Shown: positions 1 through 63,974, counted from the whole stretch's first letter. The stretch is 63,974 nt of DNA, filler included, from GCA_964501035.1; 5 parts of 5 records of this genome joined end to end with filler, not necessarily neighbours in it, one strand, 5' to 3'. The notes: generated by a model not told the origin, from the sequence alone. A program made the numbers and translations.

Positions 1-356
1 TCGTTTGTTGCAGTTGAAGATTGGGTGTCAATATAATCTAAAATTTGACCTGCAAGTGTTTCATTCATACCAGCAGATGCAATCATAGGAATACCATTGG
101 ATTCTTTTAATATTTTTTGAGCATATGCATCACCAGATGCCAACACACCCGTTGGGTCAAGCATCCATTTCACAAGCCAATCACGGTCGGCTCGCTCACT
201 TACACCTTTTAAATCTGGACCAATTGTTTTACCACCCCCAATGGTGTGACATGCTTTACAATTTTGATTAAAATATTGTTCTACATCTTGAGCAGACAAT
301 AGTCCTATTGATAAAAACATAAAACTGATTATGACAAATCCAAAAATTCTTCTCAT
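1..356 (-). CDS. c-type cytochrome, N-terminal part (runs off the window edge)
   Basis: Not in ORF track. Manual translation from ATG at 356 gives MRRIFGFVIISFMFLSIGLLSAQDVEQYFNQNCKACHTIGGGKTIGPDLKGV..., a signal peptide followed by a CxxCH heme motif. AAGGA RBS upstream; no stop before position 1. Confidence 0.9.
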   Translation of the reverse strand, partial: MRRIFGFVIISFMFLSIGLLSAQDVEQYFNQNCKACHTIGGGKTIGPDLKGVSERADRDWLVKWMLDPTGVLASGDAYAQKILKESNGIPMIASAGMNETLAGQILDYIDTQSSTATN

Positions 357-438
357 TCTTTGATTTCCTTTTAAATCTTATAAATATCCTGACGAACAAG
401 GCTTGACTTTTGGGTTTTACACCCTAATCAAGTCCACG

Positions 439-464
439 AATTTATGATTTTACAATCATAAATT
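439..464. promoter_or_regulatory. Perfect 11-4-11 inverted repeat, candidate operator of the cytochrome c gene
   Basis: AATTTATGATT-TTAC-AATCATAAATT, overlapping a TAAATT -10-like hexamer on the minus strand. Confidence 0.45.
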
Positions 465-622
465 AAAAGAATTATTTACCTTTTAACTTATTTATCTTCT
501 TTATGATTGTATTTTATGAGGAAAATAGAAAAAATATTTTATTAAATTATGATAGATATTTTGCAAATAATGGTTAAGATATTGAATTTAAACCCTTGCA
601 TCTTAAATAAAATAAAATATAC

Positions 623-1390
623 TTATTCTACAGTTTCCCATCTAATTTCACGGGTAACATATTGTACATCATCTGCATTTGGAGTTAGGACTATTGTTTT
701 AAATTCTACTGTCTCTCCAGGCTCTATACTTGTATCTGTTATAACCCCTGATCTAAAAACCATGGTTGAACCATCTACAAATGATGAATCGGTGTATAAT
801 GGTTGTGTGTCTTCTTGCCATAAGTGATAAATAATTCGAGCAAAATCAGCACGTCTTAAACCTTCATTTTTAACTTTACCAGTATAAATACGTTTATCAG
901 AGTAAATTTCTTCAATAGCATCACCGACAAAAACAACTTGGGGTTCAGCTGGAGCAAGTTCATGTATTTCAACCACATGCCCTTTATCTATAGTCAGTTG
1001 ACCTATTTGTGTTTGCACCAACATTTCATCGGCATTTTCTACAATGATATTACCTTGAATTAATGTTCCATTTTCAAGTTCAATTTCATGTTTGAGCTGT
1101 GGTACTTTAACCAGCTTGAGTATGTCGGTACTTATGCTGGGTGAATACAAACGTGCTTCATATTCAAGAACCCGTGCTTCCAATTCAATCATTTGTTCTT
1201 GAATATCTTCAACGGTTTCTTGAATAGGATAAAATGCGTCTGAAGAATCCAAAAATGGAGTTTCATAACTTACAGATTTTTCCGTATTGCTTATCTTTGT
1301 ATCAGATTCTACCGATGGTGCTTTCTTATTAAATACTGAACACCCAGAGAAGAGTGTGAATATCAAACTAACAATAATAAACCGTTTCAT
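623..1390 (-). CDS. Hypothetical lipoprotein (coiled coil plus C-terminal FxLYD-like Ig domain)
   Basis: Lipobox LFSGC; heptad segment VEDIQEQMIELEARVLEYEARL; C-terminal YTGKVKNEG...IEPGETVEF pattern. Confidence 0.7.
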   Translation of the reverse strand: MKRFIIVSLIFTLFSGCSVFNKKAPSVESDTKISNTEKSVSYETPFLDSSDAFYPIQETVEDIQEQMIELEARVLEYEARLYSPSISTDILKLVKVPQLKHEIELENGTLIQGNIIVENADEMLVQTQIGQLTIDKGHVVEIHELAPAEPQVVFVGDAIEEIYSDKRIYTGKVKNEGLRRADFARIIYHLWQEDTQPLYTDSSFVDGSTMVFRSGVITDTSIEPGETVEFKTIVLTPNADDVQYVTREIRWETVE

Positions 1391-2517
1391 TTTACACCTC
1401 CTAACATAGCATTTTGCATTGCAATGTAAGATGCCATTCGGATTTGGGGTTTGAGTTGCTCATACTGTCCAAGTTCTGAAACAACATTTATAATTTCACT
1501 AAAATAAATATAGTTTTCTGGAATTTCCAACATTGCAACAATTTCATCTAACATATCTGGGTCATCAAAATTTGCCAGCCCACGAATTGCTTTGATTCGC
1601 AATGCTTTAGGATACCCCTCAGTTTTTGCAACTTCAAGCAAGGCAGGTTTAATAGCTGGATTTTCGAAATCTGTTAAACTATTCATCAAAGAATGAAGCA
1701 TCGCATAATATTGTTTTTTTCCTGCTTGGTATGATTCCAATAGAGATAAAACCATGCGTTCTTCTTGTATTCCATCCATTACATCTAATGCAAAATGACG
1801 CATCTTTTCGTTTGTCTCAGCATCACCCATCATCTCCACAAAAAAGTCAACCAATTCTGGGGCATTTTTGCGAGATAATATTTCTACTGCTCTGTTTCGA
1901 GTTCGAATATTAATATCAGAACTTTGTGCAATCTCCATTAAAATGGGGATACTTCTATCATCATCCATTGCGCCTAAAGTGAGAGTTAATAACTCATTCA
2001 TTCTTGCGTGGTTAGTTAAACTCACTTCATAAAGTTCCACTAAGGTTAGTATCTCGTCTTCAGAACCATTACGTCCAATTGCATCCACTATACTTTCGCG
2101 AATGGTCATAATTTTGTCTTCTGTAACAGCAAGCCCACCAACTAAGGCTTTTGTAGATGAGAGCTCTCCTTTTTCAACCACTATTTTTACCGACTCCAAT
2201 AGCAAATCCATTTCCAACAAATTGGCTGTTTCTACTGATTCTGTTAATGCAGTCATTACATTTGGGTGATCACTTTCTGCCAACACTTTTAATGATGCCA
2301 TTCGAACATCATAGGGTTGATTTCTATCTTGATAAATTTCAATAAGTGTATTGAGTGATTTATGTTTTCCAGATTTAAACAGTTGGTGATGTTTTTCAAC
2401 GTCTTCCAACGAATACGGTGTTTGTTTTATAACTAAATTCCCAGACTGAATAGCACATCCACTCATGAAAATTGTTATAAATATCATATAAATGAGTTGT
2501 TTCATCAACGTTTCCAT
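1387..2517 (-). CDS. HEAT-repeat lipoprotein
   Basis: Lipobox FMSGC (start may be ATG 2505); repeated VRMASLKVLA / TRNRAVEILS / LRIKAIRGLA HEAT-like helices. Confidence 0.75.
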   Translation of the reverse strand: METLMKQLIYMIFITIFMSGCAIQSGNLVIKQTPYSLEDVEKHHQLFKSGKHKSLNTLIEIYQDRNQPYDVRMASLKVLAESDHPNVMTALTESVETANLLEMDLLLESVKIVVEKGELSSTKALVGGLAVTEDKIMTIRESIVDAIGRNGSEDEILTLVELYEVSLTNHARMNELLTLTLGAMDDDRSIPILMEIAQSSDINIRTRNRAVEILSRKNAPELVDFFVEMMGDAETNEKMRHFALDVMDGIQEERMVLSLLESYQAGKKQYYAMLHSLMNSLTDFENPAIKPALLEVAKTEGYPKALRIKAIRGLANFDDPDMLDEIVAMLEIPENYIYFSEIINVVSELGQYEQLKPQIRMASYIAMQNAMLGGVK

Positions 2518-2542
2518 TCTAGTTTATTATTTTTAAATGAAA

Positions 2543-3289
2543 TCAAACTATTTCTTCCCAATTTCCTTGCCAAAGTCCTAATTCATCCCATTTTGTTATA
2601 GTATAATTATGCAACCAATCTCCTAAAAATACTAGGTGTTTCCCGTTTTTTTCTTCAATACCGGTTTGGTGATAATGACCAACCATTACGATATCAGTAC
2701 CATTTTTCCACTCAGTTTTTGCATAATTTCGAACTTCATCTCGTACTTTTTCGTTTCTCGGATGAGGTGTGTTTCGCAAAAGTTTTTTATCTGTTCCAGA
2801 TACTTTACCTGCTAACCAACACCCCCACTTTGCAGGATATAATTTAAATAAAAATATACACATATTACTTCGTATAATTTTTTTCATAAACCGATACCCT
2901 TTATCCCACGACAACAAACCATCCCCGTGAGTTATATGAAACGTTTTCCCATCCAATTCAAACATCAATGCTCCATCATGGGTTGTAATTCCGCATTCTT
3001 CCTGCAGATACCCAAAGTCCCAATAATCGTGATTACCGAGTATATAATGAATATCAACCCCACTATTTCTAAGTTCTGAAAGTTGGTTAAGGATTTCTGT
3101 GTAAAAAGGGGGAATAACATTGGGATAATCAAACCAAAAATCGAAAAAATCACCAGCGATTATCAATGATCCCCCCGTAGATTTAATTTTATCAAACACA
3201 GAGTACATTTTTATGCGTCGCTCAACCTCTGGTTTTGAAAGATTCATTTGAAAATGATTATCTGAAATGATGTATATAGGGGATTTCAT
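2543..3289 (-). CDS. lpxH: UDP-2,3-diacylglucosamine hydrolase (LpxH family metallophosphoesterase)
   Basis: Motifs ISDNH, GDFFDFW, GNHD, HGDG, GHYH, LGDW. Start placed at ATG 3289 (MKSPIY). Confidence 0.85.
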   Translation of the reverse strand: MKSPIYIISDNHFQMNLSKPEVERRIKMYSVFDKIKSTGGSLIIAGDFFDFWFDYPNVIPPFYTEILNQLSELRNSGVDIHYILGNHDYWDFGYLQEECGITTHDGALMFELDGKTFHITHGDGLLSWDKGYRFMKKIIRSNMCIFLFKLYPAKWGCWLAGKVSGTDKKLLRNTPHPRNEKVRDEVRNYAKTEWKNGTDIVMVGHYHQTGIEEKNGKHLVFLGDWLHNYTITKWDELGLWQGNWEEIV

Positions 3290-3340
3290 GCACGAAAAAT
3301 TACACTCACTATAATACATTGTCATAATTGAAAATATTAG

Positions 3341-3386
3341 TTGCGTATTTACGCATAAATATTTTAACTTATGCGTGTTGACGCAA
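3341..3386. promoter_or_regulatory. Twin palindromic operator boxes TGCGT-N4-ACGCA, probable ArsR/SmtB binding sites
   Basis: TTGCGT-ATTT-ACGCAT at 3341-3356 and ATGCGT-GTTG-ACGCAA at 3371-3386, 30 bp apart, directly upstream of the operon containing the ArsR gene. Confidence 0.65.
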
Positions 3387-3413
3387 GTATATTAACAAAT
3401 TAAGGAGTTAGAA

Positions 3414-3656
3414 ATGAATTGTGAAAACAGTAAATCTTGTCAATATTTATATGGACTTGTTGACTTAATAACGTTTGTTGGGGGTGCATATTTAGTAAGT
3501 ATTGGCTTATTTGGGCAATGTTGTGCTACCTGTTGTGGACACCTCGCTGTTTTTGGTTTACCACTTATTGTGCTTGGTTTTGTTATTCGAGCGTGGAGAG
3601 GTAAATGTTGCTGTTGCTCATGTTGTTCTGATACGTGCTGTACTGAATCAGAATAG
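3414..3656 (+). CDS. Small cysteine-rich membrane protein (metallothionein-like tail)
   Basis: AAGGAG RBS; two hydrophobic helices; 14 Cys in 80 aa, including CCATCC and CCCCSCCSDTCC. Confidence 0.75.
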   Translation: MNCENSKSCQYLYGLVDLITFVGGAYLVSIGLFGQCCATCCGHLAVFGLPLIVLGFVIRAWRGKCCCCSCCSDTCCTESE

Positions 3657-3670
3657 ATTGAGAGAATAAT

Positions 3671-3988
3671 ATGGGAAGTTGTTGTGGTAAATCCTTGTTA
3701 AATCAATGTAAATCCTTTTTATCTGGGAATTTTTTCAAGGCATTTAGTGATAATAGTCGATCAGAAATAGTACTTCTCATCATGGAACATGGGCAAATGA
3801 CTGTTGGGCAGGTTTCAGAAAAAGTGAATATTAACCAGTCGAACGTGTCACGTCATTTGTCTATGATGCATGAATCCGGAATTATGACCAAAACAAAACA
3901 GGGTCGTGAAGTGAAGTACGGACTCGATTTTCAATCTATCAAGAAAAATTTGAATACATTTTTAGATAGTTTGAATTCGTGTTGTTAA
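3671..3988 (+). CDS. ArsR/SmtB family transcriptional regulator
   Basis: FFKAFSDNSRSEIV...QSNVSRHLSMM...GREVKY winged-HTH signature; CC pairs at both termini. Confidence 0.92.
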   Translation: MGSCCGKSLLNQCKSFLSGNFFKAFSDNSRSEIVLLIMEHGQMTVGQVSEKVNINQSNVSRHLSMMHESGIMTKTKQGREVKYGLDFQSIKKNLNTFLDSLNSCC

Positions 3989-3989
3989 T

Positions 3990-4191
3990 ATGAATTTAAA
4001 ACAATACAAACTCAGAAAAGACCAACGTTTATTCTTTTTTATTTCTAGCTGTTTTCTTTGGACAGGTATATTTATTGAGCGGAATTGAAAACATACATTG
4101 GCTCTTATACATTCCCCCGACAATGTTCTTCGGTGCATCTTTGAATGGCTATTTTGTTATGATGATATTAACGCAGAGATATTTTAAGTAG
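3990..4191 (+). pseudogene. Frameshifted small membrane protein (DUF2892/YgaP-like pattern)
   Basis: ATG 3990 frame reads MNLKQYKLRKDQRLFFFISSCFLWTGI and stops at TGA 4086. The +1 frame continues LLSGIENIHWLLYIPPTMFFGASLNGYFVMMILTQRYFK* (TAG 4189-4191). One extra T at 4071-4073 explains the break. Confidence 0.5.
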
Positions 4192-4600
4192 ATGAATTGT
4201 TTGATTCATCTATCAATGTATCTACAGCAATATCACATGCAATCAACCAATCTGTTTCAATAATATTATCTATTCCTTGAAGCAGGTTTAAAGTTTCACC
4301 TGTTGAAACAGTAATATAGGGAATATCTAAAATGTCTAATGTATCCACAAGAGAGTAAGCAGAATGCTGCCAAGGTCCAGGAAAAATGATGATTCCATCT
4401 GTTTTCTTGCGGTTTCGTTGTAAAAATGTAACTGCCTTACCCTCTTCATTGGTTTGAAGAAATTTACATTCAACATCAAACTTTTTTGCTTTTTGACGAA
4501 TACGTTTATTTATTTTGTCAAGGGTAACTTTCATGCCCGTTTTAGCAGATTTGATTCCAATAATATTTAAGTTTGGTCCGTGAAGAATTAAAAAACGCAT
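4184..4600 (-). CDS. aroQ: Type II 3-dehydroquinate dehydratase-like protein, catalytic residues missing
   Basis: LHGPNLN, QTNEEG and GIIIFPG match AroQ, but the REPxxYG and EVHLSN motifs are absent. Confidence 0.7.
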   Translation of the reverse strand: MRFLILHGPNLNIIGIKSAKTGMKVTLDKINKRIRQKAKKFDVECKFLQTNEEGKAVTFLQRNRKKTDGIIIFPGPWQHSAYSLVDTLDILDIPYITVSTGETLNLLQGIDNIIETDWLIACDIAVDTLIDESNNSST

Positions 4601-5259
4601 TATATTAACTCAATTACTTTATTAACACAAGATTCAACGCCTGTAAATACATCCGCAATATTTTCTGCTAGCATATATGCAGATGTTGTTACAATTTTAT
4701 TGTCCATATCTGTATGTATTTGGTTGACAGTTGTTGCAAAATGAACTGCTCCTGTTTTTTCAATTTCATGAGCAGTTGCTTCATCATTTCCAATGGTAAC
4801 TTCCGGGTTGACACGTGAGCCATCAAATATTTTTGCAATGAGTGCTGGAGCAATACAAATAGCACCAATGGGTTTTTTTTGGGCGTGCATATTTAAGGTT
4901 AATTGTTTCACGTCTTCATTAACCGATGCATTTGCACCATCAACTGCAAAGGTACATAAATTCTTGGCAGCACCAAATCCACCTGGAAAAATAATTGCAT
5001 CAAAATCTTCTGCTGAAATTGTAGCAATATCGATTACATCACCCCGAGCAATACGAGCGGACTCCTCTAATATATTGCGATTCACTGCATTCTCACTACT
5101 TTTTGCATGATTAATAGTATGCATTTGGTCTGTATTTGGAGCAATACATTGATATTGTGCACCTGCTTTATTAATGGCTAATAATGTTGCGGTTGCTTCA
5201 TGAATTTCTGATCCATCAAATACACCTGACCCTGCTAATACGACTGCAATCTTTTTCAT
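4600..5259 (-). CDS. elbB: Glyoxalase ElbB / ES1 (DJ-1/PfpI family)
   Basis: GSGVFDGSEIHEA, ESARIARG, PGGFGAAKNL, GAICIAP motifs. Confidence 0.92.
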   Translation of the reverse strand: MKKIAVVLAGSGVFDGSEIHEATATLLAINKAGAQYQCIAPNTDQMHTINHAKSSENAVNRNILEESARIARGDVIDIATISAEDFDAIIFPGGFGAAKNLCTFAVDGANASVNEDVKQLTLNMHAQKKPIGAICIAPALIAKIFDGSRVNPEVTIGNDEATAHEIEKTGAVHFATTVNQIHTDMDNKIVTTSAYMLAENIADVFTGVESCVNKVIELI

Positions 5260-5297
5260 TTTTCACACTCCATAATTTGAGAAATTACACAAAAACT

Positions 5298-5804
5298 CTA
5301 ATGCTCTTCCAACTTTTTCCGATACAATTCAACAATCTTTTGATGACAAATAAAGGCAAGTTCGGGCAAATCATCTAATGGAAAAAAACCAACCTCAGAG
5401 GCATCATCGCCTGCCTGCAATGGAGACCAATCTTCAATTTTCATTTCTAATCCCATGAGCAATACATCGCCGAACATCGTATCAAAATGAGAACAATTGC
5501 CCAGTAAGTCAACTGCTTTACCACATAAGTTGGTTTCTTCCAACAATTCACGTTCTCCCGCTTGTTCTAAGGTTTCGTTACATTCCATAAAACCGCCGGG
5601 GAGGTTCCACATGCCTTTTGCCGGGTCAAACGCTCTACGGACTAAAAGTAAATCATTATCTTTGGGGCAAATTAGCGTAGCCGTAGGTTTGGGGTTTTCA
5701 TAATGAATGGTATTACAATTCGTACAATGACTACGATCACGCCCTTCGATATGTGAAATAGTATTTAACTGCCCACAATTTGAACAATATTCTAAATGTC
5801 CCAT
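5298..5804 (-). CDS. NUDIX hydrolase with N-terminal zinc ribbon
   Basis: CSNCG...CTNC ribbon; Nudix box PGGFMECNETLEQAGERELLEETNL. Confidence 0.92.
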   Translation of the reverse strand: MGHLEYCSNCGQLNTISHIEGRDRSHCTNCNTIHYENPKPTATLICPKDNDLLLVRRAFDPAKGMWNLPGGFMECNETLEQAGERELLEETNLCGKAVDLLGNCSHFDTMFGDVLLMGLEMKIEDWSPLQAGDDASEVGFFPLDDLPELAFICHQKIVELYRKKLEEH

Positions 5805-5884
5805 TCTGTAATTTAGGGAGAAATATAAATTGATAATGTAAATGATATTGTTCTAAATAACTAAAACAATTAAGGAGAATAGGC

Positions 5885-6054
5885 ATGGGAAATATAGTTA
5901 AAGCAGGTATAATTGGTTTATGTTTTGGTGTCGGTTTTACATATATCGTAAAGTTTATTTATTCCAACAACTAATTTACAGTGGAGTTTAATTGCGGTTT
6001 CATTTGCATCCTTTTTTTGGATCAATCGCAGGGTTTATTGCTGGATCTAAATAA
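5885..6054 (+). pseudogene. Small membrane protein interrupted by two +1 frameshifts
   Basis: TAAGGAG RBS then MGNIVKAGIIGLCFGVGFTYIV. Successive +1 frames give SLFIPTTNLQWSLIAVSFASFF and GSIAGFIAGSK*. Breaks fall at AAA 5950-5952 and the T7 run 6012-6018. Confidence 0.5.
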
Positions 6055-6059
6055 CATAA

Positions 6060-6689
6060 TTACATTATAAATTTAAAACGGGAGTGAACCTCACACCCCG
6101 TTTTGTGTAGTCGTTTTTGGGAGTTGTGACCACGTGATACCAAAATACATTTCACACCAATTGCATGTGCAACCTCTGCATCATGGGTGGTATCTCCAAT
6201 AAATAGAATTTCATCTTTTTCAAATGGAAGCACATCCATCACCTTATGTCCAACGTGGGTTTTGCCATCAGCATAATGGTTAAGCAGTCCACAAATGTGA
6301 GTAAACTTATCTGCAATTTGGTAGTGGTTTACTAACCTATCAAGTGTATCTTGGTTTTGTGCAGAAACAATCGAATGGGTTATTCCCTTATCCAAACAGT
6401 CATTTAAAAATGGGAGTGCATCATCAAACAATTCTGCATCACATTGTCGTTCGTGATAGGCATCAATAAATTCCATTCCTGCTGTTTCAAAGGATTCCTT
6501 CTCTAAATCATACCCCAGTTTTATATAATAATCTTTTACCGGAAATGTAAAAATATCTCTATAAATTTCTTCAGTTATCAAAGGCATATTTCGTTTGGAC
6601 AATACTGAGTTCATGACATCCACAAACAACCATGTGTCGTTTAAAAGAGTGCCGTTCCAATCCCAAATGATATGTTTAATATTGTGCAT
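6060..6689 (-). CDS. HAD-family hydrolase (phosphoglycolate phosphatase-like)
   Basis: Motif I WDWNGTL and motif IV IGDTTHD. Confidence 0.9.
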   Translation of the reverse strand: MHNIKHIIWDWNGTLLNDTWLFVDVMNSVLSKRNMPLITEEIYRDIFTFPVKDYYIKLGYDLEKESFETAGMEFIDAYHERQCDAELFDDALPFLNDCLDKGITHSIVSAQNQDTLDRLVNHYQIADKFTHICGLLNHYADGKTHVGHKVMDVLPFEKDEILFIGDTTHDAEVAHAIGVKCILVSRGHNSQKRLHKTGCEVHSRFKFIM

Positions 6690-8020
6690 TAGTTTCGCTT
6701 AAATACAACTGTGAAGGAAATGTGTGTTTCACCCTGTTGTGGTACATTAATTTTAAATTGTATCTCAGAGGCATTTAATTTATCATAGTTATGTGATGTC
6801 TGAACAATCTCCCAATCTCCCGAAAGATGTTCATTCCAATGTATGCTTACCGCTTCATCACGGGTGTTTTTCAATTGTAGATGTACCACGCTTTCACTCT
6901 TATGTCGATTTAACTCAACGGCATCAATCGTTACTTTGGCTGTGATATCCATGGTGCTACCCGTATGAATTGAAATCGGTTCTCCTGTTTGGGTTAGTGG
7001 AATATTTACAGATCCTACAAATGTTTTGTGTTGGTTATCTGTTTCAATCACATTTACACTTCCTGCAGGGATATGAAAATCAGAAATTTCAGAGGAATTA
7101 AAGCGATGTTTTACTTGAATTGGCATATCACTTTTACTGGTTTGTGAATGAAATCGCAACGAGTGATTGGTGAAATACTCTCGGGTTATAGGAATATTAT
7201 CACCATCAAAAAATGCAACATGTTTACTCGAGTTTCCTCGAATATCAATGGGTTGATGTAATCTAAATTTTATGTAATCAGTTGTTTTTGAAATTGATGA
7301 AACATCCATTATACTATTGGCCTCTAATGATCGCATCATTTTGGGTTGGGGGGCATTTTGTTGATGCACCGTTCCTGAAACCATAGAAACATCCACATTA
7401 ATATACGGAGTTTCTGAGTTATTCGTAATCACATACCACGCAGACCATATTCCATTATTGGATTCGTCAACCAATAGTTCATATTCTGCTTTCCAAGTTA
7501 ATCCAGATACAAAATAGGATACATCTACATCACAGGGGGTTGTAATATTTTTCACATTACAAACCAGATGGGGAGATGGTTGAAACTGTATGTCTTTGGG
7601 GTCAAAAATGGGTGTTAATGGTGGGTTAAACTCATACATTCCATCAATTTCATATAACCTTCCATTGCTGAGTGAAATCAATTTTCCATTTTTTTCAACA
7701 GATATTTCTCCATATTTGTCGTATCTCACAAGCTTAACATTTTTCCCAATATATTGTTTTAAAAATTCAACTTCTGAAATAGATTGAACATGCAGTTCTT
7801 TAGACAACATATCTAAACAATCAGAATCTAGTTGAATATGCTCGTTTTGAATATTTTTGGGCAGATTTTCAATCGTTACTATAGAACTTGGTTTGTCAAA
7901 AGAATTAATAGTTCTGTTTTCTTGAATAAAACTATTTCCATTTTCATATATTGTAATTTGTGCATTTTCAACTGCAAACAGTATCCCAAAACCACTTATG
8001 ATGAGTCCAAATTTTTTCAT
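6689..8020 (-). CDS. DUF4139-domain secreted protein
   Basis: Signal peptide; ITIYEN start and VSYFVSGLTWKAEYEL...ITNNS motifs typical of the family. Confidence 0.75.
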   Translation of the reverse strand: MKKFGLIISGFGILFAVENAQITIYENGNSFIQENRTINSFDKPSSIVTIENLPKNIQNEHIQLDSDCLDMLSKELHVQSISEVEFLKQYIGKNVKLVRYDKYGEISVEKNGKLISLSNGRLYEIDGMYEFNPPLTPIFDPKDIQFQPSPHLVCNVKNITTPCDVDVSYFVSGLTWKAEYELLVDESNNGIWSAWYVITNNSETPYINVDVSMVSGTVHQQNAPQPKMMRSLEANSIMDVSSISKTTDYIKFRLHQPIDIRGNSSKHVAFFDGDNIPITREYFTNHSLRFHSQTSKSDMPIQVKHRFNSSEISDFHIPAGSVNVIETDNQHKTFVGSVNIPLTQTGEPISIHTGSTMDITAKVTIDAVELNRHKSESVVHLQLKNTRDEAVSIHWNEHLSGDWEIVQTSHNYDKLNASEIQFKINVPQQGETHISFTVVFKRN

Positions 8021-8118
8021 AATTCTCCCAATTTTCTACAAAATTATTGTTTCTTCCTCTTGTTTAAAGAATAGAATCCTCCTAAATTTATCGATAATAT
8101 ATGCTCACAAGAAACAAA

Positions 8119-11100
8119 ATGAGACAATATTTTTATCTAATTTTCACCGTTTGGGTGGCAAATCTATGTGCCAGCACTTTTTCTGTTGATCAGATGTTTA
8201 TTCCCAAAATTAATACAAATGATATAAACAAAAATGGACACATTGATTTCATATCTCTTGATGGGGAGCTGGTTCATTGGTCAGTAAGCTTGCAAGAAAT
8301 ATCTGCCAATAGTAATGTAAACACGTTATGGTCATACTCTTTGAAAGAAAGTGGCGATGAAATAGTTGATGTAGATTGGGGCGATTTTGATGGTGATGGC
8401 ATAAAAGAATTATTGATTTTTGTAAATTCAACCACAAATCAAACTCTCCAAATATTTTCACAAACTGATGGTCTTTTTTCCAAAACTCCAACCCATGTTT
8501 CATCAGTTCCCATAAAAAATAATTTAGGTTTATTCCCCAAAGAATGTCAATTAATTCATTGGGATTCAGATTCTGATGTAGAGTTTGCACTTAATTTCAG
8601 TAGTCCATCACGCATGGTTGTCATAGGTGATTTTGAAAATGGCAAATTTGTATCTCTTGCAAAACCTGCAGAGCAATTTATTCGCTCAACTTTTAATCCA
8701 ATCTCGCTTTCAACCCTACCAATTGATGGGAAAGAAAACCAAGCATTAGTAATTGCTAATATGGGAGAAAAAACAACAGGTATGTTGACTTCCTTAGGCT
8801 CGGATGAGAATGTAAATCCAAAAGTTTTACCACTCATAACCCGTAAATTGTTACCAAATGGGTATGTTTTGTTAGATGGTCAACAATTATATTCTATGAT
8901 TTATCAGAAAAACATTCTTTCTGCAAATCAAAATCATACTGGAATTGATATAGCAATTATTGATGGAGTCAATATTCAATTTGGGTATCATCCAAACGGG
9001 GATATTTCTCGATATATTGATCGTGCAAGTTCAGCAGACAAACTCAGTCCAGAATTTGTCGCAAATGAATTCCAAAACGTGTACCATTTACTCTTTGAAA
9101 AACAGCAGAAAATAGTATTAATTCATGGTGGCGATTCTCCAGAACTTGCGGTTTTGGATATTGGACTGTCTGTAGATCCTACATTGCAAAATACAAGCTC
9201 AACCGTTGCTGAGTTTGTGGTTTCTTTAAATCAACCTTTCCAACATCAATTGGATATTGAAACTGAAAACCTAACTAGTTTTGATAGTCAAAATCTTCCA
9301 ACCGGGTCAACCATTGATGAAACAACGTTTACCTACAGTTGGACGCCCAATTTAAATGCGCTAGGTTATCATACAATCTATTTTGATTCAAAATATAGAA
9401 TACTACAAAACTTAGTCAAAACATCGGATGATAATTCTATCAACTTTACACGCCAAGATTCAACATTTGTAATTTCTGATAGTATTTCTATATATGTAAA
9501 TGACCCTCCACAAATATTAAATTCTGAAACTGAATATTTGATAATCAGTGGGGATACTTTGCAAATTCCAATACGAGTTTTGGATAGAAATATTGATGCA
9601 GTGCATTCATTTTCGATTAACACTAATACATCACAGTTTAGTATTGAAAATGATACGGTTTTCCAGTGGATACCGGACTTGGAACATGGAAAATCTACTT
9701 TTGAAATAGACGTAAAGGATGGTTACAGCACTGATAGTTATAATTTTGAAGTAACTGTACATCCGCAAATCCATATTGCTGAAACGCCTGCCAATTTAAT
9801 GGGAGAAGTGAATAAGGAGTTTTATTATAAACCAGACGTTTCTCAGTTGGGTTCTGCCAATACCATTTTGTTTGAACTACTTTATGCTCCAGAAAATATG
9901 GAAATTAATGAAAACGGGGAAATACGGTGGATACCTCTAATTACTCAAGTTGATACTCATAATTTTACTTTGGTTGCCAGTGATAGCATCACGTCGACTG
10001 CAGTTGATATTGCTGTATTTGTTAACTCACCACCAATCATTGCCAAACGACCTTCTCAATTAACCATAATCAGAGATGGAGAATTATTCAACACCACGTT
10101 TTCCAGTTTTGACTCAAATGCTCTCCCAAGTTTGAAATGGAACTTACTATCTTCACCCGATGGAATGATTCTAAATGCTGATGGTAGTTTACAATGGACT
10201 CCAACTAAAATAGGATTATTTACATTTACAGTTGAACTATCGGATGGGATTACAAATACTGATTTTACCGGGTCAATTTATGTGAACGCATTGCCTGAAA
10301 TTACCAGCCAGCCTCCAAATTTTATCAATATAGGCGATACACTTCTCTACACTGTAACTTTTGAAGATAACAACATTCACTCCATCAATAATATGGCTTT
10401 AGAACATAGGGTTACACTAACTCAGGGACCAAGTAATGCAAAGTTATTGGATAACCATGAGCTTGTTTGGATTCCACAAGAATCCCAGTTTGGAGTACAG
10501 TCATTTGAGATATCCATTTTTGATGGAGCAGAAACAATCACTCATTTGTTTGATGTGTTTGTAAATGAAATTCCCACAATAATTTCTAAAAATTCTATCC
10601 AAGTCAAATCAAGTGAAGACTTACAACACCAACTACAGGTTGTTGATACAAATAATGATGCTATTTCATATCACATTCAAAGATTGAACGCGGATACAAC
10701 TAACACTCATTCTGGCGTGTACCTTGATTCTACTACAGGTCTTTTGTCATGGAAAACAAGCAAAGCAGATTTAGGCGTGCATCGGTTTGAAGTTCAAGCA
10801 AGTGATGGACATCCAAATAGTTTTGACACTCAACAATTATCTGTTTTGGTGTATGAACCACCGACCATCACCAATGCAATGCCCCCAGAAGCATTCGTTG
10901 GAATGGATTATTTGTTCACACCCCAAGCGGAAAATATGTATGGAAAAAAAGAGATGTTAGAAGATATTTTCTTAACTATCACATCGAGTACTTCACATAA
11001 TATTATGTTTTTAGATACAGCTGGTGTTCTTCTTTGGACACCAACTCAAGAGGATGTGGGATTACATACAGTTAAACTAACAGTATCAGACCAATTTGGT

Positions 11101-11202
11101 ATTTCATCTGATTATCAATACAATATTCACGTATTTGAAAACCCATGTGACCCATGTGATAATGAGATCGAAATTATCCCTCCTGAAAAAGAAGAACGCT
11201 GA
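8119..11202 (+). CDS. Large secreted protein with FG-GAP-like N-terminus and tandem putative-Ig (He_PIG/cadherin-like) repeats
   Basis: Signal peptide from ATG 8119; DINKNG and GDFDGDG Ca-binding motifs; repeated units with WTP/WIP, ASDG/VSD and VNxxP. Confidence 0.8.
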   Translation: MRQYFYLIFTVWVANLCASTFSVDQMFIPKINTNDINKNGHIDFISLDGELVHWSVSLQEISANSNVNTLWSYSLKESGDEIVDVDWGDFDGDGIKELLIFVNSTTNQTLQIFSQTDGLFSKTPTHVSSVPIKNNLGLFPKECQLIHWDSDSDVEFALNFSSPSRMVVIGDFENGKFVSLAKPAEQFIRSTFNPISLSTLPIDGKENQALVIANMGEKTTGMLTSLGSDENVNPKVLPLITRKLLPNGYVLLDGQQLYSMIYQKNILSANQNHTGIDIAIIDGVNIQFGYHPNGDISRYIDRASSADKLSPEFVANEFQNVYHLLFEKQQKIVLIHGGDSPELAVLDIGLSVDPTLQNTSSTVAEFVVSLNQPFQHQLDIETENLTSFDSQNLPTGSTIDETTFTYSWTPNLNALGYHTIYFDSKYRILQNLVKTSDDNSINFTRQDSTFVISDSISIYVNDPPQILNSETEYLIISGDTLQIPIRVLDRNIDAVHSFSINTNTSQFSIENDTVFQWIPDLEHGKSTFEIDVKDGYSTDSYNFEVTVHPQIHIAETPANLMGEVNKEFYYKPDVSQLGSANTILFELLYAPENMEINENGEIRWIPLITQVDTHNFTLVASDSITSTAVDIAVFVNSPPIIAKRPSQLTIIRDGELFNTTFSSFDSNALPSLKWNLLSSPDGMILNADGSLQWTPTKIGLFTFTVELSDGITNTDFTGSIYVNALPEITSQPPNFINIGDTLLYTVTFEDNNIHSINNMALEHRVTLTQGPSNAKLLDNHELVWIPQESQFGVQSFEISIFDGAETITHLFDVFVNEIPTIISKNSIQVKSSEDLQHQLQVVDTNNDAISYHIQRLNADTTNTHSGVYLDSTTGLLSWKTSKADLGVHRFEVQASDGHPNSFDTQQLSVLVYEPPTITNAMPPEAFVGMDYLFTPQAENMYGKKEMLEDIFLTITSSTSHNIMFLDTAGVLLWTPTQEDVGLHTVKLTVSDQFGISSDYQYNIHVFENPCDPCDNEIEIIPPEKEER

Positions 11203-12434
11203 AAAAAGTAATTGTAATTGGAGGCGGGGCTGCAGGATTAATGGCAGCTGGAACATCTGCGTCAACAGGATCAGACGTTTATGTGTTTGAAAAAAAACCG
11301 CGTATTGGGCTAAAACTCCGAATTACAGGCAAGGGACGATGTAATATTACGAACTCCATGCCCCTTCAAGAATTTATTCAACAAATCCATCCAGATGGCC
11401 GGTTTCTACGACAAGCATTTCATCAATATTTTCGAGATGATACACTCGATTATTTCCATTCGTACGGTGTTCAAACAACGGTTGAAAGGGGTGGACGAAT
11501 TTTTCCAAGCAGCAATAATGCCAACGATGTAGTAAATGCACTTAAAAAATTTGCGACTGAAAATGGAGCAAGAATTCGTACAAACTTTCAAGTATCCAAT
11601 CTAATTTTAGAAAATAAGCAAATTACCGGTGTAAAGCTGAAGGATGGGACCAATCATCAAGCAGATTCTGTAATTATTGCAACAGGGGGTGCATCGTATA
11701 TTTCTACCGGCTCAACAGGTGATGGATTCAATCTCGCAATGCAAGTAGGCCATACTATAACAGAAATTCATCCTGCACTTATTCCACTTGAAACGGCAGG
11801 TGATACTGCAAAGCAACTCCAAGGTCTCAGTTTGAGAAATGTACATGTTTCGTATTGGATTGATGGCAAGAAATGTATTGAAGATTTTGGAGAAATGCTG
11901 TTTACACATTTTGGAGTTTCGGGGCCAATTATATTACGCACAAGTCGAGATATTGTTATTGCGTTGCATACTCAAAAATCCGTCCAAATGAAAATAGATT
12001 TAAAACCAGCATTGGACCACAAAAAATTAGATAATAAATTAATTCGAGATTTTCAAGAACATTATAAACTAAAATTCAAAAACTATCTCAAATATCTCTT
12101 ACCACAAAAAATGATTTCCGTATTTCTTAATACCTTACAATTTGATTCTGAATTAACTTGTAATCATATTTCTGCAAAACAACGAAAGGCATTACGGATG
12201 CTTTTAAAAGAATTCACACTAAAGATAACAGGAAATAGACCTCTTGCAGCTGCCATAGTTACAGCGGGTGGTGTTTCAACAAAAGAAATTAATCCCAAAA
12301 CGATGGAATCAAAACTTATTGAGGGCTTATACTTTGCAGGAGAAGTAATTGATGTGGATGCAGATACGGGTGGATTTAACTTACAAGCTGCTTTCTCTAC
12401 GGGACATGTTGCAGGGGAAAATGCCGGGAGTTAA
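11199..12434 (+). CDS. NAD(P)/FAD-dependent oxidoreductase, HI0933/YhiN/BaiN family
   Basis: ITGKGRCNITN, GRIFP, ATGGAS, GEMLFTHFGVSGP, TGGFNLQ. The Rossmann motif VIVIGGGAAGLMAA lies upstream of the tracked ATG, so the start is probably CTG 11199. Confidence 0.9.
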   Translation: MKKVIVIGGGAAGLMAAGTSASTGSDVYVFEKKPRIGLKLRITGKGRCNITNSMPLQEFIQQIHPDGRFLRQAFHQYFRDDTLDYFHSYGVQTTVERGGRIFPSSNNANDVVNALKKFATENGARIRTNFQVSNLILENKQITGVKLKDGTNHQADSVIIATGGASYISTGSTGDGFNLAMQVGHTITEIHPALIPLETAGDTAKQLQGLSLRNVHVSYWIDGKKCIEDFGEMLFTHFGVSGPIILRTSRDIVIALHTQKSVQMKIDLKPALDHKKLDNKLIRDFQEHYKLKFKNYLKYLLPQKMISVFLNTLQFDSELTCNHISAKQRKALRMLLKEFTLKITGNRPLAAAIVTAGGVSTKEINPKTMESKLIEGLYFAGEVIDVDADTGGFNLQAAFSTGHVAGENAGS

Positions 12435-12785
12435 TTACAATTTAATTCCAAATTGATTTAATATAATTCCAAGTAAAAAATAACTACATAACGTAGCAAT
12501 TATGGACACCCCTAAAGAAAAGTAAAAATCTACTCCTCGTTTTAATAGTAACGGAAACACTACAAAAAATACAATCGATGGAAAAACAAACCAAAAAATA
12601 TGATTCGCGACATCAATAATTTTGGATATATTTTTTGTGTCGATATACAACCAAATCAATGCCAAAACAGATAGCAATGGAATTGATGCAAGCAATGCAC
12701 CCCAAAATGAACTTCGTTTAGAAATTTCTGATATTAGGACAACTAAAGTGGATGTAATTAGAATTTTTGCAAGATATACCAACAC
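12435..12785 (-). CDS. DUF3147-family membrane protein
   Basis: ISEISKRSSFWGALLASIPLLSVLALIWLY motif; four hydrophobic segments. Confidence 0.8.
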   Translation of the reverse strand: MLVYLAKILITSTLVVLISEISKRSSFWGALLASIPLLSVLALIWLYIDTKNISKIIDVANHIFWFVFPSIVFFVVFPLLLKRGVDFYFSLGVSIIATLCSYFLLGIILNQFGIKL

Positions 12786-15670
12786 TATAACATTTCTCGT
12801 AAAAATTGCCCCGTAAACGATTTTTTGATTTGACTAACCTGCTCAGGGGTACCCTCTGCAATAATTTTACCACCACCATTTCCACCCTCCGGACCCAAAT
12901 CAATAATCCAATCTGAAGATTTGATAACATCAAGGTTATGTTCAATCACAACAACCGTATTGCCTTTTTCGACCAACCCCTGTAGCACATCTAATAACAT
13001 TTTAACATCTTCAAAGTGTAAGCCCGTGGTAGGTTCATCTAAAATATACATGGTTCTACCTGTACCAACTCTCGATAACTCAGAGGCAAGTTTAACCCGT
13101 TGTGATTCACCTCCAGAAAGCGTGGTTGCTTGTTGTCCGAGTTTAATATAGCCCAAACCAACATCAAAAAGGGTTTTCAACTTTCGAGCTGTAGAATGAT
13201 GATGTTTGAAAAATTCCATTGCTTCTTCAATGGTCATGTCCAAAATTTGATAAATATTTTTTCCTCGATAGGTAACTTCTAAGGTTTCGCGATTATAACG
13301 CATACCTTTACAATCTTCGCATTGTACATACATATCTGCTAAAAAATGCATTTCTATTTTTATGAGTCCCACACCTTGGCATGCTTCACACCGACCTCCC
13401 TTTACATTGAAGGAGAATCTACCGGGTTTGTATCCTCGGATTTGTGCTTCGGGTAATTGACTAAACAATTCACGAATATGTGTGAATAATCCCGTATATG
13501 TTGCGGGGTTTGAGCGTGGTGTCCTGCCAATAGGAGATTGATCAATATCCACTACTTTATCTAAGCACAATAACCCATCAACCGAATCAAATGGAAGTGA
13601 TTTTTTCTGGCTTGCATAAAATTCACGAGCGAGAATTGGATAGAGTGTTTGATTGATAAGAGAAGACTTTCCAGAGCCAGAAACCCCAGTTACACATACA
13701 AATTTGCCCAATGGAATTGTAGCAGATACTCTTTTTAAATTATTTCCCCGAGCATTATTTATTACCACCGATTTTCCATTTCCTGCTCTTCTTTTATGTG
13801 TGACAGTAATTTCGGATTTTCCGGATAAGTACTGTCCAGTAATAGATGCGGAACAGCTTTCAATTTTTTCAGGTTGTCCAGAGTATATAATTTCACCCCC
13901 ATGGATACCTGCTTTGGGTCCCATATCTACCACCCAATCTGCAGAACGAATGGTTTCTTCATCGTGTTCTACTACAATAATAGTATTTCCTAAATCCCGA
14001 AGGTGTTCAAGAGTTTGAATAAGTCTCCTATTATCTCGTTGATGCAAACCAATGGAGGGTTCATCCAAAATATACAAAACACCCATGAGTTGAGATCCAA
14101 TTTGAGTTGCTAGACGGATTCGTTGTGCTTCCCCACCTGAAAGTGTACCTGCTGACCGACTCAAGGTAAGGTAGCTCAATCCTACATTCACCAAAAATCC
14201 CAAACGTGATTTTATCTCTTTAGTAATTTGTTCTGCTATTTCTTCATCACGTTTTGAAAGAGATAGATTTTGGAAAAAATCGTACAAAGAACCAATTGTT
14301 TCTTCCGTAAGTGAATAAATATTTTGTTTATCAACGTGCACAGCTAGAATAGATTGTTTGAGTCGTGCACCTTTGCAGGTAGTGCATTTTTGAATCGTCA
14401 TATATTTTTCTATCCATTCGCGCATATGTCCCGATTTTGTTTGCTCATACCTGCGTTGTAGATTCCGTATGACCCCTTCAAAACTGCCCTTATATTCACC
14501 TTTAAATTTTTCCGATTGATATTCCATGGTAATATCTTCATTGGGCTTTGTCCCATGTAAAAGTACATGTTGAACTTCACTGCCCAAATCCATCCATGGA
14601 GTTGTAAACGCAAAATTATAATGTTTGGCTAAACTTTTTAAAATGGCACTATACCAATTACCACGAGGTTGTTCACCAATGGGTTCTATTGCACCTTGCA
14701 CTAAACTTTTTCGTTTATCCGGCACAACCAACTCAGCATCAATGGACATTTGTGTTCCTAGTCCACCGCAATCTTGACATGCTCCAAATGGGGAATTAAA
14801 CGAAAACAAACGGGGCTGTAATTCTTCAAATGAAATATCACATTTTGGGCATGAATAATGTTCGCTGTATAGATGTTCCTCAGCATCAATGACATCAATA
14901 ATGACCAAACCATTTCCTACTTTTAAAGCCAATTCCACCGATGCTGTGAGTCGTTCTTGCATACTTTTTTTAGCAACCAATCTGTCAATCAGCACATCAA
15001 TGCTATGCTTTTTGGTTTTCTTTAAGGTAATGGAATCACTCAGATTTTGTGTTTCACCATTGATGCGTACACGAACAAATCCTTCCCGAGCAATGGATGC
15101 AAGAACGTCCTTAAATGTTCCTTTTTTTTGCCGTACTACCGGGGCAAGCACTTGGAATTTTACGCCATCTTCCATGGTCATTATTTTATCGACGATTTGT
15201 TGGACAGTTTGTTTTTTAACTTCACCCTTACACTTATGACACTTCTGTTTACCAATACGTGCATATAACAGTCGTAGATAATCATAAATTTCTGTAATTG
15301 TACCAACGGTTGAACGGGGATTTCGGCTGGTTGATTTCTGCTCTATGGATATGGCTGGAGACAATCCTTCAATATTGTCCACATCCGGTTTTTCCATTAT
15401 ACCCAAAAATTGACGAGCATAGGCAGATAGGGATTCCACATATCGTCGTTGACCCTCGGCATATATGGTGTCAAATGCAAGTGACGATTTACCCGAACCA
15501 GACAGACCAGTAATCACCACCATTTGATTGCGAGGAATTTCTAAATCAATATTTTTTAAGTTATGCTCTCGAGCACCCTTTACAACCAACTTGGCTTGGC
15601 TTGCTGATAATGTCGTAATTTTGCGTTTCATAAGTAACCCAAAAAGTACAGACTTTTTGAATGCATGCAA
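12785..15670 (-). CDS. uvrA: Excinuclease ABC subunit A
   Basis: GAREHNLKN; two Walker A motifs (GLSGSGKSS, GVSGSGKSS); zinc fingers; LSGGE signatures. Start may be ATG 15631. Confidence 0.98.
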   Translation of the reverse strand: MHAFKKSVLFGLLMKRKITTLSASQAKLVVKGAREHNLKNIDLEIPRNQMVVITGLSGSGKSSLAFDTIYAEGQRRYVESLSAYARQFLGIMEKPDVDNIEGLSPAISIEQKSTSRNPRSTVGTITEIYDYLRLLYARIGKQKCHKCKGEVKKQTVQQIVDKIMTMEDGVKFQVLAPVVRQKKGTFKDVLASIAREGFVRVRINGETQNLSDSITLKKTKKHSIDVLIDRLVAKKSMQERLTASVELALKVGNGLVIIDVIDAEEHLYSEHYSCPKCDISFEELQPRLFSFNSPFGACQDCGGLGTQMSIDAELVVPDKRKSLVQGAIEPIGEQPRGNWYSAILKSLAKHYNFAFTTPWMDLGSEVQHVLLHGTKPNEDITMEYQSEKFKGEYKGSFEGVIRNLQRRYEQTKSGHMREWIEKYMTIQKCTTCKGARLKQSILAVHVDKQNIYSLTEETIGSLYDFFQNLSLSKRDEEIAEQITKEIKSRLGFLVNVGLSYLTLSRSAGTLSGGEAQRIRLATQIGSQLMGVLYILDEPSIGLHQRDNRRLIQTLEHLRDLGNTIIVVEHDEETIRSADWVVDMGPKAGIHGGEIIYSGQPEKIESCSASITGQYLSGKSEITVTHKRRAGNGKSVVINNARGNNLKRVSATIPLGKFVCVTGVSGSGKSSLINQTLYPILAREFYASQKKSLPFDSVDGLLCLDKVVDIDQSPIGRTPRSNPATYTGLFTHIRELFSQLPEAQIRGYKPGRFSFNVKGGRCEACQGVGLIKIEMHFLADMYVQCEDCKGMRYNRETLEVTYRGKNIYQILDMTIEEAMEFFKHHHSTARKLKTLFDVGLGYIKLGQQATTLSGGESQRVKLASELSRVGTGRTMYILDEPTTGLHFEDVKMLLDVLQGLVEKGNTVVVIEHNLDVIKSSDWIIDLGPEGGNGGGKIIAEGTPEQVSQIKKSFTGQFLREML

Positions 15671-15689
15671 AGCATTATTTGTGAAATTT

Positions 15690-15789
15690 NNNNNNNNNNN
15701 NNNNNNNNNNNNNNNNNNNNNNNNNNNNNNNNNTTAATTAATTAANNNNNNNNNNNNNNNNNNNNNNNNNNNNNNNNNNNNNNNNNNNN
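15690..15789. other. Artificial contig linker
   Basis: 44 N + TTAATTAATTAA (stops in all six frames) + 44 N. Confidence 0.97.
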
Positions 15790-15896
15790 AAATTAATGGA
15801 TGTTATGATAATGTAGTAGGATTTCCGTTATCAAAATTCTTTGACACATTAACACAACTTGATATTCAAAAAAATTTTATAAAACAAACTAATTAG
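15790..15896 (+). CDS. maf: Maf-family nucleotide pyrophosphatase, C-terminal fragment
   Basis: Manual translation INGCYDNVVGFPLSKFFDTL...* matches the Maf C-terminal IxGxxxNVVGLP motif. Confidence 0.75.
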
Positions 15897-15899
15897 TTT

Positions 15900-15992
15900 T
15901 TAATCATCAAATTCTTCTAATTGTTTTTCAATTTCCAATAATTCTTCATCGCTTGGTTCAAATAATTCATATTTTTCATCATCATGCAACAT
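15900..15992 (-). CDS. 30-aa highly acidic microprotein
   Basis: GGAG RBS 6 nt before ATG; MLHDDEKYELFEPSDEELLEIEKQLEEFDD*. Confidence 0.55.
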   Translation of the reverse strand: MLHDDEKYELFEPSDEELLEIEKQLEEFDD

Positions 15993-16189
15993 GTTAATCT
16001 CCAATAATTAATCTTAAGGATTTTATTGCCTATTTAATAATGAATTTGTGATGCAAGTAGTATTTTTTCAAATCAAAAATTAAATGTGATTTGGCTTACA
16101 AAATTGAAAATTATAACAATCAAGATAAATCAATTTTCAATAGATAAATTCTTGTTATCAATTGCAAGAAATAGCTAATTTGACCCCTT

Positions 16190-17077
16190 ATGAATTCTAC
16201 AGAAACATTCTTCAATGCATTAAAAGCTCACCGAGAAAGCAAGGATATCAAAATTGAAGATATATCCGAAGCAACACGCATAAACCCAAAATATTTTGAG
16301 GCAATAGAGACTGGCGATTTTACAGTGCTTCCAGCTGTATACATGCGATTGTTTTTACGGTCTTATGCCAACCATATCGGAGCAGATTCTGAAAAGGCAC
16401 TTGAAGATTACGAATTACACACAACTGGACAAGTAATCCAAAAAACGGATGAACCACGCCCATCAGTTTTAAAGGATGATGAAGAAACTGAGGAAATTGA
16501 GTTTAGTCCTGATTTTCAAATAACTCCACAAAAAATAGCAACCGCTGTTGGGGCAATCTTACTCATATTTTTATTTTTTAAACTCGTTGGATCATTAACA
16601 TCTGAACAAGAATTAGATACAAAAGCTGTTCAGCCTGTTGAGGTTGTTGAACAGGAAAATGTTGATGACTCAACGTTAAATGATGTTGAACCTGAAGTTC
16701 AGTATTCAACAATTCCCAATAATAACCTACTTAATGAATCTAACTTTCTTGAAAGCAACTTAGTACATTCAAGGGATGATGTTTATAATTTTAATCCACC
16801 TTTTGAAGTTGAAATTCAAACGCTTACACAAACAAAAATTAATCTAAGCCATGGGGATATAGATAATCTAAAATCTTTGTTTAATGGAATTGTTCAAGCA
16901 GATACTACATTGTCATTTCAATTTGATTCTGTACTTTATTTTGACTTGTGGAGTGGACAACATATTAATTTACTAATTAATGAAAATCAGATTGAGAATT
17001 TAACAGATGATACAACTGTTCGTGGATCTTATGATTCTAAAAATTCACAGATGTCTTTAAAGTTTTATAAACATTAA
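16190..17077 (+). CDS. RodZ-like helix-turn-helix membrane protein
   Basis: LKAHRE...ISEATRINPKYFEAIETGDF...YMRLFLRSYA HTH_25 pattern; one TM helix; periplasmic C-terminus. Confidence 0.8.
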   Translation: MNSTETFFNALKAHRESKDIKIEDISEATRINPKYFEAIETGDFTVLPAVYMRLFLRSYANHIGADSEKALEDYELHTTGQVIQKTDEPRPSVLKDDEETEEIEFSPDFQITPQKIATAVGAILLIFLFFKLVGSLTSEQELDTKAVQPVEVVEQENVDDSTLNDVEPEVQYSTIPNNNLLNESNFLESNLVHSRDDVYNFNPPFEVEIQTLTQTKINLSHGDIDNLKSLFNGIVQADTTLSFQFDSVLYFDLWSGQHINLLINENQIENLTDDTTVRGSYDSKNSQMSLKFYKH

Positions 17078-17124
17078 TTTTAGTTTAAATTGTTAACATA
17101 TTAACTGTTAACGATTGACATTTT

Positions 17125-17241
17125 TTACAATATTATTGAAGGAATTCGGTGTAAATCCGAAGCTGACGCGCAACTGTAAAACTACTTTTGGTAGTTGAGC
17201 CAGATACTTCACATTTTCAACACCTTCGCGATTATGAGGTT
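17125..17241 (+). ncRNA. Cobalamin riboswitch (compact class II / AdoCbl-variant-like)
   Basis: Core GGAATTCGGTGTAAATCCGAAGCTGACGCGCAACTGTAA, short P6 extension AACTAC-TTTTG-GTAGTT, B12-box GAGCCAGATAC, and a P13-like hairpin CCTT-CGCGATTAT-GAGG containing the RBS, upstream of a TonB receptor. Boundaries approximate. Confidence 0.9.
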
Positions 17242-17243
17242 CG

Positions 17244-19310
17244 ATGATTCAAAATAATTTCATCACCCCTATCTTCAACAAGATGGGGGTTTTTCTTTTA
17301 GCAGGATTAGTTTCAATACTATCAGCACATAGTATTCAGGGAGTTATTCTAGATGAAATTACACAAAGACCGCTTCAAAACTACCCACTCGTTGTTAACA
17401 AAAAGCATTGTGAAACAGACTCCTTAGGTTATTTTTTTGTTGACGTTAATGAAACCATTGACACGGTCTCATTGTCAGCACCAAATTATTATTCTAAAAC
17501 TATCTCCGTTCAAAGTATAAAACAATTCATATTTCTAACTCCATTTTCATATCCTGAAAAGTCAATATTAGTTACTGGGGAATACAAAGGATTTTACAAT
17601 CATTTAGATGTTATCACGCCGCCTACCACATTAAGTCCAATTTCCATTCAATCTTCAAATTCGACTCAACAAATTTTCAACAGACTTCCTGGGGTAATAG
17701 TTAAATCTTATGGAGGCAGTGCTGGCGTTTCTACATTATCATTTCATGGAGGTCAAGGAAACAGAATTGCTGTTTTGCTAAATGGATTTAAACTAAATAA
17801 TGACCAGAATGGAAGCACGGATATTTCTCAAATTCCATCAGTATTAATGGAAAATATAGAATTTATTCCACAAGGTTCGTCATCCATTTATGGTTCCTCA
17901 GCAAATACAGGTGTCATTAATATTCTGCCAAACCATTCACCCTTTTCTTTCTCACTTTCACTACGAAAAAATCATGTTAATATTTCTCATTTTATGCAAT
18001 TAAAAAATCAAAATGTGATTGGTGGATTCGGGATTGGCAAACAAAGAACACATGACTCGTATTCATACACTGAAACTGGAAATTACAATAATGTGGACCA
18101 AACATGGGGAAATTATGACTGGCTCAAAAGTAATTTAAATCAACATTTTATCTATGGATGGGTAGATTATAAAATCAAACAGAACTTTATTGTTTCATCT
18201 CAACTCTTGCATTCTGAAAATGAACGAATAACTTCAGGATTCATATATAATAATCCAGCATTTTACCCCGAGTTAAATGACAATATATCCATTTTTTCAA
18301 CATCAATTACTGCTTCAAAAATCAAATACAATTTTGGATTAAAAAAAATTGAAATGGATTACAATTCCAATTCACCTAACCATCTTAATGTAGGTTCACA
18401 TCATACTTTAGAAAATGTTAACCACCAAATTATATTTGATTGTTCGGAATTCAAGTTGCAATCTGATATTGATATATCAAAAAGTAAAAGTACGGATGCA
18501 AAAAATGCATCGAGAGTAGGCAATACTACGTCATTGCATTATGTAAATAGTTGGGGTTGGGGAACTGTTGGGGTATCCATTCTGCAGGATATTCAGAAAA
18601 GTAAGACACCAGTTTCATCGTATGAACTTTATTATAGTTTTCCCGAATTTTCCCATGTTTCATCATCATTTACGTATTCCAAAAATTATAAAAAACCAAA
18701 TTTAAATGACTTATTCTGGAATACATTGGGAAATCCAAACTTAGAACCCGAATTTTCATTCAATTATTATTGGAAAAATAAATGGTCATCAAACAAAATT
18801 AGTCTTCAAGCTGATTTTTACTTCATCGAATACGACAATTTGATAAAATGGACACCTCAAATCAATGCTTCAGGGTTATGGAAACCAAGTAATATTTCTA
18901 AAGCACAAATAGCTGGATATCACGTGGTTTTGGATATATCAGAATCATTTTATTTCTCATTTGATAATAGTTTTTCAACTGATTTATCAGATGTTTTAGA
19001 GAGGTCATTACTTTATACACCAGAAAAAATTATCACCACTAATTATACAAAAGATTTTAACAACTTTACACTTTCAATTCATGGTAAATATACTTCATCA
19101 CGACTAAGACAATATGGCGCAATTCCGTTACCATCATATACTACAATTGATGTATCATTCATTAAAATGATACATTTTAAAAACAGTACATTAGAAACAA
19201 AATTTGAAATAAATAATATTAACAACACCCAATTCCAATCTGTGTTCGGATATCCAAATCCAGGTAGACAGGTTTTACTAACATTCAAAATAAAAGGAGT
19301 TGGAAAATAA
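17244..19310 (+). CDS. btuB: TonB-dependent receptor, probable cobalamin transporter
   Basis: Plug motifs LPGVIVKSYGG...IEFIPQGSSSIYGSSA; barrel motifs GNPNLEPE and NNINN...YPNPGR; cobalamin riboswitch upstream. Confidence 0.8.
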   Translation: MIQNNFITPIFNKMGVFLLAGLVSILSAHSIQGVILDEITQRPLQNYPLVVNKKHCETDSLGYFFVDVNETIDTVSLSAPNYYSKTISVQSIKQFIFLTPFSYPEKSILVTGEYKGFYNHLDVITPPTTLSPISIQSSNSTQQIFNRLPGVIVKSYGGSAGVSTLSFHGGQGNRIAVLLNGFKLNNDQNGSTDISQIPSVLMENIEFIPQGSSSIYGSSANTGVINILPNHSPFSFSLSLRKNHVNISHFMQLKNQNVIGGFGIGKQRTHDSYSYTETGNYNNVDQTWGNYDWLKSNLNQHFIYGWVDYKIKQNFIVSSQLLHSENERITSGFIYNNPAFYPELNDNISIFSTSITASKIKYNFGLKKIEMDYNSNSPNHLNVGSHHTLENVNHQIIFDCSEFKLQSDIDISKSKSTDAKNASRVGNTTSLHYVNSWGWGTVGVSILQDIQKSKTPVSSYELYYSFPEFSHVSSSFTYSKNYKKPNLNDLFWNTLGNPNLEPEFSFNYYWKNKWSSNKISLQADFYFIEYDNLIKWTPQINASGLWKPSNISKAQIAGYHVVLDISESFYFSFDNSFSTDLSDVLERSLLYTPEKIITTNYTKDFNNFTLSIHGKYTSSRLRQYGAIPLPSYTTIDVSFIKMIHFKNSTLETKFEINNINNTQFQSVFGYPNPGRQVLLTFKIKGVGK
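17265..17299 (+). terminator. Intrinsic terminator-like hairpin just downstream of the riboswitch
   Basis: 11-bp stem ACCCCTATCTT-CAAC-AAGATGGGGGT followed by TTTTCTTTT. Confidence 0.65.
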
Positions 19311-19311
19311 A

Positions 19312-20481
19312 ATGAAACCAATAATTAGCATACTTACATTTACTCTTTCTTTAATATTTGCAGATGTAACAACATTTGTATTGTGCGAGGGGAATTATGC
19401 ATCTAGCAATGCAAGCTTATGGACAATTAACGATGGAATCATCCAAGAAGCACCCGGAAATCCAGTGGGTGACACAGGGCAATCATTAACAGTGTTTGAT
19501 GACCAACTTTTTGTTATAAATAATGGGAGTAGCAATATAGAAGTATATGACATTGTTGAAGGCGAATTATTTTTCACAACGTCAATTTCTACGAACTTTT
19601 CAGGTCCACGTGAAATGGAAATTTATAATGGATTTGGATACATCACAGAATGGTACACAAATCAAATTGCAATCCTAAATTTAGACACATATGAATTCAT
19701 CAGCGGAATTCCTGTAGAGGGTATGCCCGAAGATATTGTTGCATATGATAGCTATTTGTTTGCATCCATTACAATGGATGCTGATTGGTCTTCATCAAAC
19801 AAAGTGGTAAAAATTGACCCAAACACCAATAGCATCATTGAAACCTATATTGTTGGTGATGGTCCAGGACAAATAGTCATTCATGACAATACGTTGTTTA
19901 CAGCTTGTACTTACTATGATATCAATTGGAATGGTTATGCTGGTACATCATCTATTGACTTGCTAACAGGTGAAGTTACCATCGCTGATTATGGAATCAC
20001 CTATTCGTACGGGGCAGATTTAACGGTTTTAGATGGACATATTTACCGTACATACAATAATGGGGTCATTCAATTGGATGATAATTTAGAAGTTAAAGAA
20101 GACACACATATTTATGGAGATTTTTCAGGTGTGTATTCTATGGCAAGTTTTGATGGACTCATTTATTTAGGAATCACAGACTACGTTGCCCCAGATGATG
20201 TGATTGTAATTGACTACTTCACCGAAGAAATTATTGACACATATTCAGTGGGTGCGATACCCGGATCATTTGCATTTTGGGAAAACGCATGTGCGACTGG
20301 ACTCATGGCTGATGTAAATCAAGATGGTGAAATTAACGTGCTTGATATAATCAATCTTGTCAATCATATTATTGGAACAGATATGTTTGATGATGACGTA
20401 TTCTGCCTTTCTGATATAAATGAAGATGGTATCATAAATGTTCTAGATATAGTTGGTATTGTTAATCTAATTCTAGGATAG
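19312..20481 (+). CDS. BtuG-like (YncE/DUF5074) beta-propeller with C-terminal dockerin type I domain
   Basis: FVLCEGNY..SNASL, VGDTGQSL, VINNGS and VGAIPGSFAFW resemble Bacteroides BtuG; duplicated DVNQDGEINVLDI / DINEDGIINVLDI dockerin repeats. Confidence 0.8.
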   Translation: MKPIISILTFTLSLIFADVTTFVLCEGNYASSNASLWTINDGIIQEAPGNPVGDTGQSLTVFDDQLFVINNGSSNIEVYDIVEGELFFTTSISTNFSGPREMEIYNGFGYITEWYTNQIAILNLDTYEFISGIPVEGMPEDIVAYDSYLFASITMDADWSSSNKVVKIDPNTNSIIETYIVGDGPGQIVIHDNTLFTACTYYDINWNGYAGTSSIDLLTGEVTIADYGITYSYGADLTVLDGHIYRTYNNGVIQLDDNLEVKEDTHIYGDFSGVYSMASFDGLIYLGITDYVAPDDVIVIDYFTEEIIDTYSVGAIPGSFAFWENACATGLMADVNQDGEINVLDIINLVNHIIGTDMFDDDVFCLSDINEDGIINVLDIVGIVNLILG

Positions 20482-20482
20482 A

Positions 20483-21991
20483 TTAGTCGTTAAATAACCA
20501 AATGACTTCCAAATAATTTAACGACGCAATAGGAAGCAAATTAGTGGGCTGTTCAATAGGATTTTGCAGTATATTGGTCATTCTATAGGAAATTTGAAAC
20601 GATTTCAGGACAAAGCCAAACTCAAAATTTAACGAATGATTGATTAAATTATTTGCGATGGTATCATTATCATTCATCCCAAAAAGAGTCGAATTCACAT
20701 CAAAATCTAGAGAACGTAAGCCCCTATTACTCCAAAATATTCCATCACATTGTATGTATGGGCGAAATCGTTTTGTTTTCAATTGGGGTGAAATTTTGAG
20801 AGAAGATTGTGAATATCCGTTGAGCCAAATTTCATTGGAGCCAAATGCATCAAATGCTACAATCATACTTTGTAAAGATGCCCATGAATTTTCATATTCG
20901 GCAATCAATGACATTGATGGAATATTCTCGGATTCAAATTCAAGAAGTCGAATAGAAGGTGAAAATTTAAATGAATCATTTGAGTATTCAAGTTCTATTG
21001 AATTTGTAGTAAAATAGTTCAATGAATCATTTGACAAATTATTGAATGAAATCTGATTTTTTCGATTTAAATGAATTTTTAAATTTTCATTTAAATGATA
21101 ATCAATGCTAAAAATAGGTTCGACGGATTCTGTACTTCTCACACCTGCAACCATTGAAATATGTCGTTTTTTATATGCCAATTGGATAGATGGATTTACA
21201 TACTGGTGCTCAATCGATTGGCCATTTTTTCTTTTTGATTCAACATCTACCAACAATTGAAACGGTGAGTCAAACTTAGTAGAAACGTGTGCATTTTTCC
21301 ACTCTGTTTTGGTGGTGGAATCTGCAATATGTGAAATGTGAAACGCAGAGTGAAATTGGAAATCAAATCTATCATTATTATGAGCTAACTTGATACCACC
21401 AAACATAGACTCTGACGATCTCATGGTTATCTCTTCAATATGGTACCCATAACTCAAATCTAATTGAGTATTTTCAAGTTTTCCGTTATAATCAACTCTA
21501 TAATTTTGAAGAATATTTCCACCATTACTCACTTCTCCATATCGGCCCGAATACGAACGACCAAACCCACGGAACATAAGTGTATTACCATTTTCAAACT
21601 GTTTTCCCAAACCTATGCCAGTTTCTCGCAAGAGGTAATCCCCCTGCCGATATAGTAATTCAGATACGACATGTGAAGAATCCGTTTTGCCAATATTGAC
21701 AAAATCAATTTCGTGTAGATAGAATGCCCCTAATGGATATCCCAAAGACCCATCCAGTATTGCAGAACCACTGTGAATATCTGAACCTATATTTGGATTT
21801 TGCGCATCAAAATAAAATGTATTTTGCCCTGTTTCATCCAGTGGAAATATTATAGATTCAATGGAATTTTCATCAAATTGATTGAAAGAAATAGAATCTT
21901 GACTAAATACAAATGAAGACAAAGTAAAGAAAAAGGCATATCCAAAAAAATATTGAATATGCCTTAATAAATCATTCATTTGGTGACTCAA
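20483..21991 (-). CDS. Putative outer-membrane beta-barrel (putative-porin-like)
   Basis: Signal-like N-terminus; alternating amphipathic strands; C-terminal LEVIWLFND. Confidence 0.6.
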   Translation of the reverse strand: MSHQMNDLLRHIQYFFGYAFFFTLSSFVFSQDSISFNQFDENSIESIIFPLDETGQNTFYFDAQNPNIGSDIHSGSAILDGSLGYPLGAFYLHEIDFVNIGKTDSSHVVSELLYRQGDYLLRETGIGLGKQFENGNTLMFRGFGRSYSGRYGEVSNGGNILQNYRVDYNGKLENTQLDLSYGYHIEEITMRSSESMFGGIKLAHNNDRFDFQFHSAFHISHIADSTTKTEWKNAHVSTKFDSPFQLLVDVESKRKNGQSIEHQYVNPSIQLAYKKRHISMVAGVRSTESVEPIFSIDYHLNENLKIHLNRKNQISFNNLSNDSLNYFTTNSIELEYSNDSFKFSPSIRLLEFESENIPSMSLIAEYENSWASLQSMIVAFDAFGSNEIWLNGYSQSSLKISPQLKTKRFRPYIQCDGIFWSNRGLRSLDFDVNSTLFGMNDNDTIANNLINHSLNFEFGFVLKSFQISYRMTNILQNPIEQPTNLLPIASLNYLEVIWLFND

Positions 21992-22507
21992 CTAGGAGTG
22001 TGCAGATTCTGTTTGAAGTTGAGGTAGCATTTTTTCTATCAACACAAAACCACCAAATAATACCGCACTATACAACAGTGTAGATGCAAGGGTATTGGTT
22101 AAAAATGGGAGTCCTGCAACATAGCATGCACCCAATCCTGTTATCGTTTTGGGATACATCAATCCGGTCATCCAAACACCAAAATTACTTATGAGGAAAA
22201 ATAGCAGTGAACCCACTACGGATTGTACTCCAATGTTCACCATAGATTTATGTTGTTTAAATCCCATACCTAAATAAGTTATAAGAATCATTGCGCTATA
22301 GCCCCAAATCATGGTTTGATGGAACCCCAAGACCATATCTGCAATAAACATGGACAATACAGGAATACTAAATGCTAAATATTTTTTATTGAGAGTTGCT
22401 CCACCCAATAATGCAACTGCAATGAGAGGTGTAAAATTTGGAGGATGTGGTATTATTCGACTCAATGCTGTTGCTAAAATAATTCCAATTAAAACTAAAT
22501 TTCTCAT
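21992..22507 (-). CDS. DUF6580-family putative transport protein
   Basis: RIIPHPPNFTP and FFLISNFGVW...CYVAGLPF motifs; multiple TM helices; AAGGAG RBS. Confidence 0.8.
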   Translation of the reverse strand: MRNLVLIGIILATALSRIIPHPPNFTPLIAVALLGGATLNKKYLAFSIPVLSMFIADMVLGFHQTMIWGYSAMILITYLGMGFKQHKSMVNIGVQSVVGSLLFFLISNFGVWMTGLMYPKTITGLGACYVAGLPFLTNTLASTLLYSAVLFGGFVLIEKMLPQLQTESAHS

Positions 22508-22691
22508 ATTTCTCCTTCTTAGTGCAAACCTTACACATTTACGAAAACCAATATTTAAACTATGCCACGATTTATAATTTACTTTTTCCCATAAATGAAC
22601 TCATAGGATTACTTGTAATTTGCTTTAATCCGTTTAACCATCAAGACATTTATATTTTCAAACCACAAGCAAAACAAATTTCAAATAAAAT

Positions 22692-23633
22692 TTAACCTTT
22701 AAACAACTGTCTATGAAAGGGGTTGCGAGTATCTGTCCAATCTGAATTGGGGTCATTTTCAATGATCTCAATCATTTGGGTAAGGCGCGCATCCATGTTA
22801 TCTATGTGATGTATCAATAATGCTTCGGGAAATTTGGGTTCTATGACCGACCCATTTTCAATATTCCCCTGATGGGATAAAATGATATGCTCCAATTTTG
22901 ATTGAACATCTTCTAGGACATTACTTTTAGAACATGCTTCAATTAATATGTCGCGTCCCAATACAGAATGTCCAATTAACCGTCCAGAATCAGTGTAATC
23001 GTTTATCAGGTCACCTGTCATACTTTTGACTTTACCAATATCATGTAGTAGCAACCCAGCACATACTAAATCAGAATTTAATGTTGGATACAATTCAATT
23101 ATAGATTGCGCAATTTTGCACACATTCACGGTATGCAATAAAAATCCACCTTTTACTTGATGGTGATGATGTACTGATGCTGGAATTTGTTTTATGCTGT
23201 CTTCGTACTGAGTAAAAATTTTCTTACAAAGATGTTTATACGGACGTTTGAGTGATTGAATAAACGATTGAATTTCTTTCCAAAGGTGGTCAATATCATG
23301 CTCAATTTGAGGTGCTAGTAAGTCAGTTGAATACCCATATTTATCATAACTGTCATCCGAAATATGTTTAATATTAGATACGGTTAATTGAGTTTGAGAA
23401 TTGTAATCTGACACTATCCCTTTGACGGCTACGGGATGACCTATATCAAATTGTTTAGAAAAATATTCAACCTTATCCCATACTTTAGCACGAACAGATC
23501 CCGTTTTATCTACAAGAACTAGATCCAAATACACATCACCATTTTTCGTGTTTCGTATATTCTTTTCAGTACACAAATAAAATCCTTGAATTTTATGTCC
23601 TGTTTGGAATTGTTGGATTGGTGTTATTTTCAT
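22692..23633 (-). CDS. 3'-5' exoribonuclease YhaM/CBF1 family (OB fold + HD domain)
   Basis: YLDLVLVDKTGSVRAKVW OB fold; PASVHHHH, LLHDIGK, ILSHQG, IDNMDA. Confidence 0.88.
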   Translation of the reverse strand: MKITPIQQFQTGHKIQGFYLCTEKNIRNTKNGDVYLDLVLVDKTGSVRAKVWDKVEYFSKQFDIGHPVAVKGIVSDYNSQTQLTVSNIKHISDDSYDKYGYSTDLLAPQIEHDIDHLWKEIQSFIQSLKRPYKHLCKKIFTQYEDSIKQIPASVHHHHQVKGGFLLHTVNVCKIAQSIIELYPTLNSDLVCAGLLLHDIGKVKSMTGDLINDYTDSGRLIGHSVLGRDILIEACSKSNVLEDVQSKLEHIILSHQGNIENGSVIEPKFPEALLIHHIDNMDARLTQMIEIIENDPNSDWTDTRNPFHRQLFKG

Positions 23634-23685
23634 ACGTTGAAAATACACATAAGACTATATTATGTAAAAATAATTATTAATCATT

Positions 23686-24171
23686 TCAATTTTTAAGTTT
23701 GATATTAAATGAAGGCATAAGAAAAGAAGGCCCATTATCAGCACCAATTGTTATATTTTCACCTTTTATTAAATCATACATGGAAGTTATACCAAATTGT
23801 AAAATAATTTCTTTCTTTTTCCATTTAATTGTAGATATATCAAAGCCCAAAGTACCTGAAACACCTACAGAGCCAACTGCACCTATAGCAAGAACATAAT
23901 ATCCAAAACCTGTTAATGAAAAATATGGAGAAAAAATACCTTTAGAAAAATAATATTTTTGTCCATAACCAACTCCGCCTATAAGGACTAAACCACCAAC
24001 TACTATATAAGATTCTTTATTATCTTTTTCTTTTATCCAACTTTTGCTAAAAGGTCCAAAGTATCCGAGTTTATCATTTAGGCCTACTGAATATTCAGTA
24101 CTATTTGAGGGATATAAAAGAGAACTACAAAATATAGAATATAATAGTATTTTTTTTATTTTATTCGTCAT
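23686..24171 (-). CDS. Hypothetical exported protein in AT-rich islet
   Basis: 161-aa ORF with signal-like N-terminus and Gly/aromatic beta-strand pattern; no recognised family. Confidence 0.55.
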   Translation of the reverse strand: MTNKIKKILLYSIFCSSLLYPSNSTEYSVGLNDKLGYFGPFSKSWIKEKDNKESYIVVGGLVLIGGVGYGQKYYFSKGIFSPYFSLTGFGYYVLAIGAVGSVGVSGTLGFDISTIKWKKKEIILQFGITSMYDLIKGENITIGADNGPSFLMPSFNIKLKN

Positions 24172-24177
24172 TATTAA

Positions 24178-24642
24178 TTATTTTTTTCTATATATAAATA
24201 TTAAGAAAATACATACTGCATTAATAATCATTATATATGGACTGGACCATGAAATCCCATCAAATCTGTAATTAGAAATAGGCCAAAATATTGGAGTAGG
24301 AAAATATTCTATGCTATGGGTAAAAAAATCGAGCACAATATGAAATGGCCATGCTAGCATAGGAAAGCAAAAATCTCTCTTAAACATATATGCAATTAAA
24401 ATAAATATCATTGCGATTATCAAACTATGTGAAATGTTATATAGATTAAATACCCAAGATGGAATTTCTGATAGTTCAGGTTTTCCAAATTTCATAGTAG
24501 AGGGGTTAATTATAAGATTAAATAAAAAATATATTCCAAATGATGCTAAATCTGGAATTGCTCCAAAAAATAAGGGTAGCCATTTATATTTTCGATACCC
24601 AAAAAGGCCTTTGCCCCATAATGCGTGACTAATTGTATCCAT
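24178..24642 (-). CDS. Membrane-bound metal-dependent hydrolase (YdjM-like)
   Basis: MDTISHALW, GAIPDL, SHSL, HIVLDFFTH, FWP motifs. Confidence 0.75.
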   Translation of the reverse strand: MDTISHALWGKGLFGYRKYKWLPLFFGAIPDLASFGIYFLFNLIINPSTMKFGKPELSEIPSWVFNLYNISHSLIIAMIFILIAYMFKRDFCFPMLAWPFHIVLDFFTHSIEYFPTPIFWPISNYRFDGISWSSPYIMIINAVCIFLIFIYRKK

Positions 24643-24650
24643 AATAATTA

Positions 24651-24791
24651 TTATAACTCTAAATTATGGTTTTTGGGTTCACATTTTGTACAATTTGAAT
24701 CTGTTTCTTTTTTGCGAAACTGTCCAATTATTTTTTTAATAATATACAGTAATGCAACTATCCCTAACCCATAAGCAATAAACTCTTGCAT
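24651..24791 (-). CDS. FeoB-associated Cys-rich membrane protein
   Basis: ATG overlaps the feoB stop (TAATG); MQEFIAYGLGIVALLYIIKKIIGQFRKKETDSNCTKC..., one TM helix plus CxxC. Confidence 0.75.
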   Translation of the reverse strand: MQEFIAYGLGIVALLYIIKKIIGQFRKKETDSNCTKCEPKNHNLEL

Positions 24792-26926
24792 TATGTAAAT
24801 CCTAAATATTGGCCACCTTGGTACACAATCAATGAGGCAATATATGCCAACAATGACATATAAATAATCATAAATGCAGGCCATTTCCACGAATTTGTTT
24901 CACTACGAATTATTGCAAATGTTGCCATGCATTGTGCAGCAAAAACAAAAAATACCATGAGAGAAATTGCAACCAATGCAGTAAACTGGGGCTTCCCCGT
25001 TTTTGGATTTATATCTCGTTTCATGGCATCCGTTAAACTGACAATATTTTCATCTCCACCTTCAATATTATAAATGGTTGCCAATGTACTTACCACAACT
25101 TCTCTGGCTGCAAACGATGTGATGAGACCGATTCCAATCTTCCAATCGAAACCCAATGGTTCTATAAGGGGTTCAAGTGCATGCCCAATTTGACCCGCAT
25201 AGCTTGTATGAATTGGATTGATGTCTGCTTGAGGATTATCAACTTTAGGGAAGGTAGCCATAAACCAAAGTACAATAGATATCGCCATGATAATTTTACC
25301 GGCATTTAGCACAAATAACTTCCCACGAGTATATACTTGATGCATGACTGATCGAACCAATGGCATTCGATAAGGTGGTAATTCCATTACGAAAGAAGAT
25401 TGCCCTTTTACATCGATAAATTTACTTAATATTTTTGCAATAACAAATGCAGTACTGGTGCCCAATAAATACATAATTACCAGGGTCAAACCTTGTAATT
25501 TGAAAAATCCAAAAACCGTTTTATCGGGAATAAATGCTCCAATCATAAGTGCATACACAGGAAGACGAGCACTACAACTTGTTAAGGGTAACACAAGAAT
25601 GGTTATAAGGCGTTCTTTCCAACTATCAATAGTTCGAGTCGCCATTACTCCAGGTATTGCACAAGCATATCCACTCATTAATGGCAATACTGATTTACCA
25701 TGCATTCCAATACTGGTCATAAATCGGTCCATCATAAATGCTACTCGAGCCATATACCCCGAATCTTCTAAAATAGATAGAAAAAATATCAGGATTAAAA
25801 TTTGTGGAAGAAATATTACAATTGCACCTATACCAGCAATGATTCCATCCACCATGATATCTCGTAGCATACCCGGATTCATTATGTTAAACACAAAATT
25901 ACTAAATTGTCCTACAAGTGCGTCAATCCAATCCATGGGGTATGAAGCCATGGTAAATATCGATTGAAATACAAAATATAATATTCCCAAAAACAAAATG
26001 GGACCTACCCACTTATGAGTGAAAAGATTATCGACTTTTTCACTTTTGGTAATATGACGTTCTTTTGATTTTTTATAAATTTTTCGACTAGTTATCAAAT
26101 TATCCAACCATGCATAACGAAGCGATGCTTCAAGGGTTCTATGGGGATGATTTAGTGCATCTAGTGTAGAAATTATATTTTCTCGAATTTTTACTAATTC
26201 GTCACATTGCTCTTGGGTGCAATGATTCATATTTTCATAGAGTTCAACAACAGATTTTCGAGTTACAAACCGTAATGCTTGTGCAGTTGAAAATTGATTT
26301 GAATATCCCCATGATTTGAACTTTTCTATTAATGGTGCTAAAGCAGATTCAATATTTTTATCCATGGGAAAAGGCAATGTATCAGAGCTCTCAACAGATT
26401 GGGATAGAGTATTTCCAATTGCAGTTTTGAGTTCATCAATCCCCCATTTTTCAGATGCAGACATTGGAATTACATCAGAAACCCCTAACTCATTTTTCAA
26501 TGCTGTGTCATCAATAATATGATTATTGGTTTTAACCCTGTCCATCATATTGAGTGCAACTACTACGGGGATACCTAAATCTAACAATTGTGAAGTTAAA
26601 TATAAATTTCGGCTCAAATTTGAAGCATCGACTACAGAAATTATTGCAGATGGTTTATGACCATTTTCCACCCATGAAATGACTTGGTCTGACACAATGC
26701 GCTCATCAATAGATTCAGGGGTCAAGCTGTATGTCCCTGGAAGGTCTAATATTTTTATATTGGAATCATTGGATAAATTTACATTTCCTAATTTTTGTTC
26801 AACGGTAATTCCGGGATAATTAGAAACTTTTTGATTTAATCCGGTTAGCGCATTGAATATAGCCGTTTTTCCACTATTAGGATTACCGATGAGAGCTATA
26901 AATGGTTCTGTAATTTGCTTAGTCAT
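24791..26926 (-). CDS. feoB: Ferrous iron transporter B
   Basis: G1 GNPNSGKT, NYPGITVE, DLPGTYSL, gate domains, CSARLPVY. Confidence 0.97.
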   Translation of the reverse strand: MTKQITEPFIALIGNPNSGKTAIFNALTGLNQKVSNYPGITVEQKLGNVNLSNDSNIKILDLPGTYSLTPESIDERIVSDQVISWVENGHKPSAIISVVDASNLSRNLYLTSQLLDLGIPVVVALNMMDRVKTNNHIIDDTALKNELGVSDVIPMSASEKWGIDELKTAIGNTLSQSVESSDTLPFPMDKNIESALAPLIEKFKSWGYSNQFSTAQALRFVTRKSVVELYENMNHCTQEQCDELVKIRENIISTLDALNHPHRTLEASLRYAWLDNLITSRKIYKKSKERHITKSEKVDNLFTHKWVGPILFLGILYFVFQSIFTMASYPMDWIDALVGQFSNFVFNIMNPGMLRDIMVDGIIAGIGAIVIFLPQILILIFFLSILEDSGYMARVAFMMDRFMTSIGMHGKSVLPLMSGYACAIPGVMATRTIDSWKERLITILVLPLTSCSARLPVYALMIGAFIPDKTVFGFFKLQGLTLVIMYLLGTSTAFVIAKILSKFIDVKGQSSFVMELPPYRMPLVRSVMHQVYTRGKLFVLNAGKIIMAISIVLWFMATFPKVDNPQADINPIHTSYAGQIGHALEPLIEPLGFDWKIGIGLITSFAAREVVVSTLATIYNIEGGDENIVSLTDAMKRDINPKTGKPQFTALVAISLMVFFVFAAQCMATFAIIRSETNSWKWPAFMIIYMSLLAYIASLIVYQGGQYLGFT

Positions 26927-27146
26927 GCTGAACGAGTATCCTTTGAGCATCATTTCGCCGAATAGATAAGTAATAATCTCTTACTTTAATTTCAATAGGA
27001 CCATTAAATGGAGTATCTTTGATAAAACGTATTTTTGTTCCAGGGATTACACCCATTTCAACTAAACGAGATTGCAGTTCCATTTCTCCTAAAAATCCAC
27101 TAATAATAGCGGTGTCACCTGCATGTAAATCTGTAATATTTTTCAC
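26919..27146 (-). CDS. feoA: Ferrous iron transport protein A
   Basis: RLVEMGVIPG...PFNGPIEIKVR...LSIRR. Probable GTG start overlapping the fur stop. Confidence 0.93.
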   Translation of the reverse strand: MKNITDLHAGDTAIISGFLGEMELQSRLVEMGVIPGTKIRFIKDTPFNGPIEIKVRDYYLSIRRNDAQRILVQHD

Positions 27147-27574
27147 TATTGACAATCCTTACACAAGCCAAATAATTGATGAATATGACGAGTCAGTTTA
27201 AATCCCTTAGATTTGCACAGTTCTTCCTGTTGTTTTTCTATGATTTCATCAACAAACTCAATAATACTGCCACAATCCGTACAGACTAAATGGTCATGAT
27301 GTTCGCTATTTTCTTTATTCTCATAACGAGCTCTACCATCACCAAATTCGAGTTTTCTTGCAAAATCATATTCGCATAAAATATCCATGGTTCGATAAAC
27401 TGTGGCTCGAGATGAGTTTACACCTTTTTGTTTGAGAGCATAATAAATATCTTCACATTCTCTATGCTCATCTGAAGACAAAACTTCTTCCAAAATTGCA
27501 AGACGTTGTGGAGTAAACTTTAAATTTTCTTTTCGGAGTACTTGCTTCAACCTATCTATAGATTTTTGATTCAT
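27146..27574 (-). CDS. fur: Ferric uptake regulator family protein
   Basis: TPQRLAIL, ATVYR, HHDHLVCTDCG, C-terminal CKDC. Confidence 0.93.
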   Translation of the reverse strand: MNQKSIDRLKQVLRKENLKFTPQRLAILEEVLSSDEHRECEDIYYALKQKGVNSSRATVYRTMDILCEYDFARKLEFGDGRARYENKENSEHHDHLVCTDCGSIIEFVDEIIEKQQEELCKSKGFKLTRHIHQLFGLCKDCQ

Positions 27575-27593
27575 ACTTTCCTTTTTTAGTATT

Positions 27594-27612
27594 ATTGAGT
27601 TTCATTCTCATT
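27594..27612 (-). promoter_or_regulatory. Fur-box-like site upstream of fur-feoAB
   Basis: Minus strand AA-TGAGAAT-G-AAACTCA-AT resembles the 7-1-7 consensus TGATAAT-n-ATTATCA. Confidence 0.55.
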
Positions 27613-27682
27613 TATAATTTAAAGATTATTCCAAATACAAATGAAGATTATTATGCAATGTCATTTATTTGCTTATGAAAAT

Positions 27683-29839
27683 TTATATTTTTTGAAGGTT
27701 TGCATATTTTGCAATTAACTTCTTTCTCACATTCCCTTGAAAAAGAATAGTGTATTTTGCACTTTCACCAACACCTTCAACTGCAAGAATTGATCCTTTA
27801 CCAAACATTTTATGATTGATTTCATCACCCACCGAAATTGTGTTTGAAGCAACTTTAGATTTAGAAAATGTACGTTCGGGTTTAAATGTTCTTTTGGGTA
27901 TATATTTGTCAAATGATTTTTCGATGGATTCCATTAAATTTTCAGGAATTTCATTTATAAAACGTGAAACTAAAGTCGGTGTTGGAGGACCACCAAAACG
28001 ACGACGATTGTTGGCGTAGGATAGGATGACTTTTTTCTCTGCTCGTGTTACAGCCACATAAAATAATCGTCTTTCCTCATCCATTTCACGGTCTTCAATT
28101 TGAGAGCCCCCTAAAGGAAAAAGTCCGTCTTCCAATCCACAAGAAAAAACAATTGGAAATTCAAGACCTTTAGAACTGTGGATTGTCATCATGGATACCG
28201 CAGAATCACCCTCATTCCAACGATCAATATCTGTTAACAAGGATACTTCCTCCAAAAAATCTCGTAAGTTTGAATTTTCTTTATTTTCTACAAATTCGGT
28301 TATACTATTAACTAATTCTTCTATATTATTCCAGCGTTCATCTGCTTCTGGTGTGCCTAAATTTTCATAAAAGCCATGCAATTCAATTGCATCAATAACC
28401 TCAGTACAAATTTCATACGCATTTCTAACCGTCATCATTTCTTGAATACGTTTCATCATTCCTCGAAACGAAGATAGACTTGATTTTTGTTTGGGTCCAA
28501 TATTGAGATTTTCGATATAATCAAGAGATTCAAACATTGATATCTGTTTTTCTTGTGCAATATCTCTAATTTTTTGAATGGTGGTATTTCCAAGTCCACG
28601 TGCAGGGAAATTTATCACACGCTCAAAACTAATGGAATCATTGGGGTTCACCAATAATTTTAAATATGCCAGGACATCCTTAATTTCTTTTCGCTCATAA
28701 AATTTTACTCCACCAATAATTTGATATGGCACTCCTTGACGTCTAAACTCATCTTCAATTACACGACTTTGAGCATTGGTTCGATACAAAATAACAATAT
28801 CATTAAACGAGTTTTTCTGATGGGGATATTCGTTTTGAATCACTTTCAAGACTTGTTTTGCTTCATCACGTTCGTCAAAACAATCCAACAGTTTTATGGG
28901 GGCACCTGTTGAATTTTCAGTCCATAATTTCTTTTCAGCACGTGTAGTATTATTTGAAACGACTGCCCAAGCAGCATCTAAAATTGTTTGAGTGGATCGA
29001 TAGTTTTGCTCCAATTTGATAACAGTTGAACCTCCAAAGTGTTTTTCAAATTCAAGGATATTTTTGATATCAGCCCCTCGCCACCCATAAATCGATTGAT
29101 CATCATCACCTACAACACAAACATCTCTATGCTCTTTACTTATTGAATACACAAGTTCAAACTGAGGTTTATTAGTATCTTGATATTCATCTACCAATAC
29201 ATATTTATATTGATTTTGATATTGCTGGAGTTTTTCAGGATACTCTTTAAATAGTTCAATTGGTTTTAATAGTAAATCATCAAAATCCAAAGCATTGTTT
29301 GTTTTCAACAAAGTTTGATATTTTAAATAAATCTCACTAAACTTTTCATCTAAAAACCCTTCAGCAAACTCCTTAAACTGTGAGGGTGAAATCATTTGAT
29401 TTTTTATTCCACTGATTTTGGATTGATAGGATTTTGCATCAAATTGTTTAGGGTCTAAATTCAGTTCCTTAATGACTTGTTTCACAAGTGCTTTTGAATC
29501 GGTTTGATCATAAATACCAAAGTCCCGAGTATATCCCAATAATGGAATATCTCTTCTCAACAAACGTGCAGAAATTGAATGGAACGTACCCACACTCATT
29601 TTGCTCGCATCTACAGATAATAACTGCTGAACTCTTTCTTTCATTTCACCAGCAGCTTTATTTGTAAAGGTTACTGCAAGAATATTCTCTGGTGCTAAAC
29701 CAATTTCTTCTATCAAATATGCTATTTTATGAGTTAATACACGTGTTTTTCCGCTACCTGCACCTGCAAAAACTAATATGGGACCACCAATTGTTTCGAC
29801 TGCTTCACGTTGTTTTGGGTTCAATGTTTCAAGATTCAC
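27683..29839 (-). CDS. pcrA: ATP-dependent DNA helicase PcrA/UvrD
   Basis: AGAGSGKT, TFTNKAA, DEYQD, LEQNYRS, TIHSSKGLEF, EERRLFYVA, C-terminal Tudor-like domain. Confidence 0.95.
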   Translation of the reverse strand: MNLETLNPKQREAVETIGGPILVFAGAGSGKTRVLTHKIAYLIEEIGLAPENILAVTFTNKAAGEMKERVQQLLSVDASKMSVGTFHSISARLLRRDIPLLGYTRDFGIYDQTDSKALVKQVIKELNLDPKQFDAKSYQSKISGIKNQMISPSQFKEFAEGFLDEKFSEIYLKYQTLLKTNNALDFDDLLLKPIELFKEYPEKLQQYQNQYKYVLVDEYQDTNKPQFELVYSISKEHRDVCVVGDDDQSIYGWRGADIKNILEFEKHFGGSTVIKLEQNYRSTQTILDAAWAVVSNNTTRAEKKLWTENSTGAPIKLLDCFDERDEAKQVLKVIQNEYPHQKNSFNDIVILYRTNAQSRVIEDEFRRQGVPYQIIGGVKFYERKEIKDVLAYLKLLVNPNDSISFERVINFPARGLGNTTIQKIRDIAQEKQISMFESLDYIENLNIGPKQKSSLSSFRGMMKRIQEMMTVRNAYEICTEVIDAIELHGFYENLGTPEADERWNNIEELVNSITEFVENKENSNLRDFLEEVSLLTDIDRWNEGDSAVSMMTIHSSKGLEFPIVFSCGLEDGLFPLGGSQIEDREMDEERRLFYVAVTRAEKKVILSYANNRRRFGGPPTPTLVSRFINEIPENLMESIEKSFDKYIPKRTFKPERTFSKSKVASNTISVGDEINHKMFGKGSILAVEGVGESAKYTILFQGNVRKKLIAKYANLQKI

Positions 29840-30852
29840 TATCCTTTTCTCTTCTTTCGTTTAGCACGATTATGCTCATCATTCGTTTTTGTAAAAATAT
29901 GCCTACCTTTCCCATCCGCAACAAAATAAAAATATTGAGTTTGTGATGGATTTACGGCTGCTTTTAATGCAGCAATACCAGGATTATTTATAGGTCCTGG
30001 AGGCAAACCCTTATATTTGTATGTATTATACGGACTATCAATTTTTAAATCTTTATGATACAATCGTCTATTTTTACCTGGAATTATATACTGAATTGTT
30101 GGATCAGCTTGTAGCTTCATATTTTTGTTTAAGCGATTGTGGTAAACAGATGAAATTGTATTCATTTCATCATCAAATACAGCTTCACCTTGAATTATCG
30201 AAGCCAATGTTACTGCTTCAAGAGGTGAAAAATGAATGGCTTTTGCTTGATCTTTTATAATTGTATTATAGTTATGCATAAATTGATTGAACAAAATCTG
30301 AATAATTTCCTCTTCTGTATAAGTTGTGAGGAATATATATGTGTCTGGGAACAGGAACCCTTCTAAAGAAGGTGCATCAATTCCCAACGAATGCACAAAG
30401 TTATAATCATGACATAAACTAATGAACTTGAATAAATTGATGTTTAATTTTAACTTCAACTCGTCAGCAATTTTTTCAATTGTCCAACCTTCAAGTAATG
30501 TAATTTTCACTCTATGTTTACTTGGTGTTGTAATTAGTTTAATTAGGTTTTGCATTTCAGATATACCCTTAAACGTATATCTTCCTGGGATAATATTTTT
30601 ATCATTAAACGTTATTCGCATTGCTACAGCAAACACAGTTTTATTTGAAATACATGCGTTTTCTTTCAAAATATCAGCTACCTGATGAACTGATGCTCCC
30701 TTAGGAATCGTTACCACTGATGATGGTTTGTTACATTGAACATCCCAGGATAAAACAATTGTGTAAAACGAAGTTATTCCAATCACACAAATAAGAAGAA
30801 ATAGTAATACTCCTTTTATCACTGATGGTCTCGTATTTTGCTCTTCTGACAT
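29839..30852 (-). CDS. mltG: Endolytic transglycosylase MltG
   Basis: LEGFLFPDTY, LASIIQGEA, LQADPT, SPYNTY...GLPPGPINNPG. Confidence 0.95.
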   Translation of the reverse strand: MSEEQNTRPSVIKGVLLFLLICVIGITSFYTIVLSWDVQCNKPSSVVTIPKGASVHQVADILKENACISNKTVFAVAMRITFNDKNIIPGRYTFKGISEMQNLIKLITTPSKHRVKITLLEGWTIEKIADELKLKLNINLFKFISLCHDYNFVHSLGIDAPSLEGFLFPDTYIFLTTYTEEEIIQILFNQFMHNYNTIIKDQAKAIHFSPLEAVTLASIIQGEAVFDDEMNTISSVYHNRLNKNMKLQADPTIQYIIPGKNRRLYHKDLKIDSPYNTYKYKGLPPGPINNPGIAALKAAVNPSQTQYFYFVADGKGRHIFTKTNDEHNRAKRKKRKG

Positions 30853-30963
30853 AGTGCAAAAGTTATACGTTATTTCATTTCATTATCAATAATTAGATTT
30901 TATAATTAATTTCAAGAATTATACTTGCATTGGTTATTTCTATGCCTGTAATTTTTGTGCCTT

Positions 30964-31194
30964 GTGAGTAGTTGGAATAAGAAAAATAAACATTTGTTTG
31001 ATTCTTGGTCTTTCGGAAAAGCCAACTACTTGATTTTTGGAATAGGACTTTTAGTAATTGCATTGGGATATGTAATTATGGCAACAGGGGAAACGACAAG
31101 TTTTCAATCTGTAAAATTATCGCCTATAATTCTTTTTATTGGATATTGTGTGATAATTCCAGCTTCGATTTTGTACAAGTCCAAAGACCAATAA
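30964..31194 (+). CDS. DUF3098-family small membrane protein
   Basis: FGKANYLIFGIGLLVIALGYVIM...LSPIILFIGY pattern; GTG start at 30964 assumed. Confidence 0.75.
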   Translation: MSSWNKKNKHLFDSWSFGKANYLIFGIGLLVIALGYVIMATGETTSFQSVKLSPIILFIGYCVIIPASILYKSKDQ

Positions 31195-31202
31195 ATTATA
31201 TT

Positions 31203-31277
31203 GGGGTGGTAGTTCAACTTGGTTAGAGCACCGGCCTGTCACGCCGGAAGTTGCGGGTTCGATTCCCGTCCATCCCG
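31203..31277 (+). tRNA. tRNA-Asp (GTC)
   Basis: Acceptor GGGGTGG/CCATCCC; anticodon arm CCGGC-CTGTCAC-GCCGG; T-loop GGTTCGATTCC; discriminator G. The contig ends one base later. Confidence 0.96.
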
Positions 31278-31278
31278 C

Positions 31279-31378
31279 NNNNNNNNNNNNNNNNNNNNNN
31301 NNNNNNNNNNNNNNNNNNNNNNTTAATTAATTAANNNNNNNNNNNNNNNNNNNNNNNNNNNNNNNNNNNNNNNNNNNN
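31279..31378. other. Artificial contig linker
   Basis: 44 N + TTAATTAATTAA + 44 N. Confidence 0.97.
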
Positions 31379-31858
31379 GTTGATTTTGATGTTCCAAAAA
31401 AATTCAATCTTACTTATGTTGATAAAAATAATAAAGATCAAACACCTTTATGTATTCATCGTGCTCCATTAGGAACTCATGAAAGATTTATTGGATTCTT
31501 GATTGAACATTTTGGGGGAAATTTTCCACTATGGCTATCTCCTGAACAAGTAGTAATTTTACCAGTATCTGAAAAGTATAATAATTATGCTTTAAAAGTA
31601 CAGTCAAGTTTAAAAGATGCAAAAATTCGTACACGAATTGACTCTAGAAGTGAAAAAATTGGAGCTAAAATTCGTGATGCTGAATTAAAAAAAGTACCAG
31701 TAATGTTGATTGTTGGGGAAAGAGAAGAATCTTCAAATACTGTATCTGTTAGAAGACGATTTAAAGGCGATATAGGAAGTATTGACATTGAAACATTAAC
31801 TTCTAATTTGAATAACGAAATAATGAACAGAAAAAGGGGTAACACTCATAGTAAGTAA
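31379..31858 (+). CDS. thrS: Threonine--tRNA ligase, C-terminal fragment
   Basis: IHRAPLGTHERFIGFLIEHFGGNFPLWLSPEQV plus anticodon-binding domain; truncated at the contig start. Confidence 0.96.
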   Translation, partial: VDFDVPKKFNLTYVDKNNKDQTPLCIHRAPLGTHERFIGFLIEHFGGNFPLWLSPEQVVILPVSEKYNNYALKVQSSLKDAKIRTRIDSRSEKIGAKIRDAELKKVPVMLIVGEREESSNTVSVRRRFKGDIGSIDIETLTSNLNNEIMNRKRGNTHSK

Positions 31859-32372
31859 ACGAAATAGTCAAGATGATACTCGGATAAATTCACATATTAA
31901 AGCACCCGAGGTTAGATTGATTACAGAAAAGGGAGAGCAATATGGTGTTGTAAGTATTTCAAGAGCTCTCAATATGGCGGAAAGTGCAGGGTTAGATTTA
32001 GTTGAAATTGCAGAAAATGCTAAACCTCCTGTATGTAAAATCCTAGATTATGGAAAATTCCGTTATGAAAAAGAAAAACAAAAGAAAATTAATAAGAAAA
32101 AACAGCATGTGATTCAAGTTAAAGAGTTACGATTAAGGCCAAATACAGGTGACCATGATTTAATTACAAAGCTGACCAAAGCGCAGAAATTTTTAGCGAA
32201 TGGTGATAAACTTAAAATTACTATCATGTTTAGAGGTCGTGAAATGGCTCGCCAACAGGCAGGTCTTGATCTTATAAATCGTGTAGTAGAAATCTTGGAA
32301 GATGTTGCCAAGGTTGATAAAGCGGCGAACCTTGAGGGTCGCCGAATGTCAGTGATACTCAGCCCTAGATAA
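31848..32372 (+). CDS. infC: Translation initiation factor IF-3 (probable ATA start)
   Basis: RINSHIKAPEVRLI...LDLVEI...PPVCKILDYGKF. In-frame stop at 31824; AGGGGT RBS 7 nt before ATA 31848. Confidence 0.95.
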   Translation: MVSKRNSQDDTRINSHIKAPEVRLITEKGEQYGVVSISRALNMAESAGLDLVEIAENAKPPVCKILDYGKFRYEKEKQKKINKKKQHVIQVKELRLRPNTGDHDLITKLTKAQKFLANGDKLKITIMFRGREMARQQAGLDLINRVVEILEDVAKVDKAANLEGRRMSVILSPR

Positions 32373-32383
32373 GGAGAATAAGA

Positions 32384-32578
32384 ATGCCTAAGATGAAGAC
32401 AAAACGAAGCGCTGCAAAGCGTTTTAGAGTAACTGGCTCAGGGAAAATCGCTTATAATAAGTGTGGTAATAGACATTTATCCACTAAGAAAAGTTCAAAA
32501 CGGAAGAGGCGTCTCCGTAAGGACACATGTATTTCAAAACACATGTCAAAGCGAACTAAAATAATGATTCAAGCATAG
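32384..32578 (+). CDS. rpmI: 50S ribosomal protein L35
   Basis: MPKMKTKRSAAKRFRVTGSGK; position in the infC operon. Confidence 0.96.
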   Translation: MPKMKTKRSAAKRFRVTGSGKIAYNKCGNRHLSTKKSSKRKRRLRKDTCISKHMSKRTKIMIQA

Positions 32579-32591
32579 AAAGGAGTGAGTC

Positions 32592-32936
32592 ATGCCCAGA
32601 GCTAATAGTTCAGTACCAAGACATAGACGACATAGAAAATTAATTAAGCAGGCCAAAGGTTATTTTGGTACGCGTAAATCTAACTTTAGAACAGCAAAAG
32701 ATGCCGTTCAAAAAGGTTTACAATATGCTTATCGTGATCGTCGCCAAAACAAACGAAATTTCCGTAGATTATGGATAATTCGTATCAATGCAGCAGTACG
32801 TTTGCATGGAATGACATATTCGCGTTTCATTGCAGCCTTGAAAAGTAAGAATATCGATTTAAATCGTAAAACTCTTGCTCATATGGCTGTGCATGATCCA
32901 GATGGATTTGCGAATATTGTAAAATCTGTTAGTTGA
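32592..32936 (+). CDS. rplT: 50S ribosomal protein L20
   Basis: AKGYFG...YAYRDRRQNKRNFRRLWIIRINAA. Confidence 0.97.
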   Translation: MPRANSSVPRHRRHRKLIKQAKGYFGTRKSNFRTAKDAVQKGLQYAYRDRRQNKRNFRRLWIIRINAAVRLHGMTYSRFIAALKSKNIDLNRKTLAHMAVHDPDGFANIVKSVS

Positions 32937-32945
32937 TAGACATTC

Positions 32946-33965
32946 GTGTCATTAATTCAACAAATAGATAAATTAAGAGAGCAATTTCAGACTGAATTAA
33001 AAAGTCTTGCTTCATCACCAGATGCTTATGAAAGTTTAAAGAATAAGTATCTTGGACGAAAGGGTTTAATCGCAGGTCTCTTTTCCCAAATGGGGAAAGT
33101 AAGTAATGAAGATAGACCTAAGATGGGGCAAGCGCTTAATAAGTTAAAGTCAGATTGTACACAGCTCTTAGAAAGTAACTCAACTGACTCAGAGTATAAC
33201 TTTGAGTCAGTTGCAATTGATTTTGATTATACTCTACCCGGTAATCATGTTAACACAGGAAGTATTCATCCTCTCACACTTGTTTTAAATGAGATTCAAG
33301 ATATTTTTAAAAGAATTGGTTTTTCAATTGCATACGGTCCTGAAATTGATACAGATTTTTATAATTTTGAAGCATTAAATATTCCCAAACATCACCCAGC
33401 TAGGGATATGCAGGATACATTTTATATTTCTGATGAGGTTGTGTTGCGTACGCATACATCAGGAAGTCAAATACATTTTATGAAAGAACATGAACCACCG
33501 GTTCGCATTATTGCACCCGGTCGTGTGTATCGAAATGAAGATATAAGTGTTCGATCATATTGTTTATTTCATCAAATTGAAGGTTTGTATGTTGATAAAA
33601 ATGTATCGTTTGCAGATTTAAAAGGAACATTAAATTACTTTGCCAAACAATTGTATGGAGAAAATGTCAAAACACGCTTCCGTCCTAGTTTTTTCCCATT
33701 TACAGAACCCAGTGCAGAAATGGATGTCTCTTGTATTTTTTGTAAAGGCAAGGGGTGTAATATTTGTAAATATTCTGGTTGGCTTGAAATATTAGGATGT
33801 GGAATGGTTGACCCTAAAGTATTTAAATCCGTCGAATATGATACACAGATTTGGAAAGGATATGCTTTCGGCTTAGGTATTGAACGAATTGCAATGCTTA
33901 AATATGGAGTTAAAGATATTCGAATGTTCTACGAAGGTGATTCTCGTTTTCTGAGGCAATTTTAA
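32946..33965 (+). CDS. pheS: Phenylalanine--tRNA ligase alpha subunit
   Basis: HPARDMQDTF, LRTHTS, FRPSFFPFTEPS, AFGLGIER. Confidence 0.97.
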   Translation: MSLIQQIDKLREQFQTELKSLASSPDAYESLKNKYLGRKGLIAGLFSQMGKVSNEDRPKMGQALNKLKSDCTQLLESNSTDSEYNFESVAIDFDYTLPGNHVNTGSIHPLTLVLNEIQDIFKRIGFSIAYGPEIDTDFYNFEALNIPKHHPARDMQDTFYISDEVVLRTHTSGSQIHFMKEHEPPVRIIAPGRVYRNEDISVRSYCLFHQIEGLYVDKNVSFADLKGTLNYFAKQLYGENVKTRFRPSFFPFTEPSAEMDVSCIFCKGKGCNICKYSGWLEILGCGMVDPKVFKSVEYDTQIWKGYAFGLGIERIAMLKYGVKDIRMFYEGDSRFLRQF

Positions 33966-36347
33966 ATGAAAATTTCTTTAAATTGGATTAATGATTTTAT
34001 TGAAACAAATTTGTCTAGCGATGAATTGGAAGTTGGATTAACTGACTTAGGTTTAGAATGTACCAAAGAAGAAGTAGGTAAAAGTTATACAAATGTTGTC
34101 TTAGGAAAAGTTCAATCTTGCATTCCACATCCAGATTCAGATCATCTCTCCGTGTGTGAGGTTGATACTGGAAGTGAAAATTTATCAACCATTGTTTGTG
34201 GCGCACCCAATGTTAAAGCGGATATTTTAGTTCCAGTTGCTAAAGTTGGAGCTACATTAGAAAATGGTAGTTTCAAAATCAAAAAAGCAAAACTTCGTGG
34301 TGTAAAATCTCATGGTATGATTTGTTCAGGAAAAGAATTACAATTAAACTCAGACCACGATGGAATAATGATTATTGAGTCAGATAAAAATATTGGCACA
34401 CCAATTGAAGAAGTTATTGAAACAAACTCGGATACAATATTTGAAATAGATTTAACACCTAATAGAGGTGATTGTTTAAGTCATTTAGGTGTTGCTCGAG
34501 AAATTGGGATTTTGGAAAAAAAACAAATAGTTAGACGAAAAGTAGCTCTTAATGAAATTTCTGAAGCAATTACTGAACTGATTTCTATCAATATTGAATC
34601 TGATGCGTGCTATAGATATGCCTCTAGAATTGTAAAAGATGTTAAGATAGGACCTTCCCCTGAGTGGCTGGTTACAAGATTAAACAGTATCGGTCAAAAA
34701 AGTATTAATAATGTAGTGGATGCCGCAAATTATGTTCTTCATGATGCAGGACATCCTTTGCATACTTTTGATTTGGATACTATTGCAGACAATACAATTA
34801 ATGTTCGATATGCTAAAGATAAAGAAAAATTTAAAACCCTTGATGGTATCGAAAGAGAATTAGGTAATTTTCATTTGTTAATTTGTGACAAAGAAAAACC
34901 AATCGCTCTAGCTGGTATAATGGGAGGTGCTAATAGTGAAGTAACAACATCTACCACTAATATCCTCCTTGAATCGGCTTATTTTGAACCAACAGTTATA
35001 CGAAAAGGTGCAAAAAAATTAGATGTATCTACTGAAGCATCTAAACGATTTGAGCGTGATACAGATATTGAAAATGTAGTTCCAGCATTAGAGCAATTAG
35101 CCACGTTGATTCAAGAGGTAGCTGGTGGAGAAATTGTTAAGGGACTAATTGATAACTATCCATATAAGAAGACAAATAACCAAATAAATTTTTCTTTAGT
35201 TAACTGCAATAATTTTTTGGGTACTAGCATTAATTCTGATCAGGTTGCGAACATATTTGATTCACTGGGTATAAACTATAGCATATCAGAAAATAATTTT
35301 ACATGTTCAGTACCCAGTTATCGAAATGATCTTGAACGTGAAGTAGATTTGTTTGAAGAAATAGCGCGGGTGTATGGATATAATAATATCCCAGATTCCA
35401 CTCAGTTTTCTGGTTCGTTTTCAGCATTTGTAGATGACTCCCAACAACTTGATAATAAAGTTAGAGAATATTTATCAAATCGAGGTTTTTGCGAACATTA
35501 CTCCAATAGTTTGAATAGTGACTTAGAAATACAACAATTTACTTCTATTAAACCTGTGCAAATTGCTAATCCCTTAAATAAAGATATGGCATTTATGAGG
35601 AATTCACTATTTCCTGGGTTGTTAAAAGCAATTTCTTTTAATGAGAAACGAAACCAAAATAATATTCAATTGTTTGAAATGGGTGCAATCCATAAAGAGG
35701 ATGCTGCATCCGAAACCCAAACCAATGAAATTTTCAACTTAGGCATAGTTTGGTACGGACAATCAAATCCGCATTGGAATATATCTGAAACTAGTGCAGA
35801 TATTTTCAGCGTTAAAGGTGAAATTGAATCCTTTCTTGAAACATTTAAGATACCAAAAATTAAATATATTGAAGCTTCAACGCTAGGTTTTGCATATTCC
35901 ATTGAAATTTATTCACGTAAAACTTATGTAGGTAGATTTGGTTTGATAAACCGAAAACAAAATTCAAATTATGATATTAAACATGATATATTCGCTTGTG
36001 AATTTAATCTTGCAAATTTGAGAAGCATTTCTAAAAATACTACCTTTAAGTTTAGAGAGCCCATTCAATATCCTTCAACATCACGTGATATAGCGCTATT
36101 GGTTGATAAAAATATATCAGTTGAAATGTTACAAAAAACGATAAAAAATGTTGGTGGAGAGTTATTAGTAGAATCTAGGTTGTTTGATCTGTATGAAGGA
36201 GATAAAATTGATAACTCCAAAAAAAGTTTGGCATTTTCATTAATATTTCAAGACGCAAATAAAACATTAAACGACTCTACCATTGACTCTATTATACAAA
36301 ATATTTTAGCAAAACTTTCTAAAGAACATCAAGCAATCCAACGATAA
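33966..36347 (+). CDS. pheT: Phenylalanine--tRNA ligase beta subunit
   Basis: IVCGAPNV, TPNRGDCLS, SKRFER, DLFEEIAR, FDX-ACB C-terminus. Confidence 0.97.
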   Translation: MKISLNWINDFIETNLSSDELEVGLTDLGLECTKEEVGKSYTNVVLGKVQSCIPHPDSDHLSVCEVDTGSENLSTIVCGAPNVKADILVPVAKVGATLENGSFKIKKAKLRGVKSHGMICSGKELQLNSDHDGIMIIESDKNIGTPIEEVIETNSDTIFEIDLTPNRGDCLSHLGVAREIGILEKKQIVRRKVALNEISEAITELISINIESDACYRYASRIVKDVKIGPSPEWLVTRLNSIGQKSINNVVDAANYVLHDAGHPLHTFDLDTIADNTINVRYAKDKEKFKTLDGIERELGNFHLLICDKEKPIALAGIMGGANSEVTTSTTNILLESAYFEPTVIRKGAKKLDVSTEASKRFERDTDIENVVPALEQLATLIQEVAGGEIVKGLIDNYPYKKTNNQINFSLVNCNNFLGTSINSDQVANIFDSLGINYSISENNFTCSVPSYRNDLEREVDLFEEIARVYGYNNIPDSTQFSGSFSAFVDDSQQLDNKVREYLSNRGFCEHYSNSLNSDLEIQQFTSIKPVQIANPLNKDMAFMRNSLFPGLLKAISFNEKRNQNNIQLFEMGAIHKEDAASETQTNEIFNLGIVWYGQSNPHWNISETSADIFSVKGEIESFLETFKIPKIKYIEASTLGFAYSIEIYSRKTYVGRFGLINRKQNSNYDIKHDIFACEFNLANLRSISKNTTFKFREPIQYPSTSRDIALLVDKNISVEMLQKTIKNVGGELLVESRLFDLYEGDKIDNSKKSLAFSLIFQDANKTLNDSTIDSIIQNILAKLSKEHQAIQR

Positions 36348-36358
36348 GGAGGTGGGGT

Positions 36359-36679
36359 ATGTCAGATGCTATTAAAGTAGTTAAAGTGAACATATTTGGA
36401 CAAGAATACAATATAAAAACTTCAGCAGATCCAAAATATATTTCAGAAGTTGCCAATTGTGTTGATGAAAAAATGAAAGAGGTTAAAGAAAGTGGCATTG
36501 ATGCAACATCGCAGCAATTGCGTATTGCAGTTTTAGCAGCCATGAACATTACCGATGAGTTGTTTCAATTTAAAAAACAGAAGAATTTAATTATAGATAA
36601 AGTTGAAGCTAGAACATTAGCTATTTCTGAATTCCTAGATGCTGAAATTGAAAAGATAGAATCAAACAAAGATAAATAA
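36359..36679 (+). CDS. zapA: Cell division protein ZapA
   Basis: VNIFGQEY...VDEKM...IAVLAAMNITDEL; follows pheT. Confidence 0.9.
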   Translation: MSDAIKVVKVNIFGQEYNIKTSADPKYISEVANCVDEKMKEVKESGIDATSQQLRIAVLAAMNITDELFQFKKQKNLIIDKVEARTLAISEFLDAEIEKIESNKDK

Positions 36680-37563
36680 TGACTAAACTTGATACATTGT
36701 TATTAAAAGGCAAAGCAGTCGCGAATGCCAAAAAGGAAGAATTATCTTCCATCGTTCAGAATTTAAAAAAACAAAACATAGTACCCGGATTGGCAGCAAT
36801 TTTAGTGGGAGATGACCCCGCATCTCAAGTGTATGTACGCAATAAGGGTCGAGCTTTTGAAAAATTAAACTGTAAAAGTAAAACATTTAGATTAGCAGAA
36901 AACACCACAGAATCTGAATTAATAGAGTTAATTACTTCTTTAAATAATGATGATAGTTTTCATGGTATTTTAGTTCAACTTCCATTACCAAACCATTTGG
37001 ATTCACAAAAAATTTTAAATTATGTTGCACCCCAAAAAGATGTAGATGGATTCCATCCTAACAATTTAGGCCACTTGCTAGAAGGCAACCCTCAGTTTAT
37101 ACCATGCACACCAAATGGATGTTTAGAAATCTTAAAATTTTACAATATTCCGGTTGCCAATAGGCATGCTGTAATCGTTGGAAGAAGCAATATTGTGGGT
37201 AAGCCAATGTTTGCTCTTTTGGCTCAAAAGTTTGAAATGGGAAATGCTACTGTAACAATTTGCCATACTGGTACTCCTGATATTTCGTATCATACAAAAC
37301 AAGCAGATATCATCATAGCGGCAGCAGGTATGCCAGAATTAATTACAGGTAACATGATAAAGCAAGGAGCTGATATTATTGATGTTGGTATTAATCGTAT
37401 TGACGATAATTCTGAAAAAGGGTACCATTTAGTTGGTGATGTTCATCGTGAAAGTGTAATGGGAAGAGCTAATTCACTTACGCCAGTCCCAGGGGGGGTT
37501 GGCCCAATGACCATTACGATGCTTTTGTCAAATACTATATTATCTGCACAACGCACAATCTAA
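36679..37563 (+). CDS. folD: Bifunctional methylenetetrahydrofolate dehydrogenase/cyclohydrolase
   Basis: DPASQVYVRNK, KDVDGFH, PCTP, GRSNIVGKP, TPVPGGVGPMT. Confidence 0.97.
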   Translation: MTKLDTLLLKGKAVANAKKEELSSIVQNLKKQNIVPGLAAILVGDDPASQVYVRNKGRAFEKLNCKSKTFRLAENTTESELIELITSLNNDDSFHGILVQLPLPNHLDSQKILNYVAPQKDVDGFHPNNLGHLLEGNPQFIPCTPNGCLEILKFYNIPVANRHAVIVGRSNIVGKPMFALLAQKFEMGNATVTICHTGTPDISYHTKQADIIIAAAGMPELITGNMIKQGADIIDVGINRIDDNSEKGYHLVGDVHRESVMGRANSLTPVPGGVGPMTITMLLSNTILSAQRTI

Positions 37564-37569
37564 TATCAA

Positions 37570-38196
37570 ATGAATTCTAAATATTATAAAATTGCTATCT
37601 ATTTAGCAATATTTACAGTTATTTACAATTTAGTTGAGGGTGTTTTGTCTGTGTATTTTGGTTCAGAAGATGAAACTCTAGCGTTATTTGGTTTTGGTCT
37701 AGATTCATTTGTTGAGGTTGTTTCAGGTATTGGTATTTGGCATATGGTTACTCGCATTCAAAATAATAATGGTGTAGCAAGGGACAACTTTGAAAAAACA
37801 GCATTAAGAATTACTGGAACCATGTTCTATATTTTATCTATAGGTTTATTTTTAACATCATTTATCAATATTTCCCAAAATAATTCACCAGATTCAACTA
37901 TTTGGGGAATCATTGTGTCTTCTATTTCTATTGGTGTTATGTGGTGGTTGGTTCAGGCTAAAATGAATATTGGAAAAACCATCAAATCAAATGCAATAAT
38001 TGCCGATGCAAACTGCACTAAAATGTGCGTTCAATTATCATTTATATTGCTGATTTCAAGCATTGGTTATGAACTATTCAATATTGGTTATATTGATTCA
38101 ATAGGAGCGATTATCATTGCCCTATTCTCATTCAAAGAGGGAAGAGAAGCTTTTGATAAAGCCAAAAATAATACTACGTGTTGTTCTGGTTGTTAA
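37570..38196 (+). CDS. Cation-efflux-like (CDF TM domain only) membrane transporter
   Basis: YNLVEG...ALFGFGLDSFVE...ADA motifs; six TM helices; C-terminal CCSGC. Confidence 0.8.
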   Translation: MNSKYYKIAIYLAIFTVIYNLVEGVLSVYFGSEDETLALFGFGLDSFVEVVSGIGIWHMVTRIQNNNGVARDNFEKTALRITGTMFYILSIGLFLTSFINISQNNSPDSTIWGIIVSSISIGVMWWLVQAKMNIGKTIKSNAIIADANCTKMCVQLSFILLISSIGYELFNIGYIDSIGAIIIALFSFKEGREAFDKAKNNTTCCSGC

Positions 38197-38321
38197 CCTG
38201 TAAAAATAGTACACGTTAATGTACTTTCAGAAAATTCATATATATTATTCCCTTCTTTTTGCTATTTGTCGAAAATATTGCGTAAATTACTTGGCTTTTT
38301 GAGTAGGAGATTTTCGACGGA

Positions 38322-38981
38322 ATGATTGTTGCAATTGATGGACCAGCAGGTTCTGGTAAAAGTACAACAGCTAAACAAACTGCTGAACATTTGAATTTTG
38401 TGCATATTGACACAGGAGCGATGTATCGAGCAGTAACATATTATTTTCAAACAGAAAACATAACTTTAAATGATAGTGTATTAATTGAAAATGCTTTGCA
38501 AAATATACATATTTCATTTAAAAATGGTATGGTCTATCTAAATGGATCAAACGTAAACACTGAAATACGAAGTAATACTGTATCACAATTTGTGAGTGCT
38601 GTAAGTGCATTGTCAAATGTTAGAGACCATCTTGTTACGTTGCAACGTAAAATGTCGGAAAATCTTAATGTAGTATTGGAAGGTAGAGATATTGGTACGC
38701 GTGTGTTTCCAAATGCAGATGTAAAAATATTTCTCAATGCAAGTTTAGAAGTTCGTGGATTACGAAGATATCATGAATTGAAATCTAAAAATAATGATAT
38801 TTCAGTTCAACAGGTGATAAATGAGCTTCAAAAAAGGGATGAAGTTGACTCTAATCGTAAACATTCCCCCTTACAAAAAGCAGAAGATGCTATAGAGATT
38901 GATACATCAAATTTGAGTATCAATGAGCAAGTAAACACGATCGTAAAGATCATAAATAAACATAGGAGCGAGACTCATTAA
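38322..38981 (+). CDS. cmk: Cytidylate kinase
   Basis: IDGPAGSGKST, DTGAMYRA, EGRDIGT. Confidence 0.97.
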   Translation: MIVAIDGPAGSGKSTTAKQTAEHLNFVHIDTGAMYRAVTYYFQTENITLNDSVLIENALQNIHISFKNGMVYLNGSNVNTEIRSNTVSQFVSAVSALSNVRDHLVTLQRKMSENLNVVLEGRDIGTRVFPNADVKIFLNASLEVRGLRRYHELKSKNNDISVQQVINELQKRDEVDSNRKHSPLQKAEDAIEIDTSNLSINEQVNTIVKIINKHRSETH

Positions 38982-40960
38982 TGAGTGAAGTTAAAGAAAC
39001 CATAACACAGGAAGTTGAAAATAACGAAACAACTGAAGAAAAAACTTCCGCAACCCCTTCAACAGAAACGTTAGAAGCTCAGGTTGAAGTTGAAGAAACA
39101 AAAACAACTACTGAAGAAGATGTTGAAACAAATGAAGAACCAGTAGTTGAAGCAGAACCAGAAGTAGTCATTGAAAAAGCTACTCCAATGGTTGATTATT
39201 TAGGAGCTGATATTTTAAATATTAGAACAGTTACTCCGGACGAATTGGGATCTTTTGATGAAGAAGATAGAATAGAAATTGAAGATGCTAGATATGATGA
39301 ATCATTTTCTGAAATTCGTCAACGTGAAGTTGTAAAAGGTGTAGTTGTTGGAATAACAGATAGAGAAGTATTTGTCGATATTGGTTTTAAAGCTGAAGGA
39401 ACAATAGATAAATCAGAATTTTCTGAAGTACCTGAAGAAGGTCAAGAAGTTGATGTGTTTATTGTTACATTTGAAGATAGAAAAGGAAATATTGTTCTTT
39501 CTAAAGAAAGAGCTGATTTCCAAAAACGGTGGCAAGAACTTAAAGAAATTCATGCTAATGATGAAATAATTACTGGCTTAATCACTAAACGAATCAAAGG
39601 TGGAATGGTTGTTGATTTAGGTGTTGTTCAAGCATTTTTGCCAGGTTCACAAATTGATGTACGACCAGTTGTTGATTTTGATGAATTTGTTGGTGTTGAA
39701 AGTGAATTTAAAGTTGTTAAATTAAATGAACTACGACAAAATATTGTACTTTCAAGAAAAGCAATCCTTGCCGGTGATTTATTAGAAAAAAGACAAGAAG
39801 TGCTTTCACAAATGGAAGTAGGTATGGAGCTTGAAGGTGTTGTTAAAAATCTTACAGACTTTGGTGCATTTGTTGATTTAGGTGGAATTGATGGTCTGCT
39901 CCATATTACTGATATCACATGGGGTAGAATCAATCATCCTTCTGAAAAGTTAACAGTTGGTGAAACGGTGCATGTTAAAGTGATCGATTTTGATGTTGAA
40001 AAAGTAAGGGTATCACTTGGAATTAAACAGTTAACTCCAGATCCTTGGGAAGAAGTGATTAAAGAATTCCCAGTTGAAAGTGAAGTTTCAGGGAAAATCG
40101 TGAACATGATGAATTATGGTGCATTTGTTGAAATCCGCGAAGGAGTTGAAGGTCTTATTCATGTTTCTGAAATGTCTTGGACTCGCCATGTGAAACATCC
40201 AACTGATATGTTCAAAATTGGTGATGAAGTAAATGCTAAAGTATTAAGTATTGACCCTGATGATAAGAAAATATCACTTGGTATTAAACAACTTGAAGAG
40301 AATCCATGGGATACCATAGAAACAAAATATGCTATTGGTTCTGATCATAAAGGAATTGTTAGAAATTTAACACAGTTTGGTGCGTTTATCGAATTAGAAA
40401 CCGGTATCGATGGTCTTGTTCATGTTTCTGATATGTCTTGGACAAAAATGGTGAAACATCCAAAAGAAATTGTTAAAAAAGGTGATAATGTCGATGTGAA
40501 AGTGCTTTCTGTTTCCAGTGAAGAACGTCGATTATCGCTTGGTATTAAACAAGTTCAAGATGATCCTTGGCCAACACTGAAAAATGAGTTTGAAACAGGT
40601 AAAGTAATCACCGGTGAAGTAATTCGAGTACTTGATAAAGGCATCATTTTCCAATTGGAACATGAAGTTGAAGGTATTGTACCTCTCAAGAAAGTAACGA
40701 AAGCTGAACGTACAGAAATTAAAGAAAAATATATTCCTGGTGAAAAATGTGAAATCATTGTTCAAGAAGTTGATGAGGAATATAAAAAGGTAATTTTAAT
40801 GCGTGAAAACAAAGGTGAAGATGCGCCAAAGTCAAAACCATCTAAACCAAAAGTTAAAAAACCTAAAATGTCGAATGTTTCAACAAGTGATAAACTTGAA
40901 GTACCACAAGAAATAATCGATCAACTTGCTGCAACTGACAAGGATAATTCTGAGGATTAA
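38981..40960 (+). CDS. rpsA: 30S ribosomal protein S1
   Basis: Tandem S1 domains (FGAFVDLGGIDGLLH etc.); long acidic N-terminal extension; follows cmk. Confidence 0.97.
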   Translation: MSEVKETITQEVENNETTEEKTSATPSTETLEAQVEVEETKTTTEEDVETNEEPVVEAEPEVVIEKATPMVDYLGADILNIRTVTPDELGSFDEEDRIEIEDARYDESFSEIRQREVVKGVVVGITDREVFVDIGFKAEGTIDKSEFSEVPEEGQEVDVFIVTFEDRKGNIVLSKERADFQKRWQELKEIHANDEIITGLITKRIKGGMVVDLGVVQAFLPGSQIDVRPVVDFDEFVGVESEFKVVKLNELRQNIVLSRKAILAGDLLEKRQEVLSQMEVGMELEGVVKNLTDFGAFVDLGGIDGLLHITDITWGRINHPSEKLTVGETVHVKVIDFDVEKVRVSLGIKQLTPDPWEEVIKEFPVESEVSGKIVNMMNYGAFVEIREGVEGLIHVSEMSWTRHVKHPTDMFKIGDEVNAKVLSIDPDDKKISLGIKQLEENPWDTIETKYAIGSDHKGIVRNLTQFGAFIELETGIDGLVHVSDMSWTKMVKHPKEIVKKGDNVDVKVLSVSSEERRLSLGIKQVQDDPWPTLKNEFETGKVITGEVIRVLDKGIIFQLEHEVEGIVPLKKVTKAERTEIKEKYIPGEKCEIIVQEVDEEYKKVILMRENKGEDAPKSKPSKPKVKKPKMSNVSTSDKLEVPQEIIDQLAATDKDNSED

Positions 40961-40980
40961 ACCCTCAAGAATCTGCGTCA

Positions 40981-41985
40981 GTGATAGTACTTGGAATCGA
41001 AAGTTCATGTGATGAAACATCTGCTGCAGTTATCAAAGATGGTAATCTGTGTAGCAACGTAGTACTCTCGCAAGAAATACATAAAGAATATGGAGGGGTT
41101 GTTCCCGAAGTTGCATCTCGTGAACATGAACTCCATATTTCTTTTATCGTCGAAACTGCATTGAGAAAAGCTAATATTGAGCAATCTAGCTTAAATGCAG
41201 TAGTCGCAACGTATGGTGCTGGCTTGATGGGGGCTTTGCTAGTTGGACTTAACTTTGCTAAAGGTTTGGCACTGGGACTGCGTATTCCGTTTTTAGGTGT
41301 GAATCACATGGAAGGTCATTTGTTCGCTAACCTAATAGAAAACCCGAATATACACTATCCCTATATTTGTATGTTGGTCTCTGGTGGTCATACTCAAATT
41401 TGGAGGGTGCATTCATTCGGTGATTATGAACTTTTAGCTAATACCGTTGATGATGCAGCTGGTGAGGCATTTGATAAAGGAGCTAGATTAATGGGGCTTG
41501 GCTATCCCGGAGGACCTGAAATTCAAAGAATTGCAAAAAATGGTGATTCACAAAAATATAAATTTCCACGACCAGTTGTAAAATCATCAAATCTCAACTT
41601 TTCTTTTAGCGGATTAAAAACTGCATTGTTATACCTGAAACAAGACTTGTGTAGTGATACTTTCAATTTAGAGTTACCACATATTGCAGCTAGTTATCAA
41701 GAAGCTATTGTTGATTCTTTATTAAACAGATTAATAAAAATTGTAAAAACAAATGCTGTTGAAACTATCTCAGTGGCAGGAGGGGTATCGGCTAATACGA
41801 GATTTAGAGAAAAAGCAAAAGCGTTAGAAGAAAACTACGGTGTAAATATATGTTTTCCTAAATTAGAGTTTTGCACTGATAATGCAGCAATGATTGCAAT
41901 GGCTGGTTATGAGAGATTAAAAAAAGGAGCTACTTCAGACTTTTCATTATCTGCAGTTCCAAATTTATCTTTAGGGAATGTATAA
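40981..41985 (+). CDS. tsaD: tRNA threonylcarbamoyladenosine synthesis protein TsaD
   Basis: GIESSCDET, GGVVPEVASR, NHMEGH, SGGHT, DNAAMIA. Confidence 0.97.
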   Translation: MIVLGIESSCDETSAAVIKDGNLCSNVVLSQEIHKEYGGVVPEVASREHELHISFIVETALRKANIEQSSLNAVVATYGAGLMGALLVGLNFAKGLALGLRIPFLGVNHMEGHLFANLIENPNIHYPYICMLVSGGHTQIWRVHSFGDYELLANTVDDAAGEAFDKGARLMGLGYPGGPEIQRIAKNGDSQKYKFPRPVVKSSNLNFSFSGLKTALLYLKQDLCSDTFNLELPHIAASYQEAIVDSLLNRLIKIVKTNAVETISVAGGVSANTRFREKAKALEENYGVNICFPKLEFCTDNAAMIAMAGYERLKKGATSDFSLSAVPNLSLGNV

Positions 41986-44007
41986 ATGAATATCCTCGGC
42001 TCTTTATTGATGTTTATAGTATGCATTCCTATCTTTTTATTTTTGATAAATCAATATAATAATGTTCTAAAAAGTAAATCTAAAAAGGTTAAAAGTCTGC
42101 TTTTAATTTTGCGAAGTCTTTCCATATTGTTTTTAATGTTTTTGATTTTAAATCCTCTATTTGTTTGGAATAAAACATATACGTATATATCTGATATTGC
42201 AGTATTTATTGACGCAAGCAAGAGTATTGAAACTCAACTTAATGATACCAATGAATCATTAGAAAACTTGGTAAATCAAATTGAAAAAAAATGTAATAAT
42301 CAAAATATTAATATTGATTGGTATTCTTTTGGGGATACTCTAAAATCTATTAAAAACCCTAAGAAAGTAAAATTAAAAGAAAAATCAACTAATTTTGAAA
42401 TGATCTCAAAACATTTGCAATTGAATCCAATACAAGAAGTTATCATTTTAAGTGATGGCGTCGAAACAAGTGGACCAGAAATACATAGTCTTAATTTTGA
42501 AAATGTAAAAGTAAATACAGTTGGAATAGGTGTTCCTAGTACGCAAGTTGATTTGTCAATTAATAATTTAAATTATTCCAAAAATATTTTAAACGGTGAC
42601 AGTTTACATATAGATGTTCAATTAGAGTCCATTTTGAATAATCAAACAGAATCTACTGTTTCGATTACAGATAATGTTGGTAAAACTATTTACTCCAATT
42701 CTATTGAGTTTTCTAAAGGTATTTCTAATATGGATGTTAAAATTTCGCTCCCATATGTTTTATTGACACCTGAAATGAACTTGAAAATTACTCCAATTCA
42801 AAACGAAGTTAATATTGTAAATAATGAAGTTGCAATCGAATTAGACATTTCAAATGACAGAGAAAAAGTTTTATTTGTATCAGGCCGTCTTTCTCCAAAT
42901 ACTTCATGGATAAATAATACACTAAACGAATTGGACTTTCCCAATATTCAATATTTTTTTAAAATATCTGAGAATAGATGGAATGCTGAAATTAATTTAA
43001 TTGATTTTACTCATATTAAAATGATTGTTTTAGAAAATTATCCTTCTAATAATACCGACATGAGACTTTTAAATAAAATGTTAGAAGTACATAAAAGTAA
43101 GAATATTCCTTTAGTATATTTTGAAGGACCAGAACTAAATCTTAATTTAGTACAAAATATTTTTAGACAATTAGATGTAGAAATTAATGCTGAAAAACCG
43201 CAAAGTGCTCAAAACTTAGATTTAAACTCTTTTAACCCCAAATATGAAAATAATGTTTACCCGCCGTTGATGCGATCAAATTATATCAATACTAATAACC
43301 AAAATACAAATGCATTGTTTTATGAAGATAATAGTGTGGCTTTAGTTCTCAATGACCAAATGTTAGGAGTATTCATCCCAGAGTTAAACAAAGCACAAAT
43401 GCAGGTAAATAATTCCAGTTCAAAAAACATCCTTAAAAATATTATCCAACGATTGTTAAATGAGTTGTATTTTGGAAAAGACAATTTGTTAACATTAGAA
43501 CTTGATGGGGATCAGTATTATGTGAATTCTCAAGTTGAAATGATTGTGAATGCTGAATCTATTCAAAATATTGAAAATGTTAGGATTAATGTTGAAACTA
43601 ATAATGTAAATTATGAAATTGTTTGCTCGGAAGTTGAAGATGGTATGTATAAGGGAATATTTAGTCCGTCTCAAACGGGGAATTATGTTTTGAAAGCATA
43701 CTGTACTACTTTAGAAGAAACTACAATTTCTAGTAAGAATTTGGAAATTGAAATACAAGCCATTGATTTAGAAACTGAGTTAAGTTACTTGAATGAAAAA
43801 ACATTATCTGGACTTTCAGAAAATACAATGGGAACTTATGTTCGAAGTAATGAATTGGATTCATTACTTAAAAGAATAATTCCACAATCAGTTATTGAAA
43901 AAGAAATTGTAAATTTTGATGCTTTAAGAATTCAAAATTATTGGTGGATATTAATATTATTATTTAGCACAGAGTGGTTTATTAGAAAGAAAGAAGGGCT
44001 CCTCTAA
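41986..44007 (+). CDS. Membrane-anchored VWA-domain protein
   Basis: N-terminal TM helices, DASKS MIDAS-like motif, ILSDG, C-terminal EWFIRKKEGLL. Confidence 0.75.
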   Translation: MNILGSLLMFIVCIPIFLFLINQYNNVLKSKSKKVKSLLLILRSLSILFLMFLILNPLFVWNKTYTYISDIAVFIDASKSIETQLNDTNESLENLVNQIEKKCNNQNINIDWYSFGDTLKSIKNPKKVKLKEKSTNFEMISKHLQLNPIQEVIILSDGVETSGPEIHSLNFENVKVNTVGIGVPSTQVDLSINNLNYSKNILNGDSLHIDVQLESILNNQTESTVSITDNVGKTIYSNSIEFSKGISNMDVKISLPYVLLTPEMNLKITPIQNEVNIVNNEVAIELDISNDREKVLFVSGRLSPNTSWINNTLNELDFPNIQYFFKISENRWNAEINLIDFTHIKMIVLENYPSNNTDMRLLNKMLEVHKSKNIPLVYFEGPELNLNLVQNIFRQLDVEINAEKPQSAQNLDLNSFNPKYENNVYPPLMRSNYINTNNQNTNALFYEDNSVALVLNDQMLGVFIPELNKAQMQVNNSSSKNILKNIIQRLLNELYFGKDNLLTLELDGDQYYVNSQVEMIVNAESIQNIENVRINVETNNVNYEIVCSEVEDGMYKGIFSPSQTGNYVLKAYCTTLEETTISSKNLEIEIQAIDLETELSYLNEKTLSGLSENTMGTYVRSNELDSLLKRIIPQSVIEKEIVNFDALRIQNYWWILILLFSTEWFIRKKEGLL

Positions 44008-45314
44008 TGAAAAACATAACAGTAATAGGAACAGGGTATGTTGGTTTAGTTGCAGGTTCATGTTTAGCAGATTTTGGTCATCGTGTAGTTTGTGCTGATA
44101 TTGACCCCAAAAAGATTGATTTATTGAATACAGGAAAAAGTCCAATTTATGAACCAGGTTTAGAAGAGTTGATGCTTCGTAATACACAATCAGAAAGATT
44201 GTTTTTTTCAGCTAATATTGCAGACTCAATCAAAGAAGCTGATGTGGTGTTTATTGGTGTAGGTACTCCAACAAATGAAAATGGTGAGGTGGACATGTCA
44301 AATGTGTTTTCCGTTGCCAAAACTATTGCAAAACACATGAGTAATTACACTGTGATTGTTACAAAATCAACTGTACCATTAGGAACAGCCAAAAAAATTG
44401 AAGATATTTTAATTCAAAATGGTTGTAAAAAGGATATATTTAGTATAGTTTCAAATCCAGAATTCCTAAGGGAAGGTTCTGCAATTGGTGATTTTATGAT
44501 ACCAGATAGAATTGTAATTGGTGCTACTAATGAAAAAGCCTTTTCAATCATGAGAGACGTGTACCAACCATTGTTTTTGCGTGAAACACCAATTATTGAA
44601 ACCAACCCTGAAACTGCTGAACTTATTAAATATGCCTCTAATGGATTTTTAGCAACAAAAATTTCATTTATAAACGAACTTGCACAAATATGTGATAAAA
44701 CGAATGCAGATATATTAACTGTTGCAAAAGCAATGGGTTTAGATGGTAGAATAAGTTCAAAATTTTTACACGCTGGGCCTGGGTATGGGGGGTCTTGTTT
44801 CCCGAAAGATACAGAAGGTTTACTTCAAATTGCTAACAATGTTAATGTAGATGCAAAAATTACAAGAGCTACTATTGCGACAAATCATCAACAAAAAACA
44901 CTAATGGTTGATAAAATAAAATCTTTGATGTCCAATAATTTAGAAAATAAAAAGATAACTATTCTCGGACTAACGTTTAAACCAAAAACAGATGATATTC
45001 GAGAATCTCCGGCAATAATAATTATTTCTGAACTTCTTCAACTAGGTGCAAGAATTACAGCTTATGACCCTGAAGGAATTGATAACATGAAACAAATATT
45101 CCCTCAGTTAAATTATGAATGTGATATAAGTAAAGCATTAACAGATGCAGATGGTGCTGTACTTGTTACCGAATGGCATGAATTACGCAGTTTAGATCCA
45201 GTATTGGTAAAAAAGTGGATGAAAAATCCAAACTTTTTAGATTGTAGAAACATTTATACCCCTAAATTATGGACAGAAGCAGGTATGAATTTTGATAATG
45301 TAGGTAAAAAATGA
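44007..45314 (+). CDS. ugd: UDP-glucose/GDP-mannose dehydrogenase family protein
   Basis: [36 protein letters not shown]. Confidence 0.93.
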
Positions 45315-46357
45315 AAATTTTAGTAACAGGTGGAGCAGGGTTTATAGGTAGTAATTTTATCAATCAACAAATTACTAGTACTGATAATAAACTATTAAAT
45401 TTCGATAAATTGACATATGCTGGTAATTTAGAATCTCTTCTTTCGGTTGAAGATAGTGAAAACTACGCATTTATTCACGGAGATATTTGCGATCGTGATT
45501 TGTTTAAACAGACACTAAATAACTTTCAACCAGATGCGGTTGTGAATTTTGCTGCAGAATCACATGTTGACAGATCAATTGATGGGCCAATGGATTTTAT
45601 CCAAACAAACATAGTTGGAACTGCTGTTTTACTAGAAGAATCTCTAAAATATTATAATTCATTAAATGGTAGAAATTTTCGATTTCACCACGTTTCTACC
45701 GATGAAGTATATGGAAGTTTAGATGATTTAGGATACTTTCTAGAATCAACACCCTATGATCCAAGTTCACCGTATTCTGCTTCCAAAGCATCTTCCGATC
45801 ATTTGGTTAGAGCATGGCATAGAACATTTAAATTACCCATTTTAATTACAAATTGTTCTAATAATTATGGTCCAGCGCAATTTCCAGAAAAGTTAATTCC
45901 ACTCATGATACTTAATTGTATAGACAACAAACCATTACCAGTTTATGGAACTGGTGAAAATGTAAGAGATTGGTTGTATGTTGAAGATCATTGTAATGCA
46001 ATTTACACAGTTTTGCAATTTGGGAAAGTGGGTGAAACTTATAACATAGGGGGTGGCAATGAAATTAAAAATATTGATATTGTTTACTCAATTTGTGATA
46101 TTCTGGATAAAGTAATTCCAAGTGAAAATGGATCTTATAGAAAGTTAATTACATTTGTTACCGATAGACCAGGTCATGATTTTAGATATGCAATAGATGC
46201 ATCAAAAATTAAAGAGGATTTGGGCTGGACACCACACGAATCTTTTGAATCTGGTTTGAGAAAAACAATTGAATGGTATTTAACAAATAAAACTTGGTGG
46301 AAACATATTCAAGATAATTCTTATCAACAAGAAAGATTAGGGGTCATTTCAGAATGA
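45311..46357 (+). CDS. rfbB: dTDP-glucose 4,6-dehydratase
   Basis: [35 protein letters not shown]. Confidence 0.96.
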
Positions 46358-46444
46358 AGGGAATAATTTTAGCAGGTGGTGCTGGGTCTCGATTATATCC
46401 ATTATCTTCTGTTGCGAGCAAGCAGTTAATGCCAGTTTATGATA
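46354..46444 (+). CDS. rfbA: Glucose-1-phosphate thymidylyltransferase, N-terminal fragment
   Basis: Manual translation [30 protein letters not shown]; truncated at the contig end. Confidence 0.92.
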
Positions 46445-46544
46445 NNNNNNNNNNNNNNNNNNNNNNNNNNNNNNNNNNNNNNNNNNNNTTAATTAATTAA
46501 NNNNNNNNNNNNNNNNNNNNNNNNNNNNNNNNNNNNNNNNNNNN
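46445..46544. other. Artificial contig linker
   Basis: 44 N + TTAATTAATTAA + 44 N. Confidence 0.97.
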
Positions 46545-46811
46545 TTACTTGCGGGTGTTACAGTTTCTGGTGTACTTATGGCGATTTTCCAATCAAATGC
46601 TGGTGGTGCATGGGATAATGCAAAGAAAATGATTGAAGAAGGTGTTGAAGTAAATGGTGAAAAATTATCCAAAGGGACTGAAGCACATAAGGCTGCAGTT
46701 GTTGGTGATACTGTAGGTGATCCATTTAAAGATACATCCGGTCCATCTTTAAATATTTTAATTAAATTAATGTCTGTGGTGTCATTAGTGATAGCACCAT
46801 TGCTTGCCTAA
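46545..46811 (+). CDS. hppA: Membrane-bound H+/Na+-translocating pyrophosphatase, C-terminal fragment
   Basis: [11 protein letters not shown] and [21 protein letters not shown] signatures. Confidence 0.95.
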
Positions 46812-46825
46812 GGAAAGGAAAATAA

Positions 46826-47308
46826 ATGAGACATTATGAAACACTATACATTGTTCATCCTGCATTAGAAGCAGGGCGATTAAAAGATACAATCCAACAG
46901 GTTGACACTCACTTAAAGGGATATAAAAGTGATATTGTTACAACAGAAGTTTGGGGTAAAAAACGTTTGGCTTATTATATTGATAAACAAAAATATGGTA
47001 CATATGTTTTAGTTCAATATAAAAGTGATGGCACAAAAAACAAAGATTTTCATATTGAATTAGAACATAATCCAAGTATTTTGGCATATATGACCACGAA
47101 AATTGATGAAGATGATATTCGTGAGCAAACAGAAGATTTAGACACTCAATTATCTGAAGATAAAAAAGCACCTGCAAAAGAAGAATCAAGCAATGTGGAA
47201 ACTAAAACTGAAGATGTAGTTGAAAAGTCAAATCCTGAACCAGTAACTGAAGGCACCTCTGATGATGACAGTAGTTCTGAAGAAACTGAAGAGAAAGGTG
47301 AAGAATAA
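46826..47308 (+). CDS. rpsF: 30S ribosomal protein S6 with long acidic tail
   Basis: [12 protein letters not shown]...[12 protein letters not shown]...GTY. Confidence 0.95.
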
Positions 47309-47538
47309 TGGCATTTATTAGTAATCGAAAAGTATGTGTATTTTGCGAAAACAATCAGAGCAAAATTGATTATAAAGATTATAAATTTTTACGAAAATTT
47401 ATTACTGAACAGGGTAAAATGATTCCAGGATTTGTAACAGGTGTTTGTTCAAGACATCAACGAAAACTGGGTAAAGCAATCAAACGAGCTAGAAATATTG
47501 CATTGCTCCCATTCATTGTTGACCCAAGAAATTCATAG
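47308..47538 (+). CDS. rpsR: 30S ribosomal protein S18 (Zn-binding type)
   Basis: CVFC...IDYKD...TGVCSRHQR...AIKRAR. Confidence 0.96.
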
Positions 47539-47550
47539 GAGGTTTTGGAT

Positions 47551-47994
47551 ATGAAAATTATTTTAAGTCAAAAAGTTGATAGCTTAGGAAATGCTGGGGA
47601 TATAGTAACTGTAAAAGATGGTTATGGTCGTAATTATTTAATCCCTAAAGGATTGGCTTCTGTTGCAACGAAGAAAAATATTGCTGCCATGGAAACTTTA
47701 ATTGAACAGCAAAAAACTAAAGAAGCAAAAACACGTGCTAATTTGGAATCTTTGGCTGATAGACTAAACTCCCTAACGCTTAAATTTTCTTTAAAAGCTG
47801 GTGAAGATGATAAATTGTTTGGATCCGTAACATCACAAATGATATCAGAAGCAATTATTGACAAAGGGTATTCAGTTGAAAAACGTGAAATTGAAATGGA
47901 AGAATCCATTAATCATGTAGGAAACCATTTCGTAAACATTAAACTTGGACATGGTTTTAGTGGCCGAGTTAAAATCAAAGTAGCTGCAGAGTAA
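47551..47994 (+). CDS. rplI: 50S ribosomal protein L9
   Basis: LGNAGDIVTVKDGYGRNYLIPKG, KLFGSVT; AGGAGG RBS before ATG 47551. Confidence 0.96.
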   Translation: MKIILSQKVDSLGNAGDIVTVKDGYGRNYLIPKGLASVATKKNIAAMETLIEQQKTKEAKTRANLESLADRLNSLTLKFSLKAGEDDKLFGSVTSQMISEAIIDKGYSVEKREIEMEESINHVGNHFVNIKLGHGFSGRVKIKVAAE

Positions 47995-48016
47995 TTTCTG
48001 TTAATATATACTTGTT

Positions 48017-48047
48017 AAACAGCTCCATTCGGAGCTGTTTTTGTTTT
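48017..48047 (+). terminator. Rho-independent terminator after rplI
   Basis: AAACAGCTCC-ATTC-GGAGCTGTTT followed by TTGTTTT. Confidence 0.88.
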
Positions 48048-48094
48048 ATGAACACTATTGGGTTGATTCCATATATTTAATCTAAATTATCATT

Positions 48095-48946
48095 ATGTCC
48101 ACAACTCAAAAAACATGGAGAACTATTGACCTTATCCATTGGGGCACAGACTATTTTACCGAAAACAATATTGAAAATGCAAGACGTGAAATTGAATGGT
48201 TGCTATGTCATGTTTTAAAGTGTAAACGCTTAGATTTATATATGCAATTTGAAAATAAACTGTCCTCGATTGAGCTATCAACCTTTAAAAAATGTGTTAA
48301 GCGTAGGGTAAAAGGTGAGCCCTTCCAGCATATCATTGGTGTTGCATCATTCTTTGGAAGAGACTTTCAAGTTGACTCCAATGTATTGATACCACGCCCA
48401 GAAACTGAAACAATGATTCATACATTAAAACAACTGGGTGAGTTTGATTCAATTCTAGAAATTGGCACTGGAACAGGATGCATTTCAATAAGTATCGACC
48501 TAGAAACTATTTGTAAATCAATTATTGCAACGGATGTTTCCAAAGATGCATTAAACATAGCTCGAAAGAATGCTCAAACTTTAAATGCTCAGTCGGTAAA
48601 TTTCAAACTACATGACTTTCTAAAGACTGATATTGTTTCAAAATTTGATGTAGTGGTAAGCAATCCACCTTATATTGCCCAAAATGAAATAAATTATCTT
48701 CAATCTGAAGTAAGAAATTATGACCCACACCTTGCCTTAACCGATGGAGGAGATGGTTTAACATTTTACAAGCAATTTGCTAAAAATGGACGCACTCTGT
48801 TAAACGAAAATGGATTTATGTTGCTCGAGTTTGGAGGAATTAATCAAAAAGATGATGTGGAAAATATTTTTCAATCTTCTAATTATCAAACTGAAATCAT
48901 CTCAGATCAAAATGATGAACCAAGAGTAGTTAAGGTAACTGTCTAA
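48095..48946 (+). CDS. prmC: Release factor glutamine methyltransferase
   Basis: GEPFQHI, VLIPRPETE, EIGTGTGCI, SNPPYI. Confidence 0.95.
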   Translation: MSTTQKTWRTIDLIHWGTDYFTENNIENARREIEWLLCHVLKCKRLDLYMQFENKLSSIELSTFKKCVKRRVKGEPFQHIIGVASFFGRDFQVDSNVLIPRPETETMIHTLKQLGEFDSILEIGTGTGCISISIDLETICKSIIATDVSKDALNIARKNAQTLNAQSVNFKLHDFLKTDIVSKFDVVVSNPPYIAQNEINYLQSEVRNYDPHLALTDGGDGLTFYKQFAKNGRTLLNENGFMLLEFGGINQKDDVENIFQSSNYQTEIISDQNDEPRVVKVTV

Positions 48947-48949
48947 AGT

Positions 48950-49792
48950 ATGGTAATCTTAAAAGCTGCATTAAGTTTGGTCAGACCACTAAATGTATTT
49001 TTATCATCCGTAAGCATTTTAGTGTCGTTGATTCTATTGAATCATTATTCACCATTAGAACCAATTATTTTTACTATTATCACTGTATGTTGTTTTACTG
49101 CAGGGGGTAACGTTTTAAATGATATTTGGGATGTTAAAGCCGATGTTGTCAACCAGCCACAAAGACCTATTCCGTCAGGACAAATATCATTATCAGAGGC
49201 AATTGGCTTAATGTTAATGTGTTTCTCATTAGGAATTGGTTCAGTTCTAATGCTTTCATTTGAATCAAAAATCTTTGCATTAGGAATTGTGCTTCCTTTG
49301 TTAATTCTTTATACTCCTATTCTAAAACGAATTCCACTTATTGGCAATTTAGCTATTGCTTCTTTACTTGGAATGGTCTTCATTTTTACGGAGTTAGCTC
49401 TAACACACACTGTTGAAATTATGATTATCCCTGCTCTTCTTGCGTTTGGTTTAACTTTGATTAGAGAACTTGTTAAAGATATTTCTGATATTGAAGGGGA
49501 TATTCAAATTAACGCTCAAACCTTCCCCATTGTTTTTGGCATTAAACCATCTATTTTTATGGTATCATTTTTCATTGTATTGTTAACCATTTTTTCAATT
49601 CTTCCTTTCTTAAACAACCTATATGGAATTTCTTACTTAATTGGACTGATTTTAACTGTGGAAATACCTCTATTTTACTGTATATTTTTCCTGTGGAATA
49701 ATCCAACTTCTACGGCGTGTGCGGTCGTATCAAAATGGATGAAGTGGATTACCATCGCCGGAATAGGTGTAATTCTTTTAAGTAAATTTTAA
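48950..49792 (+). CDS. UbiA-family prenyltransferase, DGGGP-synthase-like
   Basis: VRPLN, NDIWDVKAD...RPIPSG, LKRIPLIGN, RELVKDISDIEGD. Confidence 0.85.
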   Translation: MVILKAALSLVRPLNVFLSSVSILVSLILLNHYSPLEPIIFTIITVCCFTAGGNVLNDIWDVKADVVNQPQRPIPSGQISLSEAIGLMLMCFSLGIGSVLMLSFESKIFALGIVLPLLILYTPILKRIPLIGNLAIASLLGMVFIFTELALTHTVEIMIIPALLAFGLTLIRELVKDISDIEGDIQINAQTFPIVFGIKPSIFMVSFFIVLLTIFSILPFLNNLYGISYLIGLILTVEIPLFYCIFFLWNNPTSTACAVVSKWMKWITIAGIGVILLSKF

Positions 49793-49815
49793 TATCTAAA
49801 TATTGTTAGGAACGT

Positions 49816-52800
49816 ATGGCGAATTTCGTTCACCTTCATAATCACACTGATTTTTCATTACAGGATGCTGCTCAATCTGTAAAGGGAATGCTTGCTCGAG
49901 TTAAAGAACTCGGTATGGATTCAATTGCTGTTACTGAACACGGAAACCTATTCTCAATGATTCCATTTTACAAACAAGCAAGAGAAATGGGAATAAAACC
50001 TATAATTGGTTGTGAAGTATACGTTGCAGTAAATGATCATACTGAAAAAAAACAAATTGCATCTACAACAGGGAAAAAATGGGGTTATCATCATTTAGTG
50101 CTGTTAGCTCAAAATCAAACAGGATATAACAATTTACTAAAACTTGTCTCAACCAGCTATATTGATGGATTTTATTACCGACCACGAGTGGATAAAAATC
50201 TTCTTAGAAAGTATGGAGATGGGCTCATAGCTTCAACAGCTTGTTTGGCTGGAGAAGTTACACAATTTGCTGCTCAAGGCGATTATGAAAATGCAAAAAA
50301 ATCAGCACTTGAATATGCAGATATTTTCCCTGACAGATTTTATCTAGAATTGCAAAATCATCAAATCCCTAATGAAGCAAAAGCTAGAGAAACCCTAGTA
50401 AAACTTTCGAAAGATACAGGTTTACCTCTTGTTGCAACAAATGATTGTCACTATAGTGTCGAAGAGCATTGGGAAGCTCATGATGTCATGTTTTGTTTGG
50501 GTACTGGAAAAGATAGAGATGACACAAATCGTCGCAGATATGAACCCAAGCAGTTTTATATTAAATCAGCTGAGGAAATGGCTGAGTTGTTCAAAGAAAC
50601 ACCAGAAGCAATTGAAAATACAGTTAAAATTGCTGAGCAATGCAATGTTGAAATCCCTATGGGAAAATTGTATTTACCCCAATTTCCTATTCCAACTGAG
50701 TTTTCTTCACAAGACTCCGATGAATATTTGCGCCATATTTGCAAAGAAGGGTTAAAATCTCGTTATCAAAATATAACTGATGAAATTCTTAAACGATTAG
50801 ATTTTGAGCTGGATGTTATTAAAAAAATGGGGTTTGCTGGCTATTTTTTAATTACTCAAGATTTTGTAAAATACGCTAAAGATAATAAAATTCCTGTGGG
50901 ACCTGGACGGGGATCTGCAGCAGGTTCTATAGTTGCATATAGTACTGGAATTACTAATGTTGACCCCATCAAATACAATCTACTATTTGAACGATTTCTA
51001 AATCCTGAACGAGTAACCATGCCAGATATTGATATTGATTTCTGTGTTGAAGGTCGAGAAAAAGTGATTGACTATATTAAAGAACAATATGGTCATGATT
51101 CTGTTGCTCAAATAATCACCTTTGGAACAATGAAAGCAAAATCAGTCATTCGTGATGTTGGACGAGTGCTTGGTCTATCTTATGGTGAAGTTGATAGAAT
51201 TGCTAAGTTAATTCCAAATGAGCTCAAAATGACTCTAGAAAAAGCTGAAAAACTAAACCCTGAATTGGCGAAAGTTTCTAAATTAGATGATGTACATAAA
51301 GAGTTGATGGAATATTCAAAAGTACTTGAAGGTATGCATAGACATTGCTCGACACATGCTGCTGGAGTAGTGATAACACCAGGACCAATGACTGACTATG
51401 TACCGCTGTTTAAAAATGCAAGCACTGGTGATATAACCACACAGGTTGAAATGAATTCATTAGAAGATATGGGACTTCTTAAAATGGATTTCTTGGGTTT
51501 ACGTAATTTGACAGTGATAAATAAGACAATTGGTCTCATTCAAAAAAATCATAATATTGAAATAGTTATTGACGCTATTGATGTAAATGAAACAGAAGTT
51601 TATAATTTGTTTGCTGGCGGAAAAACTATTGGTGTATTCCAGTTTGAATCTTCGGGAATGCGAGAATATTTAAAACAGTTAAAGCCAACATGTTTGGAAG
51701 ATTTGATTGCGATGAATGCATTGTACAGACCCGGTCCAATGGCAAACATTCCCGAGTTTATCGCTCGGAAACATGGTAAATCTAAAATCAGTTATCTTCA
51801 TGAAAGCCTTGAGCCCATTCTCAAAGAAACAAATGGAATAATTGTATATCAAGAACAAGTCATGCAAATTAGTCAAAAAGTTGGTCAATTTACATTGGCA
51901 CAGGGTGATATGATGCGTCGAGCAATGGGGAAAAAGAAAGCAGATTTGATGGCTGCTTTTAAAATAGATTTTGTGAAAGGTGCTGAAGGAATAGGGATAG
52001 CAACCAAAATTGCTACAGAAATTTTTGAATTATTGGAGAAATTTGCGCAATATGGTTTCAATAAAAGTCATTCAACAGCATATGCACTTGTTGCATATCA
52101 GACAGCTTGGTTAAAGTATCATTATCCTGCAGAATTTATGGCAGCCAATATTTCTTCAGAAGTGAATGATACAAATAGAGTCGTTACATTGATTTCTGCA
52201 GCAAAGGAAATGGGGATTGAAGTACTTCCACCCAATATTAATTCATCATATTCTGAATTTATTACGATTGATGAGAAAACAATAGCCTATGGATTATCGG
52301 CCATTAAAAATGTTGGACATAAAGCATGTGAACTCATTTATCAAGACCGTGATAAAAACGGACAATTTAAAACCATTTTTGATTTATGTAAAATTGCACC
52401 TCAATCAATTAATAGAAAAGTATTAGAAAGCCTCATTCAAGTAGGGGCATGTGATCATTTAGAAGGACATCGGGCTCAACAACTTTTGGCTATTGATGAT
52501 GCAATTAAGTTTGGGCAAAAATACCAAGAAGAAAAAGAATCAAATCAAGCAAGTTTATTTGGTGGGAATATGGGTTCGGATTTATCAACACCAGAGTTAT
52601 CACAAGCTGAAAAATGGTCAAAAGAAGAAGAGTTAAATCGCGAGAAAGCACTTCTTGGATTTTACTTATCAGGCAACCCCTTGGAAGAATTCATTGATGA
52701 TTTAAAAGAATTTGATAATGTGAATCCACTTGATCTGAGTGCAGGACTACCCAAAGAGATTCGATTTGGCGGTATTGTTTCTGATGTGAAAGTAAGGTTT

Positions 52801-53256
52801 GATAAGAAAAATAGGCCATGGGCAATCATGGAAATAAATGGACTTTTGGGTCGTGCTGAAGTATTTGTTTTTAGTGAAACTTACGAACAAAGTAAAGATA
52901 TTTTGATTGAAGACCAAAAAATATTTGTATGTGGCAAACCATCTAACCAAAATGGCGATGCTGATGTTCTTAAACTCGTGGCTCACGATATTTTTCCACT
53001 CAATTCAACACGAAATAAATTAAGTAGAAATGTAAATATTCGTCTTGATATTCATTACGAAGATGAAAAATTGTTAACTGATATAAATTCCATAGCTTTG
53101 GATAATAATGGGAGGTGTTCATTAATAATTCACTTACTATCTACTCAAGGAAATGTAAAACGAGTGAAGGCTGGTAATATTCATATTTCTCCAGAATCAA
53201 ACGTAATACATAAATTGCGAGATATTTTTGGTGACTCTAACGTGTGGGTGAGCTAA
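49816..53256 (+). CDS. dnaE: DNA polymerase III alpha subunit
   Basis: PHP domain HLHNHTDFS, GPGRGSAAGS, MPDIDIDF, YGFNKSHS, OB fold. Confidence 0.98.
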   Translation: MANFVHLHNHTDFSLQDAAQSVKGMLARVKELGMDSIAVTEHGNLFSMIPFYKQAREMGIKPIIGCEVYVAVNDHTEKKQIASTTGKKWGYHHLVLLAQNQTGYNNLLKLVSTSYIDGFYYRPRVDKNLLRKYGDGLIASTACLAGEVTQFAAQGDYENAKKSALEYADIFPDRFYLELQNHQIPNEAKARETLVKLSKDTGLPLVATNDCHYSVEEHWEAHDVMFCLGTGKDRDDTNRRRYEPKQFYIKSAEEMAELFKETPEAIENTVKIAEQCNVEIPMGKLYLPQFPIPTEFSSQDSDEYLRHICKEGLKSRYQNITDEILKRLDFELDVIKKMGFAGYFLITQDFVKYAKDNKIPVGPGRGSAAGSIVAYSTGITNVDPIKYNLLFERFLNPERVTMPDIDIDFCVEGREKVIDYIKEQYGHDSVAQIITFGTMKAKSVIRDVGRVLGLSYGEVDRIAKLIPNELKMTLEKAEKLNPELAKVSKLDDVHKELMEYSKVLEGMHRHCSTHAAGVVITPGPMTDYVPLFKNASTGDITTQVEMNSLEDMGLLKMDFLGLRNLTVINKTIGLIQKNHNIEIVIDAIDVNETEVYNLFAGGKTIGVFQFESSGMREYLKQLKPTCLEDLIAMNALYRPGPMANIPEFIARKHGKSKISYLHESLEPILKETNGIIVYQEQVMQISQKVGQFTLAQGDMMRRAMGKKKADLMAAFKIDFVKGAEGIGIATKIATEIFELLEKFAQYGFNKSHSTAYALVAYQTAWLKYHYPAEFMAANISSEVNDTNRVVTLISAAKEMGIEVLPPNINSSYSEFITIDEKTIAYGLSAIKNVGHKACELIYQDRDKNGQFKTIFDLCKIAPQSINRKVLESLIQVGACDHLEGHRAQQLLAIDDAIKFGQKYQEEKESNQASLFGGNMGSDLSTPELSQAEKWSKEEELNREKALLGFYLSGNPLEEFIDDLKEFDNVNPLDLSAGLPKEIRFGGIVSDVKVRFDKKNRPWAIMEINGLLGRAEVFVFSETYEQSKDILIEDQKIFVCGKPSNQNGDADVLKLVAHDIFPLNSTRNKLSRNVNIRLDIHYEDEKLLTDINSIALDNNGRCSLIIHLLSTQGNVKRVKAGNIHISPESNVIHKLRDIFGDSNVWVS

Positions 53257-53700
53257 GTGATTGCTGTTTTACAACGTGTGTCTTCTGCATCTGTTGCAGT
53301 AGAAAAAAAGGTGATAGGGAAAATACAACATGGACTTTTAATTTTGCTAGGCGTATTTGAAAATGATGATCTATCTGATGTTGAATTTTTAGTAAATAAG
53401 ATAAATGGTTTTAGAATTTTTCAAGATAAAAATGGAAATATGAATACATCAATTCATGATGTAAATGGATCAGTATTAGTGGTAAGTCAATTTACATTAT
53501 GTTCTGATTGGAAAAAGGGTAGAAGACCTAGTTTTGTTCATGCTGCCAATCCTAAAAAAGCAGAAAAACTATATCTTGAATTCTCAAGTTTACTAAAAAC
53601 AAAGGGATTACACGTAGAAAATGGTAAATTTGGAGCCATGATGGATGTCAATTTAACAAATGATGGTCCTGTAACATTTGTTTTGGATAGTAAGGAATAA
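53257..53700 (+). CDS. dtd: D-aminoacyl-tRNA deacylase
   Basis: LQRVSSASV, VSQFTL, NDGPVT. Confidence 0.96.
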   Translation: MIAVLQRVSSASVAVEKKVIGKIQHGLLILLGVFENDDLSDVEFLVNKINGFRIFQDKNGNMNTSIHDVNGSVLVVSQFTLCSDWKKGRRPSFVHAANPKKAEKLYLEFSSLLKTKGLHVENGKFGAMMDVNLTNDGPVTFVLDSKE

Positions 53701-53703
53701 CTG

Positions 53704-54108
53704 ATGAAAAAGAAAATTAGAATTGTAATGGCAAAACCAGGGTTAGATGGCCATGATAGAGGTATCAAAATTTTAGCCCGTGCTTACCGAGATGCTGGAA
53801 TGGAAGTTATTTATCTGGGTTTACGACAAACACCTGAAATGATTATAAGCGCTGCAGTTCAAGAAGATGCTGACGTTATTGCTTTATCTGTTTTGAGTGG
53901 TGCACATATGACCCTGTTTAAAAAGGTAAAAGGATTAATGAATGATGCCGATCTGTCTGATGTATTACTAACTGGTGGTGGAATTATTCCTGAAGAAGAT
54001 ATGAAAGAGTTAAACGATTTGGGTGTAGGCAAGTTGTTTGGGCCTGGCACTGTTGTAGAAGATACTGTAAATTATATTCAGGAATGGGTAAATGAACACA
54101 GGTCATAA
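53704..54108 (+). CDS. Cobalamin-binding small subunit of a split methylmalonyl-CoA-mutase-family enzyme
   Basis: [11 protein letters not shown] (DxHxxG), [14 protein letters not shown]. Confidence 0.92.
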
Positions 54109-55654
54109 ACATTTTAAGAAATTCAACAAGTTAGAAAAAAAACGTGAACAAGCCAAAATGGGTGGGGGTGAATCTCGCATCCAAAAACAGCACGATAAAA
54201 ACAAATTAACTGCCCGAGAACGAATTGATATTTTATTGGATAAAGATTCGTTCGTTGAATTAGATATGTTTGTACAACATCGGGCAACCGATTTTGGAAT
54301 GGAAAATCAGAAGTTTTTGACTGATGGAGTTATTACAGGTTACGGAACAATTGATAATCGAAAAGTAATGGTATTTTCTCAAGATTTCACTATTTTCGGA
54401 GGCTCACTTTCAGAAACGTTTGCAGAAAAAATATGCAAAGTTATGGATATGGCTCTTAAAACTGGAGTTCCCGTAATTGGATTAAATGATTCTGGTGGTG
54501 CACGAATTCAAGAAGGTGTTGTGAGCTTGGCTGGTTATGCAGATATATTCTTGAAAAATACTCTTGCTTCGGGAGTTGTCCCCCAAATTTCAGCCATACT
54601 GGGACCCTGTGCTGGTGGTGCAGTGTACTCCCCTGCTATCACCGATTTCATTTTTATGGCTAAACAAACTAGCCACATGTTTGTAACAGGGCCAAATGTT
54701 GTAAAAACGGTTACTCACGAAGAAGTTTCAATGGAAGATTTAGGTGGTGCAAATACGCATGCATCAAAATCAGGTGTTGCACATTTTTCATGTGAAAATG
54801 AAATTGAAGTGTTACAGAAAATCCGAAAATTGATGTCATATATTCCACTAAATAATCTTGAAGAAGCACCTAACATAAATGAATTTTTAGAACCAAAATA
54901 TACATCAAATGAATTAAACTCACTAATTCCTGAAAATCCGAATAAACCCTACGATATGCATTCTGTACTTAATGCAATAATTGATTTGGATACATTTTTT
55001 GAAGTCCATGCTGATTATGCGCAAAATATCATTGTTGGTTTCGCTAGAATTGGGGGGCATTCTGTTGGAATTGTAGCCAATCAACCCGCTCATTTGGCAG
55101 GAGTTTTAGATATTGACTCTTCATTAAAAGCTGCACGGTTTGTTCGATTCTGTGATGCGTTTAATATTCCATTAATTACATTTGAAGATGTACCGGGTTT
55201 CTTGCCAGGTACAGACCAAGAATGGAGAGGAATTATTAAACATGGTGCAAAATTACTGTATGCCTTTGCTGAAGCAACTGTGCCAAAATTAACGGTAATT
55301 ACCAGAAAAGCTTACGGCGGAGCGTATGATGTGATGTCATCAAAGCATATTCGAGCAGATTTGAATTTTGCTTGGCCGACAGCAGAAATAGCGGTGATGG
55401 GGCCAAAGGGTGCTGTAGAAATTTTATGGAAAAAGAAAATTGCAGATGCGGATAACCATGATGAACAAGTAGAAGTCCTGATGGATGAATATCGCGAAAA
55501 GTTTGCAAATCCCTATGTAGCTGCAGAACGTGGGTATATTGATGATGTAATAAAACCATCTGAAACTCGTAATCGACTTATAAGTGGGCTTGAAATGTTA
55601 GCAACAAAGGTTGATAGTAATCCAAAGAAAAAGCATGGAAATATTCCTCTCTAA
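54092..55654 (+). CDS. pccB: Acyl-CoA (propionyl/methylmalonyl-CoA) carboxyltransferase beta subunit
   Basis: [38 protein letters not shown]. Confidence 0.92.
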
Positions 55655-56355
55655 TGGATATCATTCAAGATAAAATCTATTTAGAAAATAAGTTTGCTGA
55701 AGATTTTGGAACACCTTACTTCCCTGTTTTGGCGGATTTGTATTTGCAGGAGAAGGATTTGTCCCGCGCTAAAAAAGTGTGTGAAATTGGCTTAAAACAC
55801 GATGCATTTAATACCGATGGAAAATATATTTTATCAAAAGTCAATTTATTAGAAAATAAATTAGCCCCAGCAGAGCAATTATTAAAACAAGTTGTTGAGG
55901 AAAATCCAATTCATATCAATGCTTTGCGAATACTCATTGAAGTTCAAATTTCATTGAAACGAAGTAGAAATTCTACTCAAAAATATGTGGATAAACTCAG
56001 CAAGTTATTACCAAATGATTCACAGGTTCAAAATTGGGAAAAACAGGTTAGTGTTACAAAACCAGAAACACAAAAACCTCAATCTAAAGAAAAACCCAAA
56101 GATGGTAAACCCAAGCAAAAACCAACAAATCATGTGGTTAAAAAACAACAGAAGAAAACTGTTCAAATATCAAAGCAGGAAGAATTTAAAATAACACCCA
56201 ATATGGCTACATTTACTTTGGTGAATGTTCTCAAAGCTCAACAGCATTTTAATCAAGCATTATCTGTCCTCACTATGATTGAAAATAAGGGTGGTGATAA
56301 AAGTAAAATTACACCCCTTAGGGATGAACTTAATAAACTACTAAATGAAAAATAG
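55654..56355 (+). CDS. TPR-containing protein
   Basis: FPVLADLYL...AKKVCEIGL TPR-like helices; Lys/Pro-rich linker; ATFTLVNVLKAQ C-terminal motif. Confidence 0.7.
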   Translation: MDIIQDKIYLENKFAEDFGTPYFPVLADLYLQEKDLSRAKKVCEIGLKHDAFNTDGKYILSKVNLLENKLAPAEQLLKQVVEENPIHINALRILIEVQISLKRSRNSTQKYVDKLSKLLPNDSQVQNWEKQVSVTKPETQKPQSKEKPKDGKPKQKPTNHVVKKQQKKTVQISKQEEFKITPNMATFTLVNVLKAQQHFNQALSVLTMIENKGGDKSKITPLRDELNKLLNEK

Positions 56356-56372
56356 TAAAGGGAAAATCGAGC

Positions 56373-56807
56373 ATGAATATGTTTATTAAAACTGTTCTGA
56401 TTGTTGTTTCTTTTGTACTTATTTCATGTAAAAGCTCAACTGAACCAATTGAATACATATTAGAAAATACCACGTGGGAATTAGTTAAGGTGTTTGGAAT
56501 TCCAACTATTGAACCTGTAATTGTTGTTGCTGAAAATGGTGAGGAATATACCATGAAATTTGAGAGCAATGTCGGTACGGCAACTGATGCATGTAATTCG
56601 TGTAATTTTGAATATGAAAAAACAAGTGATAATGAAATCACATTTTCAGATTTGGCTTGTTCGCTAATTAACTACACAGGGCCTTCTTATTTTTCAAATA
56701 TGTATGGTGATTTTGCTTACAGTATTGATTCTGATACCCTAATTTTACAATCTGTAAATGAGGAGTTTTATTACACAGATTTTTTCTATTTTACTCCTAA
56801 AAACTAA
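56373..56807 (+). CDS. META-domain lipoprotein
   Basis: Lipobox LISC; LENTTWELV...DACN...ACS pattern. Confidence 0.7.
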   Translation: MNMFIKTVLIVVSFVLISCKSSTEPIEYILENTTWELVKVFGIPTIEPVIVVAENGEEYTMKFESNVGTATDACNSCNFEYEKTSDNEITFSDLACSLINYTGPSYFSNMYGDFAYSIDSDTLILQSVNEEFYYTDFFYFTPKN

Positions 56808-56810
56808 ATA

Positions 56811-57584
56811 ATGCCCTTCGATACATCAGAATTTCAAAATACAATTTACCATGATTCACAACGGTACGATGATGAAATGTACTGGAAAAAAGATGATATG
56901 GAATTTTGGAAGTTAATTTTGGATACTACACCCAATAAAAAGATACTAGAACTTGGTGCGGGAACGGGTCGTTTGGCTGTTCCACTGATTCGTGAAGGTG
57001 CTCATTACACAGGTCTTGAAATTTCATCTGAGTTTTGTAAAACTGCTCAACATAAAATTGCTGATTTTGGAAACAATCATAACATTATCCAAGGAGATAT
57101 GCGGAATTTTAATCTAAATCAGTCATTTGATTTAATTTTTATTGGATTTAATTCCTTTCTTCATTTGTTGTCAGATGACGATGCTATTGCATGTATAGAA
57201 AGTGCAAAAAAGCACATGGTTAAAGGTAAAAGTAGATTCATAATTGATATTTTTGTTCCAGATCCATTATTTTTGTATCGACCCGAAAATATGAAATATC
57301 CAGTAATGGAATACATTGATTCAAAGACCAATGAAAAAGTATTGGTTGAAGAAACATCAGAATATGACCCTGCAACAGAAATAAATAAAATTTCATGGTT
57401 TTACAAAGCGGAAACGCCCACAGATAATCGGGAATATAATTTTACAATGCGAATGTTCTTCCCCGATACAATGAATCGAATTTTAACTGATGCTGGTTTT
57501 ACTATTCAAAATGTATGGGGTGATCATTATCAAACACCCTTTAATGAAGGCAGTACGTTACAAATTTACGATTGTATCCTATGA
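56811..57584 (+). CDS. Class I SAM-dependent methyltransferase
   Basis: ILELGAGTGR, QGDMRNF, FNSFLHL. Confidence 0.9.
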   Translation: MPFDTSEFQNTIYHDSQRYDDEMYWKKDDMEFWKLILDTTPNKKILELGAGTGRLAVPLIREGAHYTGLEISSEFCKTAQHKIADFGNNHNIIQGDMRNFNLNQSFDLIFIGFNSFLHLLSDDDAIACIESAKKHMVKGKSRFIIDIFVPDPLFLYRPENMKYPVMEYIDSKTNEKVLVEETSEYDPATEINKISWFYKAETPTDNREYNFTMRMFFPDTMNRILTDAGFTIQNVWGDHYQTPFNEGSTLQIYDCIL

Positions 57585-58195
57585 CAAATCGAGATGCAAT
57601 CACATATCTAAAAGAACGAGATACACGTTTTGTCCAATTGGAAACAAACTTTGGAATACCCGATTTTACACCAGAGACAAATTATTTTGAGTCCCTAGTT
57701 CGAGCAATTGTGTATCAACAACTTAGTGGAAAAGCAGCAAACACCATTTATAAACGATTTCTTAATTTATTTGACGATACATCATACCCCACTCCAACAA
57801 TGGTTCTCGATATTCCATTTGAAACGTTGAGATCTGTTGGACTTTCAAATCAAAAATCCAATTATATCATTAACCTGTCTGAGCATTGTAGAGATGAAAA
57901 GTTACATTTTGAGGCATTTAACAATATGACAGATAATGAAATTAGTCATGAACTCATACAGGTTAAGGGAATTGGACAATGGACAGTTGATATGTTTTTG
58001 ATGTTTACGCTTAATCGACCCGATGTATTCCCCTTAAACGATTTAGGAATTCAAAAAGGATTTATGAAGTTTTACAAATTGGATGACTTGCCTTCCTTGG
58101 AATTGATGCAAAAAGAATCGGAACAATGGAAACCCTATCGCACTTATGTAGCTTGGTATATGTGGAAAATTGTAGATGGACCTTTTGAATGGTGA
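57581..58195 (+). CDS. alkA: DNA-3-methyladenine glycosylase II (AlkA family)
   Basis: IVYQQLSGKAA, HhH VKGIGQWT, FPLNDLG, WKPYRT. Confidence 0.9.
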   Translation: MTNRDAITYLKERDTRFVQLETNFGIPDFTPETNYFESLVRAIVYQQLSGKAANTIYKRFLNLFDDTSYPTPTMVLDIPFETLRSVGLSNQKSNYIINLSEHCRDEKLHFEAFNNMTDNEISHELIQVKGIGQWTVDMFLMFTLNRPDVFPLNDLGIQKGFMKFYKLDDLPSLELMQKESEQWKPYRTYVAWYMWKIVDGPFEW

Positions 58196-58785
58196 AAACA
58201 CTATTTTTAGACCTCTTTGGTGTACTTTTGGGGATTGACCAATCTGTTGTAATACAAAAAATTGCAACTAAAGTTGATTCACCCTATTTAACGGTTAAAG
58301 ATATTGTTATGGGTGAAATATTTATGCGATTGGAAAGAGGCGAAATTGCATTTAAACAATATTTCCAAGATTTACAATATGCATTACCAAATGGGGAACG
58401 TTTAGAATATGAATGGCTCAAAGATATTTGGTTAAATTCCCAAGTTGGTGAACTTCCTTTAGTTAATGAACTTCCAATATTGCAATCGACTTTCAATATT
58501 TGGTTAATTTCAAACACAACCAACAGGCATATTTCACATTTGAAAAATCAATTTCCGTTTCTAAATAAGGTGAATGGTATTATAACCTCTGAGGAAGCAG
58601 GAGTGAGAAAGCCTGATCATTCAATTTTTCAATTTGCAGTTTATGAATCCAAAGCTGATAGTAAAACTTCATATTTTATTGATGATATGTGGGCGAATGT
58701 AAAATCAGCGCAAGATTTTGGATTTAAAGCACATCGTTATACAGATTTTGAAGAATGTATGAATTTCCTTCATTCTATTCAATAA
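58189..58785 (+). CDS. HAD-family phosphatase (YihX-like)
   Basis: FLDLFGVL, ISNT, KPD, FIDD...NV. Confidence 0.85.
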   Translation: MVKTLFLDLFGVLLGIDQSVVIQKIATKVDSPYLTVKDIVMGEIFMRLERGEIAFKQYFQDLQYALPNGERLEYEWLKDIWLNSQVGELPLVNELPILQSTFNIWLISNTTNRHISHLKNQFPFLNKVNGIITSEEAGVRKPDHSIFQFAVYESKADSKTSYFIDDMWANVKSAQDFGFKAHRYTDFEECMNFLHSIQ

Positions 58786-59510
58786 TGATTGATGTATTTA
58801 ACATTGAAAAACTGACTCATTTATCGCTTAAAAATAAACTGGGATTAAAAGTTTATCCATGGCGAAAAATCAAACTATACAATACTAACACAAAATATAA
58901 ACCTTTACACAAAAGCAAAATTGCAATTATCACAACTGCAGGATTCTCTATAAAAAACAATCAACCACCATTTGATGAAAATGTTCGCGGTGGTGATTGG
59001 TCGTATAGAAAAATCCCAAATACCGTGAAAAGGGATGAGTTAATTGAAAATCATCGAAGTAGTACATTCGACCATTCTGGGATTGTTGAAAATCCTTTTT
59101 CAGTATTACCAATTCCTCATCTGCAATCGCTATTGGATGACAATTTAATAGGATCTGTAAGTCATCGTCATTTTTCAGTAATGGGTTCTATTACAGCACC
59201 GGGTCGATTTATAAAACATACAATCCCAAAGATAGTTGAAAAATGCATACAAGATAACATAGATTTAGTATTGTTAATTCCTGTCTGACCTATGTGTCAT
59301 CAAGTAGTTTGCTTGATTCAAGAAAAATTAGAAAAAGTTCAGATAACCACCACTTCAATTTCCATTATTCCTGAGATTACAGAGCAGGTTGGATGTCCAA
59401 GATTTTTACATGTACCCTATCCATTAGGTTATCCACTTGGAACAGATGATGATTTTGAACATCAAAAAGATGTTTGTTTGAACGCATTAAAACTAGTAGA
59501 ATATAACTAA
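58785..59510 (+). CDS. PrdB/GrdB-family selenoprotein (Sec at TGA 59286-59288)
   Basis: The tracked ORFs 58755-59288 and 59292-59510 are in the same frame and separated only by TGA-CCT. Read-through gives ...DLVLLIPV-U-PMCHQ..., collinear with D-proline reductase PrdB (VLLTAG-U-GTCH). 241 aa from ATG 58785. Confidence 0.88.
59299..59317 (+). promoter_or_regulatory. Candidate bacterial SECIS hairpin
   Basis: ATCAAGTA-GTT-TGCTTGAT; the stem starts at the 11th nt after UGA and the apical loop begins with G. Confidence 0.65.
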
Positions 59511-59532
59511 ATAATTTCTTAAGGAGAAAGAC

Positions 59533-60117
59533 ATGACAGTTTTAACTGAACCATCCATAGAACGTGCATTTAAAAAGGTTTTTAATGAACAGTTAGACCA
59601 AATTGTGCCAGTAGTTGCAAATTCAATAATTGCAGTTGTGTTGACTATTGTTTTTGCTGTTACAATTATCGGAATATTAGCAATCCCAGCACTGTGGGGT
59701 GGATATATTAAATCAATCATTGATGTCAATAATGGAGAACAGTTGCAAATTGGTAAGTTTATATCTCTTGGTTTTAACAAGTTTGGTGCAATGCTTGGTG
59801 CGTCTCTTATTTCGGTAATAGGTATAGGGTTAGGATTAATTTGTTTTGTAATTCCTGGTATTTACCTTATGGTTCGATGGGTGTTTGTGCCATATTTAAT
59901 TATGAATGAAAATTTAGAAATTTCAGATGCATTTCGCGTTTCAGGTCAGCTTGTGAATGGTAGATGGTGGGATATTTTTGTAATGGTTCTAATTGTAGAG
60001 CTGCTCGAAACAATACTAACTTGGACTGGTATTGGAATCATTCTTGGAGTTCCCTTTAGTACAGGTGTAACTGCACAATATTACTTAGACTTATCAACTA
60101 TGAGGAATTCCGAATGA
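59533..60117 (+). CDS. Integral membrane protein (DUF975-like)
   Basis: AAGGAG RBS; ICFVIPGIYLMVRW...DAFRVSGQLVNGRWW pattern. Confidence 0.7.
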   Translation: MTVLTEPSIERAFKKVFNEQLDQIVPVVANSIIAVVLTIVFAVTIIGILAIPALWGGYIKSIIDVNNGEQLQIGKFISLGFNKFGAMLGASLISVIGIGLGLICFVIPGIYLMVRWVFVPYLIMNENLEISDAFRVSGQLVNGRWWDIFVMVLIVELLETILTWTGIGIILGVPFSTGVTAQYYLDLSTMRNSE

Positions 60118-61321
60118 ACCCCTATTTTGTAATTATTTTATGTGCAATTATTGGCGAATATGTTTTAAGAACAACTGCACGATTTTTGAATGTTCAAGCA
60201 ATTTCACCTAAAATTCCAAATGGTTTTGAAGAATTTTATGACAAAGATAAATATGCAAAATCACAAAAATATCTAAAAACAAATACACAATTTGCATTGA
60301 TTCGATCTACGTTTGATTTAATCGTAATTCTGCTGGTTATTTTAGGGGGTTATTTTGAAGTATTTGATCAGTTTGTGCGTTCATTTGGATATTCATCTGT
60401 TATATCAGGATTAATTTTTTTTGGTTTTATTTTTATAATTCAGGATATTTTGTCTCTACCCTTTAGTTTGTACGCAATATTTAGTATTGAAGAAAAATTT
60501 GGGTTTAATAAAACAACTCCAAAAACATTCATAATGGATAAGGTTAAATCGTATATCATAACCATTGTTTTAGGCGGAATAGTAATGGGGGGTATATTAA
60601 TATTTTTTGAAAATTCTGGTGTGTTTGGTTGGCTGTATGCTTGGGGATTGGTTTCTTTATTCATCGTTTTGGGTCCCATTTTATTCACCAGCATCATTGC
60701 ACCCATATTTAACAAGTTTACTCCTCTTGAAGATGGAGAACTACTTGATGTAATCACTCAATATTCTAAAAAAGTTGATTTTCCACTGACTAAAATAGAT
60801 GTAATGGATGGCTCAAAACGATCCTCTCACTCCAATGCTTATTTCAGTGGATTTGGAAAAAAGAAGCGAATTGCATTGTACGATACCTTGATTGAAAAAC
60901 ATACTGTCAATGAATTGTTAGCAGTAATTGCCCATGAAGTTGGTCACTACAAAAAGAAACATATTATAAAACGAACCATAACAGGAATTTTGCAAACAGG
61001 GGTCATGTTCTTTTTGATTTCAATTTTTATGAAAAACGTACAATTGTTTGAAGCATTTCAAGTGTCACAAATGTCCGTGTATGCTGGAATTTTATTTTTC
61101 GGTATTTTATATTCTCCAGTTGATTTAGTCTTATCTATTATTTCAAATTTCTTTTCTCGTAAACATGAGTTTGAAGCGGATGCCTTTGCATCAGAAACAA
61201 CTGGTTCATCCGAATATATGATAAATGGACTAAAACGAATTTCAGCTGAAAATTTGGGGAATTTAACCCCCCATTCTTTAACAGTGATTTTGAACTATGA
61301 CCATCCTCCAATGATTGAAAG
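60114..61321 (+). CDS. M48 (Ste24-like) zinc metalloprotease, 3'-truncated
   Basis: DGSKRSSHSNAYF, HEVGH (HExxH), EFEADAFA, HPP; cut by the linker. Confidence 0.93.
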
Positions 61322-61421
61322 NNNNNNNNNNNNNNNNNNNNNNNNNNNNNNNNNNNNNNNNNNNNTTAATTAATTAANNNNNNNNNNNNNNNNNNNNNNN
61401 NNNNNNNNNNNNNNNNNNNNN
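61322..61421. other. Artificial contig linker
   Basis: 44 N + TTAATTAATTAA + 44 N. Confidence 0.97.
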
Positions 61422-61467
61422 CAAAGAGAGGGGTGCCGTAGGCGGGGTGAGTTTTAAAGGAGGACAT

Positions 61468-63974
61468 ATGTTTAAATTTCTATTACTACTGTTTACATTT
61501 ACTTTTGCGCAGGATTATTCACTTGAGTTTGATGGGGTTCAAAGTGAAGTTGTAGTCCCACATAACGAAAACTTAGATTTTGTAAATAATTTTACAATTC
61601 ATGTATCATATAAAATTGGAATTGAAAATGAAGCTAGTGTAATGATTACAAAAGGTAGAGATATTCACCCTGGATCTTCACATAGATTTTGGGTGTTACA
61701 TTCATCTGCAAGTTCATTTTATTTTGAAATAATAACTTCAACAGGTTATCATGCATTTCCAATTAGTATCGATCAGCAATTAAATCAGTGGAATAATTTT
61801 ACATTAACATATAATGGTTCCAATTTAAAATCTTATTTTAATGGAGAGTTAGTACAAATTGATCCATTATCAGGAAACTTGATTAATGGTGACTATGATT
61901 TAACTATTGGTAGGTTCCCACCATATGGTCCTAATCATCCAAATGGATATGGCTATTATTTTTTAGGTACTATAGATGATGTTAATATATGGAACCGAAC
62001 TCTCACCCAAGAAGAAATCCAATCTAACATGTTTAATGAACTTACTGGCGATGAAGAAGGTCTTGTCGGCTACTGGGACTTTAATGACGGTCCTGAAAGC
62101 ACCACACTCACCGACCTCAGTGGCAACGGCAACCACGGAACTATTTACGGTGCAACATGGTCAACAGATGTTCCCACCCCCGGTTGCACCGACCCCCTTG
62201 CCACCAACTATAACGAAGATGCTAATGTAAATGACTTTTCTTGTATTTTCCCTGATAATGGTGAATACTCATTAGAATTTAATGAATCTACTGATTTTGT
62301 TAATGTTGGTTCTCCAGATATATTAAATGGTAGTGCCTTTAATGGGAAAATTTCTATTGAATGTTGGATAAATCCCGGCGAATTAGGAGGATTCCAGAGA
62401 ATTGTAGCAAAAGCACCAGACGAAAATCATAATGATTCCTACAGGTTAATGATTGATTCTGATGGTAAAATATCTGGAAACATATATCCCCAGTCTTGGG
62501 GTAACGGAACCAACTCACCTGATGCTCTATCAGGAATAATTTCACAATCAACAATAGAAGAAAATACATGGAATCATATAATATTTACCTATAATTCCGA
62601 AGTTGGAAGTGAATTATATATAAATGGAGTTTTGGATAATTCAAATAATGATGTTGATGTACAAAATATAAAGAATACTGGTTCAGAATTAATATTTGGA
62701 AATAGAAAAGCTGGGGAAACAAATGAAAATTTTATTGGGAAAATTGATTTAATTCGAATTTGGAGTCAAAGTATAGATATTCAAGATATTCAAGGGTTAA
62801 TTTATTCAGAGTTAAGCCCTGAATTAGAGAACAATTTGGTGGGATATTGGAAATTTGATGAAAATAATGGGCAGTATAATGTATTTGATCATTCTGGATT
62901 TAATAACCATGGAATAGTAAATGGTGCAAATTGGAGTGTAAATGTACCTATGCTGGGTTGCACCGACCCCGTAGCCACCAACTACAATGAAGAAGCTGAC
63001 TTTGATGATGGCAGTTGCACCTACCCTGATAATGGAGATTATTCGCTGAGTTTTGATGGTTTTAGTCAATATGTAGAAATTCCTCATGTAGAACAATTTA
63101 ATTTTATTGATTTTTCAGTATCATTTTCAGGAGTTTTCCCACCGGACATTAACGATTGGTGGCAAAGCCCAGTGAGTAAAGATTGTTGTGGGTGTGAGTC
63201 GAGTAATGGGGATTGGCAATTTTTTGAAAATAATGGCAATCTATCTTTTGCTGCTCAAAATTCTAATGATTTTAATTGGAGTACCATAGTTTCATATCCA
63301 TATAATTTATTAAATGATGGTGATTCCCATAATATTATTGCAACAAGAAATGGGAATACAGGTGAATTAAATTTATATATAGATGGAATTTTAGTGGATA
63401 CAAACTATGATTTTGCCGGGATAATAAACAATGATGCTTCAATAACCTTTGCTCGATATAGTATTTGTGGTGGAGACTATGCAAATTATTTCCAACTTTC
63501 TGAAGTTATGATTTGGAACAAAGAATTAAATCAAAACAGTGCAACTTTACTCCAAAATGAACCTATAGTTGAAAATTATAATTTAGTTGGTTACTACAAA
63601 TTCAACGCAGGCGAAGACACCACTCTCTACGACCACTCAGGTAATGGTAATCATGGTACCATCCATGGGGCTACTTGGGTTTCTAACACCAATCTAGAAT
63701 CTTTGACAATTACTCCAGAGTCTTTGGATTTTGGTGAAGTGCGTTTGGGTGAGTCTGCAGAAATAACGGTAGAATTTGGCAATAGTGGTGAAGAAGTTAT
63801 TGAGGTTACAGATATTACAGCCCAAACCGAAGACCTCTCCGTTTTCCCTGTTCCCTTCTCCGTTTACCCTAGTGGTAATGTACCCGTTACCATAACCTAC
63901 ACACCCACAACTGAAGGTGCCTTTAATGATACCCTTACCATTTTCTCCTCCGACACTGGTGACGCTGATTTTGA
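61468..63974 (+). CDS. Large secreted protein with three LamG-like jellyroll domains, GCTDP linkers and an ASH/choice-of-anchor-D Ig domain (3'-truncated)
   Basis: Absent from the ORF track because it has no stop. AGGAGG RBS; MFKFLLLLFTFTFAQDYSLEFDG...; open to the window end by manual translation. Three YSLxF...IW...LVGY(W/Y)xF...DxSGxxNHG units, then SLDFGEV...GNSG. Confidence 0.92.
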   Translation, partial: MFKFLLLLFTFTFAQDYSLEFDGVQSEVVVPHNENLDFVNNFTIHVSYKIGIENEASVMITKGRDIHPGSSHRFWVLHSSASSFYFEIITSTGYHAFPISIDQQLNQWNNFTLTYNGSNLKSYFNGELVQIDPLSGNLINGDYDLTIGRFPPYGPNHPNGYGYYFLGTIDDVNIWNRTLTQEEIQSNMFNELTGDEEGLVGYWDFNDGPESTTLTDLSGNGNHGTIYGATWSTDVPTPGCTDPLATNYNEDANVNDFSCIFPDNGEYSLEFNESTDFVNVGSPDILNGSAFNGKISIECWINPGELGGFQRIVAKAPDENHNDSYRLMIDSDGKISGNIYPQSWGNGTNSPDALSGIISQSTIEENTWNHIIFTYNSEVGSELYINGVLDNSNNDVDVQNIKNTGSELIFGNRKAGETNENFIGKIDLIRIWSQSIDIQDIQGLIYSELSPELENNLVGYWKFDENNGQYNVFDHSGFNNHGIVNGANWSVNVPMLGCTDPVATNYNEEADFDDGSCTYPDNGDYSLSFDGFSQYVEIPHVEQFNFIDFSVSFSGVFPPDINDWWQSPVSKDCCGCESSNGDWQFFENNGNLSFAAQNSNDFNWSTIVSYPYNLLNDGDSHNIIATRNGNTGELNLYIDGILVDTNYDFAGIINNDASITFARYSICGGDYANYFQLSEVMIWNKELNQNSATLLQNEPIVENYNLVGYYKFNAGEDTTLYDHSGNGNHGTIHGATWVSNTNLESLTITPESLDFGEVRLGESAEITVEFGNSGEEVIEVTDITAQTEDLSVFPVPFSVYPSGNVPVTITYTPTTEGAFNDTLTIFSSDTGDADF
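62182..62997 (+). repeat. Two GC-rich 42-bp direct repeats (62182-62223 and 62956-62997) between LamG units
   Basis: GGTTGCACCGACCCCnTnGCCACCAACTAnAAnGAAGAnGCT; 37 of 42 nt identical; 774 bp apart. Confidence 0.85.

Follow-up and report, generated by a model that had tools for sequence, protein, structure and literature searches.

The window, that is, the whole stretch of DNA that was analysed (63,974 nucleotides, filler included, from GCA_964501035.1), consists of several contigs joined by N spacers. The contig of interest is about 14.8 kb long and ends at 61321, the spacer starting at 61322. It holds the following genes and features:

56811..57584, plus strand: class I SAM-dependent methyltransferase gene (PF13649, 57.8 bits)
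57572..58195, plus strand: AlkA-like HhH-GPD DNA glycosylase gene (PF00730, 65.8 bits; NF007641, 42.9 bits against a cut-off of 229)
58189..58785, plus strand: HAD-family hydrolase gene (PF00702/PF13419), whose stop overlaps the start of the selenoprotein gene
58785..59510, plus strand: PrdB-like selenoprotein gene, complete, 241 codons plus TAA (PF07355, TIGR04483, single domain in the AlphaFold model)
59286..59288, plus strand: TGA, selenocysteine codon 168, opening residue of U-P-M-C (from the comparison of homologous loci)
59289..59507, plus strand: C-terminal 73 codons past the Sec codon, made only by read-through (invariant residues, strain SNP pattern)
59295..59297, plus strand: TGT, Cys171, putative resolving cysteine of the UxxC motif at the start of helix 171–184 (conserved without exception in the 72 full-length sequences that were aligned; DSSP on the model)
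59299..59317, plus strand: SECIS-type hairpin, 8-bp stem, apical loop GUU at 59307–59309 (fold and covariation)
59533..60117, plus strand: gene for a small multi-pass membrane protein, separated by 22 nt from the selenoprotein gene (matches below threshold: PF10110, 27.0 against 29.6; YciC-like NF002774, 30.5 against 227)
60114..61321, plus strand: M48 (Ste24/HtpX-type) peptidase gene, cut by the contig end (PF16491, PF01435)

When its TGA is read through, the interval 58785–59510 forms one frame of 241 codons, from the ATG at 58785 to the TAA at 59508–59510, in which codon 168 is the sole in-frame TGA. The start codon overlaps the stop codon of the upstream HAD gene by one nucleotide (TAATG), and a start at this position matches homologues opening with MID(V/S)F, rather than the longer ORF of 177 residues that begins at 58755. 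The protein contains the motifs KIAIITTAG (45–53), GDWSYRKIP (70–78), HFSVMG (129–134), VLLIPV-U-PMCH (162–172), and PRFLHVPYPLG (205–215). All of them had been quoted in the preliminary description of this DNA, which had also proposed that the TGA joins two ORFs into a protein of 241 residues; both statements were confirmed.

Selenocysteine at codon 168

The nature of the TGA codon was addressed through the comparison of homologous loci. A scan with one genome per species revealed 297 genomes encoding a relative, and the best 80 loci were aligned. Among them, the codon in this position is TGA in 79 cases and TGC in the remaining one, and it is always followed by P-x-C-(H/N/P)-Q. A search among 5.8 billion proteins returned 89 matches, six of which are proteins of 247 residues with a Cys in this place (PV-C-PMC(H/N)Q). 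The other 83 listed matches are mostly 160–167 residues long, and in each of the 10 that were aligned, the sequence breaks off after PV, right ahead of the place of the Sec. The region past the codon is under clear constraint, with P169, C171, Q173, L177, E183, G215, and Q227 invariant in the 72 aligned full-length sequences. The TGA is also kept in contigs from three further independent studies, whose eight SNPs in this gene all lie in its N-terminal part, with none past the TGA.

The C-terminal piece, moreover, is generally unable to start by itself, as the x of U-P-x-C is a residue other than Met in 25 of the best 80 loci and only three of these 25 have GTG or TTG, leaving about 22 of the 80 with no start codon for this piece. 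An AlphaFold2 model built from the alignment of 72 sequences predicts the read-through protein to be one compact domain that extends across the TGA (pLDDT 94.3, pTM 0.92).

Bacterial SECIS elements are hairpins that directly follow the UGA and have G/U in their apical loop. In this gene, the hairpin begins 11 nt past the UGA, with positions 59299–59306 paired with 59310–59317. When the 80 sequences were aligned from the TGA, 89.1% of the cells were found to pair, and five of the eight pairs show compensatory changes on both sides (71 cells). The observed covariation score was reached by none of 500 shuffles. Sliding the partner strand by one to three columns as a control lowered the pairing to only 15–44%. 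The G of the loop is invariant in the 80 sequences, and the next U is conserved in at least 90% of them. As the stem coincides with codons 172–178, RNA pairing makes two positions of the protein, the third and the fifth after Cys171, vary together (V/C here; A/G, T/G, or S/G elsewhere).

The host is a metagenome-assembled genome (MAG) of 1.87 Mb in 167 contigs, 95.7% complete and with a GC content of 33.8%. As the preliminary description had anticipated, it encodes the Sec machinery, since selA (523 bits), selB (375 bits), and selD (379 bits) all score above their cut-offs, and a tRNA-Sec is recognized both by RF01852 (65.8 bits) and by ARAGORN (tRNA-SeC, anticodon tca). selA adjoins selB, and selD carries a TGA of its own. 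A general reassignment of TGA (code 4 or 25) was rejected because TGA terminates 131 of the 717 host ORFs of at least 300 residues. Within the order of the host, selA is above the cut-off in 53 of 61 genomes and present in all 30 high-quality ones, while the selenoprotein gene was found in 12 of the 61, with TGA in each. The distribution of the gene among the Sec users of this order is therefore patchy.

Among the named carriers, the nearest is a Candidatus Neomarinimicrobiota MAG (locus L018, 51% identity), and the sequencing runs holding the gene are seawater or brine metagenomes, so the host is probably a small AT-rich marine bacterium of the Marinimicrobia (SAR406). None of the runs listed for the gene is recorded as RNA. 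A contig of 259 nt over 59332–59590 occurs in a run labelled metatranscriptomic that is flagged as probably DNA, and it carries no weight for expression.

On the basis of this comparison, TGA codon 168 is a selenocysteine codon, and the two called ORFs are one real gene mis-split by gene callers. The locus should consequently be annotated as one selenoprotein of 241 residues, instead of a fragment of 167 or 177 residues and an ORF of 72. The preliminary description had read the TGA as the Sec codon of a PrdB/GrdB-like UxxC protein and had proposed to look for homologues with Cys or TGA in this place; both kinds exist, and together with the covarying hairpin they uphold that reading. The same description had named three observations that would speak against it, namely homologues consistently encoded as two separately translated proteins, reads with TGT or TGC, and complete relatives devoid of Sec machinery. 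What was found instead are homologous loci without a Met at U-P-x-C, a TGA kept across independent studies, and selA in every high-quality genome of the order.

A true stop, with a product of 167 residues and a separate or untranslated ORF of 72 codons downstream (through decay, an assembly error, or the existence of two proteins), would agree with the fact that gene callers cut nearly all homologues at this point, and that TGA is an ordinary stop in this genome, but it deserves almost no credence given that the best 80 loci all have TGA in this position except for one, which has a Cys codon, that seven residues are invariant in the downstream frame, that the hairpin is conserved and covarying, that both parts form one confident predicted fold, that the C-terminal piece often has no start codon, and that the same TGA recurs in the contigs of three studies.

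Family placement, partner genes, and probable function

The read-through protein scores 25.8 bits against PF07355 (GRDB), whose cut-off is 22, while the N-terminal piece alone reaches 27.2 bits. This match covers residues 29–164, aligned to positions 211–344 of the 347 of the profile, so that the model ends right ahead of the TGA. Among the NCBIfam models, TIGR04483 (PrdB) gives the best match, with 105.9 bits (E 2e-30) against a cut-off of 300; it spans residues 38–238, which bears out the similarity to PrdB on both sides of the TGA that had been noticed in the sequence. TIGR01918, which describes protein B of glycine/sarcosine/betaine reductase, yields 39.7 bits against a cut-off of 65.45. 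For comparison, a canonical GrdB-type protein was taken from a Desulfobacterales genome. This protein has 435 residues, scores 520 bits to PF07355, and likewise contains an in-frame TGA, which encodes U351 in the motif UGSCTRC. In an ungapped alignment, U168 pairs with this U351, as expected if the TGA falls at the Sec position.

In clostridial systems, PrdB and GrdB work with PrdA and GrdE, and the preliminary description had pointed out that these genes are missing from the contig. Since the contig is only about 14.8 kb long, this says little, so the whole genome was searched. The PrdA/GrdE profile PF09338, the one Pfam model used, found no match in the 95.7%-complete host MAG, which extends the earlier statement from the contig to the genome. 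The search is able to find the family, as it returned a match of 281 bits in one Desulfobacterales genome (G002), far from the PrdB-like genes of that genome. The profile was also without match in four of five other carrier genomes, which include the one holding a 73%-identical congener locus (L017), two with chromosome records, and one with the locus on a contig of 5 Mb. The GrdA profile PF04723 found no match in the host genome, a search without positive control, as the control genomes gave none either.

PrdB proper, as defined by the TIGR04483 equivalog, was rejected because the score is one third of the cut-off and PF09338 was not found in the genome. GrdB, GrdF, and GrdH proper were rejected because the protein has 241 residues, versus the two-half architecture of about 430 residues, holds no UxxCxxC motif, and stays below the cut-off of TIGR01918. 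The gene product is a member of a short PrdB-like branch of the GrdB/PrdB superfamily and not a proline or glycine reductase subunit. The name D-proline reductase is therefore unsuitable for it, as it implies Stickland proline reduction, whose essential partner was not found in the genome.

In the predicted structure, a single alpha/beta domain, DSSP assigns a strand (161–165), followed by a loop with Sec168 and by a helix (171–184) with Cys171 at its N-terminus. Redox-active CxxC/UxxC pairs are usually placed in this way, with a U or C in the loop after a strand and a C at the N-terminus of the following helix. Many polar residues are invariant in the 72 sequences: D64, G69-G70-D71, R75, H90-R91-S92, D96-H97, H129, S131, and M133-G-S-I-T-A-P-G-R141, the last of which (MGSITAPGR, 133–141) forms a clade-specific loop. 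This conservation points to a defined pocket for a small molecule rather than to a general disulfide exchanger. Searches of PDB chains, either with the single sequence or with a profile of 72 sequences, gave no match, and Foldseek against the PDB returned nothing at E ≤ 0.001. The best VIA-align match is microcystinase C (7ylq_B; Z 8.9, rmsd 3.7, 152 aligned residues), followed by LacI-type, receiver, glycosyltransferase, and Argonaute MID domains, with Z of 6.5–8. As these are only generic alpha/beta matches, no function is readable from the fold, and they lend no independent support to any chemistry.

The preferred reading, to which a probability of roughly 0.6 can be attached, is that this PrdB-like protein of 241 residues acts as a stand-alone selenol/thiol reductase, without PrdA/GrdE. 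As neither a pyruvoyl partner (PrdA/GrdE) nor GrdA was found, it would not be a subunit of a D-proline or glycine reductase. According to this model, the hairpin located 11 nt past the UGA recruits SelB and Sec-tRNA(Sec), leading to the insertion of Sec at position 168, a step established by sequence comparison. The substrate, an oxidised or electrophilic compound, would sit in a pocket that the invariant polar residues line and be attacked there by the selenolate of Sec168. Cys171 would then resolve the adduct to yield a selenenyl-sulfide, which a cellular dithiol, such as thioredoxin, would reduce back. Unlike in clostridial PrdB and GrdB, the reaction would proceed without a pyruvoyl partner or GrdA. 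The position of the motif and the conservation are the basis on which both this redox cycle and the pocket are proposed.

Another proposal, less probable than the preferred one but deserving of attention, is that the protein contributes the selenoprotein subunit to a reductase made of several proteins, in which the substrate-activating partner is non-homologous to PrdA/GrdE and encoded elsewhere in the genome, so that its stand-alone appearance would be an artefact of looking only at the neighbours. Both characterised relatives, PrdB and GrdB, work in complexes, according to the part of a review that covers them. The genetic neighbourhood offers two candidates.

The first one is the HAD hydrolase. 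The methyltransferase, AlkA-like glycosylase, HAD hydrolase, and selenoprotein genes overlap end to start on the same strand, and the congener locus L017 has the same gene run, including the small membrane protein downstream. The overlap between the HAD and selenoprotein genes is found in three genera of the order, in a neighbour table that leaves out locus L114. However, beyond L017 the HAD gene is adjacent in none of 78 loci, and its orthologue, present in 28 of 61 relatives, often occurs in genomes where the selenoprotein gene was not found, and in three carriers the two genes are on different contigs, for which reasons the HAD hydrolase was rejected as an obligate partner. Regarding the weight that the preliminary description had given to this run, the overlapping packing stands, but its functional significance does not, as the context is confined to a few genera.

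The second candidate is a fusion between an alpha/beta-hydrolase and OsmC, encoded immediately downstream in 10 Desulfobacterales loci, which constitutes the largest cluster of neighbours. The 277 proteins encoded within two genes on either side of the best 80 loci fall into 202 clusters, none of them common across lineages, and a conserved neighbourhood partner was rejected on these grounds. No PrdA, GrdA, or thioredoxin family was identified among the 113 neighbour proteins that were annotated. They comprise 70 cluster representatives out of 202, taken in order of the number of loci that they stand for, as well as 18 plus 25 more proteins; nearly all of the other 132 representatives stand for one locus each. 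The invariant polar residues also speak against a hidden partner, as they suggest a self-contained active site.

A more specific version of the self-sufficient enzyme, in which the short PrdB-like clade is unrelated to Stickland chemistry and uses its own substrate pocket (MGSITAPGR, D64, GGD69–71, R75, and HRS90–92) to cope with oxidised or alkylated cell components, is speculative and rather unlikely. The sole hint for such a role is the adjacency of DNA glycosylases. Base-excision-repair glycosylases of three families lie at most 1.6 kb from the gene in four separate contexts: an AlkA-type enzyme is encoded both here and in L017; L018 has Tag at a distance of 10 nt upstream; 11 loci of Thermoanaerobaculia have Fpg; and one of Anaeromyxobacter has Fpg/Nei, encoded on the same strand 219 nt downstream. 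This adjacency is about four times the chance expectation, with p near 0.02 in a rough post-hoc estimate; being only marginally above chance, it counts as a lead rather than a result.

It is very improbable that the protein is a true B subunit of D-proline reductase (or of glycine/betaine reductase), with PrdA/GrdE encoded in the unassembled 4% of the genome or too diverged to be detected. PrdB is certainly its best NCBIfam match, the JGI labels many homologues as 'D-proline reductase (dithiol) PrdB', and the host genome is a MAG in many contigs. Nevertheless, the score is far below the equivalog cut-off, PF09338 is missing not only from the host but also from the L017 genome and three other large carrier genomes, the GRDA search (without positive control) gave no match, and the canonical UxxCxxC is missing, with UPMCHQ in place of UGSCTRC.

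Relation to known selenoproteins

Compared to the thioredoxin-like UxxC/CxxC oxidoreductases, the model exhibits the same arrangement of a strand, a loop with U, and a C at the N-terminus of a helix. However, the searches run did not reveal a thioredoxin fold, but a generic three-layer alpha/beta one, with Z ≤ 8.9. With GrdB, GrdF, and GrdH, the protein shares homology over the C-terminal half, a Sec aligned to Sec, and a PLG-type motif past the Sec region. In contrast to them, it lacks the entire N-terminal half and the second Cys of the motif (UPMCHQ versus the canonical UGSCTRC; UxxCxxC is the motif ascribed to GrdB in the consulted part of a review), and neither GrdE nor GrdA was found in the host genome, the GrdA search being the one without positive control. 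The PrdB proteins of Clostridia are of similar size (the TIGR04483 profile has 238 positions), hold Sec in a UxxC at the equivalent place, and probably also use a Sec/Cys couple for a reductive step, whereas for the protein described here no PrdA proprotein (PF09338) and no prd-type neighbours were found, and the host is marine and non-clostridial.

The closest resemblance is to a family already described in ocean surveys. The Sargasso Sea selenoproteome includes a 'Proline reductase PrdB' family with a UxxC motif (pfam07355), the third most abundant one, with 42 Sec and one Cys forms (Zhang, Fomenko & Gladyshev 2005, PMC1088965). The GOS selenoproteome lists the same family, with 235 Sec and 110 Cys forms in 38 samples (Zhang & Gladyshev 2008, PMC2398784), so it is abundant in metagenomes of the surface ocean. 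In addition, 'proline reductase' selenoproteins of Anaeromyxobacter dehalogenans and Geobacter uraniireducens are tabulated by Zhang et al. (2006), and the available portions of reviews of 2022 and 2026 still give only 'D-proline reductase'. The novelty of the 'hidden orphan' announced in the preliminary description does not hold, therefore, as the family has been in print under the PrdB name since 2005. The Sec call is correct, but not new, and the family is probably misnamed. In the literature search, no paper was found that assigns a substrate to the partner-less PrdB-like clade.

This family is among the commonest selenoproteins of the ocean, nearly all of its members keep Sec over Cys, and some of them occur in cultured bacteria, so that their function is open to bench tests. 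The copy described here adds little beyond a clean example of minimal length with a well-supported SECIS. The published papers carry over the PrdB name and function, while in this case the score lies below the equivalog cut-off and PrdA was not found. Conversely, the gene is pfam07355-positive, encodes a UxxC with Sec, occurs in seawater metagenome runs, and has homologues dominated by Sec (79 of the best 80). It would thus belong to the Sargasso/GOS PrdB family, the identity of the clade being deduced from the published descriptors rather than from sequences.

RNA structure and strain variation in the PrdB-like gene

Within the PrdB-like gene, the hairpin of the SECIS element overlaps the coding sequence, as the following window coordinates indicate:

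58785–59510 (+), PrdB-like gene of 241 codons
59286–59288, TGA, Sec codon 168
59301–59315, codons 173–177, which form the SECIS stem

Residues 174 and 176 co-vary throughout the family because the base pairs of this stem must be kept, the pair being V/C in the window gene and A/G, T/G, or S/G in other members. The protein sequence is thus visibly constrained by RNA structure.

Strain variants, represented by contigs of two other studies, differ by eight SNPs in the 501 nt located 5' of the TGA versus none in the 222 nt located 3' of it. Approximately five of these eight SNPs appear to alter a residue, going by P0002, a database homologue fragment with 97% identity. In addition, a 259-nt contig (window 59332–59590, word depth 27) extends from the 3' end of the PrdB-like gene across the 22-nt spacer into the beginning of the gene that follows; the run from which it derives is labelled as metatranscriptomic, but is flagged as probably DNA.

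Contig boundaries and selD of the host genome

The window contains more than one contig, with N runs on either side of the TTAATTAATTAA linker (61322–61421), and this join truncates an M48 peptidase gene starting at 60114. The match to contig C37 is limited to window 1–15689, and the PrdB-like gene lies on contig C41. Beyond the join, the next contig holds an open-ended ORF of more than 842 residues (61447–63972) with internally repeated modules, in which recurring GCTDP.ATNYNE.A segments are visible. Outside the window, the selD gene of the host genome (G000:C13:7047–7973) has one in-frame TGA, and its selenophosphate synthetase is therefore also a selenoprotein.

Neighbouring DNA glycosylases and PrdB/GrdB paralogues

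In four separate contexts, a DNA glycosylase of one of three families is found at most 1.6 kb from a PrdB-like gene:

Window 57572–58195, AlkA-like DNA glycosylase
L018 (Candidatus Neomarinimicrobiota MAG), 4133–4777, Tag DNA glycosylase
L020, 6311–7216, Fpg/Nei DNA glycosylase
L032, 2549–3439, Fpg/Nei DNA glycosylase

The Fpg/Nei neighbours comprise 11 loci from Thermoanaerobaculia and one from Anaeromyxobacter. According to a rough post-hoc estimate, this adjacency marginally exceeds chance.

One Desulfobacterales genome, G002, carries four short PrdB-like paralogues together with one canonical GrdB-type gene of 435 residues (L115–L119), the latter being more than 1 Mb distant from the GrdE-like gene of the same genome.
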